Part shown: positions 1 through 64,000 of the stretch, one piece after another
Position numbering within the stretch: the first letter of the stretch is position 1
How the letters are laid out: each line of letters begins with the position of its first letter
Source of the DNA: Candidatus Collierbacteria bacterium RIFOXYD2_FULL_45_13
GTDB taxonomy: Bacteria; Patescibacteriota; Microgenomatia; UBA1400; MFAQ01
Direction of reading: 5' to 3'
NCBI GenBank assembly: GCA_001774685.1
Contig: MFAS01000001.1
Coordinates: 961,252 to 1,025,251, forward strand
Length of the DNA: 64,000 nucleotides
Position numbers and translations under genes: made by a program
The notes under the pieces: model-generated
Told to the model about the DNA's origin: nothing
The model's input: the letters and a program-made list of their open reading frames with translations, nothing else
Database searches by the model: none

Positions 1-1286
1 CATGACACTCTCGCGGATATTTTTGGAACTTTCTCCTTTTTCTACTGTCGCCAAAATCTTTTCCGTTTCTACCGCCGGCACATTTATATGCAAATCAATT
101 CTATCCAAAATCGGTCCACTGATTCTTCTTTTGTATTTTTCAATTTCTCTCATTGAGCATTTGCATTCCTTTGTGGGGTGACCAAAGTATCCGCAAGGGC
201 AAGGATTCACCGCCGCCACCAATTGAAAAGATGCCGGATACTCTACTCTGCCGGCTACTCTGGATATCTCTACCTTACCGTCCTCCATCGGTTGCCTCAT
301 CGATTCCAATACACTTCGCGGAAACTCCGCCATCTCGTCCAGAAATAAAACGCCCAGATGGGCGAGCGATACTTCGCCCGGTACCGGCCTGCTTCCCCCA
401 CCAATCAGTCCCGCCATGCTGGTCGAATGATGTGGGGAGCGAAACGGCCGACGTCTGACTACGGCCTCACCGGCAATCATGAGACCCGCCGCCGAATAAA
501 TTCTCGTTACTTCCATACTTTCTTCTTCGCTCATAAGGGGCATAATTCCGGGCAGAGCTCTTGAAAGCATTGTTTTTCCCGATCCCGGTGGACCACTCAT
601 CAAAAGATTGTGTCCTCCTGCCGCCGAAATAATCAGGGCCCTTTTGGCCGTCTCTTGTCCCACAATGTCCGCCATGTCAAACTCCGGTGACGCCGCTTCG
701 ACTAAGCTTTTTATCTCAATTTTCTTCAAGGGTTCAATTTTCTTTTCCTCTATTAAGTGAAAAATTAACTCTTTCAAATTTCTGACCGGAATCACTTCGA
801 TATTCCTGACGACAGCAGCCTCATTTGCCGACAACACTGGCAGAAATATTCTCTTTTTGTTCTCTCGTTTCGCAAATAAAGCCACCAAAAGAGTTCCCTT
901 CGTATGTCTCAATCCACCATCAAGTGATAGCTCTCCATAATACAATCCTCCGATATCAACGTTCTGAGAACTGACATCTGAGATCTGAGATCCAATGGTG
1001 ATATCCCCATTCGCTACCAAAATTCCTACCGCAATCGGCAGATCATAGGCCGAGCCCTCTTTGGGCAAATCAGCCGGTGCTAAATTGACAATTATTTTTT
1101 TTTGAGGGAAAGCAAAACCACTATTAATCAGTGCCGTCTTCACCCTCTCTCTCGCTTCGGCTACTGCTTTGTCCGGCAAACCCACAATACTAAATCCAGG
1201 AAAACCTTTCTCGGCTACATCCACCTCCACCTCCACCAAAAAACTTTCCAAACCCACACAAGCGACACTTTCAATTCTCGCCAGCA
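1..1286 (-). CDS. comM: Mg-chelatase-like AAA+ ATPase ComM/YifB, 3' end beyond window edge
   Basis: Minus-strand translation begins [78 protein letters not shown], the classic YifB N-terminus. Walker [28 protein letters not shown] lies near nt 600. The ORF runs off the left edge, which is why it is absent from the ORF track. Confidence 0.85.
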
Positions 1287-1355
1287 TTACTCAGTATTTC
1301 ACTTTCACCATCAAAAAGCCACAAAAAAGGCCCCGATTGCTCGGAGCCACTCCAT

Positions 1356-1514
1356 CTACTTGTTATCGAATCCAAACAGAACCACGATCAGTAGGTCAAA
1401 GTAGATACTGTAGGCCATAAACGAAAGTCCAGCCACCAGCCCGATCGAGGAGCAGAAAGCCATAATCAAAAAAACTAAACCAAAACTGTTTAGTATCTTC
1501 CCTTCGCCGATCAT
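1356..1514 (-). CDS. small hydrophobic peptide (52 aa), hypothetical
   Basis: ATG preceded by ACGGAGG four nt upstream. Translation MIGEGKILNSFGLVFLIMAFCSSIGLVAGLSFMAYSIYFDLLIVVLFGFDNK is TM-like. It is below the track size cutoff. Confidence 0.3.
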   Translation of the reverse strand: MIGEGKILNSFGLVFLIMAFCSSIGLVAGLSFMAYSIYFDLLIVVLFGFDNK

Positions 1515-1526
1515 ATTACCTCCGTT

Positions 1527-1700
1527 TTATCTGTCATCTTGCTTTTGGGTTAACTTGGCGAGCTCTTCTTCCAGGTCCAAAATACGCGTCCCCAGACCTG
1601 ACATCCGAAACGCACAAATAATCAACAACAAACCTGCAAACCAGTACTCAGTACCTCCAAGAATCGCTAGTCCGACAAAAAAGCATATTAAAGACAACAT
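1527..1700 (-). CDS. small hydrophobic peptide (57 aa), hypothetical
   Basis: AAGGAGG then ATG. Translation MLSLICFFVGLAILGGTEYWFAGLLLIICAFRMSGLGTRILDLEEELAKLTQKQDDR. Its stop abuts the Shine-Dalgarno of the next small ORF. Confidence 0.3.
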   Translation of the reverse strand: MLSLICFFVGLAILGGTEYWFAGLLLIICAFRMSGLGTRILDLEEELAKLTQKQDDR

Positions 1701-1810
1701 CACGCCTCCTTCGAATTTTCAAGTACTCGGCACGAACTAACAACTTATGCCAAAATATACCACACCCATGCCTGATTTGCAACTATAGGATTCGTCTTGG
1801 CCACAGAAAA

Positions 1811-1826
1811 CCCCGCCGAAGCGGGG
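1811..1826. terminator. Rho-independent terminator hairpin ccccgc-cgaa-gcgggg
   Basis: GC stem flanked by an A-run (plus strand) and a T-run (minus strand), directly downstream of the minus-strand ORF ending at 1836. Confidence 0.5.
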
Positions 1827-1835
1827 TATAAATAA

Positions 1836-2645
1836 CTAACCTGGATAAAAAGGGTCGAGAGCGTGTGATCTGAGTGCGGCTTCCTCGAGAGTTGTCAGGT
1901 TGAACTTGTCGATCAAATAGAATTGATCGGGGATTCCCTTACCCACAACTACGCACCCAATTATGAGCGGGTCCGCCGGCACAGGCTGGATGATCGCTGT
2001 TTTTCGAACTTCCCATACTTCCGGTGCCTCAGATACCAGTACTAGACCACCGGGCTTGAAAAGGCGGGACTTCTCTGCTCTCTTAACTTTCAGGTTCGTG
2101 GAGAGTGGGATATTGCCAGAAAAGTGTGCCGAAATGCTAATCGCCTGGCGACTCTTCCGGGCAATGTCCAAAAGATAATCGGCCACGGGCAAATATTGGA
2201 CCGCTAGTTGGGGATGTAAGTATGGTCTTGTTGAAAAAGTATCTCCGCTTTCATCGGGCGTCACTGAAAGTGAGAAGTCTTGAGAATCCAATGACAGAAC
2301 AATAAAGGAGGGTAAACCGTCCGGCCGTCTCCAGGAAACGAAAGATGGATCAATTACCTGAGGATAACCGGCCAGAGCCATCTCAAAATGCTTCTCCGCT
2401 CGCCTCAGTTCGACCAGTTTCTGAGAGCTGGATTCTTGAACACCCTCAACTTTGAAATGTCTCCCCGAACTGGCATACCGTTGAACAACTTTAATCTCTT
2501 GCCGAATTGCCTTTAGTGTTCCGGTAAGCCAGCGGTGATCTTGGTTTTGTGGTACCACCACTACGGTCCCCAAGACTCTTCTGAATAGATCGGTTTCATC
2601 TGCCGTCACTTCGATTAGGGGTCTCGTGAGCAAATCGAGGTTCAT
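1836..2645 (-). CDS. hypothetical cytoplasmic protein (269 aa)
   Basis: Long ORF, ATGA-coupled to the upstream lipoprotein gene. No motif I can name. Confidence 0.55.
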   Translation of the reverse strand: MNLDLLTRPLIEVTADETDLFRRVLGTVVVVPQNQDHRWLTGTLKAIRQEIKVVQRYASSGRHFKVEGVQESSSQKLVELRRAEKHFEMALAGYPQVIDPSFVSWRRPDGLPSFIVLSLDSQDFSLSVTPDESGDTFSTRPYLHPQLAVQYLPVADYLLDIARKSRQAISISAHFSGNIPLSTNLKVKRAEKSRLFKPGGLVLVSEAPEVWEVRKTAIIQPVPADPLIIGCVVVGKGIPDQFYLIDKFNLTTLEEAALRSHALDPFYPG

Positions 2646-3457
2646 AGGTTACCTCCTCTTTTTTCAAATATCGTACCTTTCACGTCCAAGCCTTGATGGA
2701 TCTCCCGAAGATTCACCACCAAAGGTTCGTCTGATCGGCCACTTGGTCTTGACTCGTATCGTATTTCCGTTCCATCTGGTCGAATAGCGCGAAGAAGAGG
2801 ACGTCGCAATCGAATCAATCCAAACGTCATCATTCCCAGTAGTACAAGGAAAGGAACCAGCCAACAGTTGGCGGCTACAGCCGGCCCGGCGGAAGGTAAG
2901 AAAAACAAAATCACTATCAAGACTGCTGTTAGAACCACATTGGCTATGGCGACTTTGATCCAATCCTTGGTAATTAACCCAGTTATCAGCGATGAAACCA
3001 TCAGTAATAGGCCGTAAACTACCAGATATCCTCCCACCGGACTGGAAGTCAAACTCCAGGCAAACATAGTTTTATCCAGCACGGTGAAAGGATCCCACTT
3101 GAATTCCACCATGCTGGTAGCAATGGATCCATCCAAACGATTGACCTCAGCCGTGATTGTATATTCACCCGGCGCATAAAGAGGCATGTCCGGACAACTT
3201 TGGTCTACAGCATTCGCCTTGACCAAACACACCACAGCTTCCGATTGCTCTCCAGTTGAAAACCGGACAATTTTATCGTTCTGATAGGTGGAACTAACAA
3301 TCAAAGGAGCATATTGGTACGCTCCCGAATATTCATCCCGAAAGACTTGACCCCAAGCGGGCGTTGAAAAAGAAATGGTACCAGTCTCTCTTGGTGCACA
3401 ACTCACAAGTATTAGGGCCAAAATGAATACGGCCAACAGGATAACAATCTTCTTCAT
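2642..3457 (-). CDS. membrane lipoprotein: ectodomain plus three C-terminal TM helices
   Basis: N-terminus MKKIVILLAVFILALILVSC (signal peptide plus lipobox), then a hydrophobic C-terminal third. Confidence 0.6.
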   Translation of the reverse strand: MKKIVILLAVFILALILVSCAPRETGTISFSTPAWGQVFRDEYSGAYQYAPLIVSSTYQNDKIVRFSTGEQSEAVVCLVKANAVDQSCPDMPLYAPGEYTITAEVNRLDGSIATSMVEFKWDPFTVLDKTMFAWSLTSSPVGGYLVVYGLLLMVSSLITGLITKDWIKVAIANVVLTAVLIVILFFLPSAGPAVAANCWLVPFLVLLGMMTFGLIRLRRPLLRAIRPDGTEIRYESRPSGRSDEPLVVNLREIHQGLDVKGTIFEKRGGNL

Positions 3458-3560
3458 CTTGACCTCCTATGTCAAAGATCGGAAATCATTAAAACTAGTG
3501 AAGTTTAGCTTATAACAACGCAGCCGTCAACAAGCACGAACACAAACCTATCCTATATAC

Positions 3561-3589
3561 TTGCATTCTAGCCTCACCCATGATATAAT
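3561..3589 (+). promoter_or_regulatory. sigma70-type promoter TTGCAT-17-TATAAT
   Basis: Near-consensus hexamers with a 17-nt spacer, about 65 nt upstream of the SD-supported start at 3654. Confidence 0.5.
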
Positions 3590-3653
3590 TCCCCCACCAG
3601 AACGTTTACACTCCTGCCTAGTGCAGGAACAATCCATCCCCAAAGGAGGTCTC

Positions 3654-4313
3654 ATGTCTCTTAAAGTCTATCTCGCTCGCCATGGGGCCTCGATCAACTA
3701 CGACGCCCTAGAAAATGACGAAGATGTCGACGTTTGTCGGCAAAGCCTACTTACTCCTCTCGGTCCAAAAGGTATCGCACAGGCGGAGAAACTCGGACTC
3801 CAGGTAGCTAGATTAAAACCTGACGTTATGCTCGTCAGTCCGTATCGTCGTGCTAAAGAAACGGGTGAGAAAGCCGCTGAGATATATCCGCTTTTCCCCA
3901 ATCCCGTCGACGATCTTGGCGAAATCCGTCGCATCGTCGATGGACACAATATCTACAGCGATACCAACCTCAAATACAAAAAATGGCGAGGTGAGGCCAT
4001 CCGAACTGGAGATTTGAAGGGAAGATTCCATGCTTCTGATGAATCGTTCGGAGAGTTCTTTCAAAGAACAATCAGATTCAAAAAGTGGCTACCTCTGGAG
4101 CTAGATAATCAGAGTATTCTGGTGATCGGGCATAGCCAGTTCTTCGCCATGCTCCTCACTAGCATCATCCATGGCGACAATCCACATCCGTCAAGCCTCT
4201 TTGGTTGCTTTAACCATCACTTCATGGATCATTGTGGTATCACCACTGTCGAGTGGCATCCACGCAAGGGATGGAAAATTATTGATTTCAACAACACATC
4301 CCATCTCAAATAA
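3654..4313 (+). CDS. histidine phosphatase (phosphoglycerate mutase-like) family protein
   Basis: VYLARHGAS (RHG catalytic motif) and SPYRRAKETG. The start is trimmed from the track ORF (3561) to an ATG preceded by AAAGGAGG. Confidence 0.75.
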   Translation: MSLKVYLARHGASINYDALENDEDVDVCRQSLLTPLGPKGIAQAEKLGLQVARLKPDVMLVSPYRRAKETGEKAAEIYPLFPNPVDDLGEIRRIVDGHNIYSDTNLKYKKWRGEAIRTGDLKGRFHASDESFGEFFQRTIRFKKWLPLELDNQSILVIGHSQFFAMLLTSIIHGDNPHPSSLFGCFNHHFMDHCGITTVEWHPRKGWKIIDFNNTSHLK

Positions 4314-4338
4314 CGCCCCGCATCCGCGGGGCGTTTTT
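4314..4338 (+). terminator. Rho-independent terminator cgccccgcatccgcggggcg followed by TTTTT
   Basis: Perfect GC stem plus T-run immediately after the stop codon. Confidence 0.6.
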
Positions 4339-4347
4339 CGTACTCAC

Positions 4348-4461
4348 TTATTTCCTTTTTTCAAAAATCAGGCGAAGTAACTTCTCGGTATACGGATTAA
4401 TAATCGTTACGATCCGTATAAATGCGTACGAAATCCCCAAGACGATAAACAGGGCAGCCAT
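4348..4461 (-). CDS. possible small hydrophobic peptide (37 aa)
   Basis: ATCGGAGG then ATG. Translation MAALFIVLGISYAFIRIVTIINPYTEKLLRLIFEKRK. Speculative. Confidence 0.2.
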   Translation of the reverse strand: MAALFIVLGISYAFIRIVTIINPYTEKLLRLIFEKRK

Positions 4462-4526
4462 AAAATTGATCACTCGAACCTCCGATTATTGTTCTCACGC
4501 ATTATAAACCCATTTTGCCCAACACC

Positions 4527-5360
4527 TCATTCCAGTCTGTATCTCCCACCAGCTTCAGATACCATTCCACACAACGTCAGTTCGGTCAGCTTCCCCAGCA
4601 CTTGGGCCACGTTCATTTTAAGTAGTCGCGATAGTTCGTCTACAGATCTTTCCCCGTCGGCCAGAAGCAACAACATTGGATCACTATGTTCAATTTCCAG
4701 CTTCAACTGCCCGGGTAAAAGCCCCATTTCTTTGAGAATATCCTCCGCACACGTCACAGCCTTGGCTTTGCCATCACGGATGAGTCCATTTGTTCCTTCT
4801 GCCACCCGGCACGTCACTTGCCCCGGTAAAGCCAGAAGCTTCTTACCAAATTTATTGGCCAGGCGCGCTGTAATCATGCTTCCGGACTTCGTCGACCCTT
4901 CCACTACAAGCACAGCGTCCGATATCCCGGCCACGATCCTATTTCTTTGAGGAAAATACCACAGCAGCGGTGTTGTTTTTCCTTCATACTCTGACACCAT
5001 CAAACTATCAACTTCTAGTATTTTCTGATACAACTCCTCATCTTGGGAGGCTACTGGCCAATCAATCCCCCAGCCCAAAACCGCTATCGTCTTACCTCCA
5101 TTCTCAATACAGGCTGTGTGTGCGGCCTGATCCACTCCATACATGAATCCGGATACTATCGTCACTCCCCGCTCAACCAGCACGGGCATCCACTTCTCGA
5201 TTACTCTCTGTCCATACTCGGTCATGCGCCTGGACCCGACAATCGCAAGCTTCGGACTAGCGTTCAACAGCAGATCGATCTTTCCCTTATAAAACACGCT
5301 TTTCACCTCCGGCTTTATCTTCAACAAGCTCTCGCACCAGTTATCTCTTACAAGCTCCAT
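4527..5360 (-). CDS. dprA: DNA processing protein A (DprA/Smf)
   Basis: Rossmann-like DprA core IVGSRRMTEYGQRVIEKWMPVLVERGVTIVSGFMYGVDQAAHTACIENGGKTIAVLGWGID, followed by a C-terminal winged-helix tail. Confidence 0.9.
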   Translation of the reverse strand: MELVRDNWCESLLKIKPEVKSVFYKGKIDLLLNASPKLAIVGSRRMTEYGQRVIEKWMPVLVERGVTIVSGFMYGVDQAAHTACIENGGKTIAVLGWGIDWPVASQDEELYQKILEVDSLMVSEYEGKTTPLLWYFPQRNRIVAGISDAVLVVEGSTKSGSMITARLANKFGKKLLALPGQVTCRVAEGTNGLIRDGKAKAVTCAEDILKEMGLLPGQLKLEIEHSDPMLLLLADGERSVDELSRLLKMNVAQVLGKLTELTLCGMVSEAGGRYRLE

Positions 5361-5399
5361 ACTCTAATCATAGCGTCCACTGAGACGAGGCAGGCTTTC

Positions 5400-5428
5400 T
5401 TGACTTATAGTATGAAATACTGTATAAT
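5400..5428 (+). promoter_or_regulatory. consensus sigma70 promoter TTGACT-17-TATAAT
   Basis: Sits in the dprA / 5490 divergent intergenic region. An inverted repeat cgttcaTTGACAttttgaacg (about 5449-5469) lies between it and the SD AAAGGAGG. Confidence 0.6.
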
Positions 5429-5489
5429 CATCAACGTACGAAATTCTGTCGTTCATTGACATTTTGAACGTAAAAGGAGGTAATTCCCC

Positions 5490-6278
5490 ATGTTCGAATG
5501 CCGCTATTGTGGCAACGTGTTCGAAAAGCTGACCGATGTCGGGGCCTGTCCCGCCTGTGGCGGACCCAAGCCAAAATGTCTTCAGCCTGAGGTTCTCACC
5601 ATGATTGTGGATCGGTATGTTTACATGCCCGCCACTTCACGGTCTCCCGAGTACTACACTCCGCCTCAGCGGACCTTGAAGCAACAGGCTTATAGCACAC
5701 TGGGCTACAAACTCGTCGTTGGGTTTACGGCTCTCGCGGTGACTGCCTTTGTTGCCTGGTTCGCCTATCTCTGGTTCTTCTATGACTTAGGCGCCCCCAA
5801 AGATGCCGATCCCAGCTTCCGCGACTACATTCCTACTTCAGTTGCCTCGCCCACCACCTACGTCATCGAGAACCCGTGGTCGAATACGATCTGGCTATCC
5901 AGCTCGGAAGCACTGGCATTGCGTACCCAGGAGCAGGTGATTCATCTGGCCTACCTCAGCCGAGGTGAAGCCAAGTATACCAATCAAAGCGCCATCTTCG
6001 ACGCCAACAGTTGGTCGCGAACCACACCCCTGGGAGTTTCACAACTCTCCACTTCCGGTACCGGCGTGACGATCACGGTCAATGGGTCTGAGTATCATCT
6101 CAACATCCTTCAGCCGTTCGTCATCGCCAACCAACCCCAGACCATCTTCATTGTTGATCTCACCGGTCAAATCTGGTCTGTCGGCGTGGCCAGTGCCAAT
6201 TTGGTTGATCTGCAGACGGCCCAAAGCCGTTTGACCGTCACCATCACCCCCAACGGGGATCTCAGCCTCACCTATTAA
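5490..6278 (+). CDS. membrane protein: N-terminal zinc ribbon (CxxC..CxxC), one TM helix, extracytoplasmic beta-rich domain
   Basis: MFECRYCGNVFEKLTDVGACPACGG; hydrophobic helix LVVGFTALAVTAFVAWFAYLWFF; strong SD. Confidence 0.6.
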   Translation: MFECRYCGNVFEKLTDVGACPACGGPKPKCLQPEVLTMIVDRYVYMPATSRSPEYYTPPQRTLKQQAYSTLGYKLVVGFTALAVTAFVAWFAYLWFFYDLGAPKDADPSFRDYIPTSVASPTTYVIENPWSNTIWLSSSEALALRTQEQVIHLAYLSRGEAKYTNQSAIFDANSWSRTTPLGVSQLSTSGTGVTITVNGSEYHLNILQPFVIANQPQTIFIVDLTGQIWSVGVASANLVDLQTAQSRLTVTITPNGDLSLTY

Positions 6279-6292
6279 GAAGGAGAACCTAA

Positions 6293-8107
6293 ATGAACCT
6301 CACCTTGTTTATCCTCGGCTTTACTGCCTTGGCTATGGTGGCCGGCCTCATCTACGAAATGATGAACGGCCGCGACCACAGCCTAAGGGCAACCCTTACG
6401 ATAACAGGTATTCTCGCCCTGATCATCAACTGGGTCGCTATCTGGCTGATCACTGTGCCCTTCACCCACTTCATGACCGGGTATCTGTTGATGGTCTACA
6501 TCAATCTGATCATCCCGATCATCGCCAGTGCCATCGCTGGTGCCAGCAACGAAACCATGAATGGTGCCATCACCGGCATTGTCGTCGTTGTCCTGCTTTT
6601 CGTTTCCACCGGCATAGTCGTTCCCATGAGTACCACACCTCGCTGGTGTGATGACGCAGGAATCAGTGAAAAGATCGGCCTGCTCAAGCTGGAACCCGCC
6701 CCGGAAGGAATGCTCTATCACGAAACTGCCCTGGACCAGCTCATCAAAGTTCCCGCCAGTGCTGCACTCACCAAAGCCGGCAACGAACTCAGTGGCGGCG
6801 AGAACGTTGCCCTCGGCAACTACTTGCAACCCAATCAGGCTTACCTGACCCGTGTGCGTGGCATCCCCACCTACGTAATTGATTTGAAGGTTACGCAGGC
6901 TCTGGGCTTCCGCAACGCAGGCCGTGTCGTGCCTGGATACCTCTTGGTCAACGCAGTCGATCCAAACGCTCCGGTAGAATTTCGTCGTGGTTACCAGCTG
7001 CGTTACGTTCCCTCAGGCATGTTCAGCTTGGACTTGGATCGCCGTGCCTATTTCCAGTTCGAGCTCGGCGCTAACGCCCGCCTAGAAGATCTCGATGGCA
7101 TGGAGGTTGATGACACGTTGTACCCAACCTACACCGGCACCATCATGAGCCATGTCCTCAGCTACAAGAGTGTGGCCCCAACTGGAGTCTACCATTTCGA
7201 CCCAGCAACTGGACAGGGCGAGGTTGTTGCCTTGGCGGACATACCCACAAAACTCCCCCACCTCGACCGCGTCTACCCTCTTGACTGGGTTAAGGACCAG
7301 GTCACTCTCTGGGGTAAGTTTGCCAACCACGAATCCTGCACCCTGAACCAGAACGGTCAAGTTCAAATTGATAACGCCGATGACGTGATCACACCTGAAG
7401 GTATCGAATACCAAATCACCATGACCGGTATGGGTAACGATCCCTCCATGACTCAATTGATCGCGGTCAATCCGACCACTGGTCACGGCTACATCTTCCC
7501 GTTGACTGGCAAATCAGTCGAGTCAATCAGAGACGCCTACGGTCGACTCACGAAACAAATCTACAATCAGGAACTTAAAGTCGACGAGTGCGAACTCCAT
7601 GCCATCGATGGCGAACATGTAGTCTACTGCATCTTTACCTCGTCAGACGCCTACGGCAACACCAACGTCTCAGGCTATGGCTTCGTGGGACTTAACCGAG
7701 CCGAAAACGACGCTGACTACGCTGTTGGCAAAACCTTCGAAGATGCTTACCAGGAATACCGCAAAATTCGCGACACCGCTCAGGAGGAAATCAACCTCAC
7801 CAACACGGCCCACGATGTTACAATCATCGGCACTGTGTCCTCCAACGAATGGGTTAGCGACGAAAGTGGTGGGTCTCGCTTGATCAGCCTGGTGGAAGAT
7901 GGCACCAATGTATCCTACTGGCTCCTCGCTGACGGCACTTCGAAAAATGCCGCGGCCGCTCAGCCGGGACACCACGTCACCGTTACCGCGTACCAACGCA
8001 ACGGTCAACCCTATTTATCGGTCCGCTACATCACTGTCGATGGAGTACCCGACTTCGGTGGTAGCCTTTATTGGCACAACTTCATCGAGTGGTTGAAGTC
8101 TTGGTAA
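6293..8107 (+). CDS. hypothetical polytopic membrane protein with about 450-aa extracytoplasmic domain
   Basis: Four N-terminal hydrophobic helices then a long soluble domain. Starts 14 nt after the upstream gene. Confidence 0.6.
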   Translation: MNLTLFILGFTALAMVAGLIYEMMNGRDHSLRATLTITGILALIINWVAIWLITVPFTHFMTGYLLMVYINLIIPIIASAIAGASNETMNGAITGIVVVVLLFVSTGIVVPMSTTPRWCDDAGISEKIGLLKLEPAPEGMLYHETALDQLIKVPASAALTKAGNELSGGENVALGNYLQPNQAYLTRVRGIPTYVIDLKVTQALGFRNAGRVVPGYLLVNAVDPNAPVEFRRGYQLRYVPSGMFSLDLDRRAYFQFELGANARLEDLDGMEVDDTLYPTYTGTIMSHVLSYKSVAPTGVYHFDPATGQGEVVALADIPTKLPHLDRVYPLDWVKDQVTLWGKFANHESCTLNQNGQVQIDNADDVITPEGIEYQITMTGMGNDPSMTQLIAVNPTTGHGYIFPLTGKSVESIRDAYGRLTKQIYNQELKVDECELHAIDGEHVVYCIFTSSDAYGNTNVSGYGFVGLNRAENDADYAVGKTFEDAYQEYRKIRDTAQEEINLTNTAHDVTIIGTVSSNEWVSDESGGSRLISLVEDGTNVSYWLLADGTSKNAAAAQPGHHVTVTAYQRNGQPYLSVRYITVDGVPDFGGSLYWHNFIEWLKSW

Positions 8108-8141
8108 TTCCAACCAAGCCACTCTAGTTTCAGTTTCCTTC

Positions 8142-8167
8142 GCCCCTGCATCCGCAGGGGCGTTTTC
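8142..8167 (+). terminator. Rho-independent terminator gcccctgcatccgcaggggc plus T-run
   Basis: Perfect hairpin directly after the stop codon. Confidence 0.6.
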
Positions 8168-8217
8168 TATTCCCAAAAAATAATAAAAAAATGTATATAA
8201 AGTGCTAAAATGAAACT

Positions 8218-8715
8218 GTGATCATCGAGTTTACCAACGCTGTCCCTCCCAAGGGGCATTCGGCCATATCTGTGGCGATTGTCGTGGCCTCTTGCGCCTT
8301 CTTTTTTATTCCTACTTCCTTAATTATTCTTGGTTATTTATCTTCCCAGCCCACCGGCTCTCTCATCTCCCCCCTACCTCAGGGCGTTCTCAGTCAAACA
8401 CCGGCCCAACCTTCACCAACTATCACCCCCCTCATTGCCGCTCCACAAGAAACGCCGGCTTCGACCGAATCAAGCGTTCTTCCCTCGAGTAATAGTAATA
8501 TCACCGACAAAACAGCCACCATATCGGCCGGTCTATACGAAATCTCTGTAGCTGACCCGGACATCAAGACCACCAGTCAGATTTATCTTTCCCCGAGGGA
8601 TGGCGACAAATCCATTTACTCGGTCAAAAGCAAGCAAGATGGTCAAATGGTTATTTCTATAAACAGCCCTTCTGACACGGTACGATACGTTGACTACCAT
8701 ATCGTCAATCCCTAA
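8218..8715 (+). CDS. membrane-anchored protein with a Ser/Thr/Pro-rich linker and a small beta domain (GTG start per ORF track)
   Basis: One TM helix (ISVAIVVASCAFFFIPTSLIILGYL), then SQPTGSLISPLPQGVLSQTPAQPSPTITPLIAAPQETPASTESS low complexity. Confidence 0.45.
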   Translation: MIIEFTNAVPPKGHSAISVAIVVASCAFFFIPTSLIILGYLSSQPTGSLISPLPQGVLSQTPAQPSPTITPLIAAPQETPASTESSVLPSSNSNITDKTATISAGLYEISVADPDIKTTSQIYLSPRDGDKSIYSVKSKQDGQMVISINSPSDTVRYVDYHIVNP

Positions 8716-8724
8716 AATGTTTGT

Positions 8725-10662
8725 ATGCGCGGTAGTTTAGAAAAGATTTCCACTCAGGTTCTCCAATTTATTCCTTTGGTTTTGGCTTTCCTCACACCAC
8801 TTTTTTTCTTACCCATCACAGTAGACGCTTTCAACTTCAACAAACTATATCTCGTCAGTTTTCTGGCCAGTCTTTCCATGATTGCCTGGTGTCTACGCAG
8901 TTTGGTCAGAGGCAAACTCACTGTCAATTTATCCCCCTCGCTCCTACCTCTATTATTTCTAGCACTGGCTTTCGTCATCTCATCCGTCTGGCTTAGCCCT
9001 ACCAAACACGCCTCCCTTTTTGGTCAAACTACCCTAACTGTTTCCCTATTCATTATTTTTGTGTCGGTAACTTCCTTGCAAAAATCAGTCGCGGTGATTA
9101 ACTCGGTTATCTTTGGCCTTGTTACCTCCGCCGCCACTCTCAGCCTCATCACTATCCTTCACCGTTTTGACCTACTTACCCGGATATTTTCCTCAGATTT
9201 GCTTACCAATAAGTCTTTCAACTTAACCGGTGGCATTCTCCCCGCACTGGCTTTCACTCTTCCGGTTCTCGTTTCCTCCGTGGCCTACCTAATCATTCAC
9301 AGAAACCGTTTGACCAAATCCCTGCTCTTCGCCGCCTCCATAATTATGATAGTCGCCAGCCTCATCAACCTCACTCTCATTTTTCCCCAAAACGGCCAAT
9401 CCACTCTTTTCTTACTTCCCTTTCGGGCAGGATGGTCTATCGCTATCGACACTTTGAAAAGCTGGCAAACTGCACTACTAGGTACCGGTCCGGATACTTT
9501 TCTTACCACCTTCACCCGTCTCAGACCAAGCTACCTAAACACTGACAACCTCACCTGGATTATCCGTTTTCCTGAGTCCAGTAATTACATCTTTACTCTT
9601 ATCACCACCACCGGAATCATCGGCACTCTCTCTTTTCTTTCCGCCTTCATTAGACCAGTCTGCATTTCCATCAAACACTGCAAAGCAAATACAGATAACC
9701 CTGCTTATGTCTTCTTGTCACTGGCTCTCATCTCTGTGCTCATCTCCTTTTTCGCTATACCCGCCGGAACTGTAACTCTCATTCTCGGTATTGTCTTATT
9801 GATAGCACTTACTGCAGAGTTTGATTTACTGGAGTTAAAAAATATCCAAAACACCGACCTCAAACTTTCCCGCAAAACCGATCCGTCTAAATTCACACTT
9901 ATGTTGCCCAGTGTAATCTTGACTTTCGCCTCAACCTTTCTCCTGTCTGTGTATTGGTACTATGCCCTGCCTACCTACTCTGCGTCTATGTCCGCCAGGC
10001 AAGCAGAAGCACTCATCACCACTAATCCTGTCGGCGCCTATCTTAAAGAGATCAACGCCGCCAAACTGGACCCCTACAATGTCAACTATGCCTTGTCTCT
10101 TTCACAATTCTTCAAGTCGCTCTCCCTGGTTCTTCTCAACAAAAAGGATGCTACTGCGGACGACAAGAAAAACGCCACCGACTACATGCAAAAGACCATC
10201 GACTACGGCAAACAGGCAGCACTTCTCGATCCTTACAATGTTATCGTCTGGGAAAATCTGGCCGATATCTACCAATCTTTCATCGGTTTCGCCGAAGGTG
10301 CCCATAACTTTGCCATTTCCCATCTGGCCCAAGCCATCGCGCTGGACCAATCAAATCCCCATCTCCGACTAAAGCTTGGTATTTTGTTCTTCAACCTCGG
10401 AGACTCCGACCAAGCCATCAAACTGCTAAACCAAGCCATCGAACTAAAACAAAACTGGGCAATTCCTTACTACAATATTTCGGCAATCTACAAACTCAAC
10501 AAAGATTATTCACGCGCTCTGCAATATATCCAAGCAAGTCAGCAGTATACCAGCCCAGCATCAACCGACTTTGCCAAAGTTCAGGACGAAATCAAATCAA
10601 TAGAGAAACTGCTGACCACTCCTACTACACCGACTCCGACACCCACCCCATCGAAGAAATAA
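8725..10662 (+). CDS. O-antigen ligase (Wzy_C)-like polytopic membrane protein with C-terminal TPR repeats
   Basis: At least ten hydrophobic helices with a large loop. C-terminal AISHLAQAIALDQSNPHLRLKLGILFFNLGDSDQAIKLLNQAIELKQNWAIPYYNISAIYKLNKDYSRALQYI are TPR-like. The tail is TTPTTPTPTPTPSKK. Confidence 0.6.
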   Translation: MRGSLEKISTQVLQFIPLVLAFLTPLFFLPITVDAFNFNKLYLVSFLASLSMIAWCLRSLVRGKLTVNLSPSLLPLLFLALAFVISSVWLSPTKHASLFGQTTLTVSLFIIFVSVTSLQKSVAVINSVIFGLVTSAATLSLITILHRFDLLTRIFSSDLLTNKSFNLTGGILPALAFTLPVLVSSVAYLIIHRNRLTKSLLFAASIIMIVASLINLTLIFPQNGQSTLFLLPFRAGWSIAIDTLKSWQTALLGTGPDTFLTTFTRLRPSYLNTDNLTWIIRFPESSNYIFTLITTTGIIGTLSFLSAFIRPVCISIKHCKANTDNPAYVFLSLALISVLISFFAIPAGTVTLILGIVLLIALTAEFDLLELKNIQNTDLKLSRKTDPSKFTLMLPSVILTFASTFLLSVYWYYALPTYSASMSARQAEALITTNPVGAYLKEINAAKLDPYNVNYALSLSQFFKSLSLVLLNKKDATADDKKNATDYMQKTIDYGKQAALLDPYNVIVWENLADIYQSFIGFAEGAHNFAISHLAQAIALDQSNPHLRLKLGILFFNLGDSDQAIKLLNQAIELKQNWAIPYYNISAIYKLNKDYSRALQYIQASQQYTSPASTDFAKVQDEIKSIEKLLTTPTTPTPTPTPSKK

Positions 10663-10723
10663 ACTTATTCATAAGCGTGTAGAATACAGGAGTAATTTAA
10701 TAATCTCCGAAAGGTGGTCCAGC

Positions 10724-11065
10724 ATGCTCATAAAAAAGGCATCTCATACACTTCGCGGTAAATATCTGGTTCCCGCCCAGAGACTGGCCGTCTATGAATT
10801 TCCGGAAGAACTAGCCTTCTGGGCACTGCATATGGCCGGAGCCAAGTCCCACGCTGACACTCACGATCCCCACAAACAAACTGACATCAATATTCTGGAT
10901 CAGTATGGAAAACACTTCGGACGCATCTCGTTTGAGCCAGCCCAATCACAAAGCAGTGTCTGGGTCGTCATCCACGATGTCACCAAGACCGGTATATTTA
11001 AAACCGCCATCGAAACCTATCTAACAGAAGTCCTAGGAGTAACTCTTCCTCAAGAAACGCAGTAA
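10724..11065 (+). CDS. hypothetical protein (113 aa)
   Basis: ORF with an AAGGTGG Shine-Dalgarno. Faint HicB/UPF0150-like feel only. Confidence 0.45.
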   Translation: MLIKKASHTLRGKYLVPAQRLAVYEFPEELAFWALHMAGAKSHADTHDPHKQTDINILDQYGKHFGRISFEPAQSQSSVWVVIHDVTKTGIFKTAIETYLTEVLGVTLPQETQ

Positions 11066-11070
11066 TCCGC

Positions 11071-11100
11071 AAACCCCGACCATAAGTCGGGGTTTTATTT
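11071..11100. terminator. bidirectional terminator aaccccgac-cataa-gtcggggtt
   Basis: Follows the stop of 10724..11065 and abuts the 3' end of the minus-strand tRNA. Confidence 0.6.
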
Positions 11101-11102
11101 TG

Positions 11103-11173
11103 TGGACCCGAAGGGAATTGGACCCTTTTCTTGCCCATGCCATGGGCACATTCTACCGGTGAACTACGGGCCC
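11103..11173 (-). tRNA. tRNA-Ala (anticodon GGC)
   Basis: Minus strand reads GGGCCCGTAGTTCACCGGTAGAATGTGCCCATGGCATGGGCAAGAAAAGGGTCCAATTCCCTTCGGGTCCA. Acceptor stem gggcccg/cgggtcc carries G3:U70. Anticodon stem tgccc/gggca, loop AUGGCAU. T-arm aaggg/ccctt. A73 discriminator. Confidence 0.7.
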
Positions 11174-11181
11174 GGTATAAC

Positions 11182-11871
11182 TTAACAAAGCCGATTATAA
11201 ACCAAGCTAGCTAAGGATTCCAGCTCTAACTGAACTTTCGTATCAATATAGTCAACCTTTAGAACTCCTTTATACCCCACCTTTTTCGTCGGCTTTCCAA
11301 TCGATCTAGAATCAACCCTTGTATTATAAAACTGTTTCTTTGGAATACCGATTTTTTCTTGCCAATATTTCTCTAATTCCTCAACATTCTGATCAGCTCT
11401 GCACATCACAGTGCATCGAAATTTGCTCTCGTCAATATCAAAACACTTTTCCAACAATCGAATAAATAGTTTCACAATTTTATAGTTTGTGTTTCCTAAA
11501 TTAAATACTGAACCAGTCCCGTATTTCGATGCCTCACCCAAACATAACATCGCCAAGGCTATTTTTGCCGTGAATTTGTCATTAATTTTCTTGCTTATTG
11601 GCAAATTTATCTCCTCAAGTGAATGAAAAAAATCATCTCGTTTTTTCTTATTGACCATTACAGCTTTACGACGAGAAATTGTCAATTTCTGAGCTATTTT
11701 TTCCGATAATTGCTTTTGGACTTCCAAAGAAAGTATGAGACTCCTAAACCAATACGAAAATGTACCCTTGGGAATTGTTGAATTTAGCAATGCATTTATT
11801 TCCTGATATGTCTTTCCCTGCAGACGCCACTTAATGGCTCTCGATCTAATTTCCATTGAGTACCTCTTCAT
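11182..11871 (-). CDS. HTH-domain protein with LAGLIDADG-like segment (possible homing endonuclease or mobile-element gene); AT-rich, about 33% GC
   Basis: N-terminal transposase-OrfA-like HTH (EIRSRAIKWRLQGKTYQEINALL..FSYWFR). Central IALAMLCLGEASKYG resembles LAGLIDADG. An SD-supported start is more likely at the internal Met (about 11856). The stop is 8 nt upstream of tRNA-Ala(GGC). Confidence 0.45.
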   Translation of the reverse strand: MKRYSMEIRSRAIKWRLQGKTYQEINALLNSTIPKGTFSYWFRSLILSLEVQKQLSEKIAQKLTISRRKAVMVNKKKRDDFFHSLEEINLPISKKINDKFTAKIALAMLCLGEASKYGTGSVFNLGNTNYKIVKLFIRLLEKCFDIDESKFRCTVMCRADQNVEELEKYWQEKIGIPKKQFYNTRVDSRSIGKPTKKVGYKGVLKVDYIDTKVQLELESLASLVYNRLC

Positions 11872-12039
11872 AGAATAATCGTACCATAGAACTATTCTAT
11901 GTGGAATACAAGAAAAAACGAATTATGTGTATGACCAAAACAACCATCTCCTTGCCCAATCAGATTATTATAGGTATAATCACCGCAACACATTCTGTAC
12001 CTTAAATCGTTTTTCCGCCTAAGGCGGAGGAGGTAAATT

Positions 12040-12852
12040 ATGCGCAAGATCACTTTTTGGCTGACCGCTTTCATGATTCTGATGGCCTCTTGTACACCAA
12101 GTCCAGCCGTAAAACTAGCCCTCACCTCGGTTATCGCTACGCCAACTTCTGAACCTACTACAATTCCAACCCTAGCGGCGATCAAGCTTCAAACAGTCAC
12201 CTCATATGTCTGCCTGCACACCGGGACCAGCTTCTCCACCGGCGAGCCCGCCGACTTCAGGTGTAATCTGGACACACAGGAGTTTACCTTCACCTTCGCC
12301 TTCGGCGAAACCGTCACGGCAGGGCTCTTTGGCTCACCAGAACCGGTCGTGGCGGGACAACCGGTTTCCATTACCACCTACGCCAACATCGGTGACTTGG
12401 ATGGAACCTGTGTCCTAACAGATTCTCAAACCGGCGCACCCCTTCAGGCCACGCTCACTCTTAGAGAAGATCTTGTTGTCAGATCGGATTGTGTCGTCGG
12501 CGATCATCGGCTTACAATGGCCTACAACGTTAGAGTAATTCCTCCCGCTTGTGTCCCCGCAGTTATTTGGGAAAGCCAGACTCCGGAGAACTTTTCCCTC
12601 GTACCCGGTGGTACATACATTGTGGAAGTTGCCTTCCCCAATGTCACCGGCGACGATGCCTGGTGGGCTCACGAGACCAGCTGGGTGGAAATTGCCACTA
12701 CTGGACCTCTCACTTTTCTGGGAGCTGTAGGCAAAGCCTACGAGTTCAAAGGCAGTTGCACTGACTGGGACCGCATGGAATGGGCAACCCACAACCTAGT
12801 TACTCCTCCAGGAATGCTGGAAAACTTCCTGCATGCCGGCGTCGTAAAGTAA
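12040..12852 (+). CDS. secreted lipoprotein (270 aa), hypothetical
   Basis: MRKITFWLTAFMILMASC (lipobox), Thr/Pro-rich linker, SD GGAGGAGG. Confidence 0.6.
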   Translation: MRKITFWLTAFMILMASCTPSPAVKLALTSVIATPTSEPTTIPTLAAIKLQTVTSYVCLHTGTSFSTGEPADFRCNLDTQEFTFTFAFGETVTAGLFGSPEPVVAGQPVSITTYANIGDLDGTCVLTDSQTGAPLQATLTLREDLVVRSDCVVGDHRLTMAYNVRVIPPACVPAVIWESQTPENFSLVPGGTYIVEVAFPNVTGDDAWWAHETSWVEIATTGPLTFLGAVGKAYEFKGSCTDWDRMEWATHNLVTPPGMLENFLHAGVVK

Positions 12853-12865
12853 ACATTGTTCGTCA

Positions 12866-12889
12866 ACCCCGCCTAGTGCGGGGTTTTTG
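12866..12889 (+). terminator. Rho-independent terminator accccgc-ctagt-gcggggt plus TTTTT
   Basis: Perfect hairpin after the stop codon. Confidence 0.6.
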
Positions 12890-12918
12890 TTGACAATCAC
12901 TCACGGTTATGCTACTAT
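12890..12918 (+). promoter_or_regulatory. putative promoter TTGACA-17-TACTAT
   Basis: The -35 hexamer is fused to the terminator T-run, upstream of the TTG-start lipoprotein gene. Confidence 0.4.
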
Positions 12919-12959
12919 AGGCCCCAGTATTTCAATCCTCTTCTCATAAGGAGTTCACT

Positions 12960-13499
12960 TTGAAAAAACATCTTCTGTTCGCAACTTTGGTCCTGGTCAT
13001 GATTCTTTCTGCTTGCGGCGCCCCTGCCCCAGTTCACCCCACTCGCGCTCAGGAACTGGACGACACAGGCCTCATCGGCCGTCATCCCATCCAGGGGGTC
13101 AACGTCGAAAACGGTTATCAGGGGAACTTTGATGGCGGTTTCTTCTTGTTCGGCGGTGGTGCATCGGGACAAATCAATCCGGCCACCAATTACATCATCA
13201 AGTGGTACCCGAGAGAAAACGTTTCGTATACAACCACTGTCGCTCGGTCAAAAATCGTGACAAACACGGTGGTCTACACGGCCGAGCACCCGGGACCGGA
13301 GATCGAGTTTGTCTTCGCCCAAGAATGGTTGGATCAGATTTCCACTTCTGATCCATATGCACCGATATATTCGGCGGAAGACAAGCTCGACCTAAACAAA
13401 ATCATTGATGAAACGTACAAGTGGGGTACATCCGCTCTGATCATCGTCAACATCTACATCTCTGCCGAAGATCAGGCCGGAATCAACCACAGAGATTAG
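12960..13499 (+). CDS. secreted lipoprotein (179 aa), TTG start
   Basis: MKKHLLFATLVLVMILSAC lipobox; AAGGAG Shine-Dalgarno before TTG. Confidence 0.55.
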   Translation: MKKHLLFATLVLVMILSACGAPAPVHPTRAQELDDTGLIGRHPIQGVNVENGYQGNFDGGFFLFGGGASGQINPATNYIIKWYPRENVSYTTTVARSKIVTNTVVYTAEHPGPEIEFVFAQEWLDQISTSDPYAPIYSAEDKLDLNKIIDETYKWGTSALIIVNIYISAEDQAGINHRD

Positions 13500-13503
13500 T
13501 CCC

Positions 13504-13534
13504 AAAACCCGCCATTCCGAATGGCGGGTTTTTC
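13504..13534 (+). terminator. Rho-independent terminator aaaacccgccattccgaatggcgggttttt
   Basis: Perfect stem with symmetric A and T runs. Confidence 0.6.
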
Positions 13535-13562
13535 ATGGCTATTTTTGCTAAAATCTAGTCAC

Positions 13563-13633
13563 GGGCCTGTAGTTAAACGGTAGAACATGGCATTCGCATT
13601 GCTAAGATGGGGGTTCAATTCCCCCCAGGTCCA
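13563..13633 (+). tRNA. tRNA-Ala (anticodon CGC)
   Basis: GGGCCTGTAGTTAAACGGTAGAACATGGCATTCGCATTGCTAAGATGGGGGTTCAATTCCCCCCAGGTCCA. G3:U70 in the acceptor stem. Anticodon loop UUCGCAU. T-loop TTCAATT. A73 discriminator; no encoded CCA. Confidence 0.75.
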
Positions 13634-13645
13634 CAAAACTCATAC

Positions 13646-13674
13646 TTGACATATGGGTTGTTAGTGTATACAAT
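13646..13674 (+). promoter_or_regulatory. consensus sigma70 promoter TTGACA-17-TACAAT
   Basis: Perfect -35, 17-nt spacer, near-perfect -10, about 50 nt upstream of 13725. Confidence 0.65.
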
Positions 13675-13724
13675 ACACTTATAAAGCCGGTTCGCCCATT
13701 CACAAAACACAAAAGGAGATCAGT

Positions 13725-14201
13725 ATGTCCAAGAATTCGCTCAATGTTCGTGATATCATCTCATCGCCCGAGTTTGCCTTTGGTCGCCACGATTACGACC
13801 GAGAAGACTGTGATCCCGCCATCATGGTTGGTGGCACCGACAAGGATCACATTGTTTCCGAATCGTACGACGATGAAGAGCGCGTGGCCTATGCCGCCAA
13901 AACAGGCAAGATCTTACCCAGGTGGCACGACGTCAACTACGGGGCCTACGATGAAACTCGTGGCACTGCCAGGTTCGTTATCGAAAGAGCCGAAATGGAA
14001 GGTGGTAGCACCGGCGGCGGCATGAGTGGTCACGATGACTACCCCGATGCCCTTCACGTCACTGCCAGGCGGCTATTTCAAAACGGAGATTACAATCCCG
14101 AAGGGGAACTCATCAAATTTACATATGACACAAATTGCTACATTAACTCTATCGACCATGTCACCGTTCATGGTCAAATGAAGCTCATTTTCACAAAATA
14201 G
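13725..14201 (+). CDS. hypothetical soluble protein (158 aa)
   Basis: AAAAGGAGA Shine-Dalgarno, consensus promoter and its own terminator. No recognisable motif. Confidence 0.6.
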   Translation: MSKNSLNVRDIISSPEFAFGRHDYDREDCDPAIMVGGTDKDHIVSESYDDEERVAYAAKTGKILPRWHDVNYGAYDETRGTARFVIERAEMEGGSTGGGMSGHDDYPDALHVTARRLFQNGDYNPEGELIKFTYDTNCYINSIDHVTVHGQMKLIFTK

Positions 14202-14206
14202 TTCCT

Positions 14207-14230
14207 CTCCCCGCCATCAGGCGGGGTTTT
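14207..14230 (+). terminator. Rho-independent terminator (ccccgcc ... gcgggg plus TTTTT)
   Basis: GC hairpin plus T-run after the stop at 14201. Confidence 0.55.
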
Positions 14231-14249
14231 TGTAGATATAATAGGTGCT

Positions 14250-14417
14250 ATGCCGGACAAAATTCTCACCTGCCAAAACTGCCACAATCCTTTTGTCTAT
14301 TCCGAATACGAACAAAAATTGGACTCTAAGAACAGTCGACCGACACCAATTTACGACACCATTTGTGCCAGTATCAAGGCCAGCGGGCAAAAACACCCTC
14401 CCAAACCAAAAAAGTAA
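14250..14417 (+). CDS. possible small zinc-ribbon protein (about 55 aa)
   Basis: MPDKILTCQNCHNPFVYSEYEQ...C..: CxxC plus downstream Cys. Below the track cutoff. A local C-run makes the reading frame uncertain by eye. Confidence 0.25.
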   Translation: MPDKILTCQNCHNPFVYSEYEQKLDSKNSRPTPIYDTICASIKASGQKHPPKPKK

Positions 14418-14418
14418 T

Positions 14419-15207
14419 TTAATCGTGGTCGTCATCGACGATCTCCCCATCCACTATCCCCACTCGTCTCGTAGCTAGAGGCAAAAAGTTCATGTCATGT
14501 GTCACCATAATGACTGTCCTTCCATGTTCTCTGTTCAACCTGGCTAGTATTGTAACAATCTCAGTGCTCGATGCCGTATCTAAGTTGCCTGTGGGTTCAT
14601 CCGCCATGATTATCCAAGGATCTGTGGACAAAGCTCTGGCCAAAGCTACTCTTTGCTGTTGACCACCGGAAAGCTCCGCCGGCTTTTTGGTTGCCACAGA
14701 GTCCATAGCCACTTCACGCAAGACTTCCATAGACCGCAACTTGGCCGACTCCTCGTCGTAACCGGAAAGTAACAACGGATAAGCTACATTCTCCCAAACA
14801 TTCAGAGACTTAATCCAGTTAGACTGCTGAAAAACCATGCCAATCTTTTCTCTACGGAAGTTCGTTCTTTTGTCATCGTCTAGTTTGTAGAGATCCTGGT
14901 CTCTCAAAAAGATTTTTCCCTTGGAGGGTTTCTCCAGACCCAAAATTGAGTGAAGAAGTGTTGATTTGCCACACCCGGATGGGCCATAAATCACCACAAA
15001 CTCTCCTGCATATAAAGAAATGCTCACATTCTTCAGAATCTTCTGATGTTTACCACCTACCAAAAAAGTTATTTGTACCTTCTCTGCTTTGACTACCACA
15101 TGATGCGACCTCGGCCGTTTGGGAGCCAAGCTCTTTTCCACCGCCTCAATGTCAATAATCCTCTTGATCGATTCGCTGTCTGTTTTTTTATTCATAGCGT
15201 AAAGCAT
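14419..15207 (-). CDS. ABC transporter ATP-binding protein (MacB/LolD/FtsE-like)
   Basis: Walker A GPSGCGKSTLL, ABC signature LSGGQQQRVALARAL, Walker B IIMADEPTGNLD. Overlaps the permease gene. Confidence 0.9.
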   Translation of the reverse strand: MLYAMNKKTDSESIKRIIDIEAVEKSLAPKRPRSHHVVVKAEKVQITFLVGGKHQKILKNVSISLYAGEFVVIYGPSGCGKSTLLHSILGLEKPSKGKIFLRDQDLYKLDDDKRTNFRREKIGMVFQQSNWIKSLNVWENVAYPLLLSGYDEESAKLRSMEVLREVAMDSVATKKPAELSGGQQQRVALARALSTDPWIIMADEPTGNLDTASSTEIVTILARLNREHGRTVIMVTHDMNFLPLATRRVGIVDGEIVDDDHD

Positions 15208-17158
15208 TTAGGGCACTAATCTTCTTGGCTCTCATCGCCGGGTACAAGCCAGTAGCAAAACCCACTCCAATAGCCAAAAGTAACACACCTAGAGCAAACA
15301 AAGTAGGCGTCTTAAATAAGTTGATGGTTTTGTCCTCGCGCCAGAGCATGCTCAACAGGTTCACCGTTTTCCCCACCAAATTACCAACCACCACCCCACT
15401 GGTACCCCCAATAATTCCTATTAGTACTGACTCTGCCATAAACAAACGGAAGATATCTCTGTCCACAGTTCCCAGCGTCTTCATCACCCCTACCTCTCGG
15501 GATCTTTCGAGCAGGGAAATTGTCAAAGTATTAAACATGCCAAACAAAGCAACCACGAGAGCCGTAAAACCAAACGCACCTAGTAGAAATCTCATGACCC
15601 GAAACAAACGATCCACTTGGGCCAAAGTGTCCATGATGCTTTGGGTACTAAATCCCATGGCTTGAATCTTCTCACGCACCCCGGGTAAGGAGGTCGAATC
15701 TTTGGCCAAAACTTTCAGCTGGCTGTACTTATCTACGCCGACACTCTGGAGATCTTGCACCGGCACATACACCATCGGCTTTTTGTCATCCTTGACCACA
15801 CCGGTGACTTTGTACTGCACCACATTGGTCAGTACTCTGCCTGAAGAACCGGGGATCTGTCCTCCGCTCAGGATATACTGCAAGGTTACTGTCTTACCAA
15901 TCACCTCTTCCGGCTTTAACTTAAAAGTATTTAACAAAGCTGAAGTGACAACCACCTCTTTTCCTTCTACTCTTTTTATTTCCACAAGCGATAACTCAGC
16001 AGATGCGGTGGCATGGTCAGTCGTCTCTTGAACCGCCACCTTAACTAGCTCCGCCGATACCGTGGAGTTCATGCCGGCCACCGAAATCTGGGTTACCCCA
16101 GCCTCAGTCGCCTCTCCTAACACTTGACCGCCTATTTTCTCCATCCCTTCTTGGACATACTCCTGAGTCTTGTTCAAGATCTTTACCGAGTTCAGTGTCA
16201 AAAATCCTTGACGGGTCACCTGCTGACCGGCCTCGTCAATCATTGGTTCATAAATTGTCGACACCAGCTCCTTATATAGTGGTATTTTGGCTCTCATCCA
16301 TTTTCCAAACCATTCTCCCTCCTGTGACAGATATGTTTTGCCGCTGGAGTCCACGCTATTGTAATCTCCTCCCCATACCAGTTTTCCTTTATAGCTTTTC
16401 AGTACCGAACCTCGTATATATCCCAGCAGTCTACTGGTTCGTTCCGGACGTTCTCTCACCGGTAGATATTCATCATCATCAATCAGGAAACTCTGTTCAT
16501 CTTCCTCGATTAGGTCACCCTTCACCGGATCCTCACTGTTCTGTGTATCTGTACTATATCCTGCCACCTCTCCTACTAGCGAGCTCAGTTCTCCGGTAGC
16601 TCCTGTATATTTAGTAAAAGCTTCTGGGGACATCCAAGCACCACTCACCAAACTTGGTGAAGCATAATTGAAATAGTTCTGGCCCACCGACAAGACCACT
16701 ACGTCCAGTCTCGAATCAGATAGCGTTAATGACCCCGCCAAAGAGATCATCTGGGCCACATCATCCACTCCATCTATTTTCTTGATATCGTCAATTGTTT
16801 TGTCCGTCAGAGCTAAGCTTGTCGTCGACGAAACAACGTCGGTTAACCTCATCGAGTTTGGCGATACCAGTCTTTTGGTCACGATATCTTGCAGTCCATA
16901 GGCAAACGAAACCAAAAATACCACTGCCGCCGTCCCCATAGCGATAGCTGTTACCGTCATAGCTGTTCTGGATGGTTGGTTCCGCAGGTTTCTTAAAGCC
17001 AGGTTATAGACGGCCTTGTTTGACAAACTCCCCTGTCTCGGCGTCTTCCACCATTTTTTGGCAGACAAAACCATTTGTCTCGGTGACATCAGCCTGACCT
17101 TTCTCAGGCTCATTACCACACTCAAAATAGTTTTCAAAAATTTCGACACTTTGTTCAT
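15188..17158 (-). CDS. ABC transporter permease, FtsX/MacB-like with large extracytoplasmic domain
   Basis: N-terminal TM, long ectodomain, C-terminal FtsX-type helices ending ...YPAMRAKKISALNALRYE. Confidence 0.8.
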   Translation of the reverse strand: MNKVSKFLKTILSVVMSLRKVRLMSPRQMVLSAKKWWKTPRQGSLSNKAVYNLALRNLRNQPSRTAMTVTAIAMGTAAVVFLVSFAYGLQDIVTKRLVSPNSMRLTDVVSSTTSLALTDKTIDDIKKIDGVDDVAQMISLAGSLTLSDSRLDVVVLSVGQNYFNYASPSLVSGAWMSPEAFTKYTGATGELSSLVGEVAGYSTDTQNSEDPVKGDLIEEDEQSFLIDDDEYLPVRERPERTSRLLGYIRGSVLKSYKGKLVWGGDYNSVDSSGKTYLSQEGEWFGKWMRAKIPLYKELVSTIYEPMIDEAGQQVTRQGFLTLNSVKILNKTQEYVQEGMEKIGGQVLGEATEAGVTQISVAGMNSTVSAELVKVAVQETTDHATASAELSLVEIKRVEGKEVVVTSALLNTFKLKPEEVIGKTVTLQYILSGGQIPGSSGRVLTNVVQYKVTGVVKDDKKPMVYVPVQDLQSVGVDKYSQLKVLAKDSTSLPGVREKIQAMGFSTQSIMDTLAQVDRLFRVMRFLLGAFGFTALVVALFGMFNTLTISLLERSREVGVMKTLGTVDRDIFRLFMAESVLIGIIGGTSGVVVGNLVGKTVNLLSMLWREDKTINLFKTPTLFALGVLLLAIGVGFATGLYPAMRAKKISALNALRYE

Positions 17159-20100
17159 TATAGTTTTAGAAATCCAAATATATCCTCCAAATTGGCGAGT
17201 ATCACATCAAAAGCCGCCTGTTGCGAGGTCGGAGTCACCACCACCGTATCTCTAGTCGCCACCGTGTTCCCGGTCTTATCCGTAGAAGTAACTTTTAGGT
17301 GATAAGTCGATGTCGGCTGCAGGTCACGAATCACCATCACATGTTTGGTGGTCAGTTCTTGATCTTTTTCGGTTGACGAAGAATACTCGGTACCGGTACC
17401 GGTTCCCCAGACCACTTGGCCCAAGGCCGGCTCATCCGTATCCCAAGAGACAATGATACTTGTCTTGGCTTCCGAACCAACCCCGGACATAGGTGTCTCA
17501 ATCACCACGTTGCTTATTACTGGTGGTCTGGTATCTGCTCCGGTGACATAACGGATAGGGTCAGCGATGACTTCATTACCATTTCCATCTCTACCACTAA
17601 TAGTAAAAACATAGACAGCTCCATCCTCAAGATCTTGGAGTCTCATCAGATGTTTCGTCTCCAGTTTTCCGGAATACGTTTGTTTTTGCGCAGTCTTTGG
17701 TGTCGTTGGTAACTGAGATAATCTAGCTTGAGACATGCTCGACAAGGTCGACAGGTCTACCTCCGATCCCAAACGACTCTGATCTACCGCCAAACCCTGA
17801 TAATCCACTTGACCGGTGGTGGCTACATTGGTCGCCCAAGCCAAGATCACTGATGTCCCGCCGGCACCCTGATCGGTATTTAGTACCACAGCCGTCACTT
17901 TCGGATAAGTCAAGGTGGAGAAGGTGTAGTCATCAGATATCACGTCGTTTCCATCCAGATCGATACCCCGGATTCTAAAATGGTAGGTAGTGGAGTGTGT
18001 CAAATCAGCAATCCTTCCTGTATGCAATGTTTCTCCGGAGCTGGCCGACACCGAGATTTCCGCACCATAATCAGTGGTCGTACCATACTCAATTTCCGAT
18101 GAAGCCAGCGAGGCGCTGGACCAATTAATCACTACGGTAGTTAATGTTTCGTCGGTCACTTCTACACCGGTGATCGAGGGTGTTGATTGAGTGGTAAAGC
18201 TATAATCAGCAGAATAAGCGTCAGTACGGCTATAACCCATGAGACCAGAATCGTCCAAGTTCTGTACTCTATAGTGATAGGTTTCTCCCGGAGTCAAACC
18301 GGAAATCTTGACAGAGTGAGAGGCACTTTGCGTTGCCTCAGAAGCATTGCTTCCGTAGCCGGTTGTCTTACCGTAATCGACCGATCCAAACGATTTTCTG
18401 GACGTGGTCCAGGTCACCGTGGCAGTTGCCGCACCTACCGTTACCGATGGTGTTCCGCCAGTTGTCGGCGGTGAGGTGTATTTTCCCTCGGGAGCAGAAT
18501 TGACAGTGTTTGAATAAAGTGAGGTAGCTCCGGCATTGTCTACCGCTTGCACCTTGTAGTAGTACTTTGTAGACTGGGTCAGGTCTGCATCGGTATAAGC
18601 GGTTGAGGTAGTCGAACCAACTTTTGTAAAAGTCGAGTTATCTGTCGACTTGTAAACATCATATCTTGCCGGCGTTCCTCCCGATGCCGCTACTTTCCAG
18701 GCCAAGGTCAATCTCCAACTCGAACTATCCTTATCCGAAGCATCAGTCACCGTCAGCGAAGTCGGAGCTCCGGGTGCTGTAGTGCTCGCATAAAAATCTG
18801 CCGTCGCATAAGCGTCAAAATTTCTGTTCCCTAAACCAGTAGAGGTATTGATAGTATTGTCTTCGGCCACTATATAGAAAGTATTTTTTCCTTGTTGGGT
18901 TGCCAGGGCCGTCGCTGTAATCGTCCGATCAACCGTCTGTGTCGCACTGGTTTCTGACATTGTCAGAGCACTAGGGGTACAGTTAACGCAGTAATAATAC
19001 TTGGCAATTGCTCCCGAATAAGTCGCCGGTTCACCCCATGTCACCGTAAATGAGTTGGTTGATGATGGACTGTCGGCTGTAGTGCTTGGTGTAATGGTTA
19101 GACTTGTTGGTGCAGTTGGCGCTTCGGCGTTGTAATAATATTTCGTATTTATTGTTGATGAGTAATTCCCCGCATTGTCATAGGCTCGCAAATAGAAAGT
19201 GTTCTCGCCACTCTGATAAGCCGGAATGTCCGCCACTGATGTTCCAGTGGTATTCTGCCAATCACTTAATGCTCCCGACTCCGTCCCTGTCTTGTACTGG
19301 TAGCCGGCCAAACCGGATCCTCCGGTATCGGTGGTAGCCGGCCAGTAGAAAGTGTACGAATTAGAAACGCTGTACCCCACACTGGTACTGGTCACCGTTG
19401 CCGGTGCGGAGGGAGCCGTCCCATCATAGGTATAAGTAAACTTTGTTTGGGTCGCCGAGTAATTTCCGTTATTATCTTTAGTCTGCACTCTCAAATAGTA
19501 TGGAGTGCCACTAATTAGCGATGAAGCGGTATAGTTTGTGGTCGTCTGTAAGGTAGCCGAAGCACTCGCCTCACCCGCCTCATCCGTGTCCATAAATAGG
19601 TAGTATCCCGCCACTCCACTGCCACCATCTCCATCAGATCCGGCCGACCAGGTAAAGTAAGGGTTAGCGTATCCTCTGTAAGCTCCCGTGGTAATCGCCG
19701 TTCCCAGTGCCGAAGTATCGTACCCAGAAATCGTCGTCGGATTACTCGGCGCCGTCTCGTCGTTGTAATAATTTAACGTAATACTATTTATAGACGGTGT
19801 GTTGACGTTATCTGTAGAAAAAAGTTTCGCTCTTACTTGCAAGTACTTGTTTACTGCAGAGCCGACAGAATACGAGTAGTCACTCCCCACATTGTATTTT
19901 TGGTTCGCATAACTCCAGCTACTCCAAGTAGCGCTATCCGTCGAACTTCTGGTCTCAAACACCGTTCTCGTGGCTGATGGCGAAGCCATATTTACTTCTA
20001 AACCTGCCCAGCCAAACGGCTTGCCAAGAGTCAAAGTGTCACTAGTGTAAGTGCCGCTATTTTCATAAGCTTTATCGCTCGCAGGTGGCAAGAACCAGTA

Positions 20101-23100
20101 CCAACCGTATCCGGCCGAACCAGTCCCTTGACCAAAAGTGGTGAAAACTCTGTTACCTGCCTTTACCATAGCGTTGTACGATATCAGGTTTGACGCCGCA
20201 GCCACGGTCGTCCAAGAATTACTAGGAATATCGTATTTAAACATCGCCCCCGAAATATAGCTCCTCGGCATCCAGATTGAAGTACCATCGGTAGTCATAA
20301 TATTTCCACCGTAAGATGTATAAATCGTCGCCGGTGCCGCAGCCATAGTAGACCAAGTATTGGCCGCTACATTGTAGCGATAAAACGTAGTTGTGTTGTA
20401 CCCTCTTGGTGTATAGATATAGCCATTACCGTCATAGACTAAGCCTAAACTGTAATGCACTGTATCTGCCGTAGATGTCTTGGCTGTCCAAGCATTGCTA
20501 TTTATGTCATACTCCCAGAAGTCCGTTGTTCCTCCACCCCTTAATGCATAAAGTTTTCCGTTATCTTCGTTGTATATCAATCCGTTACCATAACTAGTAC
20601 TAGACGGTGTAGTCGTTAGTGTCGTCCAATTATTAGTTGTTGTGTCATAACGCCAAAAGGCCGTCGAACCTCCTCTAAGGGCATAGATATAACGTGTACC
20701 ATCATATGCCAATGAAGTTCCATAAGACGCATAGTTAGGAGAGTCAGCCACTCTCGTCCAAGTATTGGCTGAAATTGAATATTTATAAAAATATCGATAG
20801 ATCCAAACGGCATTTGAGTTTACCGGCAATACATATACCGTATCGTCGCCGTCGTAGGCCAAACCAGCTCCATTCGTGGTATAAACTGGTGAGGGAGCCA
20901 CCGCATTTTGCCACTCGTTATAGGTCGGGTCGTATGCCCAAAACTCGTTAGAGTTAGCTCCTCTGGTCGCATAAATTTTATCCGTTATACCATCATAGGT
21001 TAATGATGCTCCGTAACTTGGCGTCCCCGGAGTATTTGTTAATTTCGTCCAAGCATTTGAGGTTGGATCATACTCATAAAAACTAGTGGTTGAGTTACCG
21101 GGTAAGGCGTATACCTTTCCATTTCTATACGACAAAGCTCCACCGGCTGAGTTATAGAAAGGTGTATCTGTTAATGTTGACCAAGTATCTGTCGTAATAT
21201 CGTATCGCCAAAATCTTCGTAAATAGCCATAGCTTTGATCATAACCCGGCGTTGCATAAATGTAATGCCCACCGTCGTAAGCCAGTCCAGCTCCTGTATT
21301 TGTCAAGAACGGTGCACTTGTCCTCGAAGACCAGGTGTCAGTTGCCGGTAGGTACCTCCAAAACGCCGTGCCACCACCCTGAAAAGCATAGACATAAGTA
21401 CCGTCTGAAGTTAGAGTTGCTCCGCCACCATTTGCATTAAACACGCCTGGTGCACTAGCCACCGTCGACCAAGTATTAGTCGCTACAGTGTACTTGTAGA
21501 CCGTAGCTGTACCAAGATAACGGATGACAAAGATGTTAGTTCCGTCCGTCGTAATATTGTTTTGGTAAATAGCGTGTAGTCCTCCTGGTGTACTAGCCAT
21601 AGTTGTCCAAGCACCAGTAGAAACAGTGTAACGATAGAAGGTAGTTGTGTTGTTCCCCGCTGCTACGTAGACATAACCTCCGAGGTAGACAGCACCACCG
21701 CCGTAGTAGACGGCAGTGGGAACGCCCGGCAAACTCCATCTCCCCAACTCATTTCGAGCCAGTTTCAGAGACCCTGCCGAACTGGTCGCCTCTGTGTTAG
21801 ATAATGTTCCTGCCGTAAAGTCGGCCTGTGAAGTTTTTGTCACCGTTGATACCGGCGACACACCAGTGTAAGCGTAAGTAAAGCTAGCCGCGCTACTGGA
21901 AGTGTTCCCGGCAAAGTCTTTGGTTTTAATTCTCAGGTAGTACGTCGTCCCGGAAGTCATCGTTTCTGTCACCTGAAAAGAGGTTCCCATTTGTAGATTC
22001 CCCGCTGTCGCCGGGTCGGCACTAACGTTGCTCCCAAAATAAACAAAGTAACCGGAGACAGTGCTTTCACTGTCTATCGCTGCCGGCCAGCTAAAGTACG
22101 GGCTGGGGTAAAAGTAAGAGCTACCAGATGATAGAGCCGTCCCCAAACTACTATTGTCGTACCCACTTATTGTTGGACTACTTGGAGCTCCCGTGTCTCC
22201 CGTGTAATTTACAGTGTAGTCCGATAAAGTGGGCGAGCTTACTCCATCACTACTAGCCAAAGTGGCTTTTACTTCCAAAAATCTCTGAGCCGTGGACTGA
22301 ATATTTCCACTGGATAGTGTCTGCCAAGCACTCCATACTCCCGAGTCGGTACTACTTCTAGTTTGAAAAGTAATACTGGTGTTGGCCGGTGTCGTCGTGG
22401 TACTGGTAAGGCTTCCAAAGCTTGCAACGTAATTAAAGTCGTGTCGCTTGATAAAGTACCCAGAAGACTGATAAGTGGTAGTACCTGGCGTAATTCGATA
22501 AAAGTCTGGTGTAGCTGCACCTCTGGTGGCGTAAATCTTATTATTGTCTGTATCATAGGTTAGAGCTGCACCATAACTAAATGCACTAGGTACTGTCGAG
22601 ATCTTCGACCAGGAGTTCAGAGCGACATTGTAGGCATAAAGCTGGGTAGTTCCTTGCATCGAAGCATATACAATACCGTTACGGTAAGTAATTGATCCCC
22701 CTGTAGCATTAGTGTCTGGTGTCTCCGCTAAGTTACTACTCCAAGTGTTAGCTGCGATGTCGTAACGCCAAAATCCTCGCACGTGCTCTGCCCCAGATAC
22801 ATACCCTGGCAAGGCGTAAATATAATTTCCACCATCATAAACCAAACCAGCGCCGGTATAAGGAGCGGCTGGTGCCACGGCCCTTGTCGTCCACGAATTC
22901 CCAGCTATGTCGTATCTCCAAAAAGCCGTTGTCCCTCCCTGGAATGCATATAGGTAAGTACCATCGGAAGTCAAAGTACATCCTCCACCATTAGCACAAA
23001 AAACGGCGGGGGCATCCGCCACCGTCGACCAAGTATTAGTCGCTACAGTGTACTTGTAGACCGTAGCTGTACCAAGATAACGGATGACAAAGATGTTAGT

Positions 23101-23985
23101 TCCGTCCGTCGTAATATTGTTTTGGTAAATAGCGTGTAGTCCTCCTGGTGTACTAGCCATAGTTGTCCAAGCACCAGTAGAAACAGTGTAACGATAGAAG
23201 GTAGTTGTGTTGTTCCCCGCTGCTACGTAGACATAACCTCCGAGGTAGACAGCACCACCGCCGTAGTAGACGGCAGTGGGAACTGCATTCATGTTTGACC
23301 AAGTATTAGTTGCCACGTCGTAACTGTAAAAATCAATACTGTTACTACCCCTTGTCGCAAAAATTTTGTGGTTAACCGTGTCATAGGTCAGTGACGCTCC
23401 ATAACTAGTTGTTCCTGGGAGGCTGGCCATGGTCGACCATGTGTTGGTCGCCACAGAGTAACGATAGAATCCCGTTGTTCCACCAGTGGCCAAATAGACA
23501 TAACCATTTTTATAAGTAATGGCACAGCCGGCAGTACAGTATGAAGGCGTGTCCGCCATGGTCGTCCAAACATTCTTATCCATGTCATAGCGCCAAAATC
23601 TCCGCAAGTAACCATAACTACCATCGTACCCTGGTACTGCCCAAATGTAGTTATTGTCTGTGTCTACCACCATTCCGGCACCCGTGTTGGTCAAAAATGG
23701 TGTACTGCTGACCCCCTCCATCAATCCATTTCCACCAGGAGCTAGCTTTACCTCACCGGAAGATGTAGCCGTATCCAAGTTATTGGTCTCCCGGTAGTCC
23801 ACCGCTTCCCAGTCTGTCTTGCTCGACATGGTCACCGAAGATGCCGCCTGCGCTTCACCTGGTTTCGTCGAGATATTTCCATCGCGAATTGAGAGTAAGT
23901 TCCACGGCAGGATCATCAGCACACAAAGAACCGACCAAATGGTTTTCTTCGTGAGGCGTCTCAGTGTCTTTCTGTACCGTTTCAT
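17158..23985 (-). CDS. giant (2275 aa) cell-surface protein: Kelch-like beta-propeller repeats plus multiple FN3-like domains
   Basis: N-terminal signal/anchor. Repeated ...Y.YA..G....F.RYD...W modules. FN3-like blocks (TAPSAPT.., PGETYHYRVQ, HSTTYHFRIRGID). ATGA-coupled upstream and 1-nt overlap with the permease downstream. Confidence 0.8.
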   Translation of the reverse strand: MKRYRKTLRRLTKKTIWSVLCVLMILPWNLLSIRDGNISTKPGEAQAASSVTMSSKTDWEAVDYRETNNLDTATSSGEVKLAPGGNGLMEGVSSTPFLTNTGAGMVVDTDNNYIWAVPGYDGSYGYLRRFWRYDMDKNVWTTMADTPSYCTAGCAITYKNGYVYLATGGTTGFYRYSVATNTWSTMASLPGTTSYGASLTYDTVNHKIFATRGSNSIDFYSYDVATNTWSNMNAVPTAVYYGGGAVYLGGYVYVAAGNNTTTFYRYTVSTGAWTTMASTPGGLHAIYQNNITTDGTNIFVIRYLGTATVYKYTVATNTWSTVADAPAVFCANGGGCTLTSDGTYLYAFQGGTTAFWRYDIAGNSWTTRAVAPAAPYTGAGLVYDGGNYIYALPGYVSGAEHVRGFWRYDIAANTWSSNLAETPDTNATGGSITYRNGIVYASMQGTTQLYAYNVALNSWSKISTVPSAFSYGAALTYDTDNNKIYATRGAATPDFYRITPGTTTYQSSGYFIKRHDFNYVASFGSLTSTTTTPANTSITFQTRSSTDSGVWSAWQTLSSGNIQSTAQRFLEVKATLASSDGVSSPTLSDYTVNYTGDTGAPSSPTISGYDNSSLGTALSSGSSYFYPSPYFSWPAAIDSESTVSGYFVYFGSNVSADPATAGNLQMGTSFQVTETMTSGTTYYLRIKTKDFAGNTSSSAASFTYAYTGVSPVSTVTKTSQADFTAGTLSNTEATSSAGSLKLARNELGRWSLPGVPTAVYYGGGAVYLGGYVYVAAGNNTTTFYRYTVSTGAWTTMASTPGGLHAIYQNNITTDGTNIFVIRYLGTATVYKYTVATNTWSTVASAPGVFNANGGGATLTSDGTYVYAFQGGGTAFWRYLPATDTWSSRTSAPFLTNTGAGLAYDGGHYIYATPGYDQSYGYLRRFWRYDITTDTWSTLTDTPFYNSAGGALSYRNGKVYALPGNSTTSFYEYDPTSNAWTKLTNTPGTPSYGASLTYDGITDKIYATRGANSNEFWAYDPTYNEWQNAVAPSPVYTTNGAGLAYDGDDTVYVLPVNSNAVWIYRYFYKYSISANTWTRVADSPNYASYGTSLAYDGTRYIYALRGGSTAFWRYDTTTNNWTTLTTTPSSTSYGNGLIYNEDNGKLYALRGGGTTDFWEYDINSNAWTAKTSTADTVHYSLGLVYDGNGYIYTPRGYNTTTFYRYNVAANTWSTMAAAPATIYTSYGGNIMTTDGTSIWMPRSYISGAMFKYDIPSNSWTTVAAASNLISYNAMVKAGNRVFTTFGQGTGSAGYGWYWFLPPASDKAYENSGTYTSDTLTLGKPFGWAGLEVNMASPSATRTVFETRSSTDSATWSSWSYANQKYNVGSDYSYSVGSAVNKYLQVRAKLFSTDNVNTPSINSITLNYYNDETAPSNPTTISGYDTSALGTAITTGAYRGYANPYFTWSAGSDGDGGSGVAGYYLFMDTDEAGEASASATLQTTTNYTASSLISGTPYYLRVQTKDNNGNYSATQTKFTYTYDGTAPSAPATVTSTSVGYSVSNSYTFYWPATTDTGGSGLAGYQYKTGTESGALSDWQNTTGTSVADIPAYQSGENTFYLRAYDNAGNYSSTINTKYYYNAEAPTAPTSLTITPSTTADSPSSTNSFTVTWGEPATYSGAIAKYYYCVNCTPSALTMSETSATQTVDRTITATALATQQGKNTFYIVAEDNTINTSTGLGNRNFDAYATADFYASTTAPGAPTSLTVTDASDKDSSSWRLTLAWKVAASGGTPARYDVYKSTDNSTFTKVGSTTSTAYTDADLTQSTKYYYKVQAVDNAGATSLYSNTVNSAPEGKYTSPPTTGGTPSVTVGAATATVTWTTSRKSFGSVDYGKTTGYGSNASEATQSASHSVKISGLTPGETYHYRVQNLDDSGLMGYSRTDAYSADYSFTTQSTPSITGVEVTDETLTTVVINWSSASLASSEIEYGTTTDYGAEISVSASSGETLHTGRIADLTHSTTYHFRIRGIDLDGNDVISDDYTFSTLTYPKVTAVVLNTDQGAGGTSVILAWATNVATTGQVDYQGLAVDQSRLGSEVDLSTLSSMSQARLSQLPTTPKTAQKQTYSGKLETKHLMRLQDLEDGAVYVFTISGRDGNGNEVIADPIRYVTGADTRPPVISNVVIETPMSGVGSEAKTSIIVSWDTDEPALGQVVWGTGTGTEYSSSTEKDQELTTKHVMVIRDLQPTSTYHLKVTSTDKTGNTVATRDTVVVTPTSQQAAFDVILANLEDIFGFLKL
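21458..21723. repeat. 266-bp perfect direct repeat, copy 1 (inside the Kelch-like gene)
   Basis: Identical to 23018..23283; encodes GAVYLGGYVYVAAGNNTTTFYRYTVSTGAWTTMASTPGGLHAIYQNNITTDGTNIFVIRYLGTATVYKYTVATNTWSTVA. Confidence 0.8.
23018..23283. repeat. 266-bp perfect direct repeat, copy 2
   Basis: Identical to 21458..21723; in frame, 1560 bp offset. Confidence 0.8.
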
Positions 23986-24497
23986 GGAACTGCAATGGGG
24001 CTAGGTGGTAATGCAAGTTCTCCAGTAACCATCTCGGCTCGAAAAGGCTTCTCACCCAAACCATAAAGTTTGCCTTCCGAAAAAATCTTAAAGTAAACCG
24101 TGCTCATGGGTCCCGCCGAAATTACAGCCATGTGGGACTTCTGCGGTTCGGTATCGTTGGCACTCATCACGGGGCTCGATAGATACTCGGCGGAGTTACC
24201 CCAGATCACCATACCAATACTTAGTTTACTCGTTTCCCAGCTCACCATCACATTTCCCAAAGCATCTCTACGATACTGGATACTGCTTGGCTCAGTGGAC
24301 ATTTTTACTCCCCACCATTTTATCCCCGGACCATACTTTACGACTCCATAAATACCAAGAACAAAAATCATGGACACAAATGAAATCAAGACAAGCCTCC
24401 AATACCTTTTTGAAAACCTAGAAACCAGACCAACTTTATGGTTCACATCACTCCTCTGAAAGTCGTTTCGCGACTTTGAATCACTCTTGGCAGGCAT
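23982..24497 (-). CDS. membrane-anchored FN3-like protein (171 aa)
   Basis: Basic N-terminus, TM helix LVLISFVSMIFVLGIYGVV, then a beta domain. ATGA overlap with the giant gene start. Confidence 0.55.
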   Translation of the reverse strand: MPAKSDSKSRNDFQRSDVNHKVGLVSRFSKRYWRLVLISFVSMIFVLGIYGVVKYGPGIKWWGVKMSTEPSSIQYRRDALGNVMVSWETSKLSIGMVIWGNSAEYLSSPVMSANDTEPQKSHMAVISAGPMSTVYFKIFSEGKLYGLGEKPFRAEMVTGELALPPSPIAVP

Positions 24498-24629
24498 ATG
24501 CAGGTTGTACCGAAAAAAGCTTCCGATAATTCAGTCTAGAGGAATCATAGGCTAAAAGCAAGAGATGAAACCATTCCGGATCTGTAGCCAAACAAGCATG
24601 GGGAAATGCAGTGGGCTTTTGATACAGAA

Positions 24630-24652
24630 AATCCCCCGCTTTCGCGGGGGAT
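24630..24652 (-). terminator. Rho-independent terminator cccccgc-tttc-gcggggg
   Basis: Directly downstream of the minus-strand protease gene, with a T-run on the minus strand. Confidence 0.55.
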
Positions 24653-24657
24653 AAAGG

Positions 24658-25716
24658 TTATTCGCCTCTCAAACTTACAATCTTATCTTTCATGATCTGC
24701 AATTGCAGAGGTGTAAAGGCGGAGTCACCCCATGGCCTAGGACCATTAAACACATACAAGCCCATGAGGTTGTAGAAGTTGTCGTAGAAAGTGTACAACT
24801 TACGACCATTACACGTCCCGGCCTCAAACATCGGCGGCATGGTACCCAGCTGATTGAGCGCCTTGACAAGATAATTGGGCATATCATCGAGATAGAAAAA
24901 CTCGCTGTTCGGGAACTTGGCCGGCTTGTAATAACCCACTTGGTAAGCGTCCCCCAAACCCAGCTGATGACCAAGTTCGTGGGTGGTAATGTAGTTCGCA
25001 GCCGGATTGTTCGAAGTCAGGATGATCACACTGCCGTTATTTAGTGATGTACCGGCGAGCACGTTAGTTTTCACGGCGATAATCACCGAGTCCACCGGGT
25101 ACCGGCTTCGCAATACCGCCAGAAGCTCCACTCTCTCTTGATCATTCTCAAACAAAATGGTAGTGCTCTGCTGGACAAAGGCCAGATCAAAAGGCTTGTC
25201 GACATACGCGAAGTCCACTCGGAGCCCTTCAAAGTTACCCCTAACATCCTCTATCAACTTCGCCAGTTCCACCGGATTTTCTTCGCTGGTATACCCCACT
25301 CCTACGAACAAAACGTGGAAGTTCCTCGGACTAAAATCGTCGTCGGTGTGAAGTATCTTGAATGGTGGACCCAGGTTGGGAGTAGCGGTCGGTTCGACAG
25401 TCACAGGCAAATCCGTTGGACTCACAATTTGTGGCTCTGAAGTAGCAGGTGCGACAGAGACTTCGGTCGGGGGCGGTACTTGTCCAAGCTCCAGCCCGTT
25501 CACTACCGGAGTCATGGGTACCGGCGTCCCGGCCGCCAATCTTTCCTGCCCGGAACTCTCTTCTTTAAGCACGCAGTACTCAGGCAGAGGACCAGAATAG
25601 GATATGGGCATAGGTAAGGGCATAACCAACACGGAACGTCCCTCACCTATCTCAACGGCTACCATGGCAACCGTTAGTACCAACACCACTCCCAGCGGGA
25701 ATAAGTTTTTCATCAA
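24658..25716 (-). CDS. secreted zinc metalloprotease with HExxHxxGxxD motif
   Basis: Signal peptide, Pro-rich linker, then ITTHELGHQLGLGDAY. An Asp third zinc ligand is what snapalysin-type (M7) metzincin-like enzymes use. Confidence 0.6.
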   Translation of the reverse strand: MMKNLFPLGVVLVLTVAMVAVEIGEGRSVLVMPLPMPISYSGPLPEYCVLKEESSGQERLAAGTPVPMTPVVNGLELGQVPPPTEVSVAPATSEPQIVSPTDLPVTVEPTATPNLGPPFKILHTDDDFSPRNFHVLFVGVGYTSEENPVELAKLIEDVRGNFEGLRVDFAYVDKPFDLAFVQQSTTILFENDQERVELLAVLRSRYPVDSVIIAVKTNVLAGTSLNNGSVIILTSNNPAANYITTHELGHQLGLGDAYQVGYYKPAKFPNSEFFYLDDMPNYLVKALNQLGTMPPMFEAGTCNGRKLYTFYDNFYNLMGLYVFNGPRPWGDSAFTPLQLQIMKDKIVSLRGE

Positions 25717-25793
25717 AACCTCCGTTTTAGATTTTTATTGTACCTGCGCATTCTAGCGCAGATACCCTATAAAATCAAATACCAAGCTAAAGT

Positions 25794-27068
25794 CTAAATC
25801 TTAAAATCCAGCTTTTTGTAGTTCCCCACCACAGATATACTAAGATTCTCCCTCTTAAATATTTCTTTGGCAATATCTTGGACTTCTTTCAAGGTTACTT
25901 TTTCAACTTTTTCAATCATTTCTTCAGGACTGTAGATCTTTTCTCGGAAAGTCGTGTTTTCCAAAGCCGATCCCAGCACTTCTTCTGGTCTGTCGAAAGC
26001 CAGAGCCAATCGCCCTCTAAAGGTATCTTTTGCTGTTACCACTTCTTCAGCCGTTATCTGCCACTTGCTTCCACCATGGAGACCCAATGAGATTTCAGTA
26101 ATTAGCTCTACTGCTTCGTTCAATTTGTTTTTTGGCAAACCAGCACCAATAAATACGCAACCCGCATCGGAGAACATCTCTACGTCCGATCCAATCCCAT
26201 AGGCCCATCCCCGTTCTTCGCGGATTTCTTTCATCAGGCGTGATAACCAGCCGTCTCCTAAAATCATATTGGTCAGTCCCAAAGCCCATCTTCGCTCATC
26301 ATGCATTCTGATACCTCGAAAGGCCATCACCACTGCCGCCTGCTCGACTTTCCGGCTGGTCAGCTTGAGTCTCGGTTCTTTTTGTTCGTCCCAAACAAAC
26401 TTATTCTTTGTAGGTGTTTTTCTTTCGTCATCAATAAGTGGCGCGAACTCTTTTTTGATTACGTCCAGGACACCTTCATCCTTGCCATAAGCACCCACCA
26501 CCCCTACAACTATATTTTCGGCCACAAACCATTTCTCAAAATATCGCCTCAGTTCTTCTACTGTCATTTCATTCAAACTTTTGACCGTACCAATTATCGG
26601 TCTACCCATATTCGTTTTTCCAAAAATCAGTTTTTCACACTCCTCGGCCGCTTTGGAGTTTGGTCTATCCTCATACATATGTAGCTCTTCCAAGATAGTT
26701 CCCCGCTCCTTATCAAAATGTTCCCTCGGTAGTACCGGCTCGGTCACTACTTGACCAACTATTCTGGTTGCCAGTTCCAAATTACCCTTGTCCATCTTGA
26801 CCCAGAAACCCATTTCGTTTTGGCCGGTGTAGGCATTAAAAGCCCCGCCCACTTTTTCAACCGCCTCGTTAATGTCATACATCTTAGGAAACTTCTTGGT
26901 ACCCTTAAACACAAAGTGCTCCAAAAAGTGCGCACTGCCCGCCTCCTGGTCGTTTTCCTCCCTGCTCCCTGTACCCACCATCACTCGCACCGTCACACTC
27001 TCCCGCTCCTCAGGCACGAGGACTACTCTCAGCTTACCCAGTTTGTATACTTTTGGTGAAAATCTCAT
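25794..27068 (-). CDS. M16-family (pitrilysin/insulinase) zinc peptidase
   Basis: Inverted zincin HxxEH motif in GSAHFLEHFVFKGTKKFP; about 420 aa, typical length. Confidence 0.85.
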   Translation of the reverse strand: MRFSPKVYKLGKLRVVLVPEERESVTVRVMVGTGSREENDQEAGSAHFLEHFVFKGTKKFPKMYDINEAVEKVGGAFNAYTGQNEMGFWVKMDKGNLELATRIVGQVVTEPVLPREHFDKERGTILEELHMYEDRPNSKAAEECEKLIFGKTNMGRPIIGTVKSLNEMTVEELRRYFEKWFVAENIVVGVVGAYGKDEGVLDVIKKEFAPLIDDERKTPTKNKFVWDEQKEPRLKLTSRKVEQAAVVMAFRGIRMHDERRWALGLTNMILGDGWLSRLMKEIREERGWAYGIGSDVEMFSDAGCVFIGAGLPKNKLNEAVELITEISLGLHGGSKWQITAEEVVTAKDTFRGRLALAFDRPEEVLGSALENTTFREKIYSPEEMIEKVEKVTLKEVQDIAKEIFKRENLSISVVGNYKKLDFKI

Positions 27069-27335
27069 CCCTCAATTGTAACGCAGTTACACCACAAGAA
27101 AAGGGGCTCGGTATGACCCTCGCCCCTAATCAACTTACACGAACCTTACGCGATTCACTTACCTGCAAGGTGCAAATAGAACCCTGCTTATTAACGATCC
27201 TGATCAGAGATAAGAAAAGGTTGAAACTGTACGTCTACAATTCTCCCCAATCCTCCAAGCGTTTCACAAGCATGAGATACTTCTTAGGTATCTATATTCA
27301 TAGTAAACATATTTTTCACAAAGATCAATACCCCA

Positions 27336-37150: not shown

Positions 37151-37616
37151 CGGTCAAATATTAATTTCACGGTACCCTCGAGGCTAAAATCTTTAATTGC
37201 ATAATAATCGAGATAATTAGCCTCATTATCCGCGTGAAATAATTATATTCCGCAAGCAGATACGGTATATAATGATACACAAATCTCAAATATAGAATCT
37301 TCAACATAAAACCTTCATTCCCCGCAAGCTATCCATCATTTCACCGCATCTTTACGCAGACACTTGACTTAATCACATTTTCTTTTTATATTAGTATATA
37401 TACGTATAATGTTGTCTAATATGAACCTAATTTCGAGTTATCAACAATTTCAAAAACAATGTTAATTAATGATTTCTCGAGCCAAAATTATCTTCAGGAG
37501 AAATCCACGGATCACATCTCGCCCATCGAACTTATTTCTGCCGGTATGATCTTCATCCTTCCGATTGTTTTTTTACTAATTATCTCTGCCTCCTGACTTA
37601 AGCTAAGTCAACGCTA

Positions 37617-40600
37617 ATGGTCCTGCCCAACCAAGTCGAACTGCTAAAACATTTCTCTTCTTTCCTATTCGAAGCCGGGCTTTCTTCTGTATCGATCAAA
37701 AATTATCTCTCCGATGTTCGTCATTTTCTAAGCTTTTCACAATCACTTCCGGGTGTTTCGATGGAGCAAATCTTTAGCAAGATCACTGAATTCCTCCCAC
37801 CATACCTGGAAGCTCAACAATCTACCTATACCCCAAAGTCCACTACCAACCGTCGTCTAGCCTCTATCCGGCGTTTCGCCACCTTTCTAAGCGTGAAATA
37901 TGACATTAGCGATTTTTTCACGCAACAAAATATATCAAACAAGAGCAATCAAATTTTGTCCTGGCCCCATATCAACGGATCCAGGGAACCAACTCAAACC
38001 AGATCAGCTCCTATTCCGACACCTGATGAAGACAATAATCATCTCCATGTTTCTTCGAAGACCATGTCCTCCGATAAAATCCTGGAGCAGTTCAAGACCT
38101 CACTGGAAAAAGAAAAAAAGACCCACTCCACCATCAAAAACTATCTCTCGGATCTCAATCACTTCTTCCTGTGGACTGCTAACCAAACACCCTTCACCAC
38201 ACAAAATCTCTTGAATATTTTGAGTGAATCTCAATTACAGGCCTACATCACTTACCTCAAACTAAGTCATACCAGCACATCGGTCCTCAGCCGTCGGCAA
38301 TCCTCAATCAAGAAGTTAGCTCGATTTTGTTTGAGTGAAGGCTACATACCCAAGAACCCCTTTGAAATCAAGCAAGCACCTCAGAAAATTGCCCCCCTAG
38401 CTTGGATTGAAAGACTATCTCACAAGGCCAAGAAGCCTTCTAAGGGCCCTAAAAACATTTTTGTCCTCTGGTATGACAGATACAATGCACTTTCTTGGAC
38501 CCCATATCTAAACGTTGCCCACCTCGTATTGGCCACCACAGCCATGGCTATTTTTGCCTACAACCAGATTATTGGTCAGACTAGACCTAGCGCCGCCGCC
38601 ACCGCCCTGACCCCACCCAGAAGACAGCTGTCTTTTCAGGGTAGACTGACAGACTCCTCCGGCACTCCCATCACCACTTCTGTCAACGTTGTCTTTAAGC
38701 TCTTCAACCAGCTGGCTCCTCCTGGAACCCAGCTGTACACTTCCGGCACCTGTTCCATCACCCCGGACCAAAGCGGTATCTTTAATTCCTTAATTGGCGA
38801 CGGGGTCTGTGGCTCCGAAATCGGCTCATCTGTTTTCACAGACAATCGGGACGTTTTCTTGGAGATTACCATTGGAGCGGAAACCCTTACCCCCAGACAA
38901 CAAATTGCCACCGTTGGTTATGCCCTCAACTCCGAAACCCTCCAGGGGTATCCGGCATCCGCCTCGGCAACCATCAACACTGTCCCCGTTGTTGACAACA
39001 GTGGCAATATCACCATCGCCGCCTCGTCACCCTCCATAGTTTCCACTTCCGGTACTTTTACAGTGAAGGGCCAAAGCCTCGCCCTGACCACCGCCGCTAA
39101 CTCCGGCGGTGACATTGTTCTTCAGCCGGACTCCATAGGCTCCGGTCAAATATTGGCCATCGGTGGCACCACTACCGAAGATTCTCTTAGGGTAACTAAT
39201 GCAAACTTGACAGGCGGCACACTTATCTCCGGTTACGTTGGTAACAATACGGCCACCGGCAGAATCCTTTCGCTTACTTCGGGGTCCACTGAAACAGATC
39301 GGTTCTGGGTGGCTACCGACGGACGCACCGGCATCTTTGCCTCCGACGCCGACACTGCGCTGATTGTGAACCAAACCAGTACCGGTAATCTTATCTCTGC
39401 CTCGGTTTCCGGCTCACCGGTCTTCACGGTAACCAACGGAGGCAACGTCGATATCACCGGTCAGTATTTGATAAACGGCACACCTATTGGCAGCGGTAGC
39501 AACTGGCAGCTTACCTCCGGCTCTCTCACCCCTCTTCAAATAACCAATTCCATCAACATCGGAGCCATCGCCACCGCCTCCGCTCTGGTCCACCTCGCCG
39601 GAACTTCCGGAGAAAATTCATGGATCAACACCGGCAACTTTGGTATCGGGACTACCAATCCGTCGGAAAAACTGAACGTGTCCGGCAATGTCAAACTAAC
39701 CGGTAACCTTCTGGCTACAACCGATAACACCCAAGATCTAGGTGACTCTACCAACAGCTGGTCCAGACTCTATTTATATACCGGCATCAACGACAAAGAT
39801 GGTACAGAGGTCATCTCTACACTCAACAAACGCCTTACCGGAGGATCGGCTTGGAATATCGTTGAAGGTGCCAGACTTGGCGACATCAACGCTATCACCG
39901 CAGGCTATAAATTAGATGTCGTCGGCAATGCCACCGCTTCGGGAAATATCAGTCTAGGTGGACAGCTCCAAGTTGGTCGTTTTGCAGTAGCCCCGACCTC
40001 CCTCGGTTCCGGTTCCATGTACTTCAATACCACCACCACTACCGGTAACTCTAATCCAAATACAGAAACCCCTGGAACCACCGGCAGTCTTTTTGTTTAT
40101 GGTGTAGATAATGCCTATCACCGACTGGCTATGGACATGACTCAATACTCCAGTAACAGTGCCAATATCGCCAATCAAAGCTATATTGAAGTGGCTCACA
40201 ACCAAAACACCAACGACATTTCTCTAACTGCCTGGGTCTACAACAGCGCCACCACCCTCTGGCAAAAAATCAATGATTATTTAGCGAAGTCAGTTACTCA
40301 TGATCTAGATAACGAGTTTAATCCTCCTTTCACTCAAAAAATGAAGACTTCAACTGTCGCCATTGATTACAATGAAAATGATCTGGGCAATGGAGCCGAC
40401 GGAGCGGCTAGTATTTCTACCGATCGCAACCTCAATACCACGAATATCAATAACAACTGTACGACCGATGGGGGCGACGCCGTCAACTACTCTGTTACAG
40501 CCCTCACTAGTACCACTGCCACTCTCGAATCTACTCCAGGTGCAGGATGTCTTGAGGCAGGTGACGAAATTCTCCTCATCAACCTGCAGGGAGGCACCGC

Positions 40601-43600
40601 CGCCTACTCCAATGTAGGTAACTATGAAACTCTGCGGGTTAGTAGTGTCTCTACCAACGTCGTCACTTTCACGGCTGCCAAAACCAAATTCTACGGCGCA
40701 GGTGCGAGCGACGACACGAGCATTGGTTTGTCCGCCGGCAATCAAATCGTCATGCTCCAGAGAGTCCCCAACTATACTGATGTGACTATTTCTACTGCCG
40801 GTACGGACCTCATCGTTGACGACTGGGTTGTCCCTGGCGGCGTCGCTAATAACGGTGCTGGGGAAGGTGGCGTCATGTTCTTTAGAGCCAGCGGCACCGT
40901 TACTGTCAACTCCGGTACTACCATTAACACCAACGGCAAGGGTTACATCTTAGGAACTGCCCAAACCAGTAGTACTGTCGCCGCTGACGGAGGTGAGGCT
41001 TTTTGTAATACTGATGGCGGTGGAGACGCAGGTATCGATAATGGTGCCGGCTCAACCGGTAACTGTGGAGGAGGTGGAGGTGGTGGGGCCGCCAGTGGAG
41101 GAGCCGGTAGTGGCTCAGCTTCACTTGGTGGTGGAGGTGGAGCGGGTGGTGAATCTACCGGCACTACCGCCAACGCCGGAGGAGGTGGTGGTGGTGGGTA
41201 CGGATCTGCGGGTAATGGAGGCTCTTCCACCAGTGCTGCCGGGTCCAACGGTGGCACCAACTCCAGCGGCAACGGTGGAGCAGCCGGAGCCAATCACGGT
41301 GGAGGTGGAGGTGGTGGTGGCACCTATGGAGACACAACCCTGGCCGACCTTTACTTTGGTTCTTCAGGTGGTGGTGGTGGCATGAACGAAACCGACGGTG
41401 ATGCTGGAGGGAACGGGGGTGATGGAGGTGGTATCGTCTATATCGCCGCCAACACGATCACTGTTTCTAGTACTGGAGTCATTCAAGCTAATGGCACTGC
41501 TGGCTCCGCCGGCACAGGTGATGGAGGTGGGGGTGGAGGTGGCGCGGGTGGATCAGTCAAACTAGTGGGTAATACCCTCACGCTAGGCACCTCGCTCGTG
41601 ACGGCCAGTGGCGGCGCGGCTGGTGGATCTGGTAGCGGAGTTGGAGGTGGAGCTGGGGGCGATGGGCGGATTGCCAGTTACTATGCTACATCAATTACTG
41701 GTACCACTTCCCCTACCAAAAACGACTACACCCTTTCGTATAACACATATGCTGTCTATGTGTCTGAAGAAATCAATACTCCCAGCGCCACGAGTTTTGG
41801 TAACTTAAGTTGGACCGAAACACTCCCAGCCTCAACTAATATCCAGTTCCAAACTCGTTCCGGCAACACTCCCGACTCTACCGATGGGACCTGGGAAACC
41901 TGGAAGCCTTCAACTGTCACTACCAACTATGTTGACCTCCAAACCATGAATACCCATACGGACTGGACCGGTACTAATGCCACCGTGGCCGATGGCGATA
42001 TCACTCGCAACGTCGACTATTACGAAGACGAAGACGAATTTACTGCGGACAACCTCACCAAGATCACCTCCACTGCCGCAGGTGGATACGCCGAAGACAC
42101 CATTTCTTCCACTGATATTTCTACGCACGAATACATTAGCGCTTGGGTCTACTCGGTAGGAGGAGGTAATGTTCTCACTCTTGGTTTTGGTGAAGCTGCT
42201 GCTACCGAACAAACTGAAACCGTTACGGTTGACGCTGGTAGTACCTGGCAAAAAGTCTACTGGGATATCTCGGATGTCACTGGCACTGCCAGAAATGCCG
42301 TGACAAAACTAAGAATCACACTCACCACCAACAGTAATACGGTTTACGTCGACAACATCAAAGCCGAAAAAACGCTTCTGACCACACCAGCCGGTTCTGC
42401 CATTACTTCTACCGCCAATAACTATATTCAATACCGAGCAATTTTAACGACCACCAATACTGCCAATCAACCCTACTTCTCAGGAGTTCAGTTAGCCTAT
42501 ACCAACCCAGTTAGTACCTACACGATTGACGCCAATCGCATCCGCCAACTCAACAATGTCGATTACTACACTTCAGGCAGACTCCAAGTCACCGAAAGTG
42601 AGCTAGACAACTACAAAAGTATCCACACCGAAACGGCGCTCACCAGCATCACCCAAAACGCCGCCCTTGACCCGGGAACCGGTGCCGACGGAGCTATCAC
42701 TGTCACCACAGACACTTCTATCAACACTACTTCCTTAATTAGCGGTCGCTCGTGTGCCGATGGCGGAGACGCGGTTAATTACAACGTCACGTCCCTCACT
42801 AGTACTACCGCCGTTCTCGAATCAACTCCCTCAACCGGCTGTCTCGCCGTTGGTGACGAAGTCTTACTGATCAACCTCCAAGGAGGCTCGTCTGCCACCA
42901 GCAACGTTGGTAACTACGAAACCCTTAGGGTTAGTAGTGTCGTCGGAGCTACCGTCACCTTCACAACCGCCAAAACCAAATTTTATGGCGCCAATGAGGG
43001 CGATGATACAAGCATTGGTATTTCGGCAGGATCGCAAATTGTCATGCTCCAGCGCGTCCCCAACTATACCAACGTCACTATCTCGGGTTCCGGCATCGAT
43101 TTTTACCCCGACGACTGGGCTACACCCGATGGAGGAGTAACCAGTGGACCTGGTGAAGGTGGTGTCATGTTCTTTAGAGCCTCAGGTACTGTCACGGTTG
43201 GTAGTAATGCGACGATTCACGCCAACGGCAAAGGTTACATCTTGGGGAGTGGTCAAACCAGTAGCACTGCTACCTCTGACGGAGGTGAAGCATTCTGCAA
43301 TGCCGACGGGGGTGGAGACGGAGGTATTGACGATGCCGCTGGTTCTACAGGAAACTGTGGAGGTGGAGGTGGAGGTGGAGCCGCCAGTGGAGGAGCGGGC
43401 AGTGGCTCAGCCTCACTTGGTGGTGGTGGTGGAGGTGGAGGTGAAGCTACAGTCACGACGGCCAACGGTGGAGGTGGTGGTGGTGGAGGGTACGGAACTG
43501 CTGGTAACGGTGGTAATTCAAGTACTGCCGGTGGAGATGGCTCCAACGGTGGCACCAACTCCAGTGGTAACGGTGGAGCGGCCGGAACTCAGCATGGAGG

Positions 43601-46600
43601 TGGTGGTGGTGGTGGAGGCACTTACGGAGAAACAGCCCTCGATGACCTTTACTTCGGTTCTTCTGGTGGTGGTGGTGGCATGAATGAAATTGATCTAGAG
43701 GCTGGCGACGGAGGAGGTGATGGTGCGGGCATTGTTTTCATCGCCGCCAACACGATTAGTGTATCCGGCAATATTCAATCCAATGGTAGTGCAGGGACTG
43801 AAACTGGGGGTGCCAACGGCGGTGGAGGTGGAGGTGGTGCGGGAGGGTCCATCAAGTTGATCGGCAATGCTCTTAGTCTCGGCTCTTCTCTAGTCACTGC
43901 CACGGGTGGTAGTGGCAGTACTAACTCTGGCGGAGTAGCTGGAGGCAATGGAGGAACCGGCAGAATCGCAACATATTATGTTTCCTCTACTGCTGGGACT
44001 ACCGACCCTGGAGCCAACCTCGCAAGCGTGAGTGCTAATAACTATGCCATTTTTATCTCCGACGAGATTCCTACTCCAAATGCCACCAACTTGGACAAAC
44101 TCAGTTTCAGTTTTGACCAAAACCTTTACGGTCAGGTCCAGTTCCAAACCAGATCCGGCAAAAGTAACAACGCCACCGACGGCTCATGGGAAATATGGAA
44201 GCCAGTCGTAGTCAACACCAACATCAAGACTCTCAATGCCATGGACGCCACCGGAGATTGGTCGGTTACTAGTTTGAGTGCCGCCGCCGACGGTGTTCTA
44301 GCCCGGAATGTGGATGAGTTTGAGGACGAAGATATCACCAACGCGGCCAACAAAAGCGTCAAATTCGGTTCAGTTGGCTCCGCCAATGGGTATGCGGAAG
44401 ACACTATTTCGTCGACCGATCTTTCCAACTATGATCTGATTTCAGCTTGGATCTATGCGACTAGCTCCGGTAACATCGTCAAACTAGGTTTTGGAGAATC
44501 AGCTGGCAATGAACAAGAAGAAACCTTTACGGTTGACACTGCCAACACCTGGCAAAAAGTTTATTGGGACATCACCGATATTGATGAATCACTCCGCAAT
44601 GCAGTGACGAAACTTCGTGTCTCCATTCTCTCCACCAATACAACTGTATATGTCGACAGCCTCCAGGCAGAAAGACTAATGAATACGGCTTCGGGGTACG
44701 TCATTACCTCTACTCCCAACGAGTACCTCCAGTATCGGGCCATCTTGACCACCACCAATAGTGCTTTCCGACCCAAACTGTACAATATCAAAATTGATTG
44801 GAGTAATGGTTATAAAATTGAACAAACAACGGCGAACTCTGTCCGACTCTATAATTTTTCCGGGCAAACACAACAAATCCGACTAGACGCCATAGTCTTC
44901 GGAGCTGACTTGGCCGAATGGTATAGTGTCAACGATTCCAGCATAGAAGCCGGCGAACTAGTTGCCATCACTGGCGCCTTAGATGATTTTGGGGTTCCCT
45001 ATCTTAGAAAAACTAATCAAAAAAATGACCGCAACATCCTCGGTGTTATCTCCACCAAAGCCGGACAAACGCTTGGTGTCGAAGGAGAAAACCGCCGTCT
45101 TCTGGCACTAGCTGGCCGGGTTCCGGTCAAAATAGACCTCAGCAGTCCCAGTATAAAGGCGGGCGATTATCTTACCGCTTCCGACAAACCGGGTCTGGCC
45201 AAAAAAGCTCGTCCGGGAGAGATGACCATCGGCCGCGCTTTTGAGTCTTGGAACCGAGAGGCTCCTACCTCTACTGTTCTAACTATTGTTCAACAACCCT
45301 CAGAAACTCCGGAAGTTGATCTTTCTCAATCCGTTATTTCCATTGCCAAAGATACTTGGGAAGTCTGGAACCAGACAGCTAACATTGCCATCACTCGTCT
45401 GGCCTCTTTCTCCGAAGTAGTCACCGGTCGATTAACCGCCGGACTTACCACCACCAATCAATTACAAGTTGAGACCATCACCTCACTTGCCTCAGGCAGT
45501 GCCATTACCATAAATAGTCCTGTGATTATTCGATCCGGAATACTAGCAACCACCCTCTCCGCACAAACCATCAATTCCGATACACTAAATGTCAAAAACA
45601 TTACCACTGATTCAATTACCGCCAACACCATTATCGGATTGGATGCCAAGGTAGCCAGTCTCTCGGCCGGATGGAGTACCAAACTTTCCGAATCGGAAAT
45701 AGAAACTCTCACCGGTCAAATCGTGCTCCAATTAGCAAACTCCAGCCAACAGTTTTCCGAATTCACCCAAGCGACCGTCGCCAACTTCCAAGCCGGTGTT
45801 TCCGTAATCGGAGAACTCGTCACTGAAAACCTCACCGTTCGTACCAGGCTGATCACCCCCATCGCTGATATCGACCAACTAAAAGTGATTGATGCCACTA
45901 TCTCCGGCACTCTTTATGCCGACAACATTAAGGGAAAAACCGTCGACACTCTTAACCTTCAGCTCGACCTATTAAACGAAAAGTATTCAACCGCCTCAGC
46001 TATCTTAGCCGACCTCCAATCCAGATATTCCTCCTACGACTCTCTCCTCGGGAATCTTCAAACGGCCACCGACTCGGCAGATCCACTGGCTCTCTCTCCC
46101 CTAGCTACCGTTTCTGCCTCCTTCCCCTCCGATATGGCTTTAGAATCCCTGACTTCCCGCCTGATCTTTACCAATGACGTTCTGGCCAGCGGTTCTGTCC
46201 TAGCACAATCCTTTAGCTCGATCGATTCCGATCTTTATATCCAACCCACCGGCGATAAGCCCATCCACCTTCTCGCCAATCTTATGACCTTGTACCCCGA
46301 CGGCAAAGTAGCTATCAATGGAGATCTTCTTATCTCCGGCACTATCTTCGCCAATAGTTTAGACACACGAACGGCCACCGTCTCGGGATCGTTGGCTGTC
46401 GGACAAGGTAACTTTGGCCAGTTAACTACCGGCGGCTTGATCATCGCCTCCGACAATCCAGATCAGTCCTCGAGCATTTCCGCTCAAGTCAGTTCCAATA
46501 CCACCATTGGCACCGCCACCATCGCCACTGGATCTTCAGAAATTGTTATCGCCAACAACAAAGTTACCGATGACACCCTCATCTACATCACCCCGGTCTC

Positions 46601-46733
46601 CGATACTAGCAATCAAGTCCTCTTTGTCAAATCCAAACAATCCGGTGTTGGTTTCACTGTGGCGGTGCCAGGTAACTCTGATCAGATAAAACAAGAAATC
46701 TCTTTCAACTACTGGCTAGTCAAAACAAAGTAA
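37617..46733 (+). CDS. giant (3038 aa) membrane protein: two cytoplasmic integrase-type SAM-like core-binding domains, one TM helix, Gly-rich repetitive ectodomain
   Basis: Residues 1-110 and 150-260 each carry an F..FL...GLS..(S/T)IKNYLSD(V/L)(R/N)HF motif like XerC/D N-termini. TM helix LNVAHLVLATTAMAIFAYNQII. GGGGGG tracts and two diverged tandem units of about 2.2 kb. Confidence 0.8.
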   Translation: MVLPNQVELLKHFSSFLFEAGLSSVSIKNYLSDVRHFLSFSQSLPGVSMEQIFSKITEFLPPYLEAQQSTYTPKSTTNRRLASIRRFATFLSVKYDISDFFTQQNISNKSNQILSWPHINGSREPTQTRSAPIPTPDEDNNHLHVSSKTMSSDKILEQFKTSLEKEKKTHSTIKNYLSDLNHFFLWTANQTPFTTQNLLNILSESQLQAYITYLKLSHTSTSVLSRRQSSIKKLARFCLSEGYIPKNPFEIKQAPQKIAPLAWIERLSHKAKKPSKGPKNIFVLWYDRYNALSWTPYLNVAHLVLATTAMAIFAYNQIIGQTRPSAAATALTPPRRQLSFQGRLTDSSGTPITTSVNVVFKLFNQLAPPGTQLYTSGTCSITPDQSGIFNSLIGDGVCGSEIGSSVFTDNRDVFLEITIGAETLTPRQQIATVGYALNSETLQGYPASASATINTVPVVDNSGNITIAASSPSIVSTSGTFTVKGQSLALTTAANSGGDIVLQPDSIGSGQILAIGGTTTEDSLRVTNANLTGGTLISGYVGNNTATGRILSLTSGSTETDRFWVATDGRTGIFASDADTALIVNQTSTGNLISASVSGSPVFTVTNGGNVDITGQYLINGTPIGSGSNWQLTSGSLTPLQITNSINIGAIATASALVHLAGTSGENSWINTGNFGIGTTNPSEKLNVSGNVKLTGNLLATTDNTQDLGDSTNSWSRLYLYTGINDKDGTEVISTLNKRLTGGSAWNIVEGARLGDINAITAGYKLDVVGNATASGNISLGGQLQVGRFAVAPTSLGSGSMYFNTTTTTGNSNPNTETPGTTGSLFVYGVDNAYHRLAMDMTQYSSNSANIANQSYIEVAHNQNTNDISLTAWVYNSATTLWQKINDYLAKSVTHDLDNEFNPPFTQKMKTSTVAIDYNENDLGNGADGAASISTDRNLNTTNINNNCTTDGGDAVNYSVTALTSTTATLESTPGAGCLEAGDEILLINLQGGTAAYSNVGNYETLRVSSVSTNVVTFTAAKTKFYGAGASDDTSIGLSAGNQIVMLQRVPNYTDVTISTAGTDLIVDDWVVPGGVANNGAGEGGVMFFRASGTVTVNSGTTINTNGKGYILGTAQTSSTVAADGGEAFCNTDGGGDAGIDNGAGSTGNCGGGGGGGAASGGAGSGSASLGGGGGAGGESTGTTANAGGGGGGGYGSAGNGGSSTSAAGSNGGTNSSGNGGAAGANHGGGGGGGGTYGDTTLADLYFGSSGGGGGMNETDGDAGGNGGDGGGIVYIAANTITVSSTGVIQANGTAGSAGTGDGGGGGGGAGGSVKLVGNTLTLGTSLVTASGGAAGGSGSGVGGGAGGDGRIASYYATSITGTTSPTKNDYTLSYNTYAVYVSEEINTPSATSFGNLSWTETLPASTNIQFQTRSGNTPDSTDGTWETWKPSTVTTNYVDLQTMNTHTDWTGTNATVADGDITRNVDYYEDEDEFTADNLTKITSTAAGGYAEDTISSTDISTHEYISAWVYSVGGGNVLTLGFGEAAATEQTETVTVDAGSTWQKVYWDISDVTGTARNAVTKLRITLTTNSNTVYVDNIKAEKTLLTTPAGSAITSTANNYIQYRAILTTTNTANQPYFSGVQLAYTNPVSTYTIDANRIRQLNNVDYYTSGRLQVTESELDNYKSIHTETALTSITQNAALDPGTGADGAITVTTDTSINTTSLISGRSCADGGDAVNYNVTSLTSTTAVLESTPSTGCLAVGDEVLLINLQGGSSATSNVGNYETLRVSSVVGATVTFTTAKTKFYGANEGDDTSIGISAGSQIVMLQRVPNYTNVTISGSGIDFYPDDWATPDGGVTSGPGEGGVMFFRASGTVTVGSNATIHANGKGYILGSGQTSSTATSDGGEAFCNADGGGDGGIDDAAGSTGNCGGGGGGGAASGGAGSGSASLGGGGGGGGEATVTTANGGGGGGGGYGTAGNGGNSSTAGGDGSNGGTNSSGNGGAAGTQHGGGGGGGGTYGETALDDLYFGSSGGGGGMNEIDLEAGDGGGDGAGIVFIAANTISVSGNIQSNGSAGTETGGANGGGGGGGAGGSIKLIGNALSLGSSLVTATGGSGSTNSGGVAGGNGGTGRIATYYVSSTAGTTDPGANLASVSANNYAIFISDEIPTPNATNLDKLSFSFDQNLYGQVQFQTRSGKSNNATDGSWEIWKPVVVNTNIKTLNAMDATGDWSVTSLSAAADGVLARNVDEFEDEDITNAANKSVKFGSVGSANGYAEDTISSTDLSNYDLISAWIYATSSGNIVKLGFGESAGNEQEETFTVDTANTWQKVYWDITDIDESLRNAVTKLRVSILSTNTTVYVDSLQAERLMNTASGYVITSTPNEYLQYRAILTTTNSAFRPKLYNIKIDWSNGYKIEQTTANSVRLYNFSGQTQQIRLDAIVFGADLAEWYSVNDSSIEAGELVAITGALDDFGVPYLRKTNQKNDRNILGVISTKAGQTLGVEGENRRLLALAGRVPVKIDLSSPSIKAGDYLTASDKPGLAKKARPGEMTIGRAFESWNREAPTSTVLTIVQQPSETPEVDLSQSVISIAKDTWEVWNQTANIAITRLASFSEVVTGRLTAGLTTTNQLQVETITSLASGSAITINSPVIIRSGILATTLSAQTINSDTLNVKNITTDSITANTIIGLDAKVASLSAGWSTKLSESEIETLTGQIVLQLANSSQQFSEFTQATVANFQAGVSVIGELVTENLTVRTRLITPIADIDQLKVIDATISGTLYADNIKGKTVDTLNLQLDLLNEKYSTASAILADLQSRYSSYDSLLGNLQTATDSADPLALSPLATVSASFPSDMALESLTSRLIFTNDVLASGSVLAQSFSSIDSDLYIQPTGDKPIHLLANLMTLYPDGKVAINGDLLISGTIFANSLDTRTATVSGSLAVGQGNFGQLTTGGLIIASDNPDQSSSISAQVSSNTTIGTATIATGSSEIVIANNKVTDDTLIYITPVSDTSNQVLFVKSKQSGVGFTVAVPGNSDQIKQEISFNYWLVKTK
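40370..42560 (+). repeat. internal tandem unit 1 of the giant ORF (about 2.2 kb, diverged; approximate bounds)
   Basis: DGGDAVNYSVTALTSTTATLESTPGAGCLEAGDEILLINLQGG...VMLQRVPNYTDVTIS...GGGGGG blocks...AILTTTNTANQPYF is recapitulated at 42660..44830. Confidence 0.5.
42660..44830 (+). repeat. internal tandem unit 2 of the giant ORF (approximate bounds)
   Basis: DGGDAVNYNVTSLTSTTAVLESTPSTGCLAVGDEVLLINLQGG...VMLQRVPNYTNVTIS...GGGGGG blocks...AILTTTNSAFRPKL. Confidence 0.5.
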
Positions 46734-46748
46734 CGGGATAAATGTACA

Positions 46749-47417
46749 ATGAATAACATGAAACATCCAACCTGCCCGCCCAAACTGCGTAGCTGTTGGC
46801 GGGGTTTCACCTTAGCCGAACTCCTGATTGTCATTACCATCATTGCCGTTCTAGCAGTTCTTATACTGCTGTCTCTCAACCCCTTCACCTATTTCAAAAG
46901 AGCTTATGACACTGAGCGGAAAGACGATGTCTACCAACTCAAAAATATTCTTGAAAGTTATTACGCCGATCATGAATACTATCCCGATCTCAAAGTCGTT
47001 CTTGCTGATTGCAACGGGGATAGTTTACAACCCTACCTTGACAAAGTTCCCTGTGACCCAAACACCGGTGCCGCTTACGCCTCCTATACTTTGCCGGTGG
47101 GCAGTACCAAACCCCAGCAATATGTCATTTACGCCCCCACCACCTCTGAGAACTTCCCCGACGCCAACACTGTAGATCAGTGTCCAGATACTTTAATCAC
47201 CAGCTCCCCAGGCATCAGCCAAACAGCCATCATTATCGGGTGTGGGGGTAAAGGGCTCTGTACTCAATACTATGGCTGTAAAAATGGCGCCTGTACCCAA
47301 GTCTCGTTTGATTCTACCGTCAGTTGCACTCCCAATTCTTGTGACTCGGACTGTGGAGGGGTGGACTGCGCGGCTCAAAACGGACAAGGAGGTTATATCA
47401 ACGAGTGTTTGCCTTAG
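46749..47417 (+). CDS. type IV pilin / pseudopilin with Cys-rich C-terminal domain
   Basis: Class III signal: leader ...SCWRG then FTLAELLIVITIIAVLAVLILL, with Glu at +5. At least eight Cys in the C-terminal 70 aa. Confidence 0.8.
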   Translation: MNNMKHPTCPPKLRSCWRGFTLAELLIVITIIAVLAVLILLSLNPFTYFKRAYDTERKDDVYQLKNILESYYADHEYYPDLKVVLADCNGDSLQPYLDKVPCDPNTGAAYASYTLPVGSTKPQQYVIYAPTTSENFPDANTVDQCPDTLITSSPGISQTAIIIGCGGKGLCTQYYGCKNGACTQVSFDSTVSCTPNSCDSDCGGVDCAAQNGQGGYINECLP

Positions 47418-48471
47418 CCACCAATTCTTTAATACCCTTTTGAGTAGCTGAAGAAATCGGCAGGATATCAACTTTCTTCTCCATAAAATATTTTCGAATT
47501 TCAGCAACCTTCTCTTCGCTTACCAAGTCAATCTTACTTAATACTACGATCTCCTTTTTGGTTTCAATTTCCCCACCATAACTCAATAGTTCATTTTTTA
47601 TTGTCCTGTATTTTTCAAATGCCCCTTCCGCGCTTTCTCCGGCTGGCACCAAATGAATCAACACCTTTGCTCTTTCAATGTGTTTTAGAAACTTTATTCC
47701 CAGACCCTTCCCCTCACTCGCTCCTTCTATCAAACCGGGAAAGTCGGCAATCACCAAACGGTTTTCACCGCTTTTCATCACCCCTAAGTTTGGCTCCAAG
47801 GTCGTAAACTCGTAGTCTGCTACTTTGGGCCGAGCGTTTGATAATACCGACAACAGTGTCGACTTGCCGGCGTTAGGCAGTCCCACCAAACCAATATCAG
47901 CTAGTAGCTTGAGAGATAGTTCCGCCTGAAAGCATTGGCCCACCTGGCCCTGCTCTGCCCTCAAAGGAGTTGTTTCTCTGGCACTCATAAAATGCACGTT
48001 TCCCCGGCCGCCGGTTCCTCCTTTAGCTATCAGCATCTTCATACCCGGTTTGTCAAAATCAATCAATTGTTCCTTGGATTCAATTTCGGGAATTACTTTT
48101 GTGATTAGTCTGCCCATCTGTTCCCTAGGCATCCCTTTGACGGCAATGTTTTCGACCTCAATTTTTCCTTGGCTCAGCGGTTTCAGCGTCACGATGGTTC
48201 CGAGAGGCACCTTTATTATCAGATCTTCCCCTTTGGCTCCGGACATTTTCTTACCTGTACCCTTATCACCGTCGGTTGCCTCAAATTTTTGCTGGTGGGC
48301 GAAGTCATCCAGCGTATTGCGGTTGGGATCGGTTTCGATATACACACTACCCCCCTTACCGCCATCACCGCCATCAGGACCGCCCTTAGGAATAAATTTT
48401 TCCCGTCGAAAACTGACGGCACCGTTGCCGCCCCTGCCCGCCCTGATAATAATTTTTGCTTGGTCTACCAT
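47398..48471 (-). CDS. obg: GTPase Obg/CgtA
   Basis: N-terminal Obg fold MVDQAKIIIRAGRGGNGAVSFRREKFIPKGGPDGGDGGKGGSVYI. G-domain GLVGLPNAGKSTLL and DFPGLIEGAS. Confidence 0.95.
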   Translation of the reverse strand: MVDQAKIIIRAGRGGNGAVSFRREKFIPKGGPDGGDGGKGGSVYIETDPNRNTLDDFAHQQKFEATDGDKGTGKKMSGAKGEDLIIKVPLGTIVTLKPLSQGKIEVENIAVKGMPREQMGRLITKVIPEIESKEQLIDFDKPGMKMLIAKGGTGGRGNVHFMSARETTPLRAEQGQVGQCFQAELSLKLLADIGLVGLPNAGKSTLLSVLSNARPKVADYEFTTLEPNLGVMKSGENRLVIADFPGLIEGASEGKGLGIKFLKHIERAKVLIHLVPAGESAEGAFEKYRTIKNELLSYGGEIETKKEIVVLSKIDLVSEEKVAEIRKYFMEKKVDILPISSATQKGIKELVAKANTR

Positions 48472-48738
48472 ATTTAAGCATTATAACGAAGTTATAAGCA
48501 AATATAAGAAGAAGCACAGTGTAGCCAGCAAAATAGCCATGGCTATGCTGAGCGAAACGAGCAAGCTCTTATAATAAATGACATTATTACCCTCTCTTAC
48601 AGATTGACACACCGCCAATTCCTTGTACAATACCTATTTGTAAGTTTCACACGCGGGCGACAACGTTTCAGCGGTCTCGGCTTCTGATTCAGTTTGCCCG
48701 CTCCACCAATTCACCCCGTCTCAATGGCGGGGTTTCTT

Positions 48739-49902
48739 TTACTTCAATACAGCCAATGGACTGGCGTTGCCCTTGTCGGTTCTAATCTCAAAATGCAAGT
48801 GGGTTCCTGTCGATCTTCCTGTACTTCCCATCATTCCCAGTTTGTCTCCTCTTTTCACTGTTTGTCCTACCACCACTGAAAAGGAAGACATGTGAGCATA
48901 AAGTGTTTTCTTGCCGTTACCGTGATCTATCACCACTCTGTTGCCATACCCGGTGTTATCCGCCCAACTGGCTACCAATACGGTTCCTGAATCGGCCGCC
49001 AGAATAGGTCCCCCATCGTGATTGGCTATATCAATTCCCTTATGCCACGCTTTGAAGTCCTGTGATATTTTCCCTGCCGCCGGCCAAATCCAGTTACCCG
49101 TGGCTGATACAGCACCGGCATTGGGCGTCAACGTAGAAGCTAAGTTTGACCTCGGCGACAAAATCACCTCATCCGGCATCTCACCGTCCGGCACGATTAG
49201 CTGTTGACCGATGGCCAAGGCAAACGTTTCGTCGTTGGTAAATTCATTAAAAGGAAAGTCGACTACCGCCTGAGCCGACACATTATATTTCTTGGCCACC
49301 GAATAAATCGTTTCACCCGCCTTCACTGTATGTACTACACCGGTTACCGGAGGAATCTTCAGTACGGTCCCAATTTTGATTTTCTTTTCACTTAGCCCTT
49401 TATTCAGCCAAGTTATCGAGTCGGTATCCACGCCAAACTTTTTTGCAATTGAAGCCAAAGTATCTCCACTCTCTACCGTATAGTCGAGCATATCCGCTCT
49501 TGGTTTATCCGATACTTGGGTCAGCGGGTCCATCTCCACTTGCGACTCGGTCGAAAGCCCCAAAACCCTAGCTGTTTCTCCTGATGGCGTACTTTCTTGA
49601 GCAAAGGCAAACTTACTACCTAGCCCAAGAGACATGACCGCTTGCGTCTGAGAGTCATTGACGATAATAGTCGGACCCAGAGTCACCGAGAGCACCATTA
49701 CTGTCACCATCACCGAGTTTACAATTAGCTGGGAGTGTTTACCCCTTTGCTGGTACATCTTACCCACTAGAATTGATTTTACGGACTCAAATACCGCAAA
49801 CTTTGGCTTCAGATAGCTCGCTACAAAATACGACAACAAGATCCTCAAATATTTGAAAAAATCTATCACCCACTCGCTGATAAAAGTCTTTAGGCTACTC
49901 AT
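48739..49902 (-). CDS. membrane-anchored LysM-domain M23 peptidase
   Basis: Two LysM domains (DTLASIAKKFGVD.., GETIYSVAKKYNVS..). M23 motifs HKGIDIA and GSTGRSTGTHLHFEIR. Confidence 0.9.
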   Translation of the reverse strand: MSSLKTFISEWVIDFFKYLRILLSYFVASYLKPKFAVFESVKSILVGKMYQQRGKHSQLIVNSVMVTVMVLSVTLGPTIIVNDSQTQAVMSLGLGSKFAFAQESTPSGETARVLGLSTESQVEMDPLTQVSDKPRADMLDYTVESGDTLASIAKKFGVDTDSITWLNKGLSEKKIKIGTVLKIPPVTGVVHTVKAGETIYSVAKKYNVSAQAVVDFPFNEFTNDETFALAIGQQLIVPDGEMPDEVILSPRSNLASTLTPNAGAVSATGNWIWPAAGKISQDFKAWHKGIDIANHDGGPILAADSGTVLVASWADNTGYGNRVVIDHGNGKKTLYAHMSSFSVVVGQTVKRGDKLGMMGSTGRSTGTHLHFEIRTDKGNASPLAVLK

Positions 49903-49976
49903 AATTGGAGCAAAATCTATTCTACCACCTCCACCCCATCGTCATTGCGAGGTCGCCTCAGACGACCGTGGCAATC

Positions 49977-50705
49977 TCACTCCACCCTCTTAAATATCAG
50001 TGAGTACGGCGTTTTTGCCTTCAATTCATAACCTTTGGCAACAAGGTACTTAGTCACTTCCGACTTCTTCCAATTTTTAAAGTCAAACTCCAGATCCTCA
50101 CAAATAATCAGTTCTGGTCTGTATTTCTTCCAGTCATTAGACTTTAGTACCTCCACATCCATTCCCTCCGCATCTACCGACAATAGAACTATCTTTTGTC
50201 CCTTAGGTATGTACTTCTCAAGTATCTCCCTCAAAGGCAGTACGTCTACTATCCTTTTTCCCACCAGCTTTCTACCGGCTTCTTTCTGATTCTTCCTAGC
50301 CTGCTCCGCAGAAAAAGTATTGGCCGCCCCATCCTCAAACATGAAATACTCCATCACCCCTCCCTCGTCCTGGTTTTGATTTTTTGAGCCGTCTCCCACC
50401 CCCACATTCACAAATATATCCCTTGGCCTCGCTTGCCCATACAGCTTTTCCATCTGTGGGTTGGGATCTACGCAGATTCCTCTCCATCCCTTCTTGTAAA
50501 ACAAATAAGTATTCGAAAACAGCTTCGGGTGATACGCTCCGATGTCCACATAAAACCCCCTCGCCAACTTTGATTTTTTGAGTTTTTGATTTATTGAGTT
50601 TTTGAACTCTCCCCAAGCTATCAAATCCTCCCCACTCTGGGCATACGATCGCTTCCCGAACAGATCGTAGAGTGGCGAAACCAGTAGTTTTTGCTTCCAA
50701 TCCAT
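49977..50705 (-). CDS. FkbM-family methyltransferase
   Basis: GFYVDIGAYHPKLFSNTYLFYKKGWRGICVDPNP is the SAM-binding core of FkbM/Methyltransf_21. Confidence 0.7.
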   Translation of the reverse strand: MDWKQKLLVSPLYDLFGKRSYAQSGEDLIAWGEFKNSINQKLKKSKLARGFYVDIGAYHPKLFSNTYLFYKKGWRGICVDPNPQMEKLYGQARPRDIFVNVGVGDGSKNQNQDEGGVMEYFMFEDGAANTFSAEQARKNQKEAGRKLVGKRIVDVLPLREILEKYIPKGQKIVLLSVDAEGMDVEVLKSNDWKKYRPELIICEDLEFDFKNWKKSEVTKYLVAKGYELKAKTPYSLIFKRVE

Positions 50706-50797
50706 CCCTCTAGTTTACCCTATTGACATTTTGGGCAAAATATGTCATCCTATAGCGTATTCAATATCCATCAAGCACCTGAAAATCGGAGGTTACT

Positions 50798-51184
50798 ATG
50801 TTTCGCTCTCGCTATCCCCTGTTCAATTTTGTTATGAACTTCCTGATCTCCTGCGGCCTTTTCTGGTTGTTTTCCCAGATTGGCTGGATTACCATCAGCA
50901 GCGCCCAGCCTCTTTGGGTCATTGTCTTGGTGGTCATCTTGGTGAACCTGGTCGTCAGTCTGGTCCTGACCTTTGGTCTGATCCTGCTTCTGCCAGTCAT
51001 CGCCATCCTGGCCTTCTGCACTCTTGGTCTCGGCGTGGTAGTTATTTCCGGCGCCTTTACCTATGCAGTCTTCTACATCACTGGAAGTCTGACTGGCTTG
51101 TTTGTCATGACGACAATATGGTGGCAGGCTCTCGTCATCGGCATCGCCTTCTCCCTGCTGCGTTTCAGCACCCCTTCGAACTGA
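50798..51184 (+). CDS. small four-TM membrane protein (128 aa), hypothetical
   Basis: Four hydrophobic helices; followed by a strong terminator. Confidence 0.5.
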   Translation: MFRSRYPLFNFVMNFLISCGLFWLFSQIGWITISSAQPLWVIVLVVILVNLVVSLVLTFGLILLLPVIAILAFCTLGLGVVVISGAFTYAVFYITGSLTGLFVMTTIWWQALVIGIAFSLLRFSTPSN

Positions 51185-51199
51185 TCTACCTGCTCGATG

Positions 51200-51227
51200 G
51201 ACCCCGCCTCAGGCGGGGTCTTTTTTT
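51200..51227 (+). terminator. Rho-independent terminator gaccccgcc-tcag-gcggggtc plus T7
   Basis: Perfect hairpin plus T-run. Confidence 0.6.
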
Positions 51228-51331
51228 ATCCCAAACAGTGATGTTGAAGCCAAAACTTGACATTTCACGCACTATAAGATATAATACTCACCAATTCTAC
51301 CTTGACTTTCCGACAACTCAAAGGAGACCTC

Positions 51332-51823
51332 ATGAAAACTCCACACCTGCTGCGCATTCTGCTCGCCCTCACAATCCTCTCTCTCGCCCTCACCGCCTGC
51401 GGCACACAAAAAGTCCAGTACCCGAGTTTGTGGGAAATCTACGACCCCGCTTCATTCACGACGGGAAGCCTGCGAACGGGCTACAATGTCGTCGTCGAGC
51501 CCATTGCTGAATCAGAACTTCCGGGATATGGACAAAAGGTCGAGGGCGTGGCCATCTATATGGTCGCCGAAGTGACCAGTGCCATTGACACTAATTTCTC
51601 AGCCTTGTATGTGGCTGAGGTGTACCCATCCATCACGGTACCGAACGGATACTTGTTGTCAGGACGAAAGGTTTTCTTCCGAGTCCGTCAACAGGCCAAT
51701 GAACTGGCTACTGCCGATCAAGTCTGGAACCCCATTGGTACAGACGCCGCCGCAGTCATGTCGACGCTTTGCGCCGACACCGCCCAAAAGACGGGCGCGG
51801 CCTCTTTCTGCCCCACTCCTTGA
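51332..51823 (+). CDS. lipoprotein (163 aa), hypothetical
   Basis: MKTPHLLRILLALTILSLALTAC lipobox after an AAGGAGA Shine-Dalgarno. Trimmed from track ORF 51302. Confidence 0.6.
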   Translation: MKTPHLLRILLALTILSLALTACGTQKVQYPSLWEIYDPASFTTGSLRTGYNVVVEPIAESELPGYGQKVEGVAIYMVAEVTSAIDTNFSALYVAEVYPSITVPNGYLLSGRKVFFRVRQQANELATADQVWNPIGTDAAAVMSTLCADTAQKTGAASFCPTP

Positions 51824-51833
51824 TCTCCAACTC

Positions 51834-51867
51834 AAAAAAACCCTCCGCCTCTCGCGGAGGGTTTTTC
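51834..51867. terminator. Rho-independent terminator aaaaaaa-ccctccgc-ctct-cgcggaggg-ttttt
   Basis: Symmetric A and T runs around a GC hairpin. Confidence 0.6.
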
Positions 51868-51953
51868 ATGCCAAATTCGTCATTGCGAGTTTCGGTAATC
51901 CGAACCGTGGCTCGCTGATACCCGAAGGGGTAAATCTCACATATAATGATCTC

Positions 51954-53357
51954 GTGAAGCGTTTTATATTTCTATCTTTATCACTCTTCTTTGCCGTTTT
52001 TATTATCCTCCTCATTCCCCAAGCCACAACCATTAAGCCATTCCTGCCCTTCGCCAACTATCTCCTAGGCGTGGCAAATCCCACGTCATACTTGGTTTTA
52101 CTGGGCAACGACACCGAAATGCGTGCCAATGGTGGCTTCGCCGGCTCCTACGCCAAGCTCTCCCTCTCCACCAAACTAACTAACAACTTCGCACTAATAA
52201 CTAATAACTCCCTGGATTTCCAGGACATCTACGTCCCCAATGGCCAGCTGGCCGGCCACGTCACCCCACCGGAACCAATCCAACAAGCCTTCGGGCACGG
52301 TACCTGGGAGCTCGCCAATGCCGATTGGGAGCCGGACTTCCCTACAGCAGCACAGAACATTCGTTGGTTTTTGGACAAAGGTAAAGAAATAAACCCCGAC
52401 ATTCTGGCCATCATCAATCTCACCACCATCAAACAAGTCTTGAATATTGTCGGTAGTTTCCCTGTGCCTGAATACGCAGCAAATATTACTCCTGAAAATC
52501 TGTATCTTTTTCTCCAAGGCAAAACCGAAACCAATTTTTTCCCCGGCTCTACCCAAAAAAAAGACACCCTCACCGCTGTCGGCCAAGCCCTAATTAAGAA
52601 GTCAAAAAGCCTTTCTCTCTCGAAAAAGCTTACGATAGCGCACATATTGTATACGGATTTAATAAATCAAAATATCATGATCCATTCGTCTAATACCTCG
52701 TTTCAAGCATTCCTCGAACAAAAAAAGCTCGCTGGAGTTTTGTCTCCCGAGGCTTTTGACACCTACTCCCTTATAGAGACCAACTTAGGAGCCAATAAAG
52801 CCAATCAGTTCGTTTCCCGCTCCACTACCCACACCATCACCCACTCTTCATCCTCAACCATCCGCCACCAAGTCACCGCCCACTTCACCAACTCCTCCCC
52901 GGCAGCCAATCCCAACCCTCCCGTTCATTACGGAGGCAACTACATCGCCTATCTCCGCTTCTACATACCCACATACGCCCAAAACATTTCTTTAACTCGG
53001 ACACCAGAAGGCAAGCCTCCCCTCCCCGAGGAGTTGGACACTACTACTTCAACTGTCAATGCGAAGAGCGCAAGCGACGCAGCAATCTATACAAATGGCA
53101 CCACCGGTCCAAAATGTGAAATGAGCAATGTAAAATGTAAAATCTCCTACGGTCTTACCGAGATGGGTTTCTGGCATACCACCCCTGCCGGAGGCGAAAG
53201 CACTATTTCTCTTGCCTACGACCTCCTCCTACCACAGTCCATAGAGTACTCCCTGGCTATCCTCAAACAACACGGCTTGGCTACCTCCCCCCAAACCGTC
53301 GATCTCTTCGGCAATCACTACTCCTCCGGGCTCAGGCACAGCTTCCGTTTACCATAG
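51954..53357 (+). CDS. membrane-anchored extracytoplasmic protein (about 467 aa, GTG start), hypothetical
   Basis: The track ORF 51579 overlaps the lipoprotein gene in another frame. The first plausible start after its terminator is GTG at 51954 (VKRFIFLSLSLFFAVFIILLI anchor); TATAAT lies 9 nt upstream. Confidence 0.5.
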   Translation: MKRFIFLSLSLFFAVFIILLIPQATTIKPFLPFANYLLGVANPTSYLVLLGNDTEMRANGGFAGSYAKLSLSTKLTNNFALITNNSLDFQDIYVPNGQLAGHVTPPEPIQQAFGHGTWELANADWEPDFPTAAQNIRWFLDKGKEINPDILAIINLTTIKQVLNIVGSFPVPEYAANITPENLYLFLQGKTETNFFPGSTQKKDTLTAVGQALIKKSKSLSLSKKLTIAHILYTDLINQNIMIHSSNTSFQAFLEQKKLAGVLSPEAFDTYSLIETNLGANKANQFVSRSTTHTITHSSSSTIRHQVTAHFTNSSPAANPNPPVHYGGNYIAYLRFYIPTYAQNISLTRTPEGKPPLPEELDTTTSTVNAKSASDAAIYTNGTTGPKCEMSNVKCKISYGLTEMGFWHTTPAGGESTISLAYDLLLPQSIEYSLAILKQHGLATSPQTVDLFGNHYSSGLRHSFRLP

Positions 53358-53451
53358 CTTCATAGTCATACCTATAACATTGCGTTTTCCATTTTAACAA
53401 GGTAAAATATGCAAGATTCAAACCAAATCTGTACGTTAATAGGAGTAAAGC

Positions 53452-53934
53452 ATGAAGCAATCGTATCTGAACGTCGGCTTGACAGTCTTTGGCTTCACCG
53501 TTCTGACCTTGGTCATCAGCGTCCTTCTGGGTACCTCCCCCGTTACCATCCTGGCTTTTGCCGGCAACTTGGTGGTTTATTTCATTTTCTTCTTTGGCTT
53601 TCAGATTGTCCTGCCTCCACTTATTGCCTACTTTGCCCGGAAGTACGGGATCACCCGGCTCGACAACAAGTTTGGCCAAAACTACCGTGAACAGATTCCC
53701 AACTGGATTCACTGGCTTCTTGCCATTACCTTCGGTTTGCTTATTGGACTCGCCTGGATGAAACTCACCCCTCTCATCGCCTTCATCCCCTCCTTGAGTG
53801 TCTGGCCTATTGAGTTTTTGCGCTGGACGGCGAGCTTTGAGCGGATCAATTATTGGGTGTCTGTCTGGCCCGCGATATCTTTCGCGGTCTCCTACCTAGT
53901 CACCCATACGGATATATCCAACCGAGAAAACTGA
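53452..53934 (+). CDS. four-TM membrane protein (160 aa), hypothetical
   Basis: TAATAGGAG Shine-Dalgarno; hydrophobic helices; terminator follows. Confidence 0.55.
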   Translation: MKQSYLNVGLTVFGFTVLTLVISVLLGTSPVTILAFAGNLVVYFIFFFGFQIVLPPLIAYFARKYGITRLDNKFGQNYREQIPNWIHWLLAITFGLLIGLAWMKLTPLIAFIPSLSVWPIEFLRWTASFERINYWVSVWPAISFAVSYLVTHTDISNREN

Positions 53935-53941
53935 TTTTCCA

Positions 53942-53968
53942 AGCCCCGTAGATAACGGGGCTTTTTTG
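53942..53968 (+). terminator. Rho-independent terminator agccccgt-agataa-cggggct plus TTTTTT
   Basis: Hairpin plus T-run after the stop at 53934. Confidence 0.6.
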
Positions 53969-53991
53969 CGCCTCTTCAAGCTCATTTTGCA

Positions 53992-54020
53992 TAAAAAAAG
54001 ACCCCCATTATAGGGGGCCT
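53992..54020 (-). terminator. Rho-independent terminator for the minus-strand operon (ggcccccTATAATgggggtc plus T-run on minus strand)
   Basis: Lies 7 nt downstream of the minus-strand ORF ending at 54027; A-run on the plus strand. Confidence 0.55.
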
Positions 54021-54026
54021 TCGAAG

Positions 54027-54398
54027 TTAATCCAGTTGATCGTAAGGTGAGCGGCGCTCAATGAGTCCATCTGAACCCCATCCAGGCGTAGCCGCCAGTT
54101 TGTCCAATACTCTTGTGGACATGTCTTCCAAAAACGCAGCGGCATCCGACAGATCACGCTCACCGTCGCGCAAAGTCTCTGCGTTTATGACCAAAGCCAC
54201 TTTGACAGAGGCTGACAGAAGTTCAACCTCTCCATCGCCAAACGCCTCTTGTACCGCTTTTTCAAAGATCGGCTGATCGATGGACAGGTTACGCACCTGT
54301 AAGACAACCTCATCTCCGACCATCTCCCCCACGAGCGGTGTCATCGAAACCAGTTCCACCACATACATGTCACCTTGGTTGAATCTCGCCACCATCAT
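54027..54398 (-). CDS. acidic cytoplasmic protein (123 aa), hypothetical
   Basis: ATGA-coupled to the upstream lipoprotein gene; no TM helix. Confidence 0.5.
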   Translation of the reverse strand: MMVARFNQGDMYVVELVSMTPLVGEMVGDEVVLQVRNLSIDQPIFEKAVQEAFGDGEVELLSASVKVALVINAETLRDGERDLSDAAAFLEDMSTRVLDKLAATPGWGSDGLIERRSPYDQLD

Positions 54399-55114
54399 TC
54401 CTCCACATTCGGGTTCGTTTTTAGGATAACGTTGTTCTGTCCAGGCGTAATCCCATCGAAGTAGTCATCGGGCAATGGGTCAAATCCTAGTCCGTTCAGA
54501 GCCAATCGAATCCACTCCTCGTAGACATAGTTGTACGATCCGTCGACGATAAACTGGAACTTGTCCATTTTCTCGTTAAGAACGTATCTCAGAGATCCAG
54601 TTTCGGTCCCGACTCCGCAAATCAGATTGCCGTAGCTATCTTTATCACAGTTGGCAATCCCGATCTCCAGGCTGACCATCGACTCAGACGGGATCGTCTC
54701 ACAAATGGGCTGGACGACCACTTTGGTCGTTATCTCGTTAAGGTTAATCGTATTTACTCCGCAGTCGCCATAAGTGTTGGCTAGAGGTCGACTTAGATAG
54801 ATTCGGAAGAGCGGCCCCAAGTCCACAATCTGCGGCTTCAGATCGACAGGCTGCCAGACACCATCCTTTTTCGTAAAGGTGATGGTCTCTTGCTCCACGT
54901 CACTGCCCTGGAAAAATGCCCTCGGAATGTCTTCTGTATAGGAGTAGGTGAAGAAAATCCTTCCCTCCGTTTGCGGTGCCACGGTGGGCACCACAGGAGC
55001 CTCAATCACTGAGAAGATGGGGTACTCTGTAGCCGGCACTTCTGCGGGCACGTTGGCCGGGGCACAAGCCGCCAAAATCAAGATCAAAATTAGGAAAGCT
55101 GTTAACTTTTTCAT
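54395..55114 (-). CDS. lipoprotein (239 aa), hypothetical
   Basis: MKKLTAFLILILILAACAPA lipobox; Pro/Val-rich linker. Confidence 0.55.
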   Translation of the reverse strand: MKKLTAFLILILILAACAPANVPAEVPATEYPIFSVIEAPVVPTVAPQTEGRIFFTYSYTEDIPRAFFQGSDVEQETITFTKKDGVWQPVDLKPQIVDLGPLFRIYLSRPLANTYGDCGVNTINLNEITTKVVVQPICETIPSESMVSLEIGIANCDKDSYGNLICGVGTETGSLRYVLNEKMDKFQFIVDGSYNYVYEEWIRLALNGLGFDPLPDDYFDGITPGQNNVILKTNPNVEE

Positions 55115-55182
55115 GTACGCCTCCAGATATCAAGATGTGCCTATTATAACACATATAGGATAATCTACGCACCTTTTCGCCA

Positions 55183-55209
55183 ATAAAATCCCCCGCCGGT
55201 TGGCGGGGG
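55183..55209 (-). terminator. terminator element aataaaatcccccgccGGTTggcggggg (copy 1 of a repeated element)
   Basis: 8-bp GC stem with a T-run on the minus strand, downstream of 55225..55449. Near-identical to 57763..57789. Confidence 0.55.
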
Positions 55210-55224
55210 TGGTATTAGCGAAAA

Positions 55225-55449
55225 CTACGCTTCTTCGACGGCGTCGATGTCGTCAGCGTGCAGACGGTAGTTTGTACCTTCTTCATTGCTGAAGACGAAT
55301 CCATCTTCGTTCGCCTCGACAAAGGTCAGCACCGTCTCCGCGTTCAGATCGATGTCGTTCTGAAGGACACAGTTCTGTCCATCGACGACACACGCGTCGA
55401 CTTCCCTCGTTAGGCGATATTTCACGTCTTTCTCAAATTTCGGTTCCAT
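55225..55449 (-). CDS. small acidic protein (74 aa), hypothetical
   Basis: ORF with its own terminator. Downstream of, and co-oriented with, the lipoprotein gene. Confidence 0.45.
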   Translation of the reverse strand: MEPKFEKDVKYRLTREVDACVVDGQNCVLQNDIDLNAETVLTFVEANEDGFVFSNEEGTNYRLHADDIDAVEEA

Positions 55450-55468
55450 CGTTTCTCCTTCTCACCCC

Positions 55469-56485
55469 TTACGGAGTGGCGGTCGGGACCAACTCGGTCG
55501 GGACGGAGGTGGGACTAGGAATAATGACCGCAGGCGGACCGTCATCGATGATTCCGCCCTGACAGACGTTACCAGAGAAGTTGAAGACGCACGTACTACC
55601 GGCGTTCGCGCATGCCTGAACCAGGTCCTGCAAGCCGAGCCAGCAGTAGGCATTCGGTCCGTAGAGCTCCTGGGCCACCTGCAAACGCTGTTGGCTGAGA
55701 GAGATCGAACCTTGGGTGCTCGAGTTCGACTGATCCGGATTTTTGATCACGTAATCGATCACGATCTCGATCGGAGCACAGTAAAACTCTCCTTCGCCCG
55801 GTTTCTTAGGATCGGGCCAACCAGAGGCATTGGCACCACAGAAGAAGTCGATATTGTTGTACCCCGTGGGGGCTCGAAGCTTTTCCTTGATGCTTTCTAC
55901 CATATACTGCTGGAGAATCGCGATTTGCGCCGTATCCCCGTTCTGCCAAATTGCGTCGGTCGTCAGGAACGCCCCTTCCCTTGCGGAACGGGCCATTGCC
56001 GGGCCAAAGGTCTCACCCAGCATGTCAAGCCACCCTTCGGTGGAGTTGTTAATCTCACCACCAGAGACATCACGATCACTGGCGGCACCAAACTTGTATT
56101 GGTATTTGAAGAAGGCCTTCATCGCCTCCTTATTCTGATTGAGCTGAAAATAGGAACTCACGGCGATGAGAATGTCAGTCCCTGTGGAAGTTTTCGCTTT
56201 CAACAGCTGGATTTCATCACCCACCGATATACCATTACTCACCTGACTACCGTCATTAATCAGATAATTCCGATCACCGCAGGGTACGTACTTAATGACG
56301 TGGTCTGTACTGGCTTGAGGGATCTCCTCCCCCGGATAGTAAACCTCATCCACGTCCGAATCGGGATAACCATCGCCGACTACGTAGGCACAGCTTGCCT
56401 CGCTTACTCCAGAATAAAAACAGCCGGTGAGCAGGAAACTGGCAATGACCAGCAACGACAACACAGTGAACAGTTTCTTCTTCAT
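55469..56485 (-). CDS. lipoprotein (338 aa), hypothetical
   Basis: MKKKLFTVLSLLVIASFLLTGC after a CAAGGAGAACC Shine-Dalgarno. Trimmed from track ORF 56545. Confidence 0.55.
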   Translation of the reverse strand: MKKKLFTVLSLLVIASFLLTGCFYSGVSEASCAYVVGDGYPDSDVDEVYYPGEEIPQASTDHVIKYVPCGDRNYLINDGSQVSNGISVGDEIQLLKAKTSTGTDILIAVSSYFQLNQNKEAMKAFFKYQYKFGAASDRDVSGGEINNSTEGWLDMLGETFGPAMARSAREGAFLTTDAIWQNGDTAQIAILQQYMVESIKEKLRAPTGYNNIDFFCGANASGWPDPKKPGEGEFYCAPIEIVIDYVIKNPDQSNSSTQGSISLSQQRLQVAQELYGPNAYCWLGLQDLVQACANAGSTCVFNFSGNVCQGGIIDDGPPAVIIPSPTSVPTELVPTATP

Positions 56486-56547
56486 CCTTGGTTCTCCTTG
56501 TGAAATGTTTTCAAAGTCCCGAACGGTATGTATTATACCGCACAAGC

Positions 56548-57594
56548 TTACTTATCATCATCCAAATACCCCAGCGTACTCACCATGGTGTTGCTGGAGT
56601 CATAAACGGAAGTCAGCAGTTCAACGGCATCAGGGTCATTCTTCTGAAGAGCGATGAACAGATCGTCATAGGTCAGTAACACTCCTTTGACGTCCGACAG
56701 AAGATCAGCCGACATATGGCGCCTGCCAGACTCATGCTTCTTCAAAGCCATGATCTGTCGATCCATGTTGGCTAACAGCACCGGGAACTTCTCTTCCGCA
56801 TAGCCCAAGTGCGTCTGTGAATTAGCCAAAATATCGACCAACTCATACGCCAACTGGATAGCTCTTTGAAGTTCTTTCCTCACTTTTCCGTCCGCAATGT
56901 CGTGGATCTTCTCTGAGATCACATCAATTTTGGACGTTAAAGGGGCAAAAGACTGCCTGCGTAAAACCCGTTTGGCATTTTTCTTAACATACACAGACAA
57001 CCAAATCACGGTCCCCAATACAAACACGGCCATGACCAACCATACCGGCCAGGAAATATCTTCGGCCTTTGGCAGCTCTACTGGCGGTCTCGGTGTCGGG
57101 ACTGCCGTAGGCACCGGAGTTGGGGTCGGTAGCGGATTCTCACTCAGCCACGAGTGAACGTTCTGAGTGAATGTAATCAGGGCAGTAACGGGATCGTTGG
57201 ACACGCTACTGGCCCGTTGCATCTTGTCCCAGGCCACGCCTTCGGGCAAGAGGACACTGTACCCAATTACTTCCCGTCCGACAGCTAGTCCGACAGTCTT
57301 CTGATTACCAAGGCCCTCGGAAATGCTTCGAGCGATGGTATACAGGTCTGTGCCGGCCAGAGCTTCCGGGGGGAGCATCACCAGGACAATATTGTCACCC
57401 GGCGTGAGAAATTTGCCAAGTTGACTTTGTGTATCATATTCGGTTCCTGTGGCGCCAGGCGCCACATAGACGTTTGAGGTCTTTAGGGCCTCGATGGCGT
57501 CTGATACATAGTCACCCGCGGATACATTTCCACGAGGAACCAAGAACGAAAGCGCCACAGCGAACAATAGCAACACTTTCAACGGCTGCTTCAT
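56548..57594 (-). CDS. membrane protein: signal peptide, TPM-like ectodomain, Pro linker, TM helix, cytoplasmic coiled-coil
   Basis: KTVGLAVGREVIGYSVLLPEGVAWDKM resembles the TPM (TLP18.3/MOLO-1) core. PLPTPTPVPTAVPTPRPP linker; helix WPVWLVMAVFVLGTVIWLSVYV. Confidence 0.45.
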   Translation of the reverse strand: MKQPLKVLLLFAVALSFLVPRGNVSAGDYVSDAIEALKTSNVYVAPGATGTEYDTQSQLGKFLTPGDNIVLVMLPPEALAGTDLYTIARSISEGLGNQKTVGLAVGREVIGYSVLLPEGVAWDKMQRASSVSNDPVTALITFTQNVHSWLSENPLPTPTPVPTAVPTPRPPVELPKAEDISWPVWLVMAVFVLGTVIWLSVYVKKNAKRVLRRQSFAPLTSKIDVISEKIHDIADGKVRKELQRAIQLAYELVDILANSQTHLGYAEEKFPVLLANMDRQIMALKKHESGRRHMSADLLSDVKGVLLTYDDLFIALQKNDPDAVELLTSVYDSSNTMVSTLGYLDDDK

Positions 57595-57762
57595 CGTACC
57601 TCCTATAAGTTAATTTTCAACGTTCTTACTAACAGACGATATTTTACCATTTAACCATCGTTTGTCAATGGTTATGGGTCATTTTTGCCCCGCCTGCAAT
57701 AGCTGCGCTCTAGCGTCTGCGGGCAGGTTGAGTATTCGAAATCCCGAGTATCTCGAGGGGCA

Positions 57763-57789
57763 ATAAAATCCCCCGCCAGTTGGCGGGGG
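57763..57789 (-). terminator. terminator element aataaaatcccccgccAGTTggcggggg (copy 2)
   Basis: Downstream of the minus-strand TelA-like gene; one loop substitution relative to copy 1. Confidence 0.55.
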
Positions 57790-57813
57790 AAATACGGAAA
57801 TTCTGTTTGAAAC

Positions 57814-59127
57814 TTACGCGTTGCCGAGATCGGCAACCAGTTGGCCGAGGCGCGCCTCGGTCTCGATCTGCATCGCTTCGACCTTGTCCATGTTGTCGCG
57901 GGTATTCTGGATACCGCGGCTGGCAGCAGCGATGGTCGCTTCCAGGGAGCGCATGGTGGTCTGAACATCGAGCAGAGCGCTGTTGGCAGCCTTCTGGAGG
58001 GCATCCGCGGCAACGCCGACGGCGCCCGAAGCATTTGCTTCGGCATGGCGCACGTCCTGGCTCGCCTTGGCAATACGGAGGGCGGAGACGATGTCGCACA
58101 CCAGTCCGAGCTGAAGACCAAGGGCGGCGATCAGGTTGGTGCGGGTGAACTCGACATCCGCGCGGATGACAGCCACCGAAGCGTGAATGGTGCCGATGAT
58201 GGAGTAGAGACCGATCTCTTTCACCGCGAAGGCTTTGAGATCAATCAGGCGCTTGATCAAGATCTGCAAAAAGGTCTGTTGATCTTTCACCAGTTCGTTG
58301 ATCGGTCCGCGGTCCGCTCCAACGGCATTCTTGAGTTCTTTTTCAAGACGCTTCAGCTCAACACGAGCGTCGGCGATGATGGATTCGAGCGCCAGGCCGT
58401 TGACACAGGTCTGAAGCAGATCCTTTTTCACCATATCGCGGCGAGCGCGCAATGAGGCTGAAACGCGGTCAAGCATGACCGACTTCTGGGCCAGATCGTT
58501 GCCGACATTGCCCAAACGGGTCTGATAGCTGACCACGCGGTTGAGAACTTTGGTGAACAGGCGCTTGAAGAGGAAATCAATCGCTGACGCGTTTTCGCTC
58601 CAGCTCTTGAGGATCTGTGTCGCTTTCTCTTCGATTTCCGCGGCCTTGACGTCATCATCCTTGCTGATACTTCCGGCAACGCCAGTGGCCTGATCGAGAG
58701 CCTTTGCGACCTCGAGCTTCGCCATACCAGTGGCCTTGGTTTCGGCACTGTTGATAAACATCTGGACGATTTTGTCCGGGATCGTACCGTAAGTGGCCGC
58801 AGAGTCGATATTGAGCTGAACTCCCGCACGTCTGGCAATCTCGCCCACAGCATATTTCTGCTCCTGGCGGTCAAACCAAACGTTGATAACGTTCTGAAGA
58901 TTGAAGCTGTTACCTTCGCTATTGGCGAGATCGTCGATCTGGCTTTCAACCATAGCAAGATCGGTGCTGACCGAATCATCTGCCTTGGCAAGCTCGTCTT
59001 TGACGATCACGGCCTTTCCTTGAGCGGCCTGTTCCACATAATCGGCACGCTGAACAGCCAAACTAGCACTCGATTTACCTTCAGGAACATTACCGAGGGG
59101 AGCCAAAAGAATTTGCATGTCAGTCAT
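57814..59127 (-). CDS. TelA-like (toxic anion resistance family) coiled-coil protein, about 62% GC
   Basis: 437-aa all-helical soluble protein. The segment FLFKRLFTKVLNRVVSYQTRLGNVGNDLAQKSVMLDRV resembles the TelA core. Family assignment is tentative. Confidence 0.45.
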   Translation of the reverse strand: MTDMQILLAPLGNVPEGKSSASLAVQRADYVEQAAQGKAVIVKDELAKADDSVSTDLAMVESQIDDLANSEGNSFNLQNVINVWFDRQEQKYAVGEIARRAGVQLNIDSAATYGTIPDKIVQMFINSAETKATGMAKLEVAKALDQATGVAGSISKDDDVKAAEIEEKATQILKSWSENASAIDFLFKRLFTKVLNRVVSYQTRLGNVGNDLAQKSVMLDRVSASLRARRDMVKKDLLQTCVNGLALESIIADARVELKRLEKELKNAVGADRGPINELVKDQQTFLQILIKRLIDLKAFAVKEIGLYSIIGTIHASVAVIRADVEFTRTNLIAALGLQLGLVCDIVSALRIAKASQDVRHAEANASGAVGVAADALQKAANSALLDVQTTMRSLEATIAAASRGIQNTRDNMDKVEAMQIETEARLGQLVADLGNA

Positions 59128-59227
59128 TTCGTTTCTCCTTGAGTACTTCGGATTTGTTTCAGGTGGCTTTCGCCACCTGTCTTACCTAAGAAAAAAAGAT
59201 CTCCTAAGGTATCCCCCTTTTCGAAAA

Positions 59228-60391
59228 CTACTTGGCGTAGTTATCGAGAACGTACCGTGTAGCCGAGGTCAGTTGCTCAAACGGAAAAGCGATTAATGAC
59301 CATGGCTCGTTCGAGGGAATAAAGTCCGCGAACTGAATCGGGGCAATACTTACCAGTCCCGATCCGCGCATGCCTGTGGTTTCGGAAACCGTCTGGAAGA
59401 ATTCGACATTGTTAGCAATGGCGTCCAGATAGTCCTGACCCTTCTTGCTGACGGCGAATAGTGTGAAAGTACTCGTCGCAGTCTTCTTCATGTACACGAG
59501 TACATTTCCCTTCTCTTTCATCAATTCTGCCTTGTCGGCATACTTGATTGCCCAGCTGGTATAGCAGGACTCGGAGAAGATCGAGATATGAACCGAGTCA
59601 GTTCGTTGGTTCAGCCAGTTATGACAAAAATCGAGAGAGCTGTCCAACACCTTGCCGCTGCGCTCGTAGAGAGCGATCAGCACTTTGGCATACTCAGGCG
59701 ACAAGGTTGTAACTTCCTTGCCACTGGGATCCGTAAACTTCATGAGCGCCTCGGAACCAATCATGTCCTGTCCGCCTTTGAAGTAGTAAGCGAGTAACAG
59801 GTCCGCGCTTGGGACACCCACTGTCGACTTGGGAAACCCAATGTTGACAATGTTATCGATGTTGATACCCAAATCTGTGAACTTCTTATTCTCCACGTCC
59901 GCCATGACCAGGGCAGTCATCTTGTCGGGGTCAATGAAGTAAGTCGTTCGACCGTCATGCACTTCCGTGTATACATACCCGGCTTCCATGAGGGGAGTCA
60001 AATCATCCTGATCGGGATTCGATTTGATTGCCAGAACGTAAGGAGATGTAGAGATTACCATCTCGCTGAACACTTGCTGGTTCGGGATCTTCCCCGCGGC
60101 AACCAGAGCTTTGACTTCATTGAGGCAGTTGAGGGTGCCGGCTTGAATCAAGTCGACATCTTCCCACACACCCTTTTCACTACAAGTGTTTCTTCCATCA
60201 ACAACAGTAAGGTCAAAACCCAAACCGTCGTTGAATTCGTCCATCCGCGTGTTGGCTTTCCCAAAGAACACGTCACCGCCACGAACATTGAGTTCCGTAC
60301 GTTGGGCGCCTTTCTGGGATAAATACAATACTCCGGACAAGATCATTGTCAGGATCACCACGACACTCACGATCAAAGTTTTTCGGTTCAT
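59228..60391 (-). CDS. membrane-anchored extracytoplasmic protein (387 aa), substrate-binding-protein-like
   Basis: N-terminal TM anchor MNRKTLIVSVVVILTMILSGVLYL then a soluble domain. 1-nt overlap with the upstream gene. Confidence 0.5.
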   Translation of the reverse strand: MNRKTLIVSVVVILTMILSGVLYLSQKGAQRTELNVRGGDVFFGKANTRMDEFNDGLGFDLTVVDGRNTCSEKGVWEDVDLIQAGTLNCLNEVKALVAAGKIPNQQVFSEMVISTSPYVLAIKSNPDQDDLTPLMEAGYVYTEVHDGRTTYFIDPDKMTALVMADVENKKFTDLGINIDNIVNIGFPKSTVGVPSADLLLAYYFKGGQDMIGSEALMKFTDPSGKEVTTLSPEYAKVLIALYERSGKVLDSSLDFCHNWLNQRTDSVHISIFSESCYTSWAIKYADKAELMKEKGNVLVYMKKTATSTFTLFAVSKKGQDYLDAIANNVEFFQTVSETTGMRGSGLVSIAPIQFADFIPSNEPWSLIAFPFEQLTSATRYVLDNYAK

Positions 60392-60987
60392 TATCTTCCT
60401 CCTTCGGGATCAATTCCAGCCGACTGCATGTCGGTTTCCAGCTCATACAAGCCGGTGAGATATGTATCGGTCGGGTCAATCCCATCTTTCTGATACTTCA
60501 GGATTAGGTCGTCGAAATGGAGAAGGATTCCACGAACTTTCTTCGCTTCAACCGTCTCCAGAGGGTACATGCCCGATTCGTGGCCAAGCCATCTTTTCAG
60601 AAGACCGGTCAAGTTTCGAAGCATCGGTAACACCTTCTCTTCGACTTTTCCCTGCACCGTTTTTTTGCTTTCAAATTCGTTGATGAGACCCTCAAGTGTT
60701 AGAAGAGCTTTTCCATCTTCTTCGACAATCTCCGAATCTCTCACCTTATTGAGCTGCAAGGTGGCGAACTTCAAAAGCTTTTTGGCTTCGGAGAACTTGG
60801 CGATTCTATTCAACTTTCTCGCCTGATCATCGGGAAGCCACACGAATAGCACGTACAGAGTGACGAACGTCCCGAAGCCGATGATGAACGCGTATTCAAT
60901 AGCCGCCAGCCACCACACCAGAAAAAATACCGGTAAGGTGAGCAGGAGCCAGAGCGGATTACCACTCGGTTTTTGTTCCATATTCAC
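60391..60987 (-). CDS. membrane protein (198 aa): two N-terminal TM helices plus cytoplasmic helical domain
   Basis: LWLLLTLPVFFLVWWLAAIEYAFIIGFGTFVTLYVLFVWL then a charged helical region. Confidence 0.5.
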   Translation of the reverse strand: MNMEQKPSGNPLWLLLTLPVFFLVWWLAAIEYAFIIGFGTFVTLYVLFVWLPDDQARKLNRIAKFSEAKKLLKFATLQLNKVRDSEIVEEDGKALLTLEGLINEFESKKTVQGKVEEKVLPMLRNLTGLLKRWLGHESGMYPLETVEAKKVRGILLHFDDLILKYQKDGIDPTDTYLTGLYELETDMQSAGIDPEGGR

Positions 60988-60989
60988 CT

Positions 60990-62768
60990 CTAGTTTCCTA
61001 AGATGGCTTTAAAGGCATCAATCAAGCCCTGATCATTGTCACCGTTGAAGGTGGTGCCGTTGAACTGAGCTGTGTAGTCCTTGTTGATTGACACACCATC
61101 CGTGCCAAAGGCGATGCCGATGACCGTGATGTTGGAGTGGCCAAAGGCCTTCCAGTTTTGATAGAAGTCCCCAGCCAGAATCGAATGATTCATGTTCTCA
61201 CCATCAGTCAAGATGACGATGATGTAATCAACTTCAGAATTGTAGTTCGCCTTGATTTGCTCGAGTAGCTTGGTGCCACAGTCGAACATTTCAGTGCCAT
61301 TGGACTGGAAACCATTCAAGTTCTCGTACAGCTTGGTTTCCACTACACTTCTGTTCCAGTCTTCAGGATGATTCTCATCCCACGGGCCAATGAGCGAATT
61401 GATGTACTGGCCAGCCGGTTGGGTGTCGGTTCCATAGGAGCTGACAACCAGATCGCTGGTCATGGTGCTGAAGAAATAGTACTCAAACACGTCGCTTGGG
61501 CCGGGGACGATACGGTTAGCCTGCAACCAAGCAGGATCAGTGATCTTAAGGACTGCGCGATCAAGCGCTTGAATTTTGTAGACCGAGAATTGGTTGCTGC
61601 CCACCATGATGTCCATCTTTGGATTCTGAAGCATCGAAGGCGATACATCGATACAAGCCTTGGTGATCTTCGTCCGTTTGTACATGTCACGGTAGACCTC
61701 CAATGCTCGATCTGCGACCGCACTGATGGGAGCGTTCACCACCTGAACCCCGAAGGGGTTAGAGGCGACACCCCACTCTGCTTTAAACGCCGAGTCATTG
61801 TGACCGACGAGTGCCGCAGAACCTTCAGTGAATCCGGCCAAGTTGATGGCATTCTGAGCTTTACCTTCCAGCGAGTTTTCGTCGATCAGATAGCTGATCA
61901 GAGCATTCGCCAGATCGTTTTTCGCCATCTCTCCGCCTAGGTCCCGGGTTCCAATGGCGACATTCGCCTGGGCCGTGGCCTCACGGAAATAGAAGAAATA
62001 GAATACAGGTTTTCCCTGTTTCATGAGTTTCGCGTTCAAACCATTGTCACCCAACAAATCACTGTCGAAGGTGACGACGGTGTTGTATCCGGTCACTTCG
62101 CCGCTTAACGCAGCGTTGTAGACCAGATCAAGCGCCTCATTTGAACCATTTGTGGATTTGATCTGGTCGTACACGGCCTTACCGCAAGGTTTCACACTGT
62201 CAAGTCTGACAATGTCCGCGGTCAAGTTCGCCGCATCCGTACCGGAACACCACGCCATGGTAGAGAAAAAGAACTCGCGCGACGCAGAGCCGGCCATCGC
62301 GTTACTTGCCACCACCGAAATCGCCCCGGATTTCATCAGGGAAACGAAGTCGGCATATGACAAAACATTACCTTGCAGAGCAAGGCTGTTGACGATGTCG
62401 GATCTAATTGCCACACCCACTTTGTGAGAGGCAATCAGCTTTACTTTCTGAAGGCCGTCGGCATCGAGGGAGTCGTCGACGATCAGCACGTCAGGCGCAC
62501 CGGACTGGCCGGTGACCATTTTCTCTCGCCATTCGCGCATTTCTCGATCATTGGCGACCTGAACAAACAGCTGAACACCTTTCTCTTTCGAGAACTGGTC
62601 CAGCAGCAGGTTGTCACCATCCCCATTGCCCGCAAACTGGTAGGCACTGTTCCCGACCACCACGAACAGGTTCGCAGCTGTCGGATCAGAGGTCGCTTGC
62701 GTTCGGCAAGCCATAGCCACCAATGCCAAGATCAGCAGAGCAAAAAACATACGATACATCTTCTTCAT
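60990..62768 (-). CDS. lipoprotein with N-terminal periplasmic-binding-protein-like domain and C-terminal von Willebrand factor A domain
   Basis: MKKMYRMFFALLILALVAMAC lipobox. C-terminal VDYIIVILTDGENMN...ITVIGIAFG is a vWA core/MIDAS-like region. Confidence 0.65.
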   Translation of the reverse strand: MKKMYRMFFALLILALVAMACRTQATSDPTAANLFVVVGNSAYQFAGNGDGDNLLLDQFSKEKGVQLFVQVANDREMREWREKMVTGQSGAPDVLIVDDSLDADGLQKVKLIASHKVGVAIRSDIVNSLALQGNVLSYADFVSLMKSGAISVVASNAMAGSASREFFFSTMAWCSGTDAANLTADIVRLDSVKPCGKAVYDQIKSTNGSNEALDLVYNAALSGEVTGYNTVVTFDSDLLGDNGLNAKLMKQGKPVFYFFYFREATAQANVAIGTRDLGGEMAKNDLANALISYLIDENSLEGKAQNAINLAGFTEGSAALVGHNDSAFKAEWGVASNPFGVQVVNAPISAVADRALEVYRDMYKRTKITKACIDVSPSMLQNPKMDIMVGSNQFSVYKIQALDRAVLKITDPAWLQANRIVPGPSDVFEYYFFSTMTSDLVVSSYGTDTQPAGQYINSLIGPWDENHPEDWNRSVVETKLYENLNGFQSNGTEMFDCGTKLLEQIKANYNSEVDYIIVILTDGENMNHSILAGDFYQNWKAFGHSNITVIGIAFGTDGVSINKDYTAQFNGTTFNGDNDQGLIDAFKAILGN

Positions 62769-62943
62769 GCCTCACTCCTTTTCAAACAGAATGTCAAAGA
62801 TCCCGCGCGAAGTGCGGGGAGTTGAATAACACCGAAGATCATACTGTATTATGGGGCAAATGTCAACCGCCAAGGTTGCGCATAGACGAACCAGGTGTTA
62901 TTATAGGGCGAGTTTATGCGAACCTTCACATAAGGAGTCATCC

Positions 62944-63234
62944 ATGACCAAACGTTCTCCCTCCGCCTTAGCTATCTTCAATCATGCGCTAATCGAAATG
63001 CTCCCCCGCACCGAATGGTTTCACTGCAGCGGGCAAAAAGATCTCCGAGTCGAGCCAAAATATGGCTCGGCCACCAAAGTCTTCCGCAGTCGGATTATGA
63101 ACCCCGCCTACGCGCTTGTTTACTACAGCGCCAAACGTGTCGTCATTCGCAACTTCGGACTACATCCTCATTATCTTGAGGAAATCCGGGTTGCTTGTGT
63201 CGCTTGTGCAGACCTTCCGGTTGAAGTCATTTAA
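62944..63234 (+). CDS. small hypothetical protein (96 aa)
   Basis: ATAAGGAGT Shine-Dalgarno then ATG; trimmed from track ORF 62851. Confidence 0.45.
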   Translation: MTKRSPSALAIFNHALIEMLPRTEWFHCSGQKDLRVEPKYGSATKVFRSRIMNPAYALVYYSAKRVVIRNFGLHPHYLEEIRVACVACADLPVEVI

Positions 63235-63250
63235 TCCAAGGAATGCACAG

Positions 63251-63529
63251 ATGGCAAATCCATACGTTAAAGATCGCGAAATGGCGGACAAGCTCAAGAC
63301 AGCTCTCCCCGCTTGGTCAGTTTCTACGTTTGCGCATGGAAATGGCCAGCACGGAGTTTCGTTATTCGTGCCTGATGGTGCAGTTCACCGAGTCCTCGCC
63401 TCCATTGGAGATACTGTCCAGCTCACTAACCGTGGCTGTACCGAGTCCGAAGTCGAGCAAGTCATAGTGGCCGTAACCGCCAACACTAATCTCGAAATCG
63501 AACTCGTCGCACCCGCAGCTGTACTCTAG
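63251..63529 (+). CDS. small hypothetical protein (92 aa)
   Basis: AAGGAA Shine-Dalgarno then ATG (MANPYVKDREMADKL...); followed by a terminator. Confidence 0.45.
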   Translation: MANPYVKDREMADKLKTALPAWSVSTFAHGNGQHGVSLFVPDGAVHRVLASIGDTVQLTNRGCTESEVEQVIVAVTANTNLEIELVAPAAVL

Positions 63530-63540
63530 CTTCATTACCA

Positions 63541-63570
63541 AACCGCCCTCTTTCGAGGGCGGTTTTTCAA
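63541..63570 (+). terminator. Rho-independent terminator aaccgccctc-tttc-gagggcggtt plus T-run
   Basis: Perfect hairpin after the stop at 63529. Confidence 0.55.
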
Positions 63571-63620
63571 TATCTATTCTGCATCGAACAACGAATAACT
63601 TCGCACTAACAACTTCCCTA

Positions 63621-64000
63621 TCACCCCCCATCCTTCAGACTCGCCAAAAATTCCTTGTTGCTCTTAGTTCGTGCCAATCTCCCGATGAGAACCTCAGTTC
63701 TTTCATTGTCACCGAGCATATCGAGCATTCGGCGCATGAGGATGATACTTTGGTACTCCATCGAGTCAAAAAGCAAGTCGTCTCTACGCGTGCCGGATCT
63801 CATTACATCAATAGCTGGGTATATTCTCCGTTCGGCCAAGCGCCGATCCAGATGCAGCTCCATGTTGCCGGTACCCTTAAACTCTTCATAAACGAGGTCG
63901 TCCATCCTACTTCCGGTATCGGTCAAAGCTGTTCCGATAATCGTTAGGCTTCCTCCGCCCTCAATTTTGCGGGCAGCTCCAAAAAACTTCTTGGGAGGAT
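63621..64000 (-). CDS. rho: transcription termination factor Rho, C-terminal part (5' end beyond window)
   Basis: Translation ...[69 protein letters not shown] matches the Rho RecA-like domain C-terminus. Confidence 0.9.

What the first reader, a model, noticed from the sequence alone, without database searches (positions are those of the whole stretch)
21458..23283. Perfect 266-bp direct repeat inside the 2275-aa Kelch-like surface protein gene
Positions 21458-21723 and 23018-23283 are nucleotide-identical, while the flanking repeat units of the same propeller family are diverged. The duplication is therefore very recent or maintained by gene conversion. Recombination between the copies would delete, in frame, 1560 bp (520 aa, several Kelch blades). 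This is a plausible mechanism for size or antigenic variation of a surface protein. Collapse of the repeat is also an assembly hazard.
Basis: seen in the sequence. Interest (0 to 1): 0.6.

Follow-up and report, generated by a model that had tools for sequence, protein, structure and literature searches.

The report
Homogenised blade repeats in surface gene
A giant cell-surface gene of an uncultured groundwater bacterium (Candidatus Collierbacteria) holds stretches kept letter-for-letter identical by internal copying, and public assemblies of the same strain disagree on how many copies there are, so the gene either really varies in length or is regularly mis-assembled, in this window too.

Summary
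Window 21458-21723 and 23018-23283 are identical over 266 nt, 1560 nt apart and in frame, inside a 2275-aa Kelch/FN3 gene (17158-23985, minus strand) of Ca. Collierbacteria from the Rifle aquifer.

The identity comes from recent gene conversion, not a new duplication. Third-codon positions are 100% identical in the core and saturated beyond it. The closest ortholog has the same copies at the same 1560-nt spacing, but only 72-75% identical.

The intact gene has three copies. Another Rifle assembly encodes a 2414-aa form with an extra 417-nt unit (three blades, 341 nt identical). All 25 distant homologs examined keep those blades. The window is therefore a shortened form, either a real deletion or an assembly collapse.

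Its crossover lies inside the repeat and it has no other difference from the window. This cannot be told apart from mis-assembly without reads.

Several contigs break at the repeat, and one carries an artefactual 141-nt gap.

This is a new member of a known kind: repeat-mediated, in-frame length change in a surface protein, as in H. pylori cagY. Interest is moderate.

The parts
17158..23985 (-). Giant gene, 2275 aa as assembled here. It has an N-terminal basic and hydrophobic segment (signal or anchor, judged by eye). Module 1 holds 9 Kelch-type blades here, followed by a beta-rich domain and an FN3-like domain. Module 2 holds about 13 blades, followed by the same two domains. After that come about 10 FN3/PAP_N-type domains.
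   Evidence: ORF list and translation. Pfam Kelch_1, Kelch_6, Beta-prop_ATRN-LZTR1, fn3 and Pur_ac_phosph_N above cut-off. Hundreds of homologs of about 2370 aa in Microgenomates/Patescibacteria. Organism name.
23018..23283 (-). Repeat copy A, the N-terminal copy (codons 235-323). It covers blades 4-5 of module 1. In the 2414-aa form this copy occurs twice in tandem (A and A').
   Evidence: Exact identity to 21458-21723; translation.
21458..21723 (-). Repeat copy B (codons 755-843), the first two blades of module 2. It includes one blade that 24 of 25 distant homologs lack, so B is the likely recipient of an A-type patch.
   Evidence: Occupancy of 0.08-0.16 among homologs for P0126 aa 926-975. 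The B-equivalent segment is 62-64 aa in 24 homologs against 109 aa here.
22933..23273 (-). A 341-nt segment present twice in tandem (period 417 nt, 139 aa, 3 blades) in the 2414-aa form. The two copies are separated by a 76-nt junction J, which encodes STNFWKYDVANNHWRGSVVNLVPSGS and is absent from the window. This is the site of the deletion or collapse in the window.
   Evidence: L004 self-comparison at offset 417 gives 341 identical nt. L003 and L004 against the window. J has no match in the window within 3 mismatches.
21352..21457 (-). Older, diverged continuation of the homology downstream of copy B. It pairs with 22912-23017 downstream of copy A at 75% nt identity. Weaker in-register similarity continues to about 20940.
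   Evidence: BLAST 373-nt HSP with 27 mismatches, all outside the core. Per-100-nt identity. Third-position identity of 0.52, then 0.22-0.43.
23982..24497 (-). 171-aa ORF that overlaps the start of the giant gene by 4 nt. It has an N-terminal transmembrane-like segment and an FN3/PAP_N-like domain (by eye). A 175-aa ORF sits in the same position in the P0003 ortholog.
   Evidence: No Pfam or NCBIfam hit.
15188..17158 (-). MacB/FtsX-type ABC permease whose start overlaps the stop codon of the giant gene. It is a conserved neighbour of the family.
   Evidence: Pfam MacB_PCD and FtsX. The same pairing is seen in a distant homolog locus, L009.
14419..15207 (-). ABC ATPase of the same transporter (LolD/FtsE/MacB-like).
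   Evidence: Pfam ABC_tran and NCBIfam LolD-like hits.

Best explanation
The 266-nt perfect repeat is the newest layer of intragenic gene conversion (concerted evolution) between Kelch-blade units of a conserved giant surface protein of about 2400 aa in Ca. Collierbacteria.

The ancestral gene has two propeller modules and three related blade-pair segments: A and A' in module 1, and B at the start of module 2. In this lineage homologous recombination has repeatedly copied one segment over the others. That leaves 341 nt identical between A and A' and 266 nt identical between A/A' and B, next to old flanks that are saturated at synonymous sites.

The identical, in-frame copies are substrates for further recombination or replication slippage. 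A x A' removes 417 nt (3 blades) and gives the 2275-aa form in the window. A x B removes 1560 nt and gives a 1755-aa form.

Shown: the repeat itself, its conversion origin, the three-copy ancestral layout, and the existence of 2414-, 2275- and 1755-aa versions in public assemblies of one near-clonal population.

Inferred: that these versions are real cell lineages rather than short-read assembly paths, and that RecA or slippage is the agent.
For: Conversion rather than fresh duplication:
- A, A' and B are 95-100% identical (aa) within this genome and 65-75% identical within the closest ortholog P0003. Between the two genomes they are only 35-42% identical.
- In 24 other homologs A-A' is 31-50% and A-B 18-33% identical.
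- The P0003 gene has copies at spacings of 423 and 1560 nt with 72-75% nt identity, so the layout is old.
- Third-codon identity is 1.00 in the core, 0.52 in the next 23 codons and 0.22-0.43 beyond.
- The junction J differs from both sequences that a fresh tandem duplication would have joined.

Three-copy form is the intact one:
- L004 encodes 2414 aa with A-J-A'...B.
- All 25 distant homologs have residues (occupancy 0.88-1.0) across the 139 aa missing from the window protein.
- Five Rifle scaffolds start at window 22987, exactly 55 nt before the point where J and the window sequence diverge. One of them continues into J (L003). The other four carry the same protein and are read here through L008, which continues into the window sequence. 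This is as expected if both successors exist in those samples.

Length forms:
- Versions of 2414, 2275 and 1755 aa are on record.
- The backgrounds differ by only 0-4 SNPs per 16-27 kb, and every junction lies inside a perfect repeat.
- The 2275-aa form also appears in a separately assembled ENA contig.

Recombination context: DprA, ComEC and a ComEA-like gene are in the window.
Against: - No reads were available. Every length difference can also be produced by a de Bruijn-graph assembler taking a wrong path through repeats of 266-341 nt, which are longer than any k-mer.
- The 1755-aa contig (L005) has no other difference from the window.
- One apparent deletion (L006, 141 nt) proved to be an artefact. 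It starts exactly 100 nt into the repeat, and the partner contig's protein ends 99-101 nt into the other copy.
- The 1614-aa form comes from a source labelled SRC, which I know as a protein-level (Plass) assembly. It has no contig on record.
- Bubble-popping could hide a few true differences between copies, so 'perfect' means perfect as assembled.
- RecA was not looked for, and it is not in this window.
Confidence: 0.7

Rival explanations
1. Assembly or curation collapse. The organism has one fixed gene of three or more copies (2414 aa). The two-copy window form and the 1755-aa form are wrong paths through perfect repeats, taken by short-read assemblers or when scaffold ends were joined by overlap. 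There is no biological length variation.
For: - Raw Rifle scaffolds break at the repeat (L003, L007, and L008 standing for four contigs).
- The break at 22987 implies J is present in those samples.
- The 2275-aa form sits on four contigs of more than 1 Mb, much longer than the raw scaffolds seen here (up to 342 kb). Joining scaffold ends by overlap would give the shortest path; that this happened is my inference.
- L006 shows that artefacts do occur at this repeat.
- All 25 homologs keep the 3 blades the window lacks.
- The AF2 model of the 9-blade window module is less confident after about residue 245 (pLDDT 39-78, pTM 0.58) than the 12-blade ortholog module (pTM 0.68).
Against: - An independent ENA contig (L002, a different strain with 4 SNPs) also has the two-copy form.
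- The 1755-aa form runs unbroken through a 110.8-kb JGI contig and is on 2 contigs. That is hard to obtain if the competing graph edges had equal coverage; this point is inference.
- Tandem repeats with 341 nt of identity are known to delete at measurable rates in bacteria (my knowledge of E. coli tandem-repeat deletion assays), so some heterogeneity is expected.
Confidence: 0.45
2. Recent segmental duplication. The second copy arose by a recent duplication of a 266-nt or larger piece, and has not been homogenised from older copies.
For: Perfect identity and a sharp upstream boundary.
Against: - The copies sit at homologous positions of two old modules.
- The ortholog P0003 has them at the same 1560-nt spacing with 25-28% nt divergence.
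- Diverged homology continues in register for about 500 nt beyond the core.
- Distant homologs have A, A' and B equivalents.
- One old insertion-like event is still needed: B carries an extra blade in this genome and in P0003. That event predates the split from P0003.
Confidence: 0.05
3. Selected contingency locus. The repeats are maintained because switching between length isoforms of an exposed protein is advantageous, for example to change host attachment or to escape phage or host recognition.
For: - All possible crossovers are in frame (periods of 417, 1560 and 1977 nt).
- Homogenisation has happened in two lineages.
- The structural forms in this gene are the only large differences among otherwise near-identical genomes.
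- There is a published precedent in H. pylori cagY (PMC2194252).
Against: - In-frame periods follow automatically from blade-unit repeats.
- There is no evidence that the shortened proteins fold or function.
- There is no expression or phenotype data.
- The variants may be artefacts.
Confidence: 0.2
4. Template-directed diversification (a diversity-generating retroelement, DGR) or another targeted mutagenesis system, with one copy as template and the other as variable region.
For: None beyond the presence of two related copies in a surface protein.
Against: - The copies are identical, with no adenine-specific mismatches.
- No reverse transcriptase was found among the window ORFs scanned.
- The repeat lies in a Kelch blade, not in a C-type lectin fold.
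Confidence: 0.01

Closest known systems
Helicobacter pylori cagY repeat regions (Aras et al. 2003, PMC2194252)
   Same: It is a large surface-exposed protein gene packed with direct DNA repeats. Every recombination between them stays in frame and yields deletion or duplication size variants within one population (abstract read).
   Different: For cagY, the variants were shown by PCR, immunoblot and serology in single hosts, and the protein is a type IV secretion subunit. Here the variants are known only from short-read assemblies. The repeats are blades of a folded beta-propeller rather than short motif repeats. There are only three copies, and the organism is an uncultured CPR (Candidate Phyla Radiation) bacterium with no known immune pressure.
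Identical tandem repeats in Gram-positive surface proteins (group B Streptococcus alpha C/Rib; Staphylococcus SasG/Aap) and Mycoplasma Vsa size variation (from my own knowledge, not checked here)
   Same: These have nucleotide-identical repeats kept uniform by concerted evolution. Copy number changes by homologous recombination or slippage, and this alters protein length and surface properties.
   Different: Those repeats are many, contiguous, and form stalk-like independent domains, so any copy number folds. Here the units are blades of closed propellers. Two of the three copies are 1560 nt apart, and recombination between them removes whole domains.
Conserved Microgenomates/Patescibacteria family of Kelch + FN3 proteins of about 2370 aa next to a MacB/FtsX ABC transporter (unnamed; sources call them 'fibronectin type III domain-containing protein', 'large repetitive protein' or 'N-acetylneuraminic acid mutarotase')
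   Same: The window gene is a full-length member, with 30-38% identity over 94-100% of its length. It has the same module order and the same transporter neighbour.
   Different: Typical members have diverged internal blades (A-A' 31-50%, A-B 18-33% aa). The window gene and its relative P0003 have homogenised ones plus an extra blade in module 2. The window copy also lacks three blades.

Membership tests
Kelch-repeat beta-propeller / FN3 multidomain protein | Significant matches to Kelch and fn3 profiles above the curated cut-offs | tested here: met
   Kelch_1 scores 117 bits against a cut-off of 20.1, Kelch_6 108 bits, Beta-prop_ATRN-LZTR1 102.5 bits and fn3 77.6 bits. The AF2 model of the ortholog module is all-beta with 46 strands. 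Foldseek matches it to 6-bladed Kelch domains and to tandem double propellers.
Conserved Microgenomates giant Kelch/FN3 protein family | Full-length collinear homology and a conserved MacB/FtsX-ABC neighbour | tested here: met
   More than 100 homologs of 2348-2410 aa cover 94-100% of the query. The transporter lies downstream both here and in L009, and the upstream small ORF is shared with L010. The 12-blade module 1 is not met by the window copy, which has 9 blades. It is met by the 2414-aa form of the same strain.
Concerted evolution by intragenic gene conversion | Paralogous segments within a genome are more alike than orthologous segments between genomes | tested here: met
   Identity is 95-100% and 65-75% within the two genomes, against 35-42% between them.
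Concerted evolution by intragenic gene conversion | A tract with identical synonymous sites bounded by old, synonymously saturated flanks | tested here: met
   Third-position identity is 1.00 in the core, 0.52 in the next 23 codons, and 0.22-0.43 beyond.
Concerted evolution by intragenic gene conversion | Non-reciprocal transfer observed directly (donor unchanged, recipient converted) | not testable with these tools
   This needs ancestral or intermediate strains, and the nearest relative on record is only 38% identical. There is indirect evidence: B carries an A-type extra blade that is absent from 24 of 25 homologs.
Repeat-mediated size-variable surface proteins (cagY / alpha C / Vsa type) | Long direct repeats whose recombination products all remain in frame | tested here: met
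   The periods are 417 and 1560 nt, with a sum of 1977 nt, and all are multiples of 3.
Repeat-mediated size-variable surface proteins (cagY / alpha C / Vsa type) | Length variants co-occurring in a natural population, with junctions inside the repeats | tested here: inconclusive
   Forms of 2414, 2275 and 1755 aa occur in assemblies of one near-clonal population, and their junctions lie in the repeats. All of these are short-read assemblies, and collapse cannot be excluded.
Repeat-mediated size-variable surface proteins (cagY / alpha C / Vsa type) | Surface exposure and a phenotypic or antigenic consequence of the size change | not testable with these tools
   The only indications are an N-terminal basic and hydrophobic segment (by eye), extracellular-type domains, and the transporter neighbour.
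Diversity-generating retroelement target | A template/variable repeat pair that differs at adenines, plus a nearby reverse transcriptase | tested here: not met
   The copies are identical. No RT was found among the scanned ORFs of the window.

The most novel reading that the evidence does not exclude
A CPR bacterium with a genome of about 1.09 Mb keeps blade cassettes of its largest conserved surface protein sequence-identical. Recombination then switches the protein between 2414-, 2275- and 1755-aa isoforms, which coexist in an otherwise clonal aquifer population. This would be a recombinational size switch acting on a folded beta-propeller and coupled to a MacB-type transporter, possibly tuning attachment to hosts or escape from phages.
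Probability: 0.2. Interest if true: 0.6.

Novelty: new member of a known kind. Interest (0 to 1): 0.4.

Why it matters
If the isoforms are real, this would be a contingency-type locus in a CPR bacterium. It would act on the protein most likely to mediate contact with the outside world, and it would be the main structural difference among otherwise near-identical genomes from one aquifer.

If they are not real, the practical lesson still stands. The four contigs of more than 1 Mb that carry the 2275-aa form (four GenBank protein accessions), this window's record among them, probably hold a version of this conserved gene that lacks three blades. Protein catalogues also hold at least three further artefactual lengths of it.

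Either way, the case shows that perfect repeats of 266-341 nt inside genes silently change gene models in short-read MAGs (metagenome-assembled genomes).

Tried and rejected
1. Exact-pattern scans of metagenome contigs and genome contigs, using a 30-mer from the repeat and a 31-mer from junction J, found nothing. These collections evidently do not hold the relevant Rifle contigs, so the result says nothing about frequency.

2. I searched the protein database with the 432-aa inter-repeat segment, hoping to find leftover fragments in the JGI sample that yielded the 1755-aa form. No near-identical hit came back, not even the known full-length cluster, so the search is uninformative.

3. A contig look-up for the 1614-aa form P0002 found nothing on record. 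Its second deletion (141 aa) has only 8 nt of identity at the junction. It comes from the source labelled SRC, which I know as a Plass protein-level assembly. I set it aside as unreliable.

4. The 141-nt in-frame gap in L006 first looked like a genuine one-blade deletion with no junction homology. I rejected it because it starts exactly 100 nt into the repeat, and the partner contig's protein ends 99-101 nt into copy A. That is the signature of k=100 unitig ends.

5. The different TPR gene calls downstream (645 aa against 487 aa) looked like a strain marker linked to the 2414-aa form. The DNA is identical there, so the difference is only in gene calling.

6. SNP haplotypes cannot link forms to strains, because the backgrounds differ by only 0-4 SNPs.

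7. The idea that the blades must come in multiples of six was dropped. Module 2 has about 13 blades here.

8. The AF2 comparison of the 12-blade and 9-blade modules is only suggestive, because the alignments are shallow (11-13 sequences) and coordinates could not be inspected.
Full report
OBSERVATION

The exact run is maximal at 266 nt and the offset is 1560 nt (also seen by the repeat finder). Both lie in one ORF, 17158-23985 on the minus strand, which is 2275 aa. In gene orientation the repeat begins at the first base of codon 235 (copy A) and codon 755 (copy B), so the offset is exactly 520 codons.

Upstream of the repeat, identity falls to the random level at once. Downstream it decays in steps. 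The next 107 nt carry 27 mismatches. Weaker similarity in the same register continues for about 500 nt more. At the flank's 25% divergence about 67 mismatches would be expected in 266 nt, and none is seen.

WHAT THE GENE IS

Pfam finds Kelch repeats and a 6-blade Kelch propeller profile in two N-terminal regions, and fn3/PAP_N-type domains through the C-terminal half. By reading the translation the order is as follows:
- a basic and hydrophobic N-terminus;
- module 1: blades, a beta-rich domain and an FN3-like domain;
- module 2: the same three elements;
- then about ten FN3-type domains.

The gene sits in an apparent operon with overlapping starts and stops:
- a 171-aa ORF with a membrane-anchor-like start (23982-24497);
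- the giant gene;
- a MacB/FtsX permease (15188-17158);
- an ABC ATPase (14419-15207).

The exact protein is on record from Candidatus Collierbacteria MAGs of the Rifle aquifer. The window matches GCA_001774675.1, contig MFAP01000001.1, which is 1.09 Mb.

The protein belongs to a large unnamed family of Microgenomates/Patescibacteria. More than 100 homologs were listed. Nearly all are 2348-2410 aa, 30-38% identical and collinear over 94-100% of the length. The transporter neighbour recurs in a distant member (L009). The small upstream ORF recurs in the closest one (P0003, L010).

ORIGIN OF THE PERFECT IDENTITY

Four results point to gene conversion between old paralogous blades, not a new duplication.

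First, third-codon positions are 100% identical in the core. They are 52% identical in the next 23 codons and 22-43% beyond, which is saturation. A very young tract therefore lies inside old homology, with one layer of intermediate age.

Second, I aligned the N-terminal 1500 aa of three forms of this gene with 25 distant homologs. All homologs have equivalents of the segments. In 24 of them the A and A' equivalents (see below) are only 31-50% identical, and A and B 18-33%.

Third, the segments show the classic signature of concerted evolution. Within this genome A, A' and B are 95-100% identical (aa). Within the closest ortholog P0003 they are 65-75% identical. Between the two genomes they are only 35-42% identical.

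Fourth, the P0003 gene has its three copies at spacings of 423 and 1560 nt with 72-75% nt identity. The layout, including the 1560-nt spacing, therefore predates the split.

Copy B also contains one blade that 24 of 25 homologs lack. Occupancy is 0.08-0.16 there, and the B equivalents are 62-64 aa against 109 aa here. This suggests B once received an A-type two-blade patch and has since been re-converted.

A THIRD COPY, AND THE WINDOW AS A SHORTENED FORM

The 90%-identity clusters of this protein hold versions of several lengths.
- One is 2414 aa (P0126). It lies on a 342-kb raw Rifle scaffold (L004).
- It is identical to the window protein except for 139 extra residues.
- At the DNA level, L004 has a 341-nt segment (window 23273-22933) twice in tandem with a period of 417 nt.
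- The two copies are separated by a 76-nt junction, J.
- J has no match in the window.
- J is diverged from both sequences that a fresh tandem duplication would have joined. The tandem pair is therefore old and homogenised.

All 25 distant homologs have residues (occupancy 0.88-1.0) across exactly the 139 aa that the window protein lacks. The 12-blade module 1 of the 2414-aa form is therefore the family architecture. The window gene, with 9 blades, is a derived form.

An AF2 model of the 12-blade module of P0003 was moderately confident (pLDDT 74.6, pTM 0.68). Foldseek matched it to 6-bladed Kelch domains over about half its length and to tandem double propellers over its full length. The window's 9-blade module modelled less well (pTM 0.58). 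Its confidence dropped after about residue 245. This is suggestive only.

PUBLIC ASSEMBLIES DISAGREE EXACTLY AT THE REPEATS

All loci compared are near-clonal, with 0-4 SNPs per 16-27 kb. The forms on record are these.

- 2414 aa, three copies (L004). A second scaffold from another sample (L003) starts just upstream of J and runs into the repeat.
- 2275 aa, two copies: the window. This form is on four contigs of more than 1 Mb and carries four GenBank protein accessions. It is also on an ENA contig with SPAdes-style naming (L002) that has 4 SNPs.
- 1755 aa (P0129), on a 110.8-kb JGI contig (L005) and one more contig. The crossover is inside the 266-nt core, and there is not one other difference from the window.
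- 1614 aa (P0002). This is the same fusion plus a further 141-aa deletion whose junction shares only 8 nt. It has no contig on record. Its source label, SRC, is to my knowledge a protein-level (Plass) assembly, so I do not trust it.
- A GW2011 contig (L006) with a 141-nt in-frame gap in copy B. I first took this for a real one-blade deletion. However, the gap begins exactly 100 nt into the repeat. The protein on the partner contig (P0128) also stops 99-101 nt into copy A. That is the mark of k=100 unitig ends, so it is an artefact.
- Contigs that simply break at the repeat. L007 (a 986-kb MAG contig) starts 76 nt before the end of the core. L008 stands for four contigs that carry the same protein, and it starts at window 22987, as L003 does.

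Position 22987 is 55 nt before the point where J and the window sequence diverge. One scaffold that starts there goes into J, while the L008 group carries the window sequence. That pattern is expected only if both successors exist in those samples. It means the three-copy arrangement is present in at least five Rifle samples. This last step is my inference from how de Bruijn-graph assemblers end contigs.

HOW IT MOST LIKELY WORKS

The identical copies are in-frame substrates for homologous recombination or replication slippage.
- A x A' deletes 417 nt (three blades).
- A x B or A' x B deletes 1560 or 1977 nt. This removes the rest of module 1, its beta-rich and FN3-like domains, and the linker.

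The window encodes DprA, ComEC and a ComEA-like protein. RecA was not looked for. No reverse transcriptase was found among the scanned ORFs. The copies are identical rather than adenine-mutated, so a diversity-generating retroelement is excluded.

What I cannot decide without reads is whether the 2275- and 1755-aa forms are real cell lineages or assembler paths.

For collapse:
- The raw scaffolds broke at this locus.
- The four contigs of more than 1 Mb that carry the two-copy form would get the shortest path if they were made by joining such scaffold ends by overlap. This step is my inference.
- All homologs keep the missing blades.

For reality:
- An independent assembly of a slightly different strain gives the same two-copy form.
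- The 1755-aa form runs unbroken through a long contig.
- 341-nt tandem identity is known to be unstable in bacteria (my own knowledge).

I put the chance that the window's copy number is an artefact at roughly one half.

COMPARISON WITH KNOWN SYSTEMS

In mechanism this is the same kind of thing as the cagY repeat regions of Helicobacter pylori. There, every recombination between direct repeats stays in frame, and size variants coexist in a host (PMC2194252). It also resembles the identical tandem repeats of streptococcal, staphylococcal and mycoplasma surface proteins (my own knowledge).

It differs in four ways. The units are blades of closed beta-propellers. There are only three copies. Two of them are 1.5 kb apart. 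No variant has been shown experimentally.

The gene is a clear member of the conserved Microgenomates Kelch/FN3 family. It is unusual within that family for its homogenised blades.

VERDICT

The repeat is real and is explained by recent intragenic gene conversion in a conserved giant surface protein.

The size-variation idea now has concrete candidates in public data but remains unproven.

This is a new member of a known kind, of moderate interest. Its practical value is as a flag on the deposited Collierbacteria genomes.

NOTICED IN PASSING

- The strong, one-directional GC skew of the window is already published for this lineage (PMC7143001).
- A second giant ORF (37617-46733) has its own diverged internal repeats.

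Noticed in passing
window 1-64000: GC skew on the plus strand is strongly negative (-0.1 to -0.35 per 2 kb) whatever the gene orientation. It is near zero inside the two giant genes (about 18-24 kb and 40-44 kb) and across 54-62 kb. The genome-wide one-directional skew is published for Ca. Collierbacteria and relatives (Kadnikov et al. 2020, PMC7143001). The local flattening inside the giant genes was not explained.
   Followed up: partly
window 37617-46733 (+): This is a second giant ORF of 3038 aa. Its only Pfam hit is a phage-integrase N-terminal SAM-like domain at aa 156-242. It holds its own internal direct repeats of about 800 nt at 71-81% identity, spaced 2292-2298 nt apart (40661-41467 against 42953-43765). 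It is followed by a type IV pilin-like ORF with an N_methyl motif (46749-47417).
   Followed up: partly
window 27336-29848 (-) and 4527-5360 (-): Competence genes are present. ComEC is split into two ORFs: the Competence domain at 28109-29230 and the Lactamase_B domain at 27336-28112. There is a ComEA-like ORF with SLBB/HHH_3 domains (29234-29848), and a DprA gene (4527-5360).
   Followed up: no
window 23982-24497 (-); L010 1801-2328: A small ORF of 171 aa, with a membrane-anchor-like start and an FN3-like domain, overlaps the start of the giant gene. A 175-aa ORF sits in the same place in the closest ortholog. It has no Pfam or NCBIfam match. It may be a conserved partner of the giant protein.
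   Followed up: partly
window 8725-10662 (+): The TPR protein is called as 645 aa in some records and as 487 aa plus three small opposite-strand ORFs in others. The DNA is identical in all of them, so this is an inconsistency in gene calling, not a strain difference.
   Followed up: yes
L007 (GCA_001774655.1, MFAO01000001.1): A 986-kb contig that is 100% identical to the window over the 9.9 kb compared is labelled 'Pseudomonadales bacterium GWC2_63_15' in the source name of its protein (OGD81227.1). This looks like a mislabelled Collierbacteria genome.
   Followed up: no
window 30181-36901 (+) and 54395-62768 (-): There are long runs of ORFs (244-592 aa) with no Pfam match at all. This is common in CPR genomes. 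They were not examined further.
   Followed up: no
protein P0130: A 523-aa fragment from an ENA contig of 1.7 kb is 56% identical to the inter-repeat part of module 1. That is closer than any full-length homolog found, where P0003 is 38% identical. A relative of intermediate distance therefore exists and could help date the conversion events.
   Followed up: no

What the first reader, a model, noticed from the sequence alone, without database searches (positions are those of the whole stretch)
37617..46733. Giant ORF fusing two tyrosine-recombinase-type SAM-like core-binding domains (no catalytic domain) through one TM helix to a 2700-aa Gly-rich repetitive ectodomain
Residues about 1-110 and about 150-260 each show the XerC/XerD-type N-terminal signature (LLKHFSSFLFEAGLSSVSIKNYLSDVRHF; ILEQFKTSLEKEKKTHSTIKNYLSDLNHFF ... 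LSRRQSSIKKLARFCLSEGYIPKNP). No downstream integrase catalytic domain exists. A single hydrophobic helix follows at about residue 300. The remainder is extracytoplasmic, with GGGGGG tracts and beta-helix-like repeat units. Membrane-tethered DNA-binding modules with a large external sensor are known in ToxR-like regulators. I know of no case where tandem integrase core-binding domains fill that role on a protein of this size, so the architecture appears unusual. It might be a surface-signal-to-DNA regulator, or a pilus- or adhesion-associated giant protein, since a type IV pilin gene sits 16 nt downstream. That reading is speculative.
Basis: partly seen in the sequence, partly recalled or inferred. 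Interest (0 to 1): 0.8.

Follow-up and report, generated by a model that had tools for sequence, protein, structure and literature searches.

The report
Membrane-anchored giant fibre with integrase-like cytoplasmic head
This 3038-residue gene of an ultrasmall (CPR, Collierbacteria-like) bacterium is real and belongs to a large, undescribed family of phage-tail-fibre-like surface fibres. Their inner, cytoplasmic end is built from one or two copies of the DNA-binding "core-binding" domain of tyrosine recombinases, without the recombinase itself.

Summary
ORF 37617-46733 (+) encodes 3038 aa. It has two significant Phage_int_SAM_1 (core-binding, CB) domains at aa 6-95 and 152-240, no catalytic domain, one TM helix at aa 295-321, and an acidic, Gly/Thr/Ser-rich ectodomain of 2717 aa.

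It is not an assembly artefact. Complete orthologues of 1797-3281 aa with the same ends occur in about ten independent assemblies. At least 349 protein clusters share the CB-TM-base architecture, and some members reach 6346 aa.

The ectodomain is a mosaic, tail-fibre-like adhesin. It has a MAT-like base domain after the TM helix, species-specific cassettes in the middle (here two 763-aa Gly-rich modules), and a tailspike-like C-terminal end.

The gene lies in a conserved island: ComEA-ComEC, the recently described CPR "Pam" pilus operon, a new 45-aa membrane peptide, the fibre, and a type IV pilin. It is probably the "tail fibre-like protein" mentioned once in the Pam preprint, which does not mention the CB head.

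In other lineages the gene is split inside the second CB domain.

A cis-element of phased GTMTAAT repeats, found only upstream of this operon, sits just after its conserved promoter.

The function of the CB head is unproven. My preferred reading is DNA binding at that element; a purely structural docking role is the main rival.

The parts
37364..37392 (+). Conserved sigma-70-type promoter TTGACT-17-TATATT of the operon
   Evidence: Consensus scan gives 10/12 matches. The -35 box and the region around -10 are invariant in a 15-locus alignment whose proteins are only 39-70% identical.
37404..37430 (+). Operon-specific cis-element: GTATAAT-GT-T-GTCTAAT direct repeats at a 10-nt period, followed by ATGAACCTAA. 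It lies about +6 to +32 of the inferred transcript.
   Evidence: One copy in the window. It occurs once per locus, always 180-300 nt upstream of the family gene. 36 of 41 regex hits in 1.0 Mb lie within 400 nt upstream on the gene strand, against 0-3 hits in shuffles. 39 of 57 evaluable metagenome loci holding the exact 18-mer are followed by the small ORF and the CB gene; the other 18 are unrelated contexts.
37459..37596 (+). New small ORF of 45 aa, a tail-anchored membrane peptide (MLINDFSSQNY...GMIFILPIVFLLIISAS), ending 20 nt before the giant gene
   Evidence: Conserved at protein level in ~25 of 28 close loci and in some distant ones. Invariant alignment columns recur every third base. 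No Pfam or NCBIfam family matches.
37617..46733 (+). Giant gene, 3038 aa
37632..37901 (+). CB (SAM-like) domain 1, aa 6-95, cytoplasmic
   Evidence: PF02899 E 4.3e-8; pLDDT >90 helical bundle
38070..38336 (+). CB (SAM-like) domain 2, aa 152-240, cytoplasmic. This is the domain that is split between two genes in other lineages.
   Evidence: PF02899 E 3.6e-8; model; split forms
38499..38579 (+). Single TM helix, aa 295-321 (signal anchor), preceded by a basic juxtamembrane stretch and the conserved Y-x-x-Y-N-x-L motif
38601..39026 (+). Membrane-proximal beta-rich base domain, aa ~329-470. With the TM helix it is the best-conserved part of the protein (70-92% identity among orthologues).
   Evidence: NCBIfam Bdello_MAT_N E 3.3e-6, below the curated cutoff; conservation
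40395..42683 (+). Gly-rich cassette A, aa 927-1689
   Evidence: weak AgmC_N match
42684..44972 (+). Gly-rich cassette B, aa 1690-2452, 63% identical to cassette A
   Evidence: Comparable cassettes occur only in L009 and L018 among complete orthologues.
45897..46730 (+). Conserved distal stalk (coiled-coil helices) and C-terminal beta-sandwich (last ~80 aa, ...LIYITP..VLFVKS..ISFNYWLVKTK)
46749..47417 (+). Type IV pilin-like gene with a Cys-rich C-terminal half, syntenic partner of the fibre gene
   Evidence: N_methyl and GspG matches; conserved position in L001, L003, L007, L010, L012, L014, L015, L018, L020, L065, L073
30181..36901 (+). Six-gene Pam-pilus-type operon upstream. It contains a PamT-like gene (30934-31815), a gene with a Pam pilin C-domain (32822-34258), two chaperone-like proteins with a C-terminal TM helix (31819-32814 and 34282-35295), and membrane proteins (30181-30915 and 35324-36901).
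   Evidence: NCBIfam NF058579 E 3.5e-14 and NF058581 E 1.7e-4 and 1e-3, all below the curated cutoffs; synteny in >40 loci; description of the system in bioRxiv 10.64898/2026.03.03.709456
27336..29848 (-). ComEA, ComEC and the ComEC-type metallo-beta-lactamase gene (DNA-uptake channel), conserved neighbours of the island
   Evidence: Pfam; synteny, and interleaved within the Pam cluster in L049, L051, L054 and L073

Best explanation
SHOWN. The gene encodes a type-II (N-in/C-out) membrane protein. About 296 basic cytoplasmic residues form two recombinase-type core-binding (CB) four/five-helix bundles on flexible linkers. One TM helix follows. The remaining ~2700 residues are an acidic extracellular fibre. 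Both ends of the protein are conserved, and the middle is a species-specific mosaic of cassettes. The protein is one member of a large Patescibacteria (mainly Microgenomates) family. It sits in a conserved operon: promoter, phased GTMTAAT repeats, a 45-aa membrane peptide, the fibre, and a type IV pilin. That operon lies next to the Pam pilus operon and ComEA/ComEC.

INFERRED, fairly safe. The ectodomain is a probably trimeric, phage-tail-fibre/MAT-like adhesin. It projects from the cell membrane of this wall-bearing, outer-membrane-less episymbiont and carries exchangeable binding cassettes for host or substrate surfaces.

INFERRED, my preferred mechanism (about one chance in three). The CB bundles keep their ancestral job of binding duplex DNA. 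They recognise the 2-3 GTMTAAT direct repeats, spaced one helical turn apart, immediately downstream of the operon's own promoter. The membrane-tethered head of the fibre would then feed back on transcription of the small-peptide/fibre/pilin operon. In lineages where CB domain 2 is split, the soluble piece (CB1 plus helices A-B of CB2) would dock onto helices C-D at the fibre's N-terminus. That would give a version in which the DNA-binding unit can be held at, or released from, the fibre base.
For: Architecture and topology.

Family and authenticity: complete orthologues of 1797-3281 aa share the same N- and C-ends. There are 349 clusters at E<=1e-30. Of the top 148, 62 have two CB domains, 52 have one, and 26 begin with half a CB domain.

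Fibre nature: Bdello_MAT_N match directly after the TM helix. This mirrors MAT fibres, whose conserved ~130-aa beta domain follows the signal peptide and sits next to the cell surface (PMC10769870). Relatives of the C-terminal part carry Peptidase_S74 and are named tail fiber domain proteins. The C-terminal model matches phage depolymerases and tailspikes. The middle of the protein is mosaic.

Context: Pam-type genes, ComEA/EC and the pilin are syntenic across Microgenomates. The Pam preprint notes a 'tail fibre-like protein' that consistently co-localises with the pam operon.

DNA-binding reading:
- Canonical CB motifs are invariant in both domains: S-h-K-N-Y-L-S-D-h-x-x-F, and R-R-L-S/A-S-h-R/K-x-F.
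- The cytoplasmic part is basic, pI 9.7.
- A cis-element of helically phased direct repeats is co-inherited with the gene family through deep lineages and was found nowhere else.
- In the Collierbacteria group the repeat is GTCTAAT. It has C where a -10 element needs its essential A (my knowledge of sigma-70 recognition). This weakens the alternative that the repeats are merely sigma-dependent pause sites.
Against: - No experiment or model here shows DNA binding.
- Isolated CB domains of recombinases bind DNA weakly without the catalytic domain (general knowledge).
- The repeats could be bound by another regulator, or could act in the RNA leader.
- The repeat element was not detected in a large set of split or single-CB lineages, which have a different conserved upstream block. 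A universal CB-repeat pairing is therefore not demonstrated.
- The TM helix plus base domain is more conserved (70-92%) than the CB head (47-69%).
- Trimer formation, surface exposure and adhesion are inferred from analogy only.
- Pfam, PHROGs and PDB sequence searches found nothing in the ectodomain.
- The NCBIfam Pam and MAT matches are below the curated cutoffs.
Confidence: 0.55

Rival explanations
1. Docking/assembly platform. The CB-like bundles no longer bind DNA. They act as a cytoplasmic protein-protein module that anchors, oligomerises or positions the fibre base, for example relative to the 45-aa peptide, the pilus machinery or the ComEC channel.
For: The gene is naturally split inside CB domain 2 in many lineages (26 of 148 representatives start with helices C-D). 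This implies that the two halves reassemble non-covalently, so the domain serves as a dock. The number of CB domains varies from one half to two or more. The head is less conserved than the TM helix plus base domain. A conserved small membrane peptide is co-encoded.
Against: The residues conserved most strictly are those of the generic recombinase CB signature, not a new surface. The head is strongly basic. An operon-specific repeat element exists that still needs a binding factor. Docking and DNA binding are not mutually exclusive.
Confidence: 0.3
2. ToxR/Notch-like outside-in signalling. Host contact or tension on the fibre changes the oligomeric state, or triggers proteolytic or non-covalent release of the CB head, which then regulates genes.
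For: The topology matches membrane-bound one-component regulators. The split form provides a releasable soluble CB unit. The repeat element lies at the operon's own promoter. CPR cells are so small that membrane-tethered factors can reach the nucleoid (general knowledge).
Against: No sensor, protease site or regulon was identified. The exact repeat element was found only at the operon's own promoter, so no wider regulon is visible. There is no precedent for a 2700-aa fibre acting as a sensor.
Confidence: 0.2
3. Coupling to DNA uptake. The membrane-tethered CB domains capture or hand over DNA entering through the neighbouring ComEA/ComEC system.
For: ComEA-ComEC-MBL are syntenic with the island throughout Microgenomates, and in some lineages they are interleaved with the Pam genes. 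A type IV pilin is co-transcribed.
Against: ComEC delivers single-stranded DNA, whereas CB domains bind duplex DNA (general knowledge). Synteny may simply reflect a shared cell-surface island. No DprA, ComF or Ssb genes were seen nearby.
Confidence: 0.08
4. Artefact: chimeric assembly or mis-called fusion of a degenerate integrase gene with a neighbouring fibre gene.
For: Giant repetitive genes often break or mis-join assemblies, and many database relatives are truncated at contig ends.
Against: The same continuous architecture occurs in ~10 complete orthologues from independent assemblies and in 142 of 148 top cluster representatives. The internal repeats are only 73% identical in DNA. The junction region (TM helix plus base) is the best-conserved part of the protein.
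Confidence: 0.02

Closest known systems
'Tail fibre-like protein' that co-localises with the CPR pam pilus operon (Troman et al. 2026, bioRxiv 10.64898/2026.03.03.709456)
   Same: A giant fibre gene immediately next to Pam-type pilin, chaperone and tip genes in a Microgenomates genome. It is probably the same gene family at the same position.
   Different: The preprint only names it in one sentence. It mentions no CB/integrase-like head, TM anchor, split form, small peptide, cis-element, or ComEA/ComEC linkage. I could not obtain the M. amalyticus protein to compare sequences.
Bdellovibrio mosaic adhesive trimer (MAT) fibres (PMC10769870)
   Same: A conserved beta-rich base domain directly after the export signal, a mosaic of exchangeable binding modules, phage-tail-fibre ancestry, an S74 chaperone in part of the family, and use by a bacterium that lives on other bacteria.
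   Different: MATs have a cleaved signal peptide and no cytoplasmic domain. They are ~600-1500 aa and vary at the C-terminal tip. Here the anchor is a TM helix with a CB head, the C-terminal end is conserved and the middle varies. The match to the MAT_N model is below its curated cutoff.
Tyrosine recombinases XerC/XerD/XerA, integron and phage integrases (core-binding domain)
   Same: Sequence signature and fold of the N-terminal CB/SAM-like domain, with two copies here.
   Different: There is no catalytic domain, so no recombination is possible. The domains are duplicated, membrane-tethered, and in some lineages split between two genes.
ToxR/CadC/TcpP-type membrane-bound one-component regulators
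   Same: N-terminal cytoplasmic DNA-binding-type domain, a single TM helix, and an extracytoplasmic C-terminal part.
   Different: The DNA-binding fold is different (winged helix versus CB bundle). The periplasmic sensor is 100-250 aa, against a 2700-aa fibre here. Regulation is not demonstrated here.
Phage tailspikes/depolymerases and R-type pyocin fibres
   Different: This is a chromosomal, core, membrane-anchored protein of a cellular organism. No baseplate-attachment N-terminus and no PHROGs tail-fibre match were found.

Membership tests
Tyrosine recombinase / phage integrase | N-terminal core-binding (SAM-like) domain | tested here: met
   PF02899 matches twice (E 4e-8 each), plus PF13495 and PF13102. 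The top fold matches are recombinase CB domains.
Tyrosine recombinase / phage integrase | C-terminal catalytic domain with the R-K-H-R-H/W-Y active site | tested here: not met
   No Phage_integrase hit at E<=1 in 3038 aa. XerD/XerC/XerA models match only positions ~1-110 of 263-300. A TM helix and beta-rich fibre follow instead.
ToxR-like membrane-bound transcription regulators | N-in, single-pass topology with an extracytoplasmic C-terminal domain | tested here: met
   There is one hydrophobic helix, aa 295-321. Charge is basic before it and acidic after it. No dedicated topology predictor was available.
ToxR-like membrane-bound transcription regulators | OmpR-type winged-helix DNA-binding domain | tested here: not met
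   Only CB-type families match the N-terminal 300 aa.
ToxR-like membrane-bound transcription regulators | Demonstrated promoter binding and regulation | not testable with these tools
   Only circumstantial evidence: the operon-specific repeat element next to the promoter.
MAT (mosaic adhesive trimer) fibres | Conserved ~130-aa beta-rich domain immediately after the export signal | tested here: inconclusive
   NF053851 Bdello_MAT_N scores E 3.3e-6 and 27 bits (cutoff 60), covering aa 329-397, directly after the TM helix.
MAT (mosaic adhesive trimer) fibres | Mosaic, exchangeable binding modules on a conserved scaffold | tested here: met
   Orthologues share the ends but differ in the middle. 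The Gly-rich cassettes occur only in the window, L009 and L018. Unlike MATs, the extreme C-terminus is conserved.
MAT (mosaic adhesive trimer) fibres | Trimeric fibre; S74 chaperone in one subfamily | not testable with these tools
   Only a monomer model was made. No S74 domain is present in this protein, but PF13884 is present in relatives.
Pam pilus gene neighbourhood (CPR) | Adjacent Pam pilin / PamT / TM-anchored chaperone genes | tested here: met
   NF058579 PamT scores E 3.5e-14 and NF058581 Pam_pilin_C matches on two ORFs, all below the curated cutoffs. Two chaperone-like ORFs have C-terminal TM helices. Synteny holds in >40 loci.
Pam pilus gene neighbourhood (CPR) | Homology to the M. 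amalyticus 'tail fibre-like protein' | not tested
   The sequence is not given in the preprint text or supplement.
Type IV pilin (downstream gene 46749-47417) | Prepilin leader, G|FTLxE cleavage/methylation motif and hydrophobic helix | tested here: met
   RGFTLAELLIV is present. PF07963 E 6.9e-5, TIGR02532 E 1e-5, GspG E 4e-8.

The most novel reading that the evidence does not exclude
The family is a new class of transmembrane signalling device in CPR bacteria. In this reading, a giant host-binding fibre carries a recombinase-derived CB head that binds phased GTMTAAT repeats at its own promoter. In the split lineages, a releasable soluble CB subunit is docked by domain complementation. Contact with, or tension from, the host cell surface would then be transmitted directly to DNA, without two-component systems.
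Probability: 0.18. Interest if true: 0.9.

Novelty: new variant of a known kind. Interest (0 to 1): 0.68.

Why it matters
CPR/Patescibacteria make up a large share of bacterial diversity and live attached to other microbes, yet the molecules that mediate and regulate attachment are mostly unknown. This analysis gives four concrete results:

1. It defines a large, conserved and so far undescribed family of giant surface fibres, and places it inside the newly reported Pam-pilus island.
2. It shows that a recombinase DNA-binding domain has been recruited, without its enzyme, as the cytoplasmic end of a surface structure.
3. It finds a natural split inside that domain, which argues for assembly in trans.
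4. It identifies an operon-specific cis-element and an unannotated membrane peptide. Both are direct, cheap experimental handles (EMSA/DAP-seq, two-hybrid, reporter fusions).

If the head does bind the repeats, this would be a new kind of membrane-tethered regulator, and a way in which organisms with minimal genomes could couple host contact to gene expression. If it does not, the family is still a likely host-range determinant, and its cassettes could be mined for host prediction.

The analysis also warns annotators that 'site-specific integrase/XerD' labels on these proteins are wrong.

Tried and rejected
Searches that found nothing:
- phmmer of the whole protein against PDB sequences: no hit.
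- Pfam on ten overlapping ectodomain segments: nothing significant.
- PHROGs on nine segments: only 'integrase' for the head and no tail-fibre family.
- Third homologue search with the base domain alone: only 8 short fragments, uninformative.
- afdb50 fold library: unavailable.
- Literature searches for SAM-like/Phage_int_SAM plus CPR terms, and for tail fiber plus Saccharibacteria: no description of this architecture.
- No family match for the 45-aa ORF, or for ORFs 50731-62768.

Hypotheses considered and rejected or weakened:
- Intron in the split forms. Rfam finds nothing in seven split loci. One split has only a 5-nt gap, and three others carry a further small conserved ORF in the gap. The split is therefore genuine.
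- RNA-family explanation for the 715-nt spacer or leader. Rfam finds nothing at gathering score or at E<=1, apart from a chance snoRNA hit.
- The ACGCATAA repeats and palindrome at 37077-37150 as a dif site. Not pursued: cumulative GC skew is monotonic across the window, so it shows no sign of a replication terminus, and conservation is limited to close relatives.
- The GTMTAAT repeats as sigma-dependent pause sites. Weakened because the Collierbacteria version has C at the essential -11 position.
- A wider regulon for the repeat element. Not found: the 18 metagenome hits outside the operon context are unrelated sequences or tandem 10-mers.
Full report
OBSERVATION. The window contains a single uninterrupted ORF at 37617-46733 (+), 3038 aa, starting with ATG. 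Pfam finds Phage_int_SAM_1 twice. The whole protein scores E 5.6e-13; aa 1-110 alone scores 4.3e-8 and aa 146-268 alone scores 3.6e-8. The related SAM_4 and SAM_5 models also match, and nothing else matches in 3038 residues. NCBIfam XerD/XerC/XerA models match only their first ~100 positions, so the catalytic domain is absent. An AlphaFold2 model of aa 1-340, built on 27 family sequences, shows two confident helical bundles (aa 6-95 and 152-240, pLDDT >90). It also shows a disordered 45-residue linker, a short amphipathic helix (aa 281-291) and a long helix at aa 295-321. The best PDB fold matches are the core-binding (CB) domains of VchIntIA, XerA, Tn1549 Int, lambda Int and Cre, with ~100 aligned residues at 2.8-4 Å and probability 0.9-1.0. 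The most hydrophobic 19-residue window of the protein starts at aa 297. The preceding 296 aa are basic (pI 9.7, net +14) and the following 2718 aa are acidic (pI 4.3, net -117; 14% Gly, 13% Thr, 11% Ser). This argues for N-in/C-out topology. The Gly tracts lie in two tandem 763-aa modules that are 63% identical in protein over 727 aligned positions and 73% identical in DNA. They are therefore diverged copies and not an assembly collapse. A prepilin-type gene starts 15 nt after the stop codon. Only the 'beta-helix' nature of the Gly-rich units remains untested.

IT IS A FAMILY, NOT AN ARTEFACT. A search with the first 340 aa found close relatives that were mostly truncated at contig ends. It also found a 492-aa protein (P0013) with CB-CB-TM, a short ectodomain, and the same C-terminal motif as the giant protein. 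A scan of one genome per species returned 78 loci. The closest are Candidatus Collierbacteria. Others are Woese-, Beckwith-, Roizman-, Levy-, Gottesman- and Shapirobacteria and unnamed Patescibacteria. Complete orthologues measure 1797, 2419, 2376, 2435, 3083, 2086, 2086, 2373, 3281, 2524 and 2420 aa. All have CB-CB-TM at the start and ...GFTV...ISFNYWLV(E/Q)TK at the end. An exhaustive HMMER search of 1.84 billion cluster representatives with aa 1-470 gave 349 proteins at E<=1e-30, with lengths up to 6346 aa. Of the top 148, 62 have two CB domains, 52 have one, 26 begin with half a CB domain, 2 have one and a half, and 6 are fragments with none. The CB head, TM helix and base domain therefore form a fixed combination.

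GENOMIC CONTEXT. Upstream lie six co-oriented genes (30181-36901) with signal peptides or TM helices and no Pfam family. NCBIfam links 30934-31815 to the CPR pilus tip protein PamT (E 3.5e-14). It links the C-termini of 30934-31815 and 32822-34258 to the Pam pilin domain. ORFs 31819-32814 and 34282-35295 have the 'chaperone with C-terminal TM helix' layout described for PamC and PamD. The Pam system was described in 2026 from cryo-EM of Ca. Mycosynbacter amalyticus filaments. That preprint states that 'a tail fibre-like protein' consistently co-localises with the pam operon, but says nothing about an integrase-like domain, Xer or ComEC. ComEA, ComEC and the ComEC-type MBL gene lie just beyond. 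The order ComEA/EC, Pam genes, a spacer of roughly 570-970 nt, fibre, pilin, Obg, M23 peptidase is conserved in dozens of loci. In several Roizmanbacteria-like loci, ComEA-ComEC-MBL lie inside the Pam cluster.

THE SPLIT FORM. In Beckwith-, Woese- and other lineages, a 150-240-aa gene precedes a 1500-3000-aa gene. The break lies inside CB domain 2. The small protein ends after helices A-B (...STIKNYLSDIxxYLLWA*). The giant protein starts with helices C-D (...ATIKRKISSLNRF...), followed by the TM helix and the base domain. The gap is 5 nt in L061. It is 236-406 nt in the others, three of which carry a further small conserved ORF in the gap. Rfam finds no intron. The 26 representatives that begin with model positions ~51-99 show that this form is widespread. 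The simplest reading is that the two halves reassemble in trans, tying a soluble CB unit to the fibre's cytoplasmic tail.

NEW FEATURES IN THE SPACER.
- The 715-nt AT-rich spacer upstream of the gene contains a conserved promoter, TTGACT-17-TATATT, at 37364-37392.
- Immediately after the promoter come direct repeats of GT(A/C)TAAT at a 10-nt period, followed by TGAACCTAAA. The window copy is at 37404-37430.
- The exact 18-mer CGTCTAATATCGTCTAAT occurs once per locus in 19 loci, always ~190-290 nt before the gene. A looser pattern gives 41 hits in 1.0 Mb, and 36 of them lie within 400 nt upstream on the gene strand, against 0-3 hits in shuffles. These hits include Woesebacteria and Levybacteria-like loci, where the unit is GTATAAT.
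- In a metagenome-wide scan, 39 of 57 evaluable hits are followed by the small ORF at +55 nt and the CB gene at +275-360 nt. The other 18 hits are unrelated sequences or tandem 10-mers. The element therefore belongs to this operon alone.
- Between the element and the gene lies a 45-aa ORF (37459-37596) encoding a tail-anchored membrane peptide. It is conserved at protein level, with invariant bases recurring every third position.
- Another set of lineages has a different conserved upstream block. I did not resolve it.

MECHANISM. The steps that are shown are the architecture, the topology indicators, the family, the mosaicism, the synteny, the split and the cis-element. I infer with fair confidence that this is a membrane-anchored, probably trimeric, tail-fibre-like adhesin of the host-interaction island. 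For the CB head I commit to DNA binding at the phased repeats, giving feedback on the operon, at roughly one chance in three. Four observations favour this. The generic CB signature residues are the invariant ones. The head is basic. The gene-specific repeat element needs a factor to bind it. The Collierbacteria repeat, TCTAAT, lacks the A that sigma-70 needs at position -11, which argues against a simple pause-site role. The main rival, at about 0.3, is a docking or assembly role; the split inside CB2 and the lower conservation of the head support it. ToxR/Notch-like signalling (0.2) and coupling to DNA uptake (0.08) are further, partly overlapping possibilities. The artefact explanation is effectively excluded (0.02).

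COMPARISON AND NOVELTY. The protein is not a tyrosine recombinase, because the catalytic domain was tested for and is absent. It is not a ToxR-family regulator, because the DNA-binding fold is different. It resembles MAT fibres and phage tail fibres but differs in its anchor and in which part varies. It is most likely the unnamed 'tail fibre-like protein' of the Pam neighbourhood. I found no paper describing the CB head, the split, the peptide or the repeat element. I rate it as a new variant of a known kind (giant mosaic surface fibre) with an unprecedented cytoplasmic module, and give it an interest score of 0.68. The most novel reading that the evidence does not exclude is direct fibre-to-DNA signalling, with probability ~0.18 and interest 0.9 if true.

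Noticed in passing
window 37459-37596 (+): Unannotated 45-aa ORF encoding a tail-anchored membrane peptide (MLINDFSSQNY...GMIFILPIVFLLIISAS). It is conserved directly upstream of the fibre gene in most Collierbacteria-like loci and in some distant ones. No known family matches.
   Followed up: yes
window 37364-37430 (+); L001-L030, L034, L036, L037, L048, L058, L061, L070, L072, L076: Conserved promoter followed by 2-3 GT(A/C)TAAT direct repeats at a 10-11-nt period plus yTGAA(C/G)CTAAA. The element was found only upstream of this gene family, across deep lineages and in metagenomes.
   Followed up: yes
L035, L039, L040, L042, L044, L046, L049, L051-L057, L059, L060, L062, L065, L068, L069, L073, L075, L078: about 260 nt upstream of the CB gene: A second, different conserved upstream block: ...TTGATATATTAAcGT...TTCTGCGGTAATT.TATTAAAT..., often a GC hairpin, then AAATACCTCTTGACA-17-TATGAT about 8 nt before the ATG (a near-leaderless arrangement). 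TGCGGTAATT is faintly ops-like. Unexplained.
   Followed up: partly
L050, L057, L061, L065, L073 (locus coordinates): The family gene is split inside CB domain 2 into a small soluble protein and the giant protein. L057, L065 and L073 carry a further ~60-aa conserved ORF in the gap (motif L..L.DP...G.PY).
   Followed up: partly
window 27336-36901; L049, L051, L054, L073: The ComEA-ComEC-MBL (DNA uptake) genes are syntenic with the Pam pilus operon throughout Microgenomates, and in some lineages they are interleaved within it. The Pam preprint does not mention this link.
   Followed up: partly
window 17158-23985 (-), with 14419-17158 (-): A second giant ORF (2275 aa; Kelch beta-propellers and fn3 repeats) lies directly next to a MacB/FtsX-type ABC transporter pair. 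It has no CB head.
   Followed up: no
whole window (2-kb bins): GC skew is strongly negative (-0.2 to -0.35) regardless of gene orientation. It rises to ~0 only at 40-44 kb, where the GGN-rich cassettes lie. This recalls the strand composition disparity reported for a Microgenomates genome (PMC7143001).
   Followed up: no
window 37077-37150: Direct repeat ATT(T/A)ACGCATAA (at 37077 and 37108) and a perfect palindrome CATATGATATA-ggta-TATATCATATG (37125-37150) in the long AT-rich spacer. They are conserved only in the closest relatives, and their function is unknown.
   Followed up: partly
window 46749-47417 (+): The pilin has an unusually Cys-rich C-terminal half (12 Cys in the last ~80 aa) and a weak ComP_DUS-like match (E 0.05).
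   Followed up: no
L052 (ORF 9962-13669); P0028, P0039: Some family members carry an intein (PF14890, Hint-type sequence) inside the fibre gene.
   Followed up: no
window 50731-62768: A run of ORFs of 160-592 aa (mostly on the minus strand) has no Pfam or NCBIfam family, apart from DUF4012 in 51579-53357.
   Followed up: partly
L001, L004, L005, L007, L010, L012 and others (record titles): Many contigs that are plainly Patescibacteria by gene content are titled 'uncultured Pseudomonadales/Gammaproteobacteria' (one is titled Bathyarchaeia and one Spirochaetia). Database names for family members, such as 'site-specific integrase' or 'XerD', are also misleading.
   Followed up: no
window 11102-11173 (-) and 13563-13634 (+): ARAGORN calls two tRNA-Ala genes (GGC and CGC anticodons). 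Rfam reports only the second one at gathering score.
   Followed up: no

Follow-up and report, generated by a model that had tools for sequence, protein, structure and literature searches.

A very distant TelA relative as the last gene of a conserved envelope operon with complementary untranslated-region arms in Candidatus Collierbacteria

We analysed a 64,000-nt stretch of the genome of Candidatus Collierbacteria bacterium RIFOXYD2_FULL_45_13, hereafter the window, in which a first-pass annotation had singled out a 437-aa coiled-coil ORF as TelA-like. The ORF was readily confirmed: it starts with ATG, lies on the minus strand (57814..59127), has an AAGGAG Shine-Dalgarno sequence 7 nt ahead of the start codon, and is the last gene of an operon. 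A hypothetical protein from Candidatus Collierbacteria RIFOXYB2_FULL_46_14 matches its translation at 100%, and the protein belongs to a family of about 29 homologue clusters with lengths of 432–445 aa. Five ORFs of 122–204 aa in other frames overlap the gene, three on the same strand (57672-58121, 57710-58099 and 58428-58991) and two antisense (57780-58148 and 57841-58455), in agreement with the earlier view that the open antisense frames are a by-product of composition. Differences from the orthologue in one related locus (L006; related loci are identified by L numbers) are distributed over the three codon positions as 65/39/197, which indicates purifying selection in the TelA-like frame. 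Searches of Pfam, NCBIfam, PADLOC and PHROGs returned nothing meaningful for the protein, and neither its sequence nor its profile had a significant match among PDB sequences. The AF2 model, which is of moderate confidence (mean pLDDT 62, with residues 117–184 below 50), predicts an all-helical protein with three very long helices, and the protein is probably cytoplasmic and soluble.

The TelA-like gene closes a conserved operon that encodes, in order, a predicted von Willebrand factor A (vWA) lipoprotein, an XpaC-like membrane protein, a membrane-anchored protein and the TelA-like protein. A sigma-70-like promoter, TTGACA-17-TATGAT (62838..62866, minus strand, 11/12 consensus match), precedes it, and equivalent TTGACA promoters are found upstream in L006, L022 and L033. 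From its motifs and the matches of its orthologues, the first gene (60990..62768, minus strand) encodes a 592-aa lipoprotein with an N-terminal region like that of solute-binding proteins (SBP) and a C-terminal vWA domain; a lipobox (LVAMAC) and two MIDAS-like motifs (DVSPS and TDGEN) can be read in the translation. The window protein itself had no match in Pfam, while distant orthologues of about 20% identity pass VWA_2 (32.8 bits, cutoff 27) and VWA (25.3 versus 23.8) and also match SBP_bac_11. The second gene (60391..60987, minus strand) encodes the 198-aa XpaC-like protein, for which hydrophobicity and orthologues predict two N-terminal TM helices followed by a cytoplasmic helical domain; the two hydrophobic segments fall within residues 10–53. 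The third gene (59228..60391, minus strand) encodes a 387-aa protein with a predicted N-terminal membrane anchor (hydrophobic segment 3–28) and an extracytoplasmic domain. Family searches with this protein found no match; the 416–421-aa proteins that occupy its place in other loci are homologous to it (hhalign 97%), and we rejected kinship with the SBP-like half of the vWA lipoprotein (0.7%). A metagenome scan yielded no further complete operon, and L024 turned out to be 99.98% identical to L006.

The operon ends at the intrinsic terminator T1 (57761..57790, minus strand), composed of TCCCCCGCCAACTGGCGGGGGA plus TTTTATTG, with a 9-bp G/C stem, a 4-nt loop and a T-tail, 24 nt past the TelA-like stop. 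A second operon follows from a TG-extended promoter, TTGACA-16-TAAAAT (57641..57668, minus strand, 11/12 match). Its 348-aa protein (56548..57594, minus strand) is predicted from hydrophobic segments 1–26 and 179–205 to consist of a signal peptide, an ectodomain, one TM helix and a cytoplasmic domain, and it matches phrog_33784, annotated "membrane protein", with an E-value of 1.8e-5. Next comes a 358-aa lipoprotein ORF (55469..56545, minus strand), with a likely start at an internal MKKK.. and the lipobox LTGC; it matches phrog_31970 (E 4e-22) and is syntenic in L011, L012, L017, L019, L023 and L033. Band_7 genes adjoin TelA in L005 and lie near the cluster in L009, an observation that had prompted the idea that the 358-aa lipoprotein might be a divergent member of SPFH/Band_7; the hhalign result (0%) led us to reject it. 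The last gene of the second operon, identified by synteny, encodes a 74-aa acidic protein (55225..55449, minus strand), with counterparts of 74–79 aa in L012, L017, L019, L023 and L033. Terminator T2 (55181..55209, minus strand) follows, and is identical to T1 at 28 of 29 positions at a distance of 2,580 bp, so that the recurrence of the terminator noticed earlier is genuine. T1 and T2 are the only two copies of this hairpin in the window, against a chance expectation of 0.02. We rejected T1/T2 as a conserved paired element, because other genomes have both terminators but with mutually dissimilar sequences. Orthologous loci carry a terminator at the T1 position with different stem sequences, and none of the 16 loci compared contains the exact T1/T2 hairpin motif. 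The sequence recurrence is specific to this genome.

The TelA relationship of the 437-aa protein lies below the reach of curated models. No PF05816 or NCBIfam TelA match was obtained for the window protein at E ≤ 0.1, and PF05816 was absent among the 25 families listed of the 46 matched when 26 relatives were scanned at E ≤ 10. A family HMM searched against 1.84e9 proteins gave 16 matches in all, and the most distant of these, P0043 (E 1.7e-4), is a true TelA that scores 51.7 bits against PF05816 (cutoff 30). Profile-profile comparison with hhalign aligned the TelA-like family with P0043 at 92% probability (E 6.5e-7, 268 columns) and with a 24-sequence TelA alignment at 91% (E 1.1e-6, 225 columns). 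The alignment pairs SAAxYG of the family with QYG of TelA and KRLxDLKAFA with KKxHDLKLS, so that the TelA motifs YG and (K/R)xxDLK fall on the invariant family residues Y113/G114 and R293/D296/K298. The TelA motif PLWK is not kept; the family has an invariant NLIAxLGLQLG there. Reversed and 20 column-shuffled profiles, used as controls, scored at most 22, with probabilities below 1%. Fold matches are prone to error where long helical bundles are involved. Among the viral predicted structures of BFVD, Foldseek returned one significant match in 455 candidates, annotated as a phage TelA (E 2.6e-5, probability 1.00, TM 0.46/0.52, 409 columns). Against the PDB, the model gave non-specific coiled-coil, BAR, SMC and chemoreceptor matches, none at E ≤ 0.001, and no TelA with a solved structure was found to serve as an experimental fold reference. 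These comparisons point to a very distant relative of the TelA proteins, a relationship that we judge real but remote. The TelA-like assignment of the first-pass annotation was right about the kind of kinship, as profile, hhalign and Foldseek results agree; to call the protein a TelA family member would be too strong, since it falls below every curated TelA model.

Two other identities were weighed against the TelA relationship. A lineage-specific coiled-coil protein unrelated to TelA, with signals arising from helical-repeat composition, would account for the failure of all curated models, for stray weak matches to RNase_Y_N, Fib_alpha and DASH_Duo1 among the families listed, and for a PDB Foldseek search that finds just non-specific coiled coils. 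We consider this improbable, because the controls that preserve composition drop to below 1% probability, the collinear alignment over 225–268 columns covers the two most conserved TelA motifs, TelA is the sole significant match in BFVD, and the XpaC-like partner upstream fits the canonical gene pair. Likewise, a membrane remodeller of the PspA/IM30/ESCRT-III type, a family to which the first-pass annotation had also pointed for comparison, would share the long-helix, coiled-coil-like build and a gene context of the envelope-stress type. This identity is hardly credible: PF04012 matched neither the protein nor, among the families listed, the 26 relatives; hhalign against E. coli PspA gave 0.2% (score 14.5) where a single TelA under the same conditions gave 92%; and PspA or Vipp1 chains were absent from the PDB sequence and fold matches. 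Compared with TelA/KlaB/YaaN (PF05816), the toxic-anion-resistance family associated with membrane stress, the TelA-like proteins are likewise predicted to be all-helical and cytoplasmic, with about 360–440 aa and the YG and (K/R)xxDLK motifs, and a gene for a two-TM XpaC-like protein precedes theirs in the operon. Unlike TelA, the family is longer by about 40–50 aa, stays below the Pfam and NCBIfam thresholds and is tiny (16 representatives in 1.84e9 proteins, from CPR-type MAGs), and the 387-aa gene stands between the XpaC-like and TelA-like genes.

The XpaC likeness of the 198-aa protein is itself sub-threshold. PF10112 was among the top matches for three of five orthologues (E 3e-4, 1e-3 and 0.058), with a best score of 21.3 bits versus a threshold of 29.8, and had no match in the window protein. 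Comparison of the 198-aa family with three true XpaC proteins by hhalign was statistically inconclusive, with a score of 27 and 7% probability (shuffles ≤ 17). In its architecture and position, the protein corresponds to XpaC: about 200 aa, N-terminal TM helices, and a gene upstream of the TelA-like gene. Genes of the 198-aa type occupy the upstream position in the window, L006, L008-L010, L012, L017 and L021-L023, and wherever the flank is long enough, a protein with an XpaC-like domain is encoded within two genes of the TelA-like gene. For canonical telA, XpaC (PF10112) was directly upstream in all three loci examined. The cytoplasmic domain of the 348-aa protein of the second operon is homologous to that of the 198-aa family (hhalign 99.6%).

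This arrangement resembles the xpaC-telA pairs of Bacillota (B. subtilis xpaC-yaaN, Listeria lmo1966-lmo1967 and E. faecium), in which a gene for a ~200-aa, two-TM membrane protein precedes a TelA-type gene within one transcription unit and in an envelope-related setting. In contrast to these, the XpaC likeness in Collierbacteria is sub-threshold, the operon also encodes a vWA lipoprotein and an ectodomain protein with a membrane anchor, and the next operon has a second XpaC-like domain, fused to an ectodomain protein. The Ter systems, in which TerY/TerF occur with TelA, TerD and TerC, also combine TelA-type and vWA proteins in one conserved neighbourhood, and sub-membrane or envelope-protective assemblies have been proposed for them (PMC7824862). 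However, the Collierbacteria locus has no TerB, TerC, TerD, phosphoribosyltransferase or HAD protein, and its vWA protein is predicted to be an exported lipoprotein fused to an SBP-like domain, whereas TerY/TerF are cytoplasmic.

Base composition had been the main argument for a foreign origin of the TelA-like gene, which was described as about 62% GC and strikingly GC-rich relative to everything else in the window. Neither description holds. The ORF has 55.7% GC and the span 57670-59130, to which the figure referred, 55.4%; values of 0.61–0.65 are confined to the final ~300–375 nt of the gene. The adjoining genes have 48–52% and the whole window 48.3%, and 1-kb windows at 41–42 kb (0.569) and 43–44 kb (0.559) are as rich or richer; ORFs 153-458 and 5490-6278 also reach 0.55. 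The gene does rank first in GC among the 45 ORFs of the window (0.557 versus a mean of 0.486, z 2.0), by a margin of 0.005. Its GC3 of 0.662 lies inside the range of the window, as found in the comparison with flanking genes that the first-pass annotation had proposed: 5490-8107 and 53452-53934 also have 0.66–0.67, so that three unrelated genes equal it and its neighbours nearly do. Since GC3 is shared in this way, the gene tops a continuum (z of about 2). The GC expected from its amino-acid composition is 0.500 (rank 11 of 45), and its synonymous GC3 excess is +0.138, which three other genes match, with neighbours at +0.05 to +0.11. This excess is limited to C-ending codons (at fourfold sites, C 0.47 versus 0.32 and G 0.21 versus 0.21), and the same C-only excess occurs in the orthologues of L006, L007 and L012. 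Orthologues in four other genomes, at 43–84% identity, likewise exceed the GC of their own loci (0.547/0.487, 0.484/0.424, 0.471/0.405 and 0.532/0.443).

Recent import from a donor of ~55–62% GC, not yet ameliorated, would explain why the gene has the highest GC of the 45 ORFs and the largest synonymous GC excess, and related genes do occur in MAGs labelled Anaerolineales with ~50–52% GC. We find it very improbable, because the GC is 55.7% and not 62%, the GC3 of the gene is not unusual for the window, and foreign GC-rich DNA should lift G3 together with C3. Furthermore, the excess persists across the orthologues long past expected amelioration, and the "Anaerolineales" copies (0.507–0.533) are less GC-rich than the window gene. 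The neighbouring genes show the same synteny and identity ranking, with relatives ranking alike for the TelA-like and 198-aa proteins. The closest relatives of the gene are in other Collierbacteria and CPR genomes with the same operon, and against the closest other genome the third position differs at 197 of the 437 codons, which argues against a recent shared transfer. No signs of a genomic island (integrase, tRNA or repeat boundary) were found at the gene, and an Rfam scan gave a tRNA at 13563-13633 as its sole match, with no RNA family close to the locus. Recent horizontal acquisition, which the first-pass annotation had proposed, is thus contradicted by GC3, by the orthologues and by congruent synteny and identity ranking, and its alternative suggestion of unusual codon constraints fits best, the excess being synonymous and restricted to C-ending codons. 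We attribute the excess to codon selection in a strongly constrained and probably highly expressed gene, because it is synonymous, C-specific, recurs in orthologues and affects the most conserved protein of the cluster (84% versus 71/36/23% in L006); that the gene is highly expressed is read from its codon bias and conservation. Ribosomal-protein genes, from which optimal codons could be defined, are absent from the window, and the annotation of the remaining GC3-rich genes (5490-8107 and 53452-53934) is not informative enough to link GC3 to expression. Framed as a foreign GC-rich gene, the finding is ordinary: the compositional signal was overstated, and no transfer is needed to account for it. 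Three related loci bear the label "Anaerolineales" and a fourth "Pseudomonadales"; should these labels be correct, the whole cluster may have moved between phyla in an ancient transfer.

Taken together, we consider it fairly probable that the TelA-like gene is a deeply divergent member of the TelA superfamily and, in Candidatus Collierbacteria and related CPR bacteria, a vertically inherited core gene within a conserved envelope operon, with GC shaped by codon selection and a product that docks at the membrane. The helical domains that the two XpaC-like proteins (198 and 348 aa) expose to the cytoplasm would serve as docking sites, on which the TelA-like protein assembles at the inner membrane face; the XpaC-like proteins in turn would be linked to surface-exposed partners of the sensor or adhesin type (the vWA protein, ectodomains and lipoproteins). 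By analogy with XpaC/TelA in Bacillota, such a module might preserve or reshape the architecture of the membrane when the envelope is under stress. The comparisons show directly the homology, the conservation of the operon and the character of the compositional signal, and from these we deduce where the protein acts, what it binds, its high expression and its function. In E. faecium, xpaC-telA affects daptomycin binding and phospholipid microdomains (PMC6811118), the Listeria pair lmo1966-67 has been tied to nisin susceptibility (PMC12791056), and TelA and vWA proteins have been proposed to build sub-membrane structures (PMC7824862). In Gram-positive pathogens this partnership has been implicated in tolerance of daptomycin and nisin; the present comparison extends it to a distant lineage, and the new extracytoplasmic partners, namely the vWA lipoprotein and the hypervariable ectodomain proteins, may help explain TelA. 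It also connects a conserved "hypothetical" cluster of Collierbacteria and related CPR to the TelA superfamily and gives it a plausible envelope role. CPR bacteria have minimal genomes and depend on host-cell contact, and their envelope biology is almost wholly unannotated.

The operon is also bracketed by two complementary arms in its untranslated regions. The 3'-UTR arm UUUCAAACAGAAUUUC (57797..57812, minus strand) starts 1 nt after the TelA-like stop and forms an inverted repeat with the 5'-UTR arm GACAUUCUGUUUGAAA (62780..62795, minus strand), which abuts the AGGAG Shine-Dalgarno sequence of the first gene. Between the promoter and the 5' arm, RNAfold predicts a hairpin, CCCGC-ACUUCGC-GCGGG (62802..62818, minus strand), and hairpins occupy the equivalent place in L012, L017 and L021. 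The arms are complementary at 15 of 16 positions, a value reached by 0 of 200 shuffles, and the pair ranks at the top of 2,116 5'×3' combinations, the next best reaching 12. Complementarity over 12–16 nt is conserved in position in six related loci, and in every locus the 3' arm begins 0–1 nt past the stop; the predicted stability of the duplex is −12 to −17 kcal/mol. In L017, the arms are unrelated in sequence yet complementary, and L033 keeps the pairing despite altered gene content. A mismatch in L006 and L033 reads as G.U on the mRNA strand and as A.C on the other strand. The covariation statistics are modest, as 62 of 500 shuffles reach the score.

These features suggest that the 5' and 3' UTRs of the operon mRNA pair with each other. 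Alternatively, the arms could act as DNA, either as repeats for a site-specific inversion that uncouples the genes from the promoter or as two sites for one regulator. Some phase-variable inversions are built in this way, with inverted repeats around a gene block and the promoter outside; both arms would also be expected to co-vary under recombination or if one protein bound them both, and the formal covariation is weak. Still, a DNA-level role appears unlikely to us, as the seven assembled loci, which come from different samples, all share one orientation, a recombinase gene is absent in and next to every locus, and the arms are merely 12–16 nt long and non-palindromic. The retained complementarity of the unrelated L017 arms and the G.U pair confined to the mRNA strand in L006 and L033 also speak for RNA, as does the exact placement at translation landmarks, at the Shine-Dalgarno sequence in the window and 0–1 nt past the stop in all loci. 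For the RNA-level reading, we put forward, tentatively and with more doubt than confidence, a model in which the operon mRNA is closed by conserved pairing of sites up to 5 kb and four cistrons apart, so that translation of the TelA-like cistron feeds back on the transcript. Ribosomes terminating on this last cistron would melt the arm duplex, their absence would let it form, and translation of the cistron would thereby act back on the entire transcript, through its stability or its initiation.

The Collierbacteria arms resemble the known 5'/3'-UTR pairings of B. subtilis hbs (14 bp) and S. aureus icaR in that their 12–16 nt of complementarity link an RBS-adjacent 5' UTR with a 3' UTR of the same transcription unit just upstream of the terminator, and for hbs the length and predicted stability of the Collierbacteria arms are also similar. 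In contrast, hbs and icaR are short, monocistronic and experimentally proven, whereas the evidence for the Collierbacteria pairing is purely comparative, its arms lie up to 5 kb or four cistrons apart with the 3' arm 0–1 nt past the stop, and the host is a CPR bacterium. The complementarity bracketing the operon is a concrete and testable candidate for long-range end-to-end pairing of an mRNA in bacteria. If the pairing is real, no long-range, polycistronic 5'/3'-UTR interaction would have been described in bacteria before it, nor any post-transcriptional control element in CPR bacteria, and it would be attached to a CPR-specific branch of the TelA superfamily that had so far gone unrecognised.

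Finally, the leader immediately ahead of the TelA-like gene (59128..59227, minus strand) contains a box and a hairpin. A consensus RNA fold of this leader over seven loci gave no common structure. The hairpin, CAGGUGGC-GAAA-GCCACCUG (59179..59160), has counterparts with other stem sequences in L006, L017 and L012, and the GGGGATACC box (59216..59208) is invariant and also present in L006, L012 and L033.

The 437-aa ORF of the first-pass annotation is real: on the minus strand, the TelA-like gene starts with an ATG at 59127, stops at 57814 and has a Shine-Dalgarno sequence (AAGGAG) 7 nt 5' of the ATG. At 100% identity, its product matches a hypothetical protein of Candidatus Collierbacteria RIFOXYB2_FULL_46_14; about 29 homologue clusters exist, nearly all of 432-445 aa, and not one carries an annotation. 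Scanning 1.84 billion representatives exhaustively with the family profile recovered 16 proteins, of which 12 had E <= 1e-30. Within the species-level genome collection, family members come from Collierbacteria, WWE3, and MAGs that bear Anaerolineales or Pseudomonadales labels. The label "uncultured Pseudomonadales" is probably wrong, because that contig (L012/L001, CAYTOI010000004.1) shares with a Collierbacteria-like contig (L017) the operon and also upstream neighbours, CoA ligase and pyruvate:ferredoxin oxidoreductase (POR). The contigs of the "uncultured Anaerolineales" MAGs (L008-L010) carry the same CPR-type operon.

The suggested likeness to TelA held up at the level of remote homology, without amounting to family membership. 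Curated models gave no TelA match for the window protein or, among the matches listed, for any of the 26 relatives scanned, and searches of PADLOC, PHROGs and PDB with the protein returned nothing informative. The weakest-scoring of the 16 matches, P0043, has E 1.7e-4 over the full library and is itself a genuine TelA protein (PF05816, 51.7 bits; cutoff 30). Profile-profile comparison aligned the family with P0043 (92%, E 6.5e-7, 268 columns) and with an alignment of 24 diverse TelA proteins (91%, E 1.1e-6, 225 columns), where the family-invariant YG and RxxDLK lie opposite QYG and KxxHDLK of TelA. Control profiles, reversed or column-shuffled (20), collapsed to scores <= 22 and probabilities <= 1%, so coiled-coil composition does not cause the TelA signal. 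The AlphaFold model is predicted to be all-helical (pLDDT 62), and its one significant match in a viral structure library is annotated TelA (E 2.6e-5, prob 1.00, TM 0.46/0.52 over 409 columns); a second viral match, "tellurite resistance protein", appeared further down the list. From these three independent lines, the exhaustive search, the profile-profile comparison and the predicted fold, we conclude that these proteins make up a new branch of the TelA superfamily, deeply divergent and lying outside the TelA family as now modelled. PspA/IM30, the other family considered, was ruled out (hhalign 0.2% against E. coli PspA, no PF04012 among the matches listed).

What is new here is a CPR branch of the TelA superfamily within an expanded xpaC-telA-type envelope operon. 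Promoter-like and terminator-like sites delimit two minus-strand transcription units. The first extends from a promoter-like site at 62866..62838 (TTGACA-17-TATGAT) to terminator T1 and encodes a 592-aa lipoprotein, whose N-terminal region resembles solute-binding proteins and which has a putative vWA domain (motifs DVSPS and TDGEN; its orthologues cleared the cutoffs of VWA_2 and VWA), a 198-aa protein combining two TM helices with a helical cytoplasmic domain, a membrane-anchored 387-aa protein with no family match, and finally the TelA-like protein. The second, from a promoter-like site at 57668..57641 to terminator T2, encodes a 348-aa protein (56548-57594) comprising a signal peptide, ectodomain, TM helix and cytoplasmic domain, a 358-aa lipoprotein (55469-56545) and a 74-aa acidic protein. 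The ectodomain of the 348-aa protein matched the phage family phrog_33784 ("membrane protein", E 1.8e-5) and the 358-aa lipoprotein matched phrog_31970 (E 4e-22); relatives of both envelope proteins are therefore found in phages. Upstream of the operon (63621-63926, minus strand) lies the coding sequence for the C-terminal portion of Rho, the transcription termination factor.

This arrangement is wholly or partly conserved in a second Collierbacteria genome (L006) and in loci L012, L017 and L021-L023. L008-L010 have it in rearranged form, and L011, L019 and L033 in reduced form. In L033 (157-3147, compared with 57814-63926 of the window), rho is also the upstream neighbour, and a TelA-like gene whose product is 78% identical follows it directly. 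The vWA, 198-aa and 387-aa genes are missing there, and the promoter, 5' hairpin and 5' arm (see below) are joined to the GGGGACACC leader, which implies clean insertion or deletion of a three-gene block between two landmarks.

A protein with the 198-aa-type cytoplasmic domain lies within two genes of the TelA-like gene in all loci with sufficient flank, and the cytoplasmic domains of the 348-aa and 198-aa proteins are homologous (hhalign 99.6%). XpaC (PF10112) is encoded directly upstream of telA in all three canonical TelA loci examined, and the 198-aa family matches it in size, topology and position. PF10112 was among the top Pfam matches of three of five 198-aa orthologues, all sub-threshold, and hhalign against three true XpaC proteins gave 7%, exceeding controls; we regard the protein as XpaC-like, with membership unproven. 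Between the window (59228-62768) and L006 (5333-8887), the cytoplasmic proteins are conserved (TelA-like 84%, 198-aa 71% identity), whereas the vWA lipoprotein (36-39%) and the 387-aa protein (23-26%), both extracytoplasmic, are hypervariable, which suggests that surface-exposed parts are under diversifying selection. Elsewhere in the window, a 2,275-aa protein (17158-23985, minus strand) has the appearance of a large surface protein, carrying several Kelch beta-propeller repeats as well as fibronectin type III domains. An SPFH/Band_7 gene adjoins the canonical plasmid TelA of Jeotgalibacillus (L005, 5474-6319), and others lie a few genes from the TelA-like cluster in "Anaerolineales"-labelled MAGs (L009, 12734-13849; L008, 9965-10993), hinting at a recurrent TelA-SPFH association. 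The 358-aa lipoprotein of the window, considered as an SPFH candidate, is not SPFH.

In E. faecium, xpaC-telA influences daptomycin binding and the distribution of phospholipid microdomains, and intact telA is needed for the xpaC phenotype (PMC6811118). Disruption of a telA homologue in Listeria increased nisin susceptibility, according to a passage in PMC12791056 citing Collins 2010, and sub-membrane structures of TelA and vWA proteins have been proposed from comparative genomics (PMC7824862). By analogy, the TelA-like protein would most likely assemble beneath the membrane on the cytoplasmic domains of both XpaC-like proteins, and this assembly would tie membrane maintenance to the partners exposed at the surface (the vWA, ectodomain and lipoprotein components). 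Its one conserved hydrophobic segment (residues 331-353, with invariant N331, L332, L336, G337, L340, G341 and D345) could face the membrane or serve as an oligomerisation surface.

The first-pass annotation had described the gene as about 62% GC, unlike anything else in the window and perhaps horizontally acquired. We measured 55.7% for the ORF and 55.4% for the span named in that annotation; the window as a whole has 48.3%, and the genes on either side have 48-52%. GC of 0.61-0.65 is confined to the final ~300-375 nt encoding the Ala-rich C-terminus, which probably gave rise to the higher figure. The gene is also not unique, as two 1-kb windows equal or exceed it in GC (0.569 at 41-42 kb, 0.559 at 43-44 kb), two further ORFs have 0.55 GC, and GC3 of 0.66-0.67 is also found at 5490-6278, 6293-8107 and 53452-53934. 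These richest windows fall within the region of a 3,038-aa ORF (37617-46733, plus strand), whose near-equal GC at codon positions 1/2/3 (0.506/0.514/0.503) is odd for a genuine coding sequence and whose sole Pfam matches are phage-integrase SAM-like N-terminal domains around residues 156-250. The three GC3-rich genes (5490-8107 and 53452-53934, plus strand) are of unknown function, one with an N-terminal zinc-ribbon; they share the synonymous GC excess of the TelA-like gene and may mark the highly expressed or codon-optimised set of this genome.

When we calculated expected GC from the amino-acid sequence and the pooled synonymous codon usage of the 44 other ORFs, the TelA-like gene reached only 0.500 (rank 11 of 45); amino-acid composition therefore explains little of its GC. 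The excess is synonymous (+0.059 GC, +0.138 GC3), with z-scores of about 2; three unrelated genes match it in GC3 (+0.128 to +0.135), and much of it is common to the whole 51.5-62.8 kb block (+0.04 to +0.11). C-ending codons are enriched in fourfold boxes (0.47 vs 0.32) and NNY codons (0.56 vs 0.49), with G-ending fourfold codons unchanged (0.21 vs 0.21). The same C3-only signature recurs in the L006, L007 and L012 orthologues, and GC of orthologue versus locus was 0.547 vs 0.487 in L006, 0.484 vs 0.424 in L007, 0.471 vs 0.405 in L011 and 0.532 vs 0.443 in L012. These orthologous proteins share 43-84% identity with the TelA-like protein of the window, a distance at which synonymous sites saturated long ago, so a lasting C-specific excess must be kept by selection and is not a relic of a donor genome. 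Horizontal acquisition is thus not supported. High expression would be consistent with the conservation, strong Shine-Dalgarno sequence and C3 codon bias. Differences from L006 at codon positions 1/2/3 (65/39/197) indicate purifying selection on the sense frame. Three same-strand and two antisense alternative-frame ORFs overlap the gene, confirming the open antisense frames noticed earlier; several orthologues, too, have an open codon-register antisense frame (longest 419 codons, L006), as expected when TTA, CTA and TCA codons are avoided, so the extra ORFs are by-products.

The terminator after the gene does recur about 2.5 kb away: T1 (57790..57761, minus strand; 9-bp G/C hairpin and T-tail) and T2 (55209..55181, minus strand), 2,580 bp apart, are identical at 28 of 29 positions, with no further copy in the window (0.02 expected by chance). 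Orthologous loci have terminators in the same places, after the TelA-like and 74-aa genes, and within each genome the two are unlike in sequence; the 28/29 identity is therefore specific to the window genome. T1 and T2 are two cases of the usual C-run/G-run terminator of the lineage, perhaps homogenised locally, and not a mobile or paired element.

The leader of the TelA-like gene (59128-59227, minus strand; L006 8888-9000, L012 8843-8952, L033 1755-1842, L017 7916-8000) contains an invariant GGGGAYACC box (59216..59208) and a hairpin, CAGGUGGC-GAAA-GCCACCUG (59179..59160), whose stem varies in sequence among genomes with pairing kept (CGGAUA/UAUCCG in L012). RNAalifold over seven leaders found no fold common to all. 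The leader is possibly an internal processing, stabilising or attenuator element.

The most original lead of the analysis is complementarity of 12-16 nt between the untranslated ends of the first operon. The 5' arm (62780-62795) abuts the Shine-Dalgarno sequence of the first gene, and the 3' arm (57797-57812) begins 1 nt past the TelA-like stop, both on the minus strand; in mRNA sense, 5'-GACAUUCUGUUUGAAA and UUUCAAACAGAAUUUC-3' are complementary at 15 of 16 positions. When the 45-nt upstream regions of all window genes were combined with all their 30-nt downstream regions (2,116 combinations), this pair came out first (15; mean 5.8 +/- 1.1, runner-up 12), and the neighbouring operons' own pairs scored 6 and 7. 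Complementarity recurs at the same positions in L006 (12/13), L021 (13/14), L022 (14/15) and L017 (12/13), with the end of the 5' arm 11-18 nt from the ATG and the start of the 3' arm 0-1 nt past the stop; L033 keeps the promoter, 5' hairpin and both arms (11/12 plus one G.U pair). It does not extend to more distant or rearranged loci, and none of the control pairings shows it. The arms form inverted repeat I5 of our repeat scan, and action on DNA, as an inversion site or regulator sites, is the main competing explanation, which we consider improbable; the L017 arms, AAAAAUAUAGAU and AUCUAUAUUUUU, are unrelated in sequence yet complementary. Covariation in this small sample of six loci, four with related arms, is modest: two pairs changed on both sides, plus one G.U pair, a score reached by 62 of 500 shuffles. 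In register, 82% of cells are paired, and at most 65% when slid. Predicted duplex energies are -12 to -17 kcal/mol, and the best reading is candidate long-range 5'/3'-UTR pairing of the arms as RNA. Such pairing is known from B. subtilis hbs, where the 5'/3'-UTR interaction spans 14 bp (PMC5737220), and from S. aureus icaR (PMC3868564), although those mRNAs are short and monocistronic, whereas the candidate here would act in an operon mRNA.
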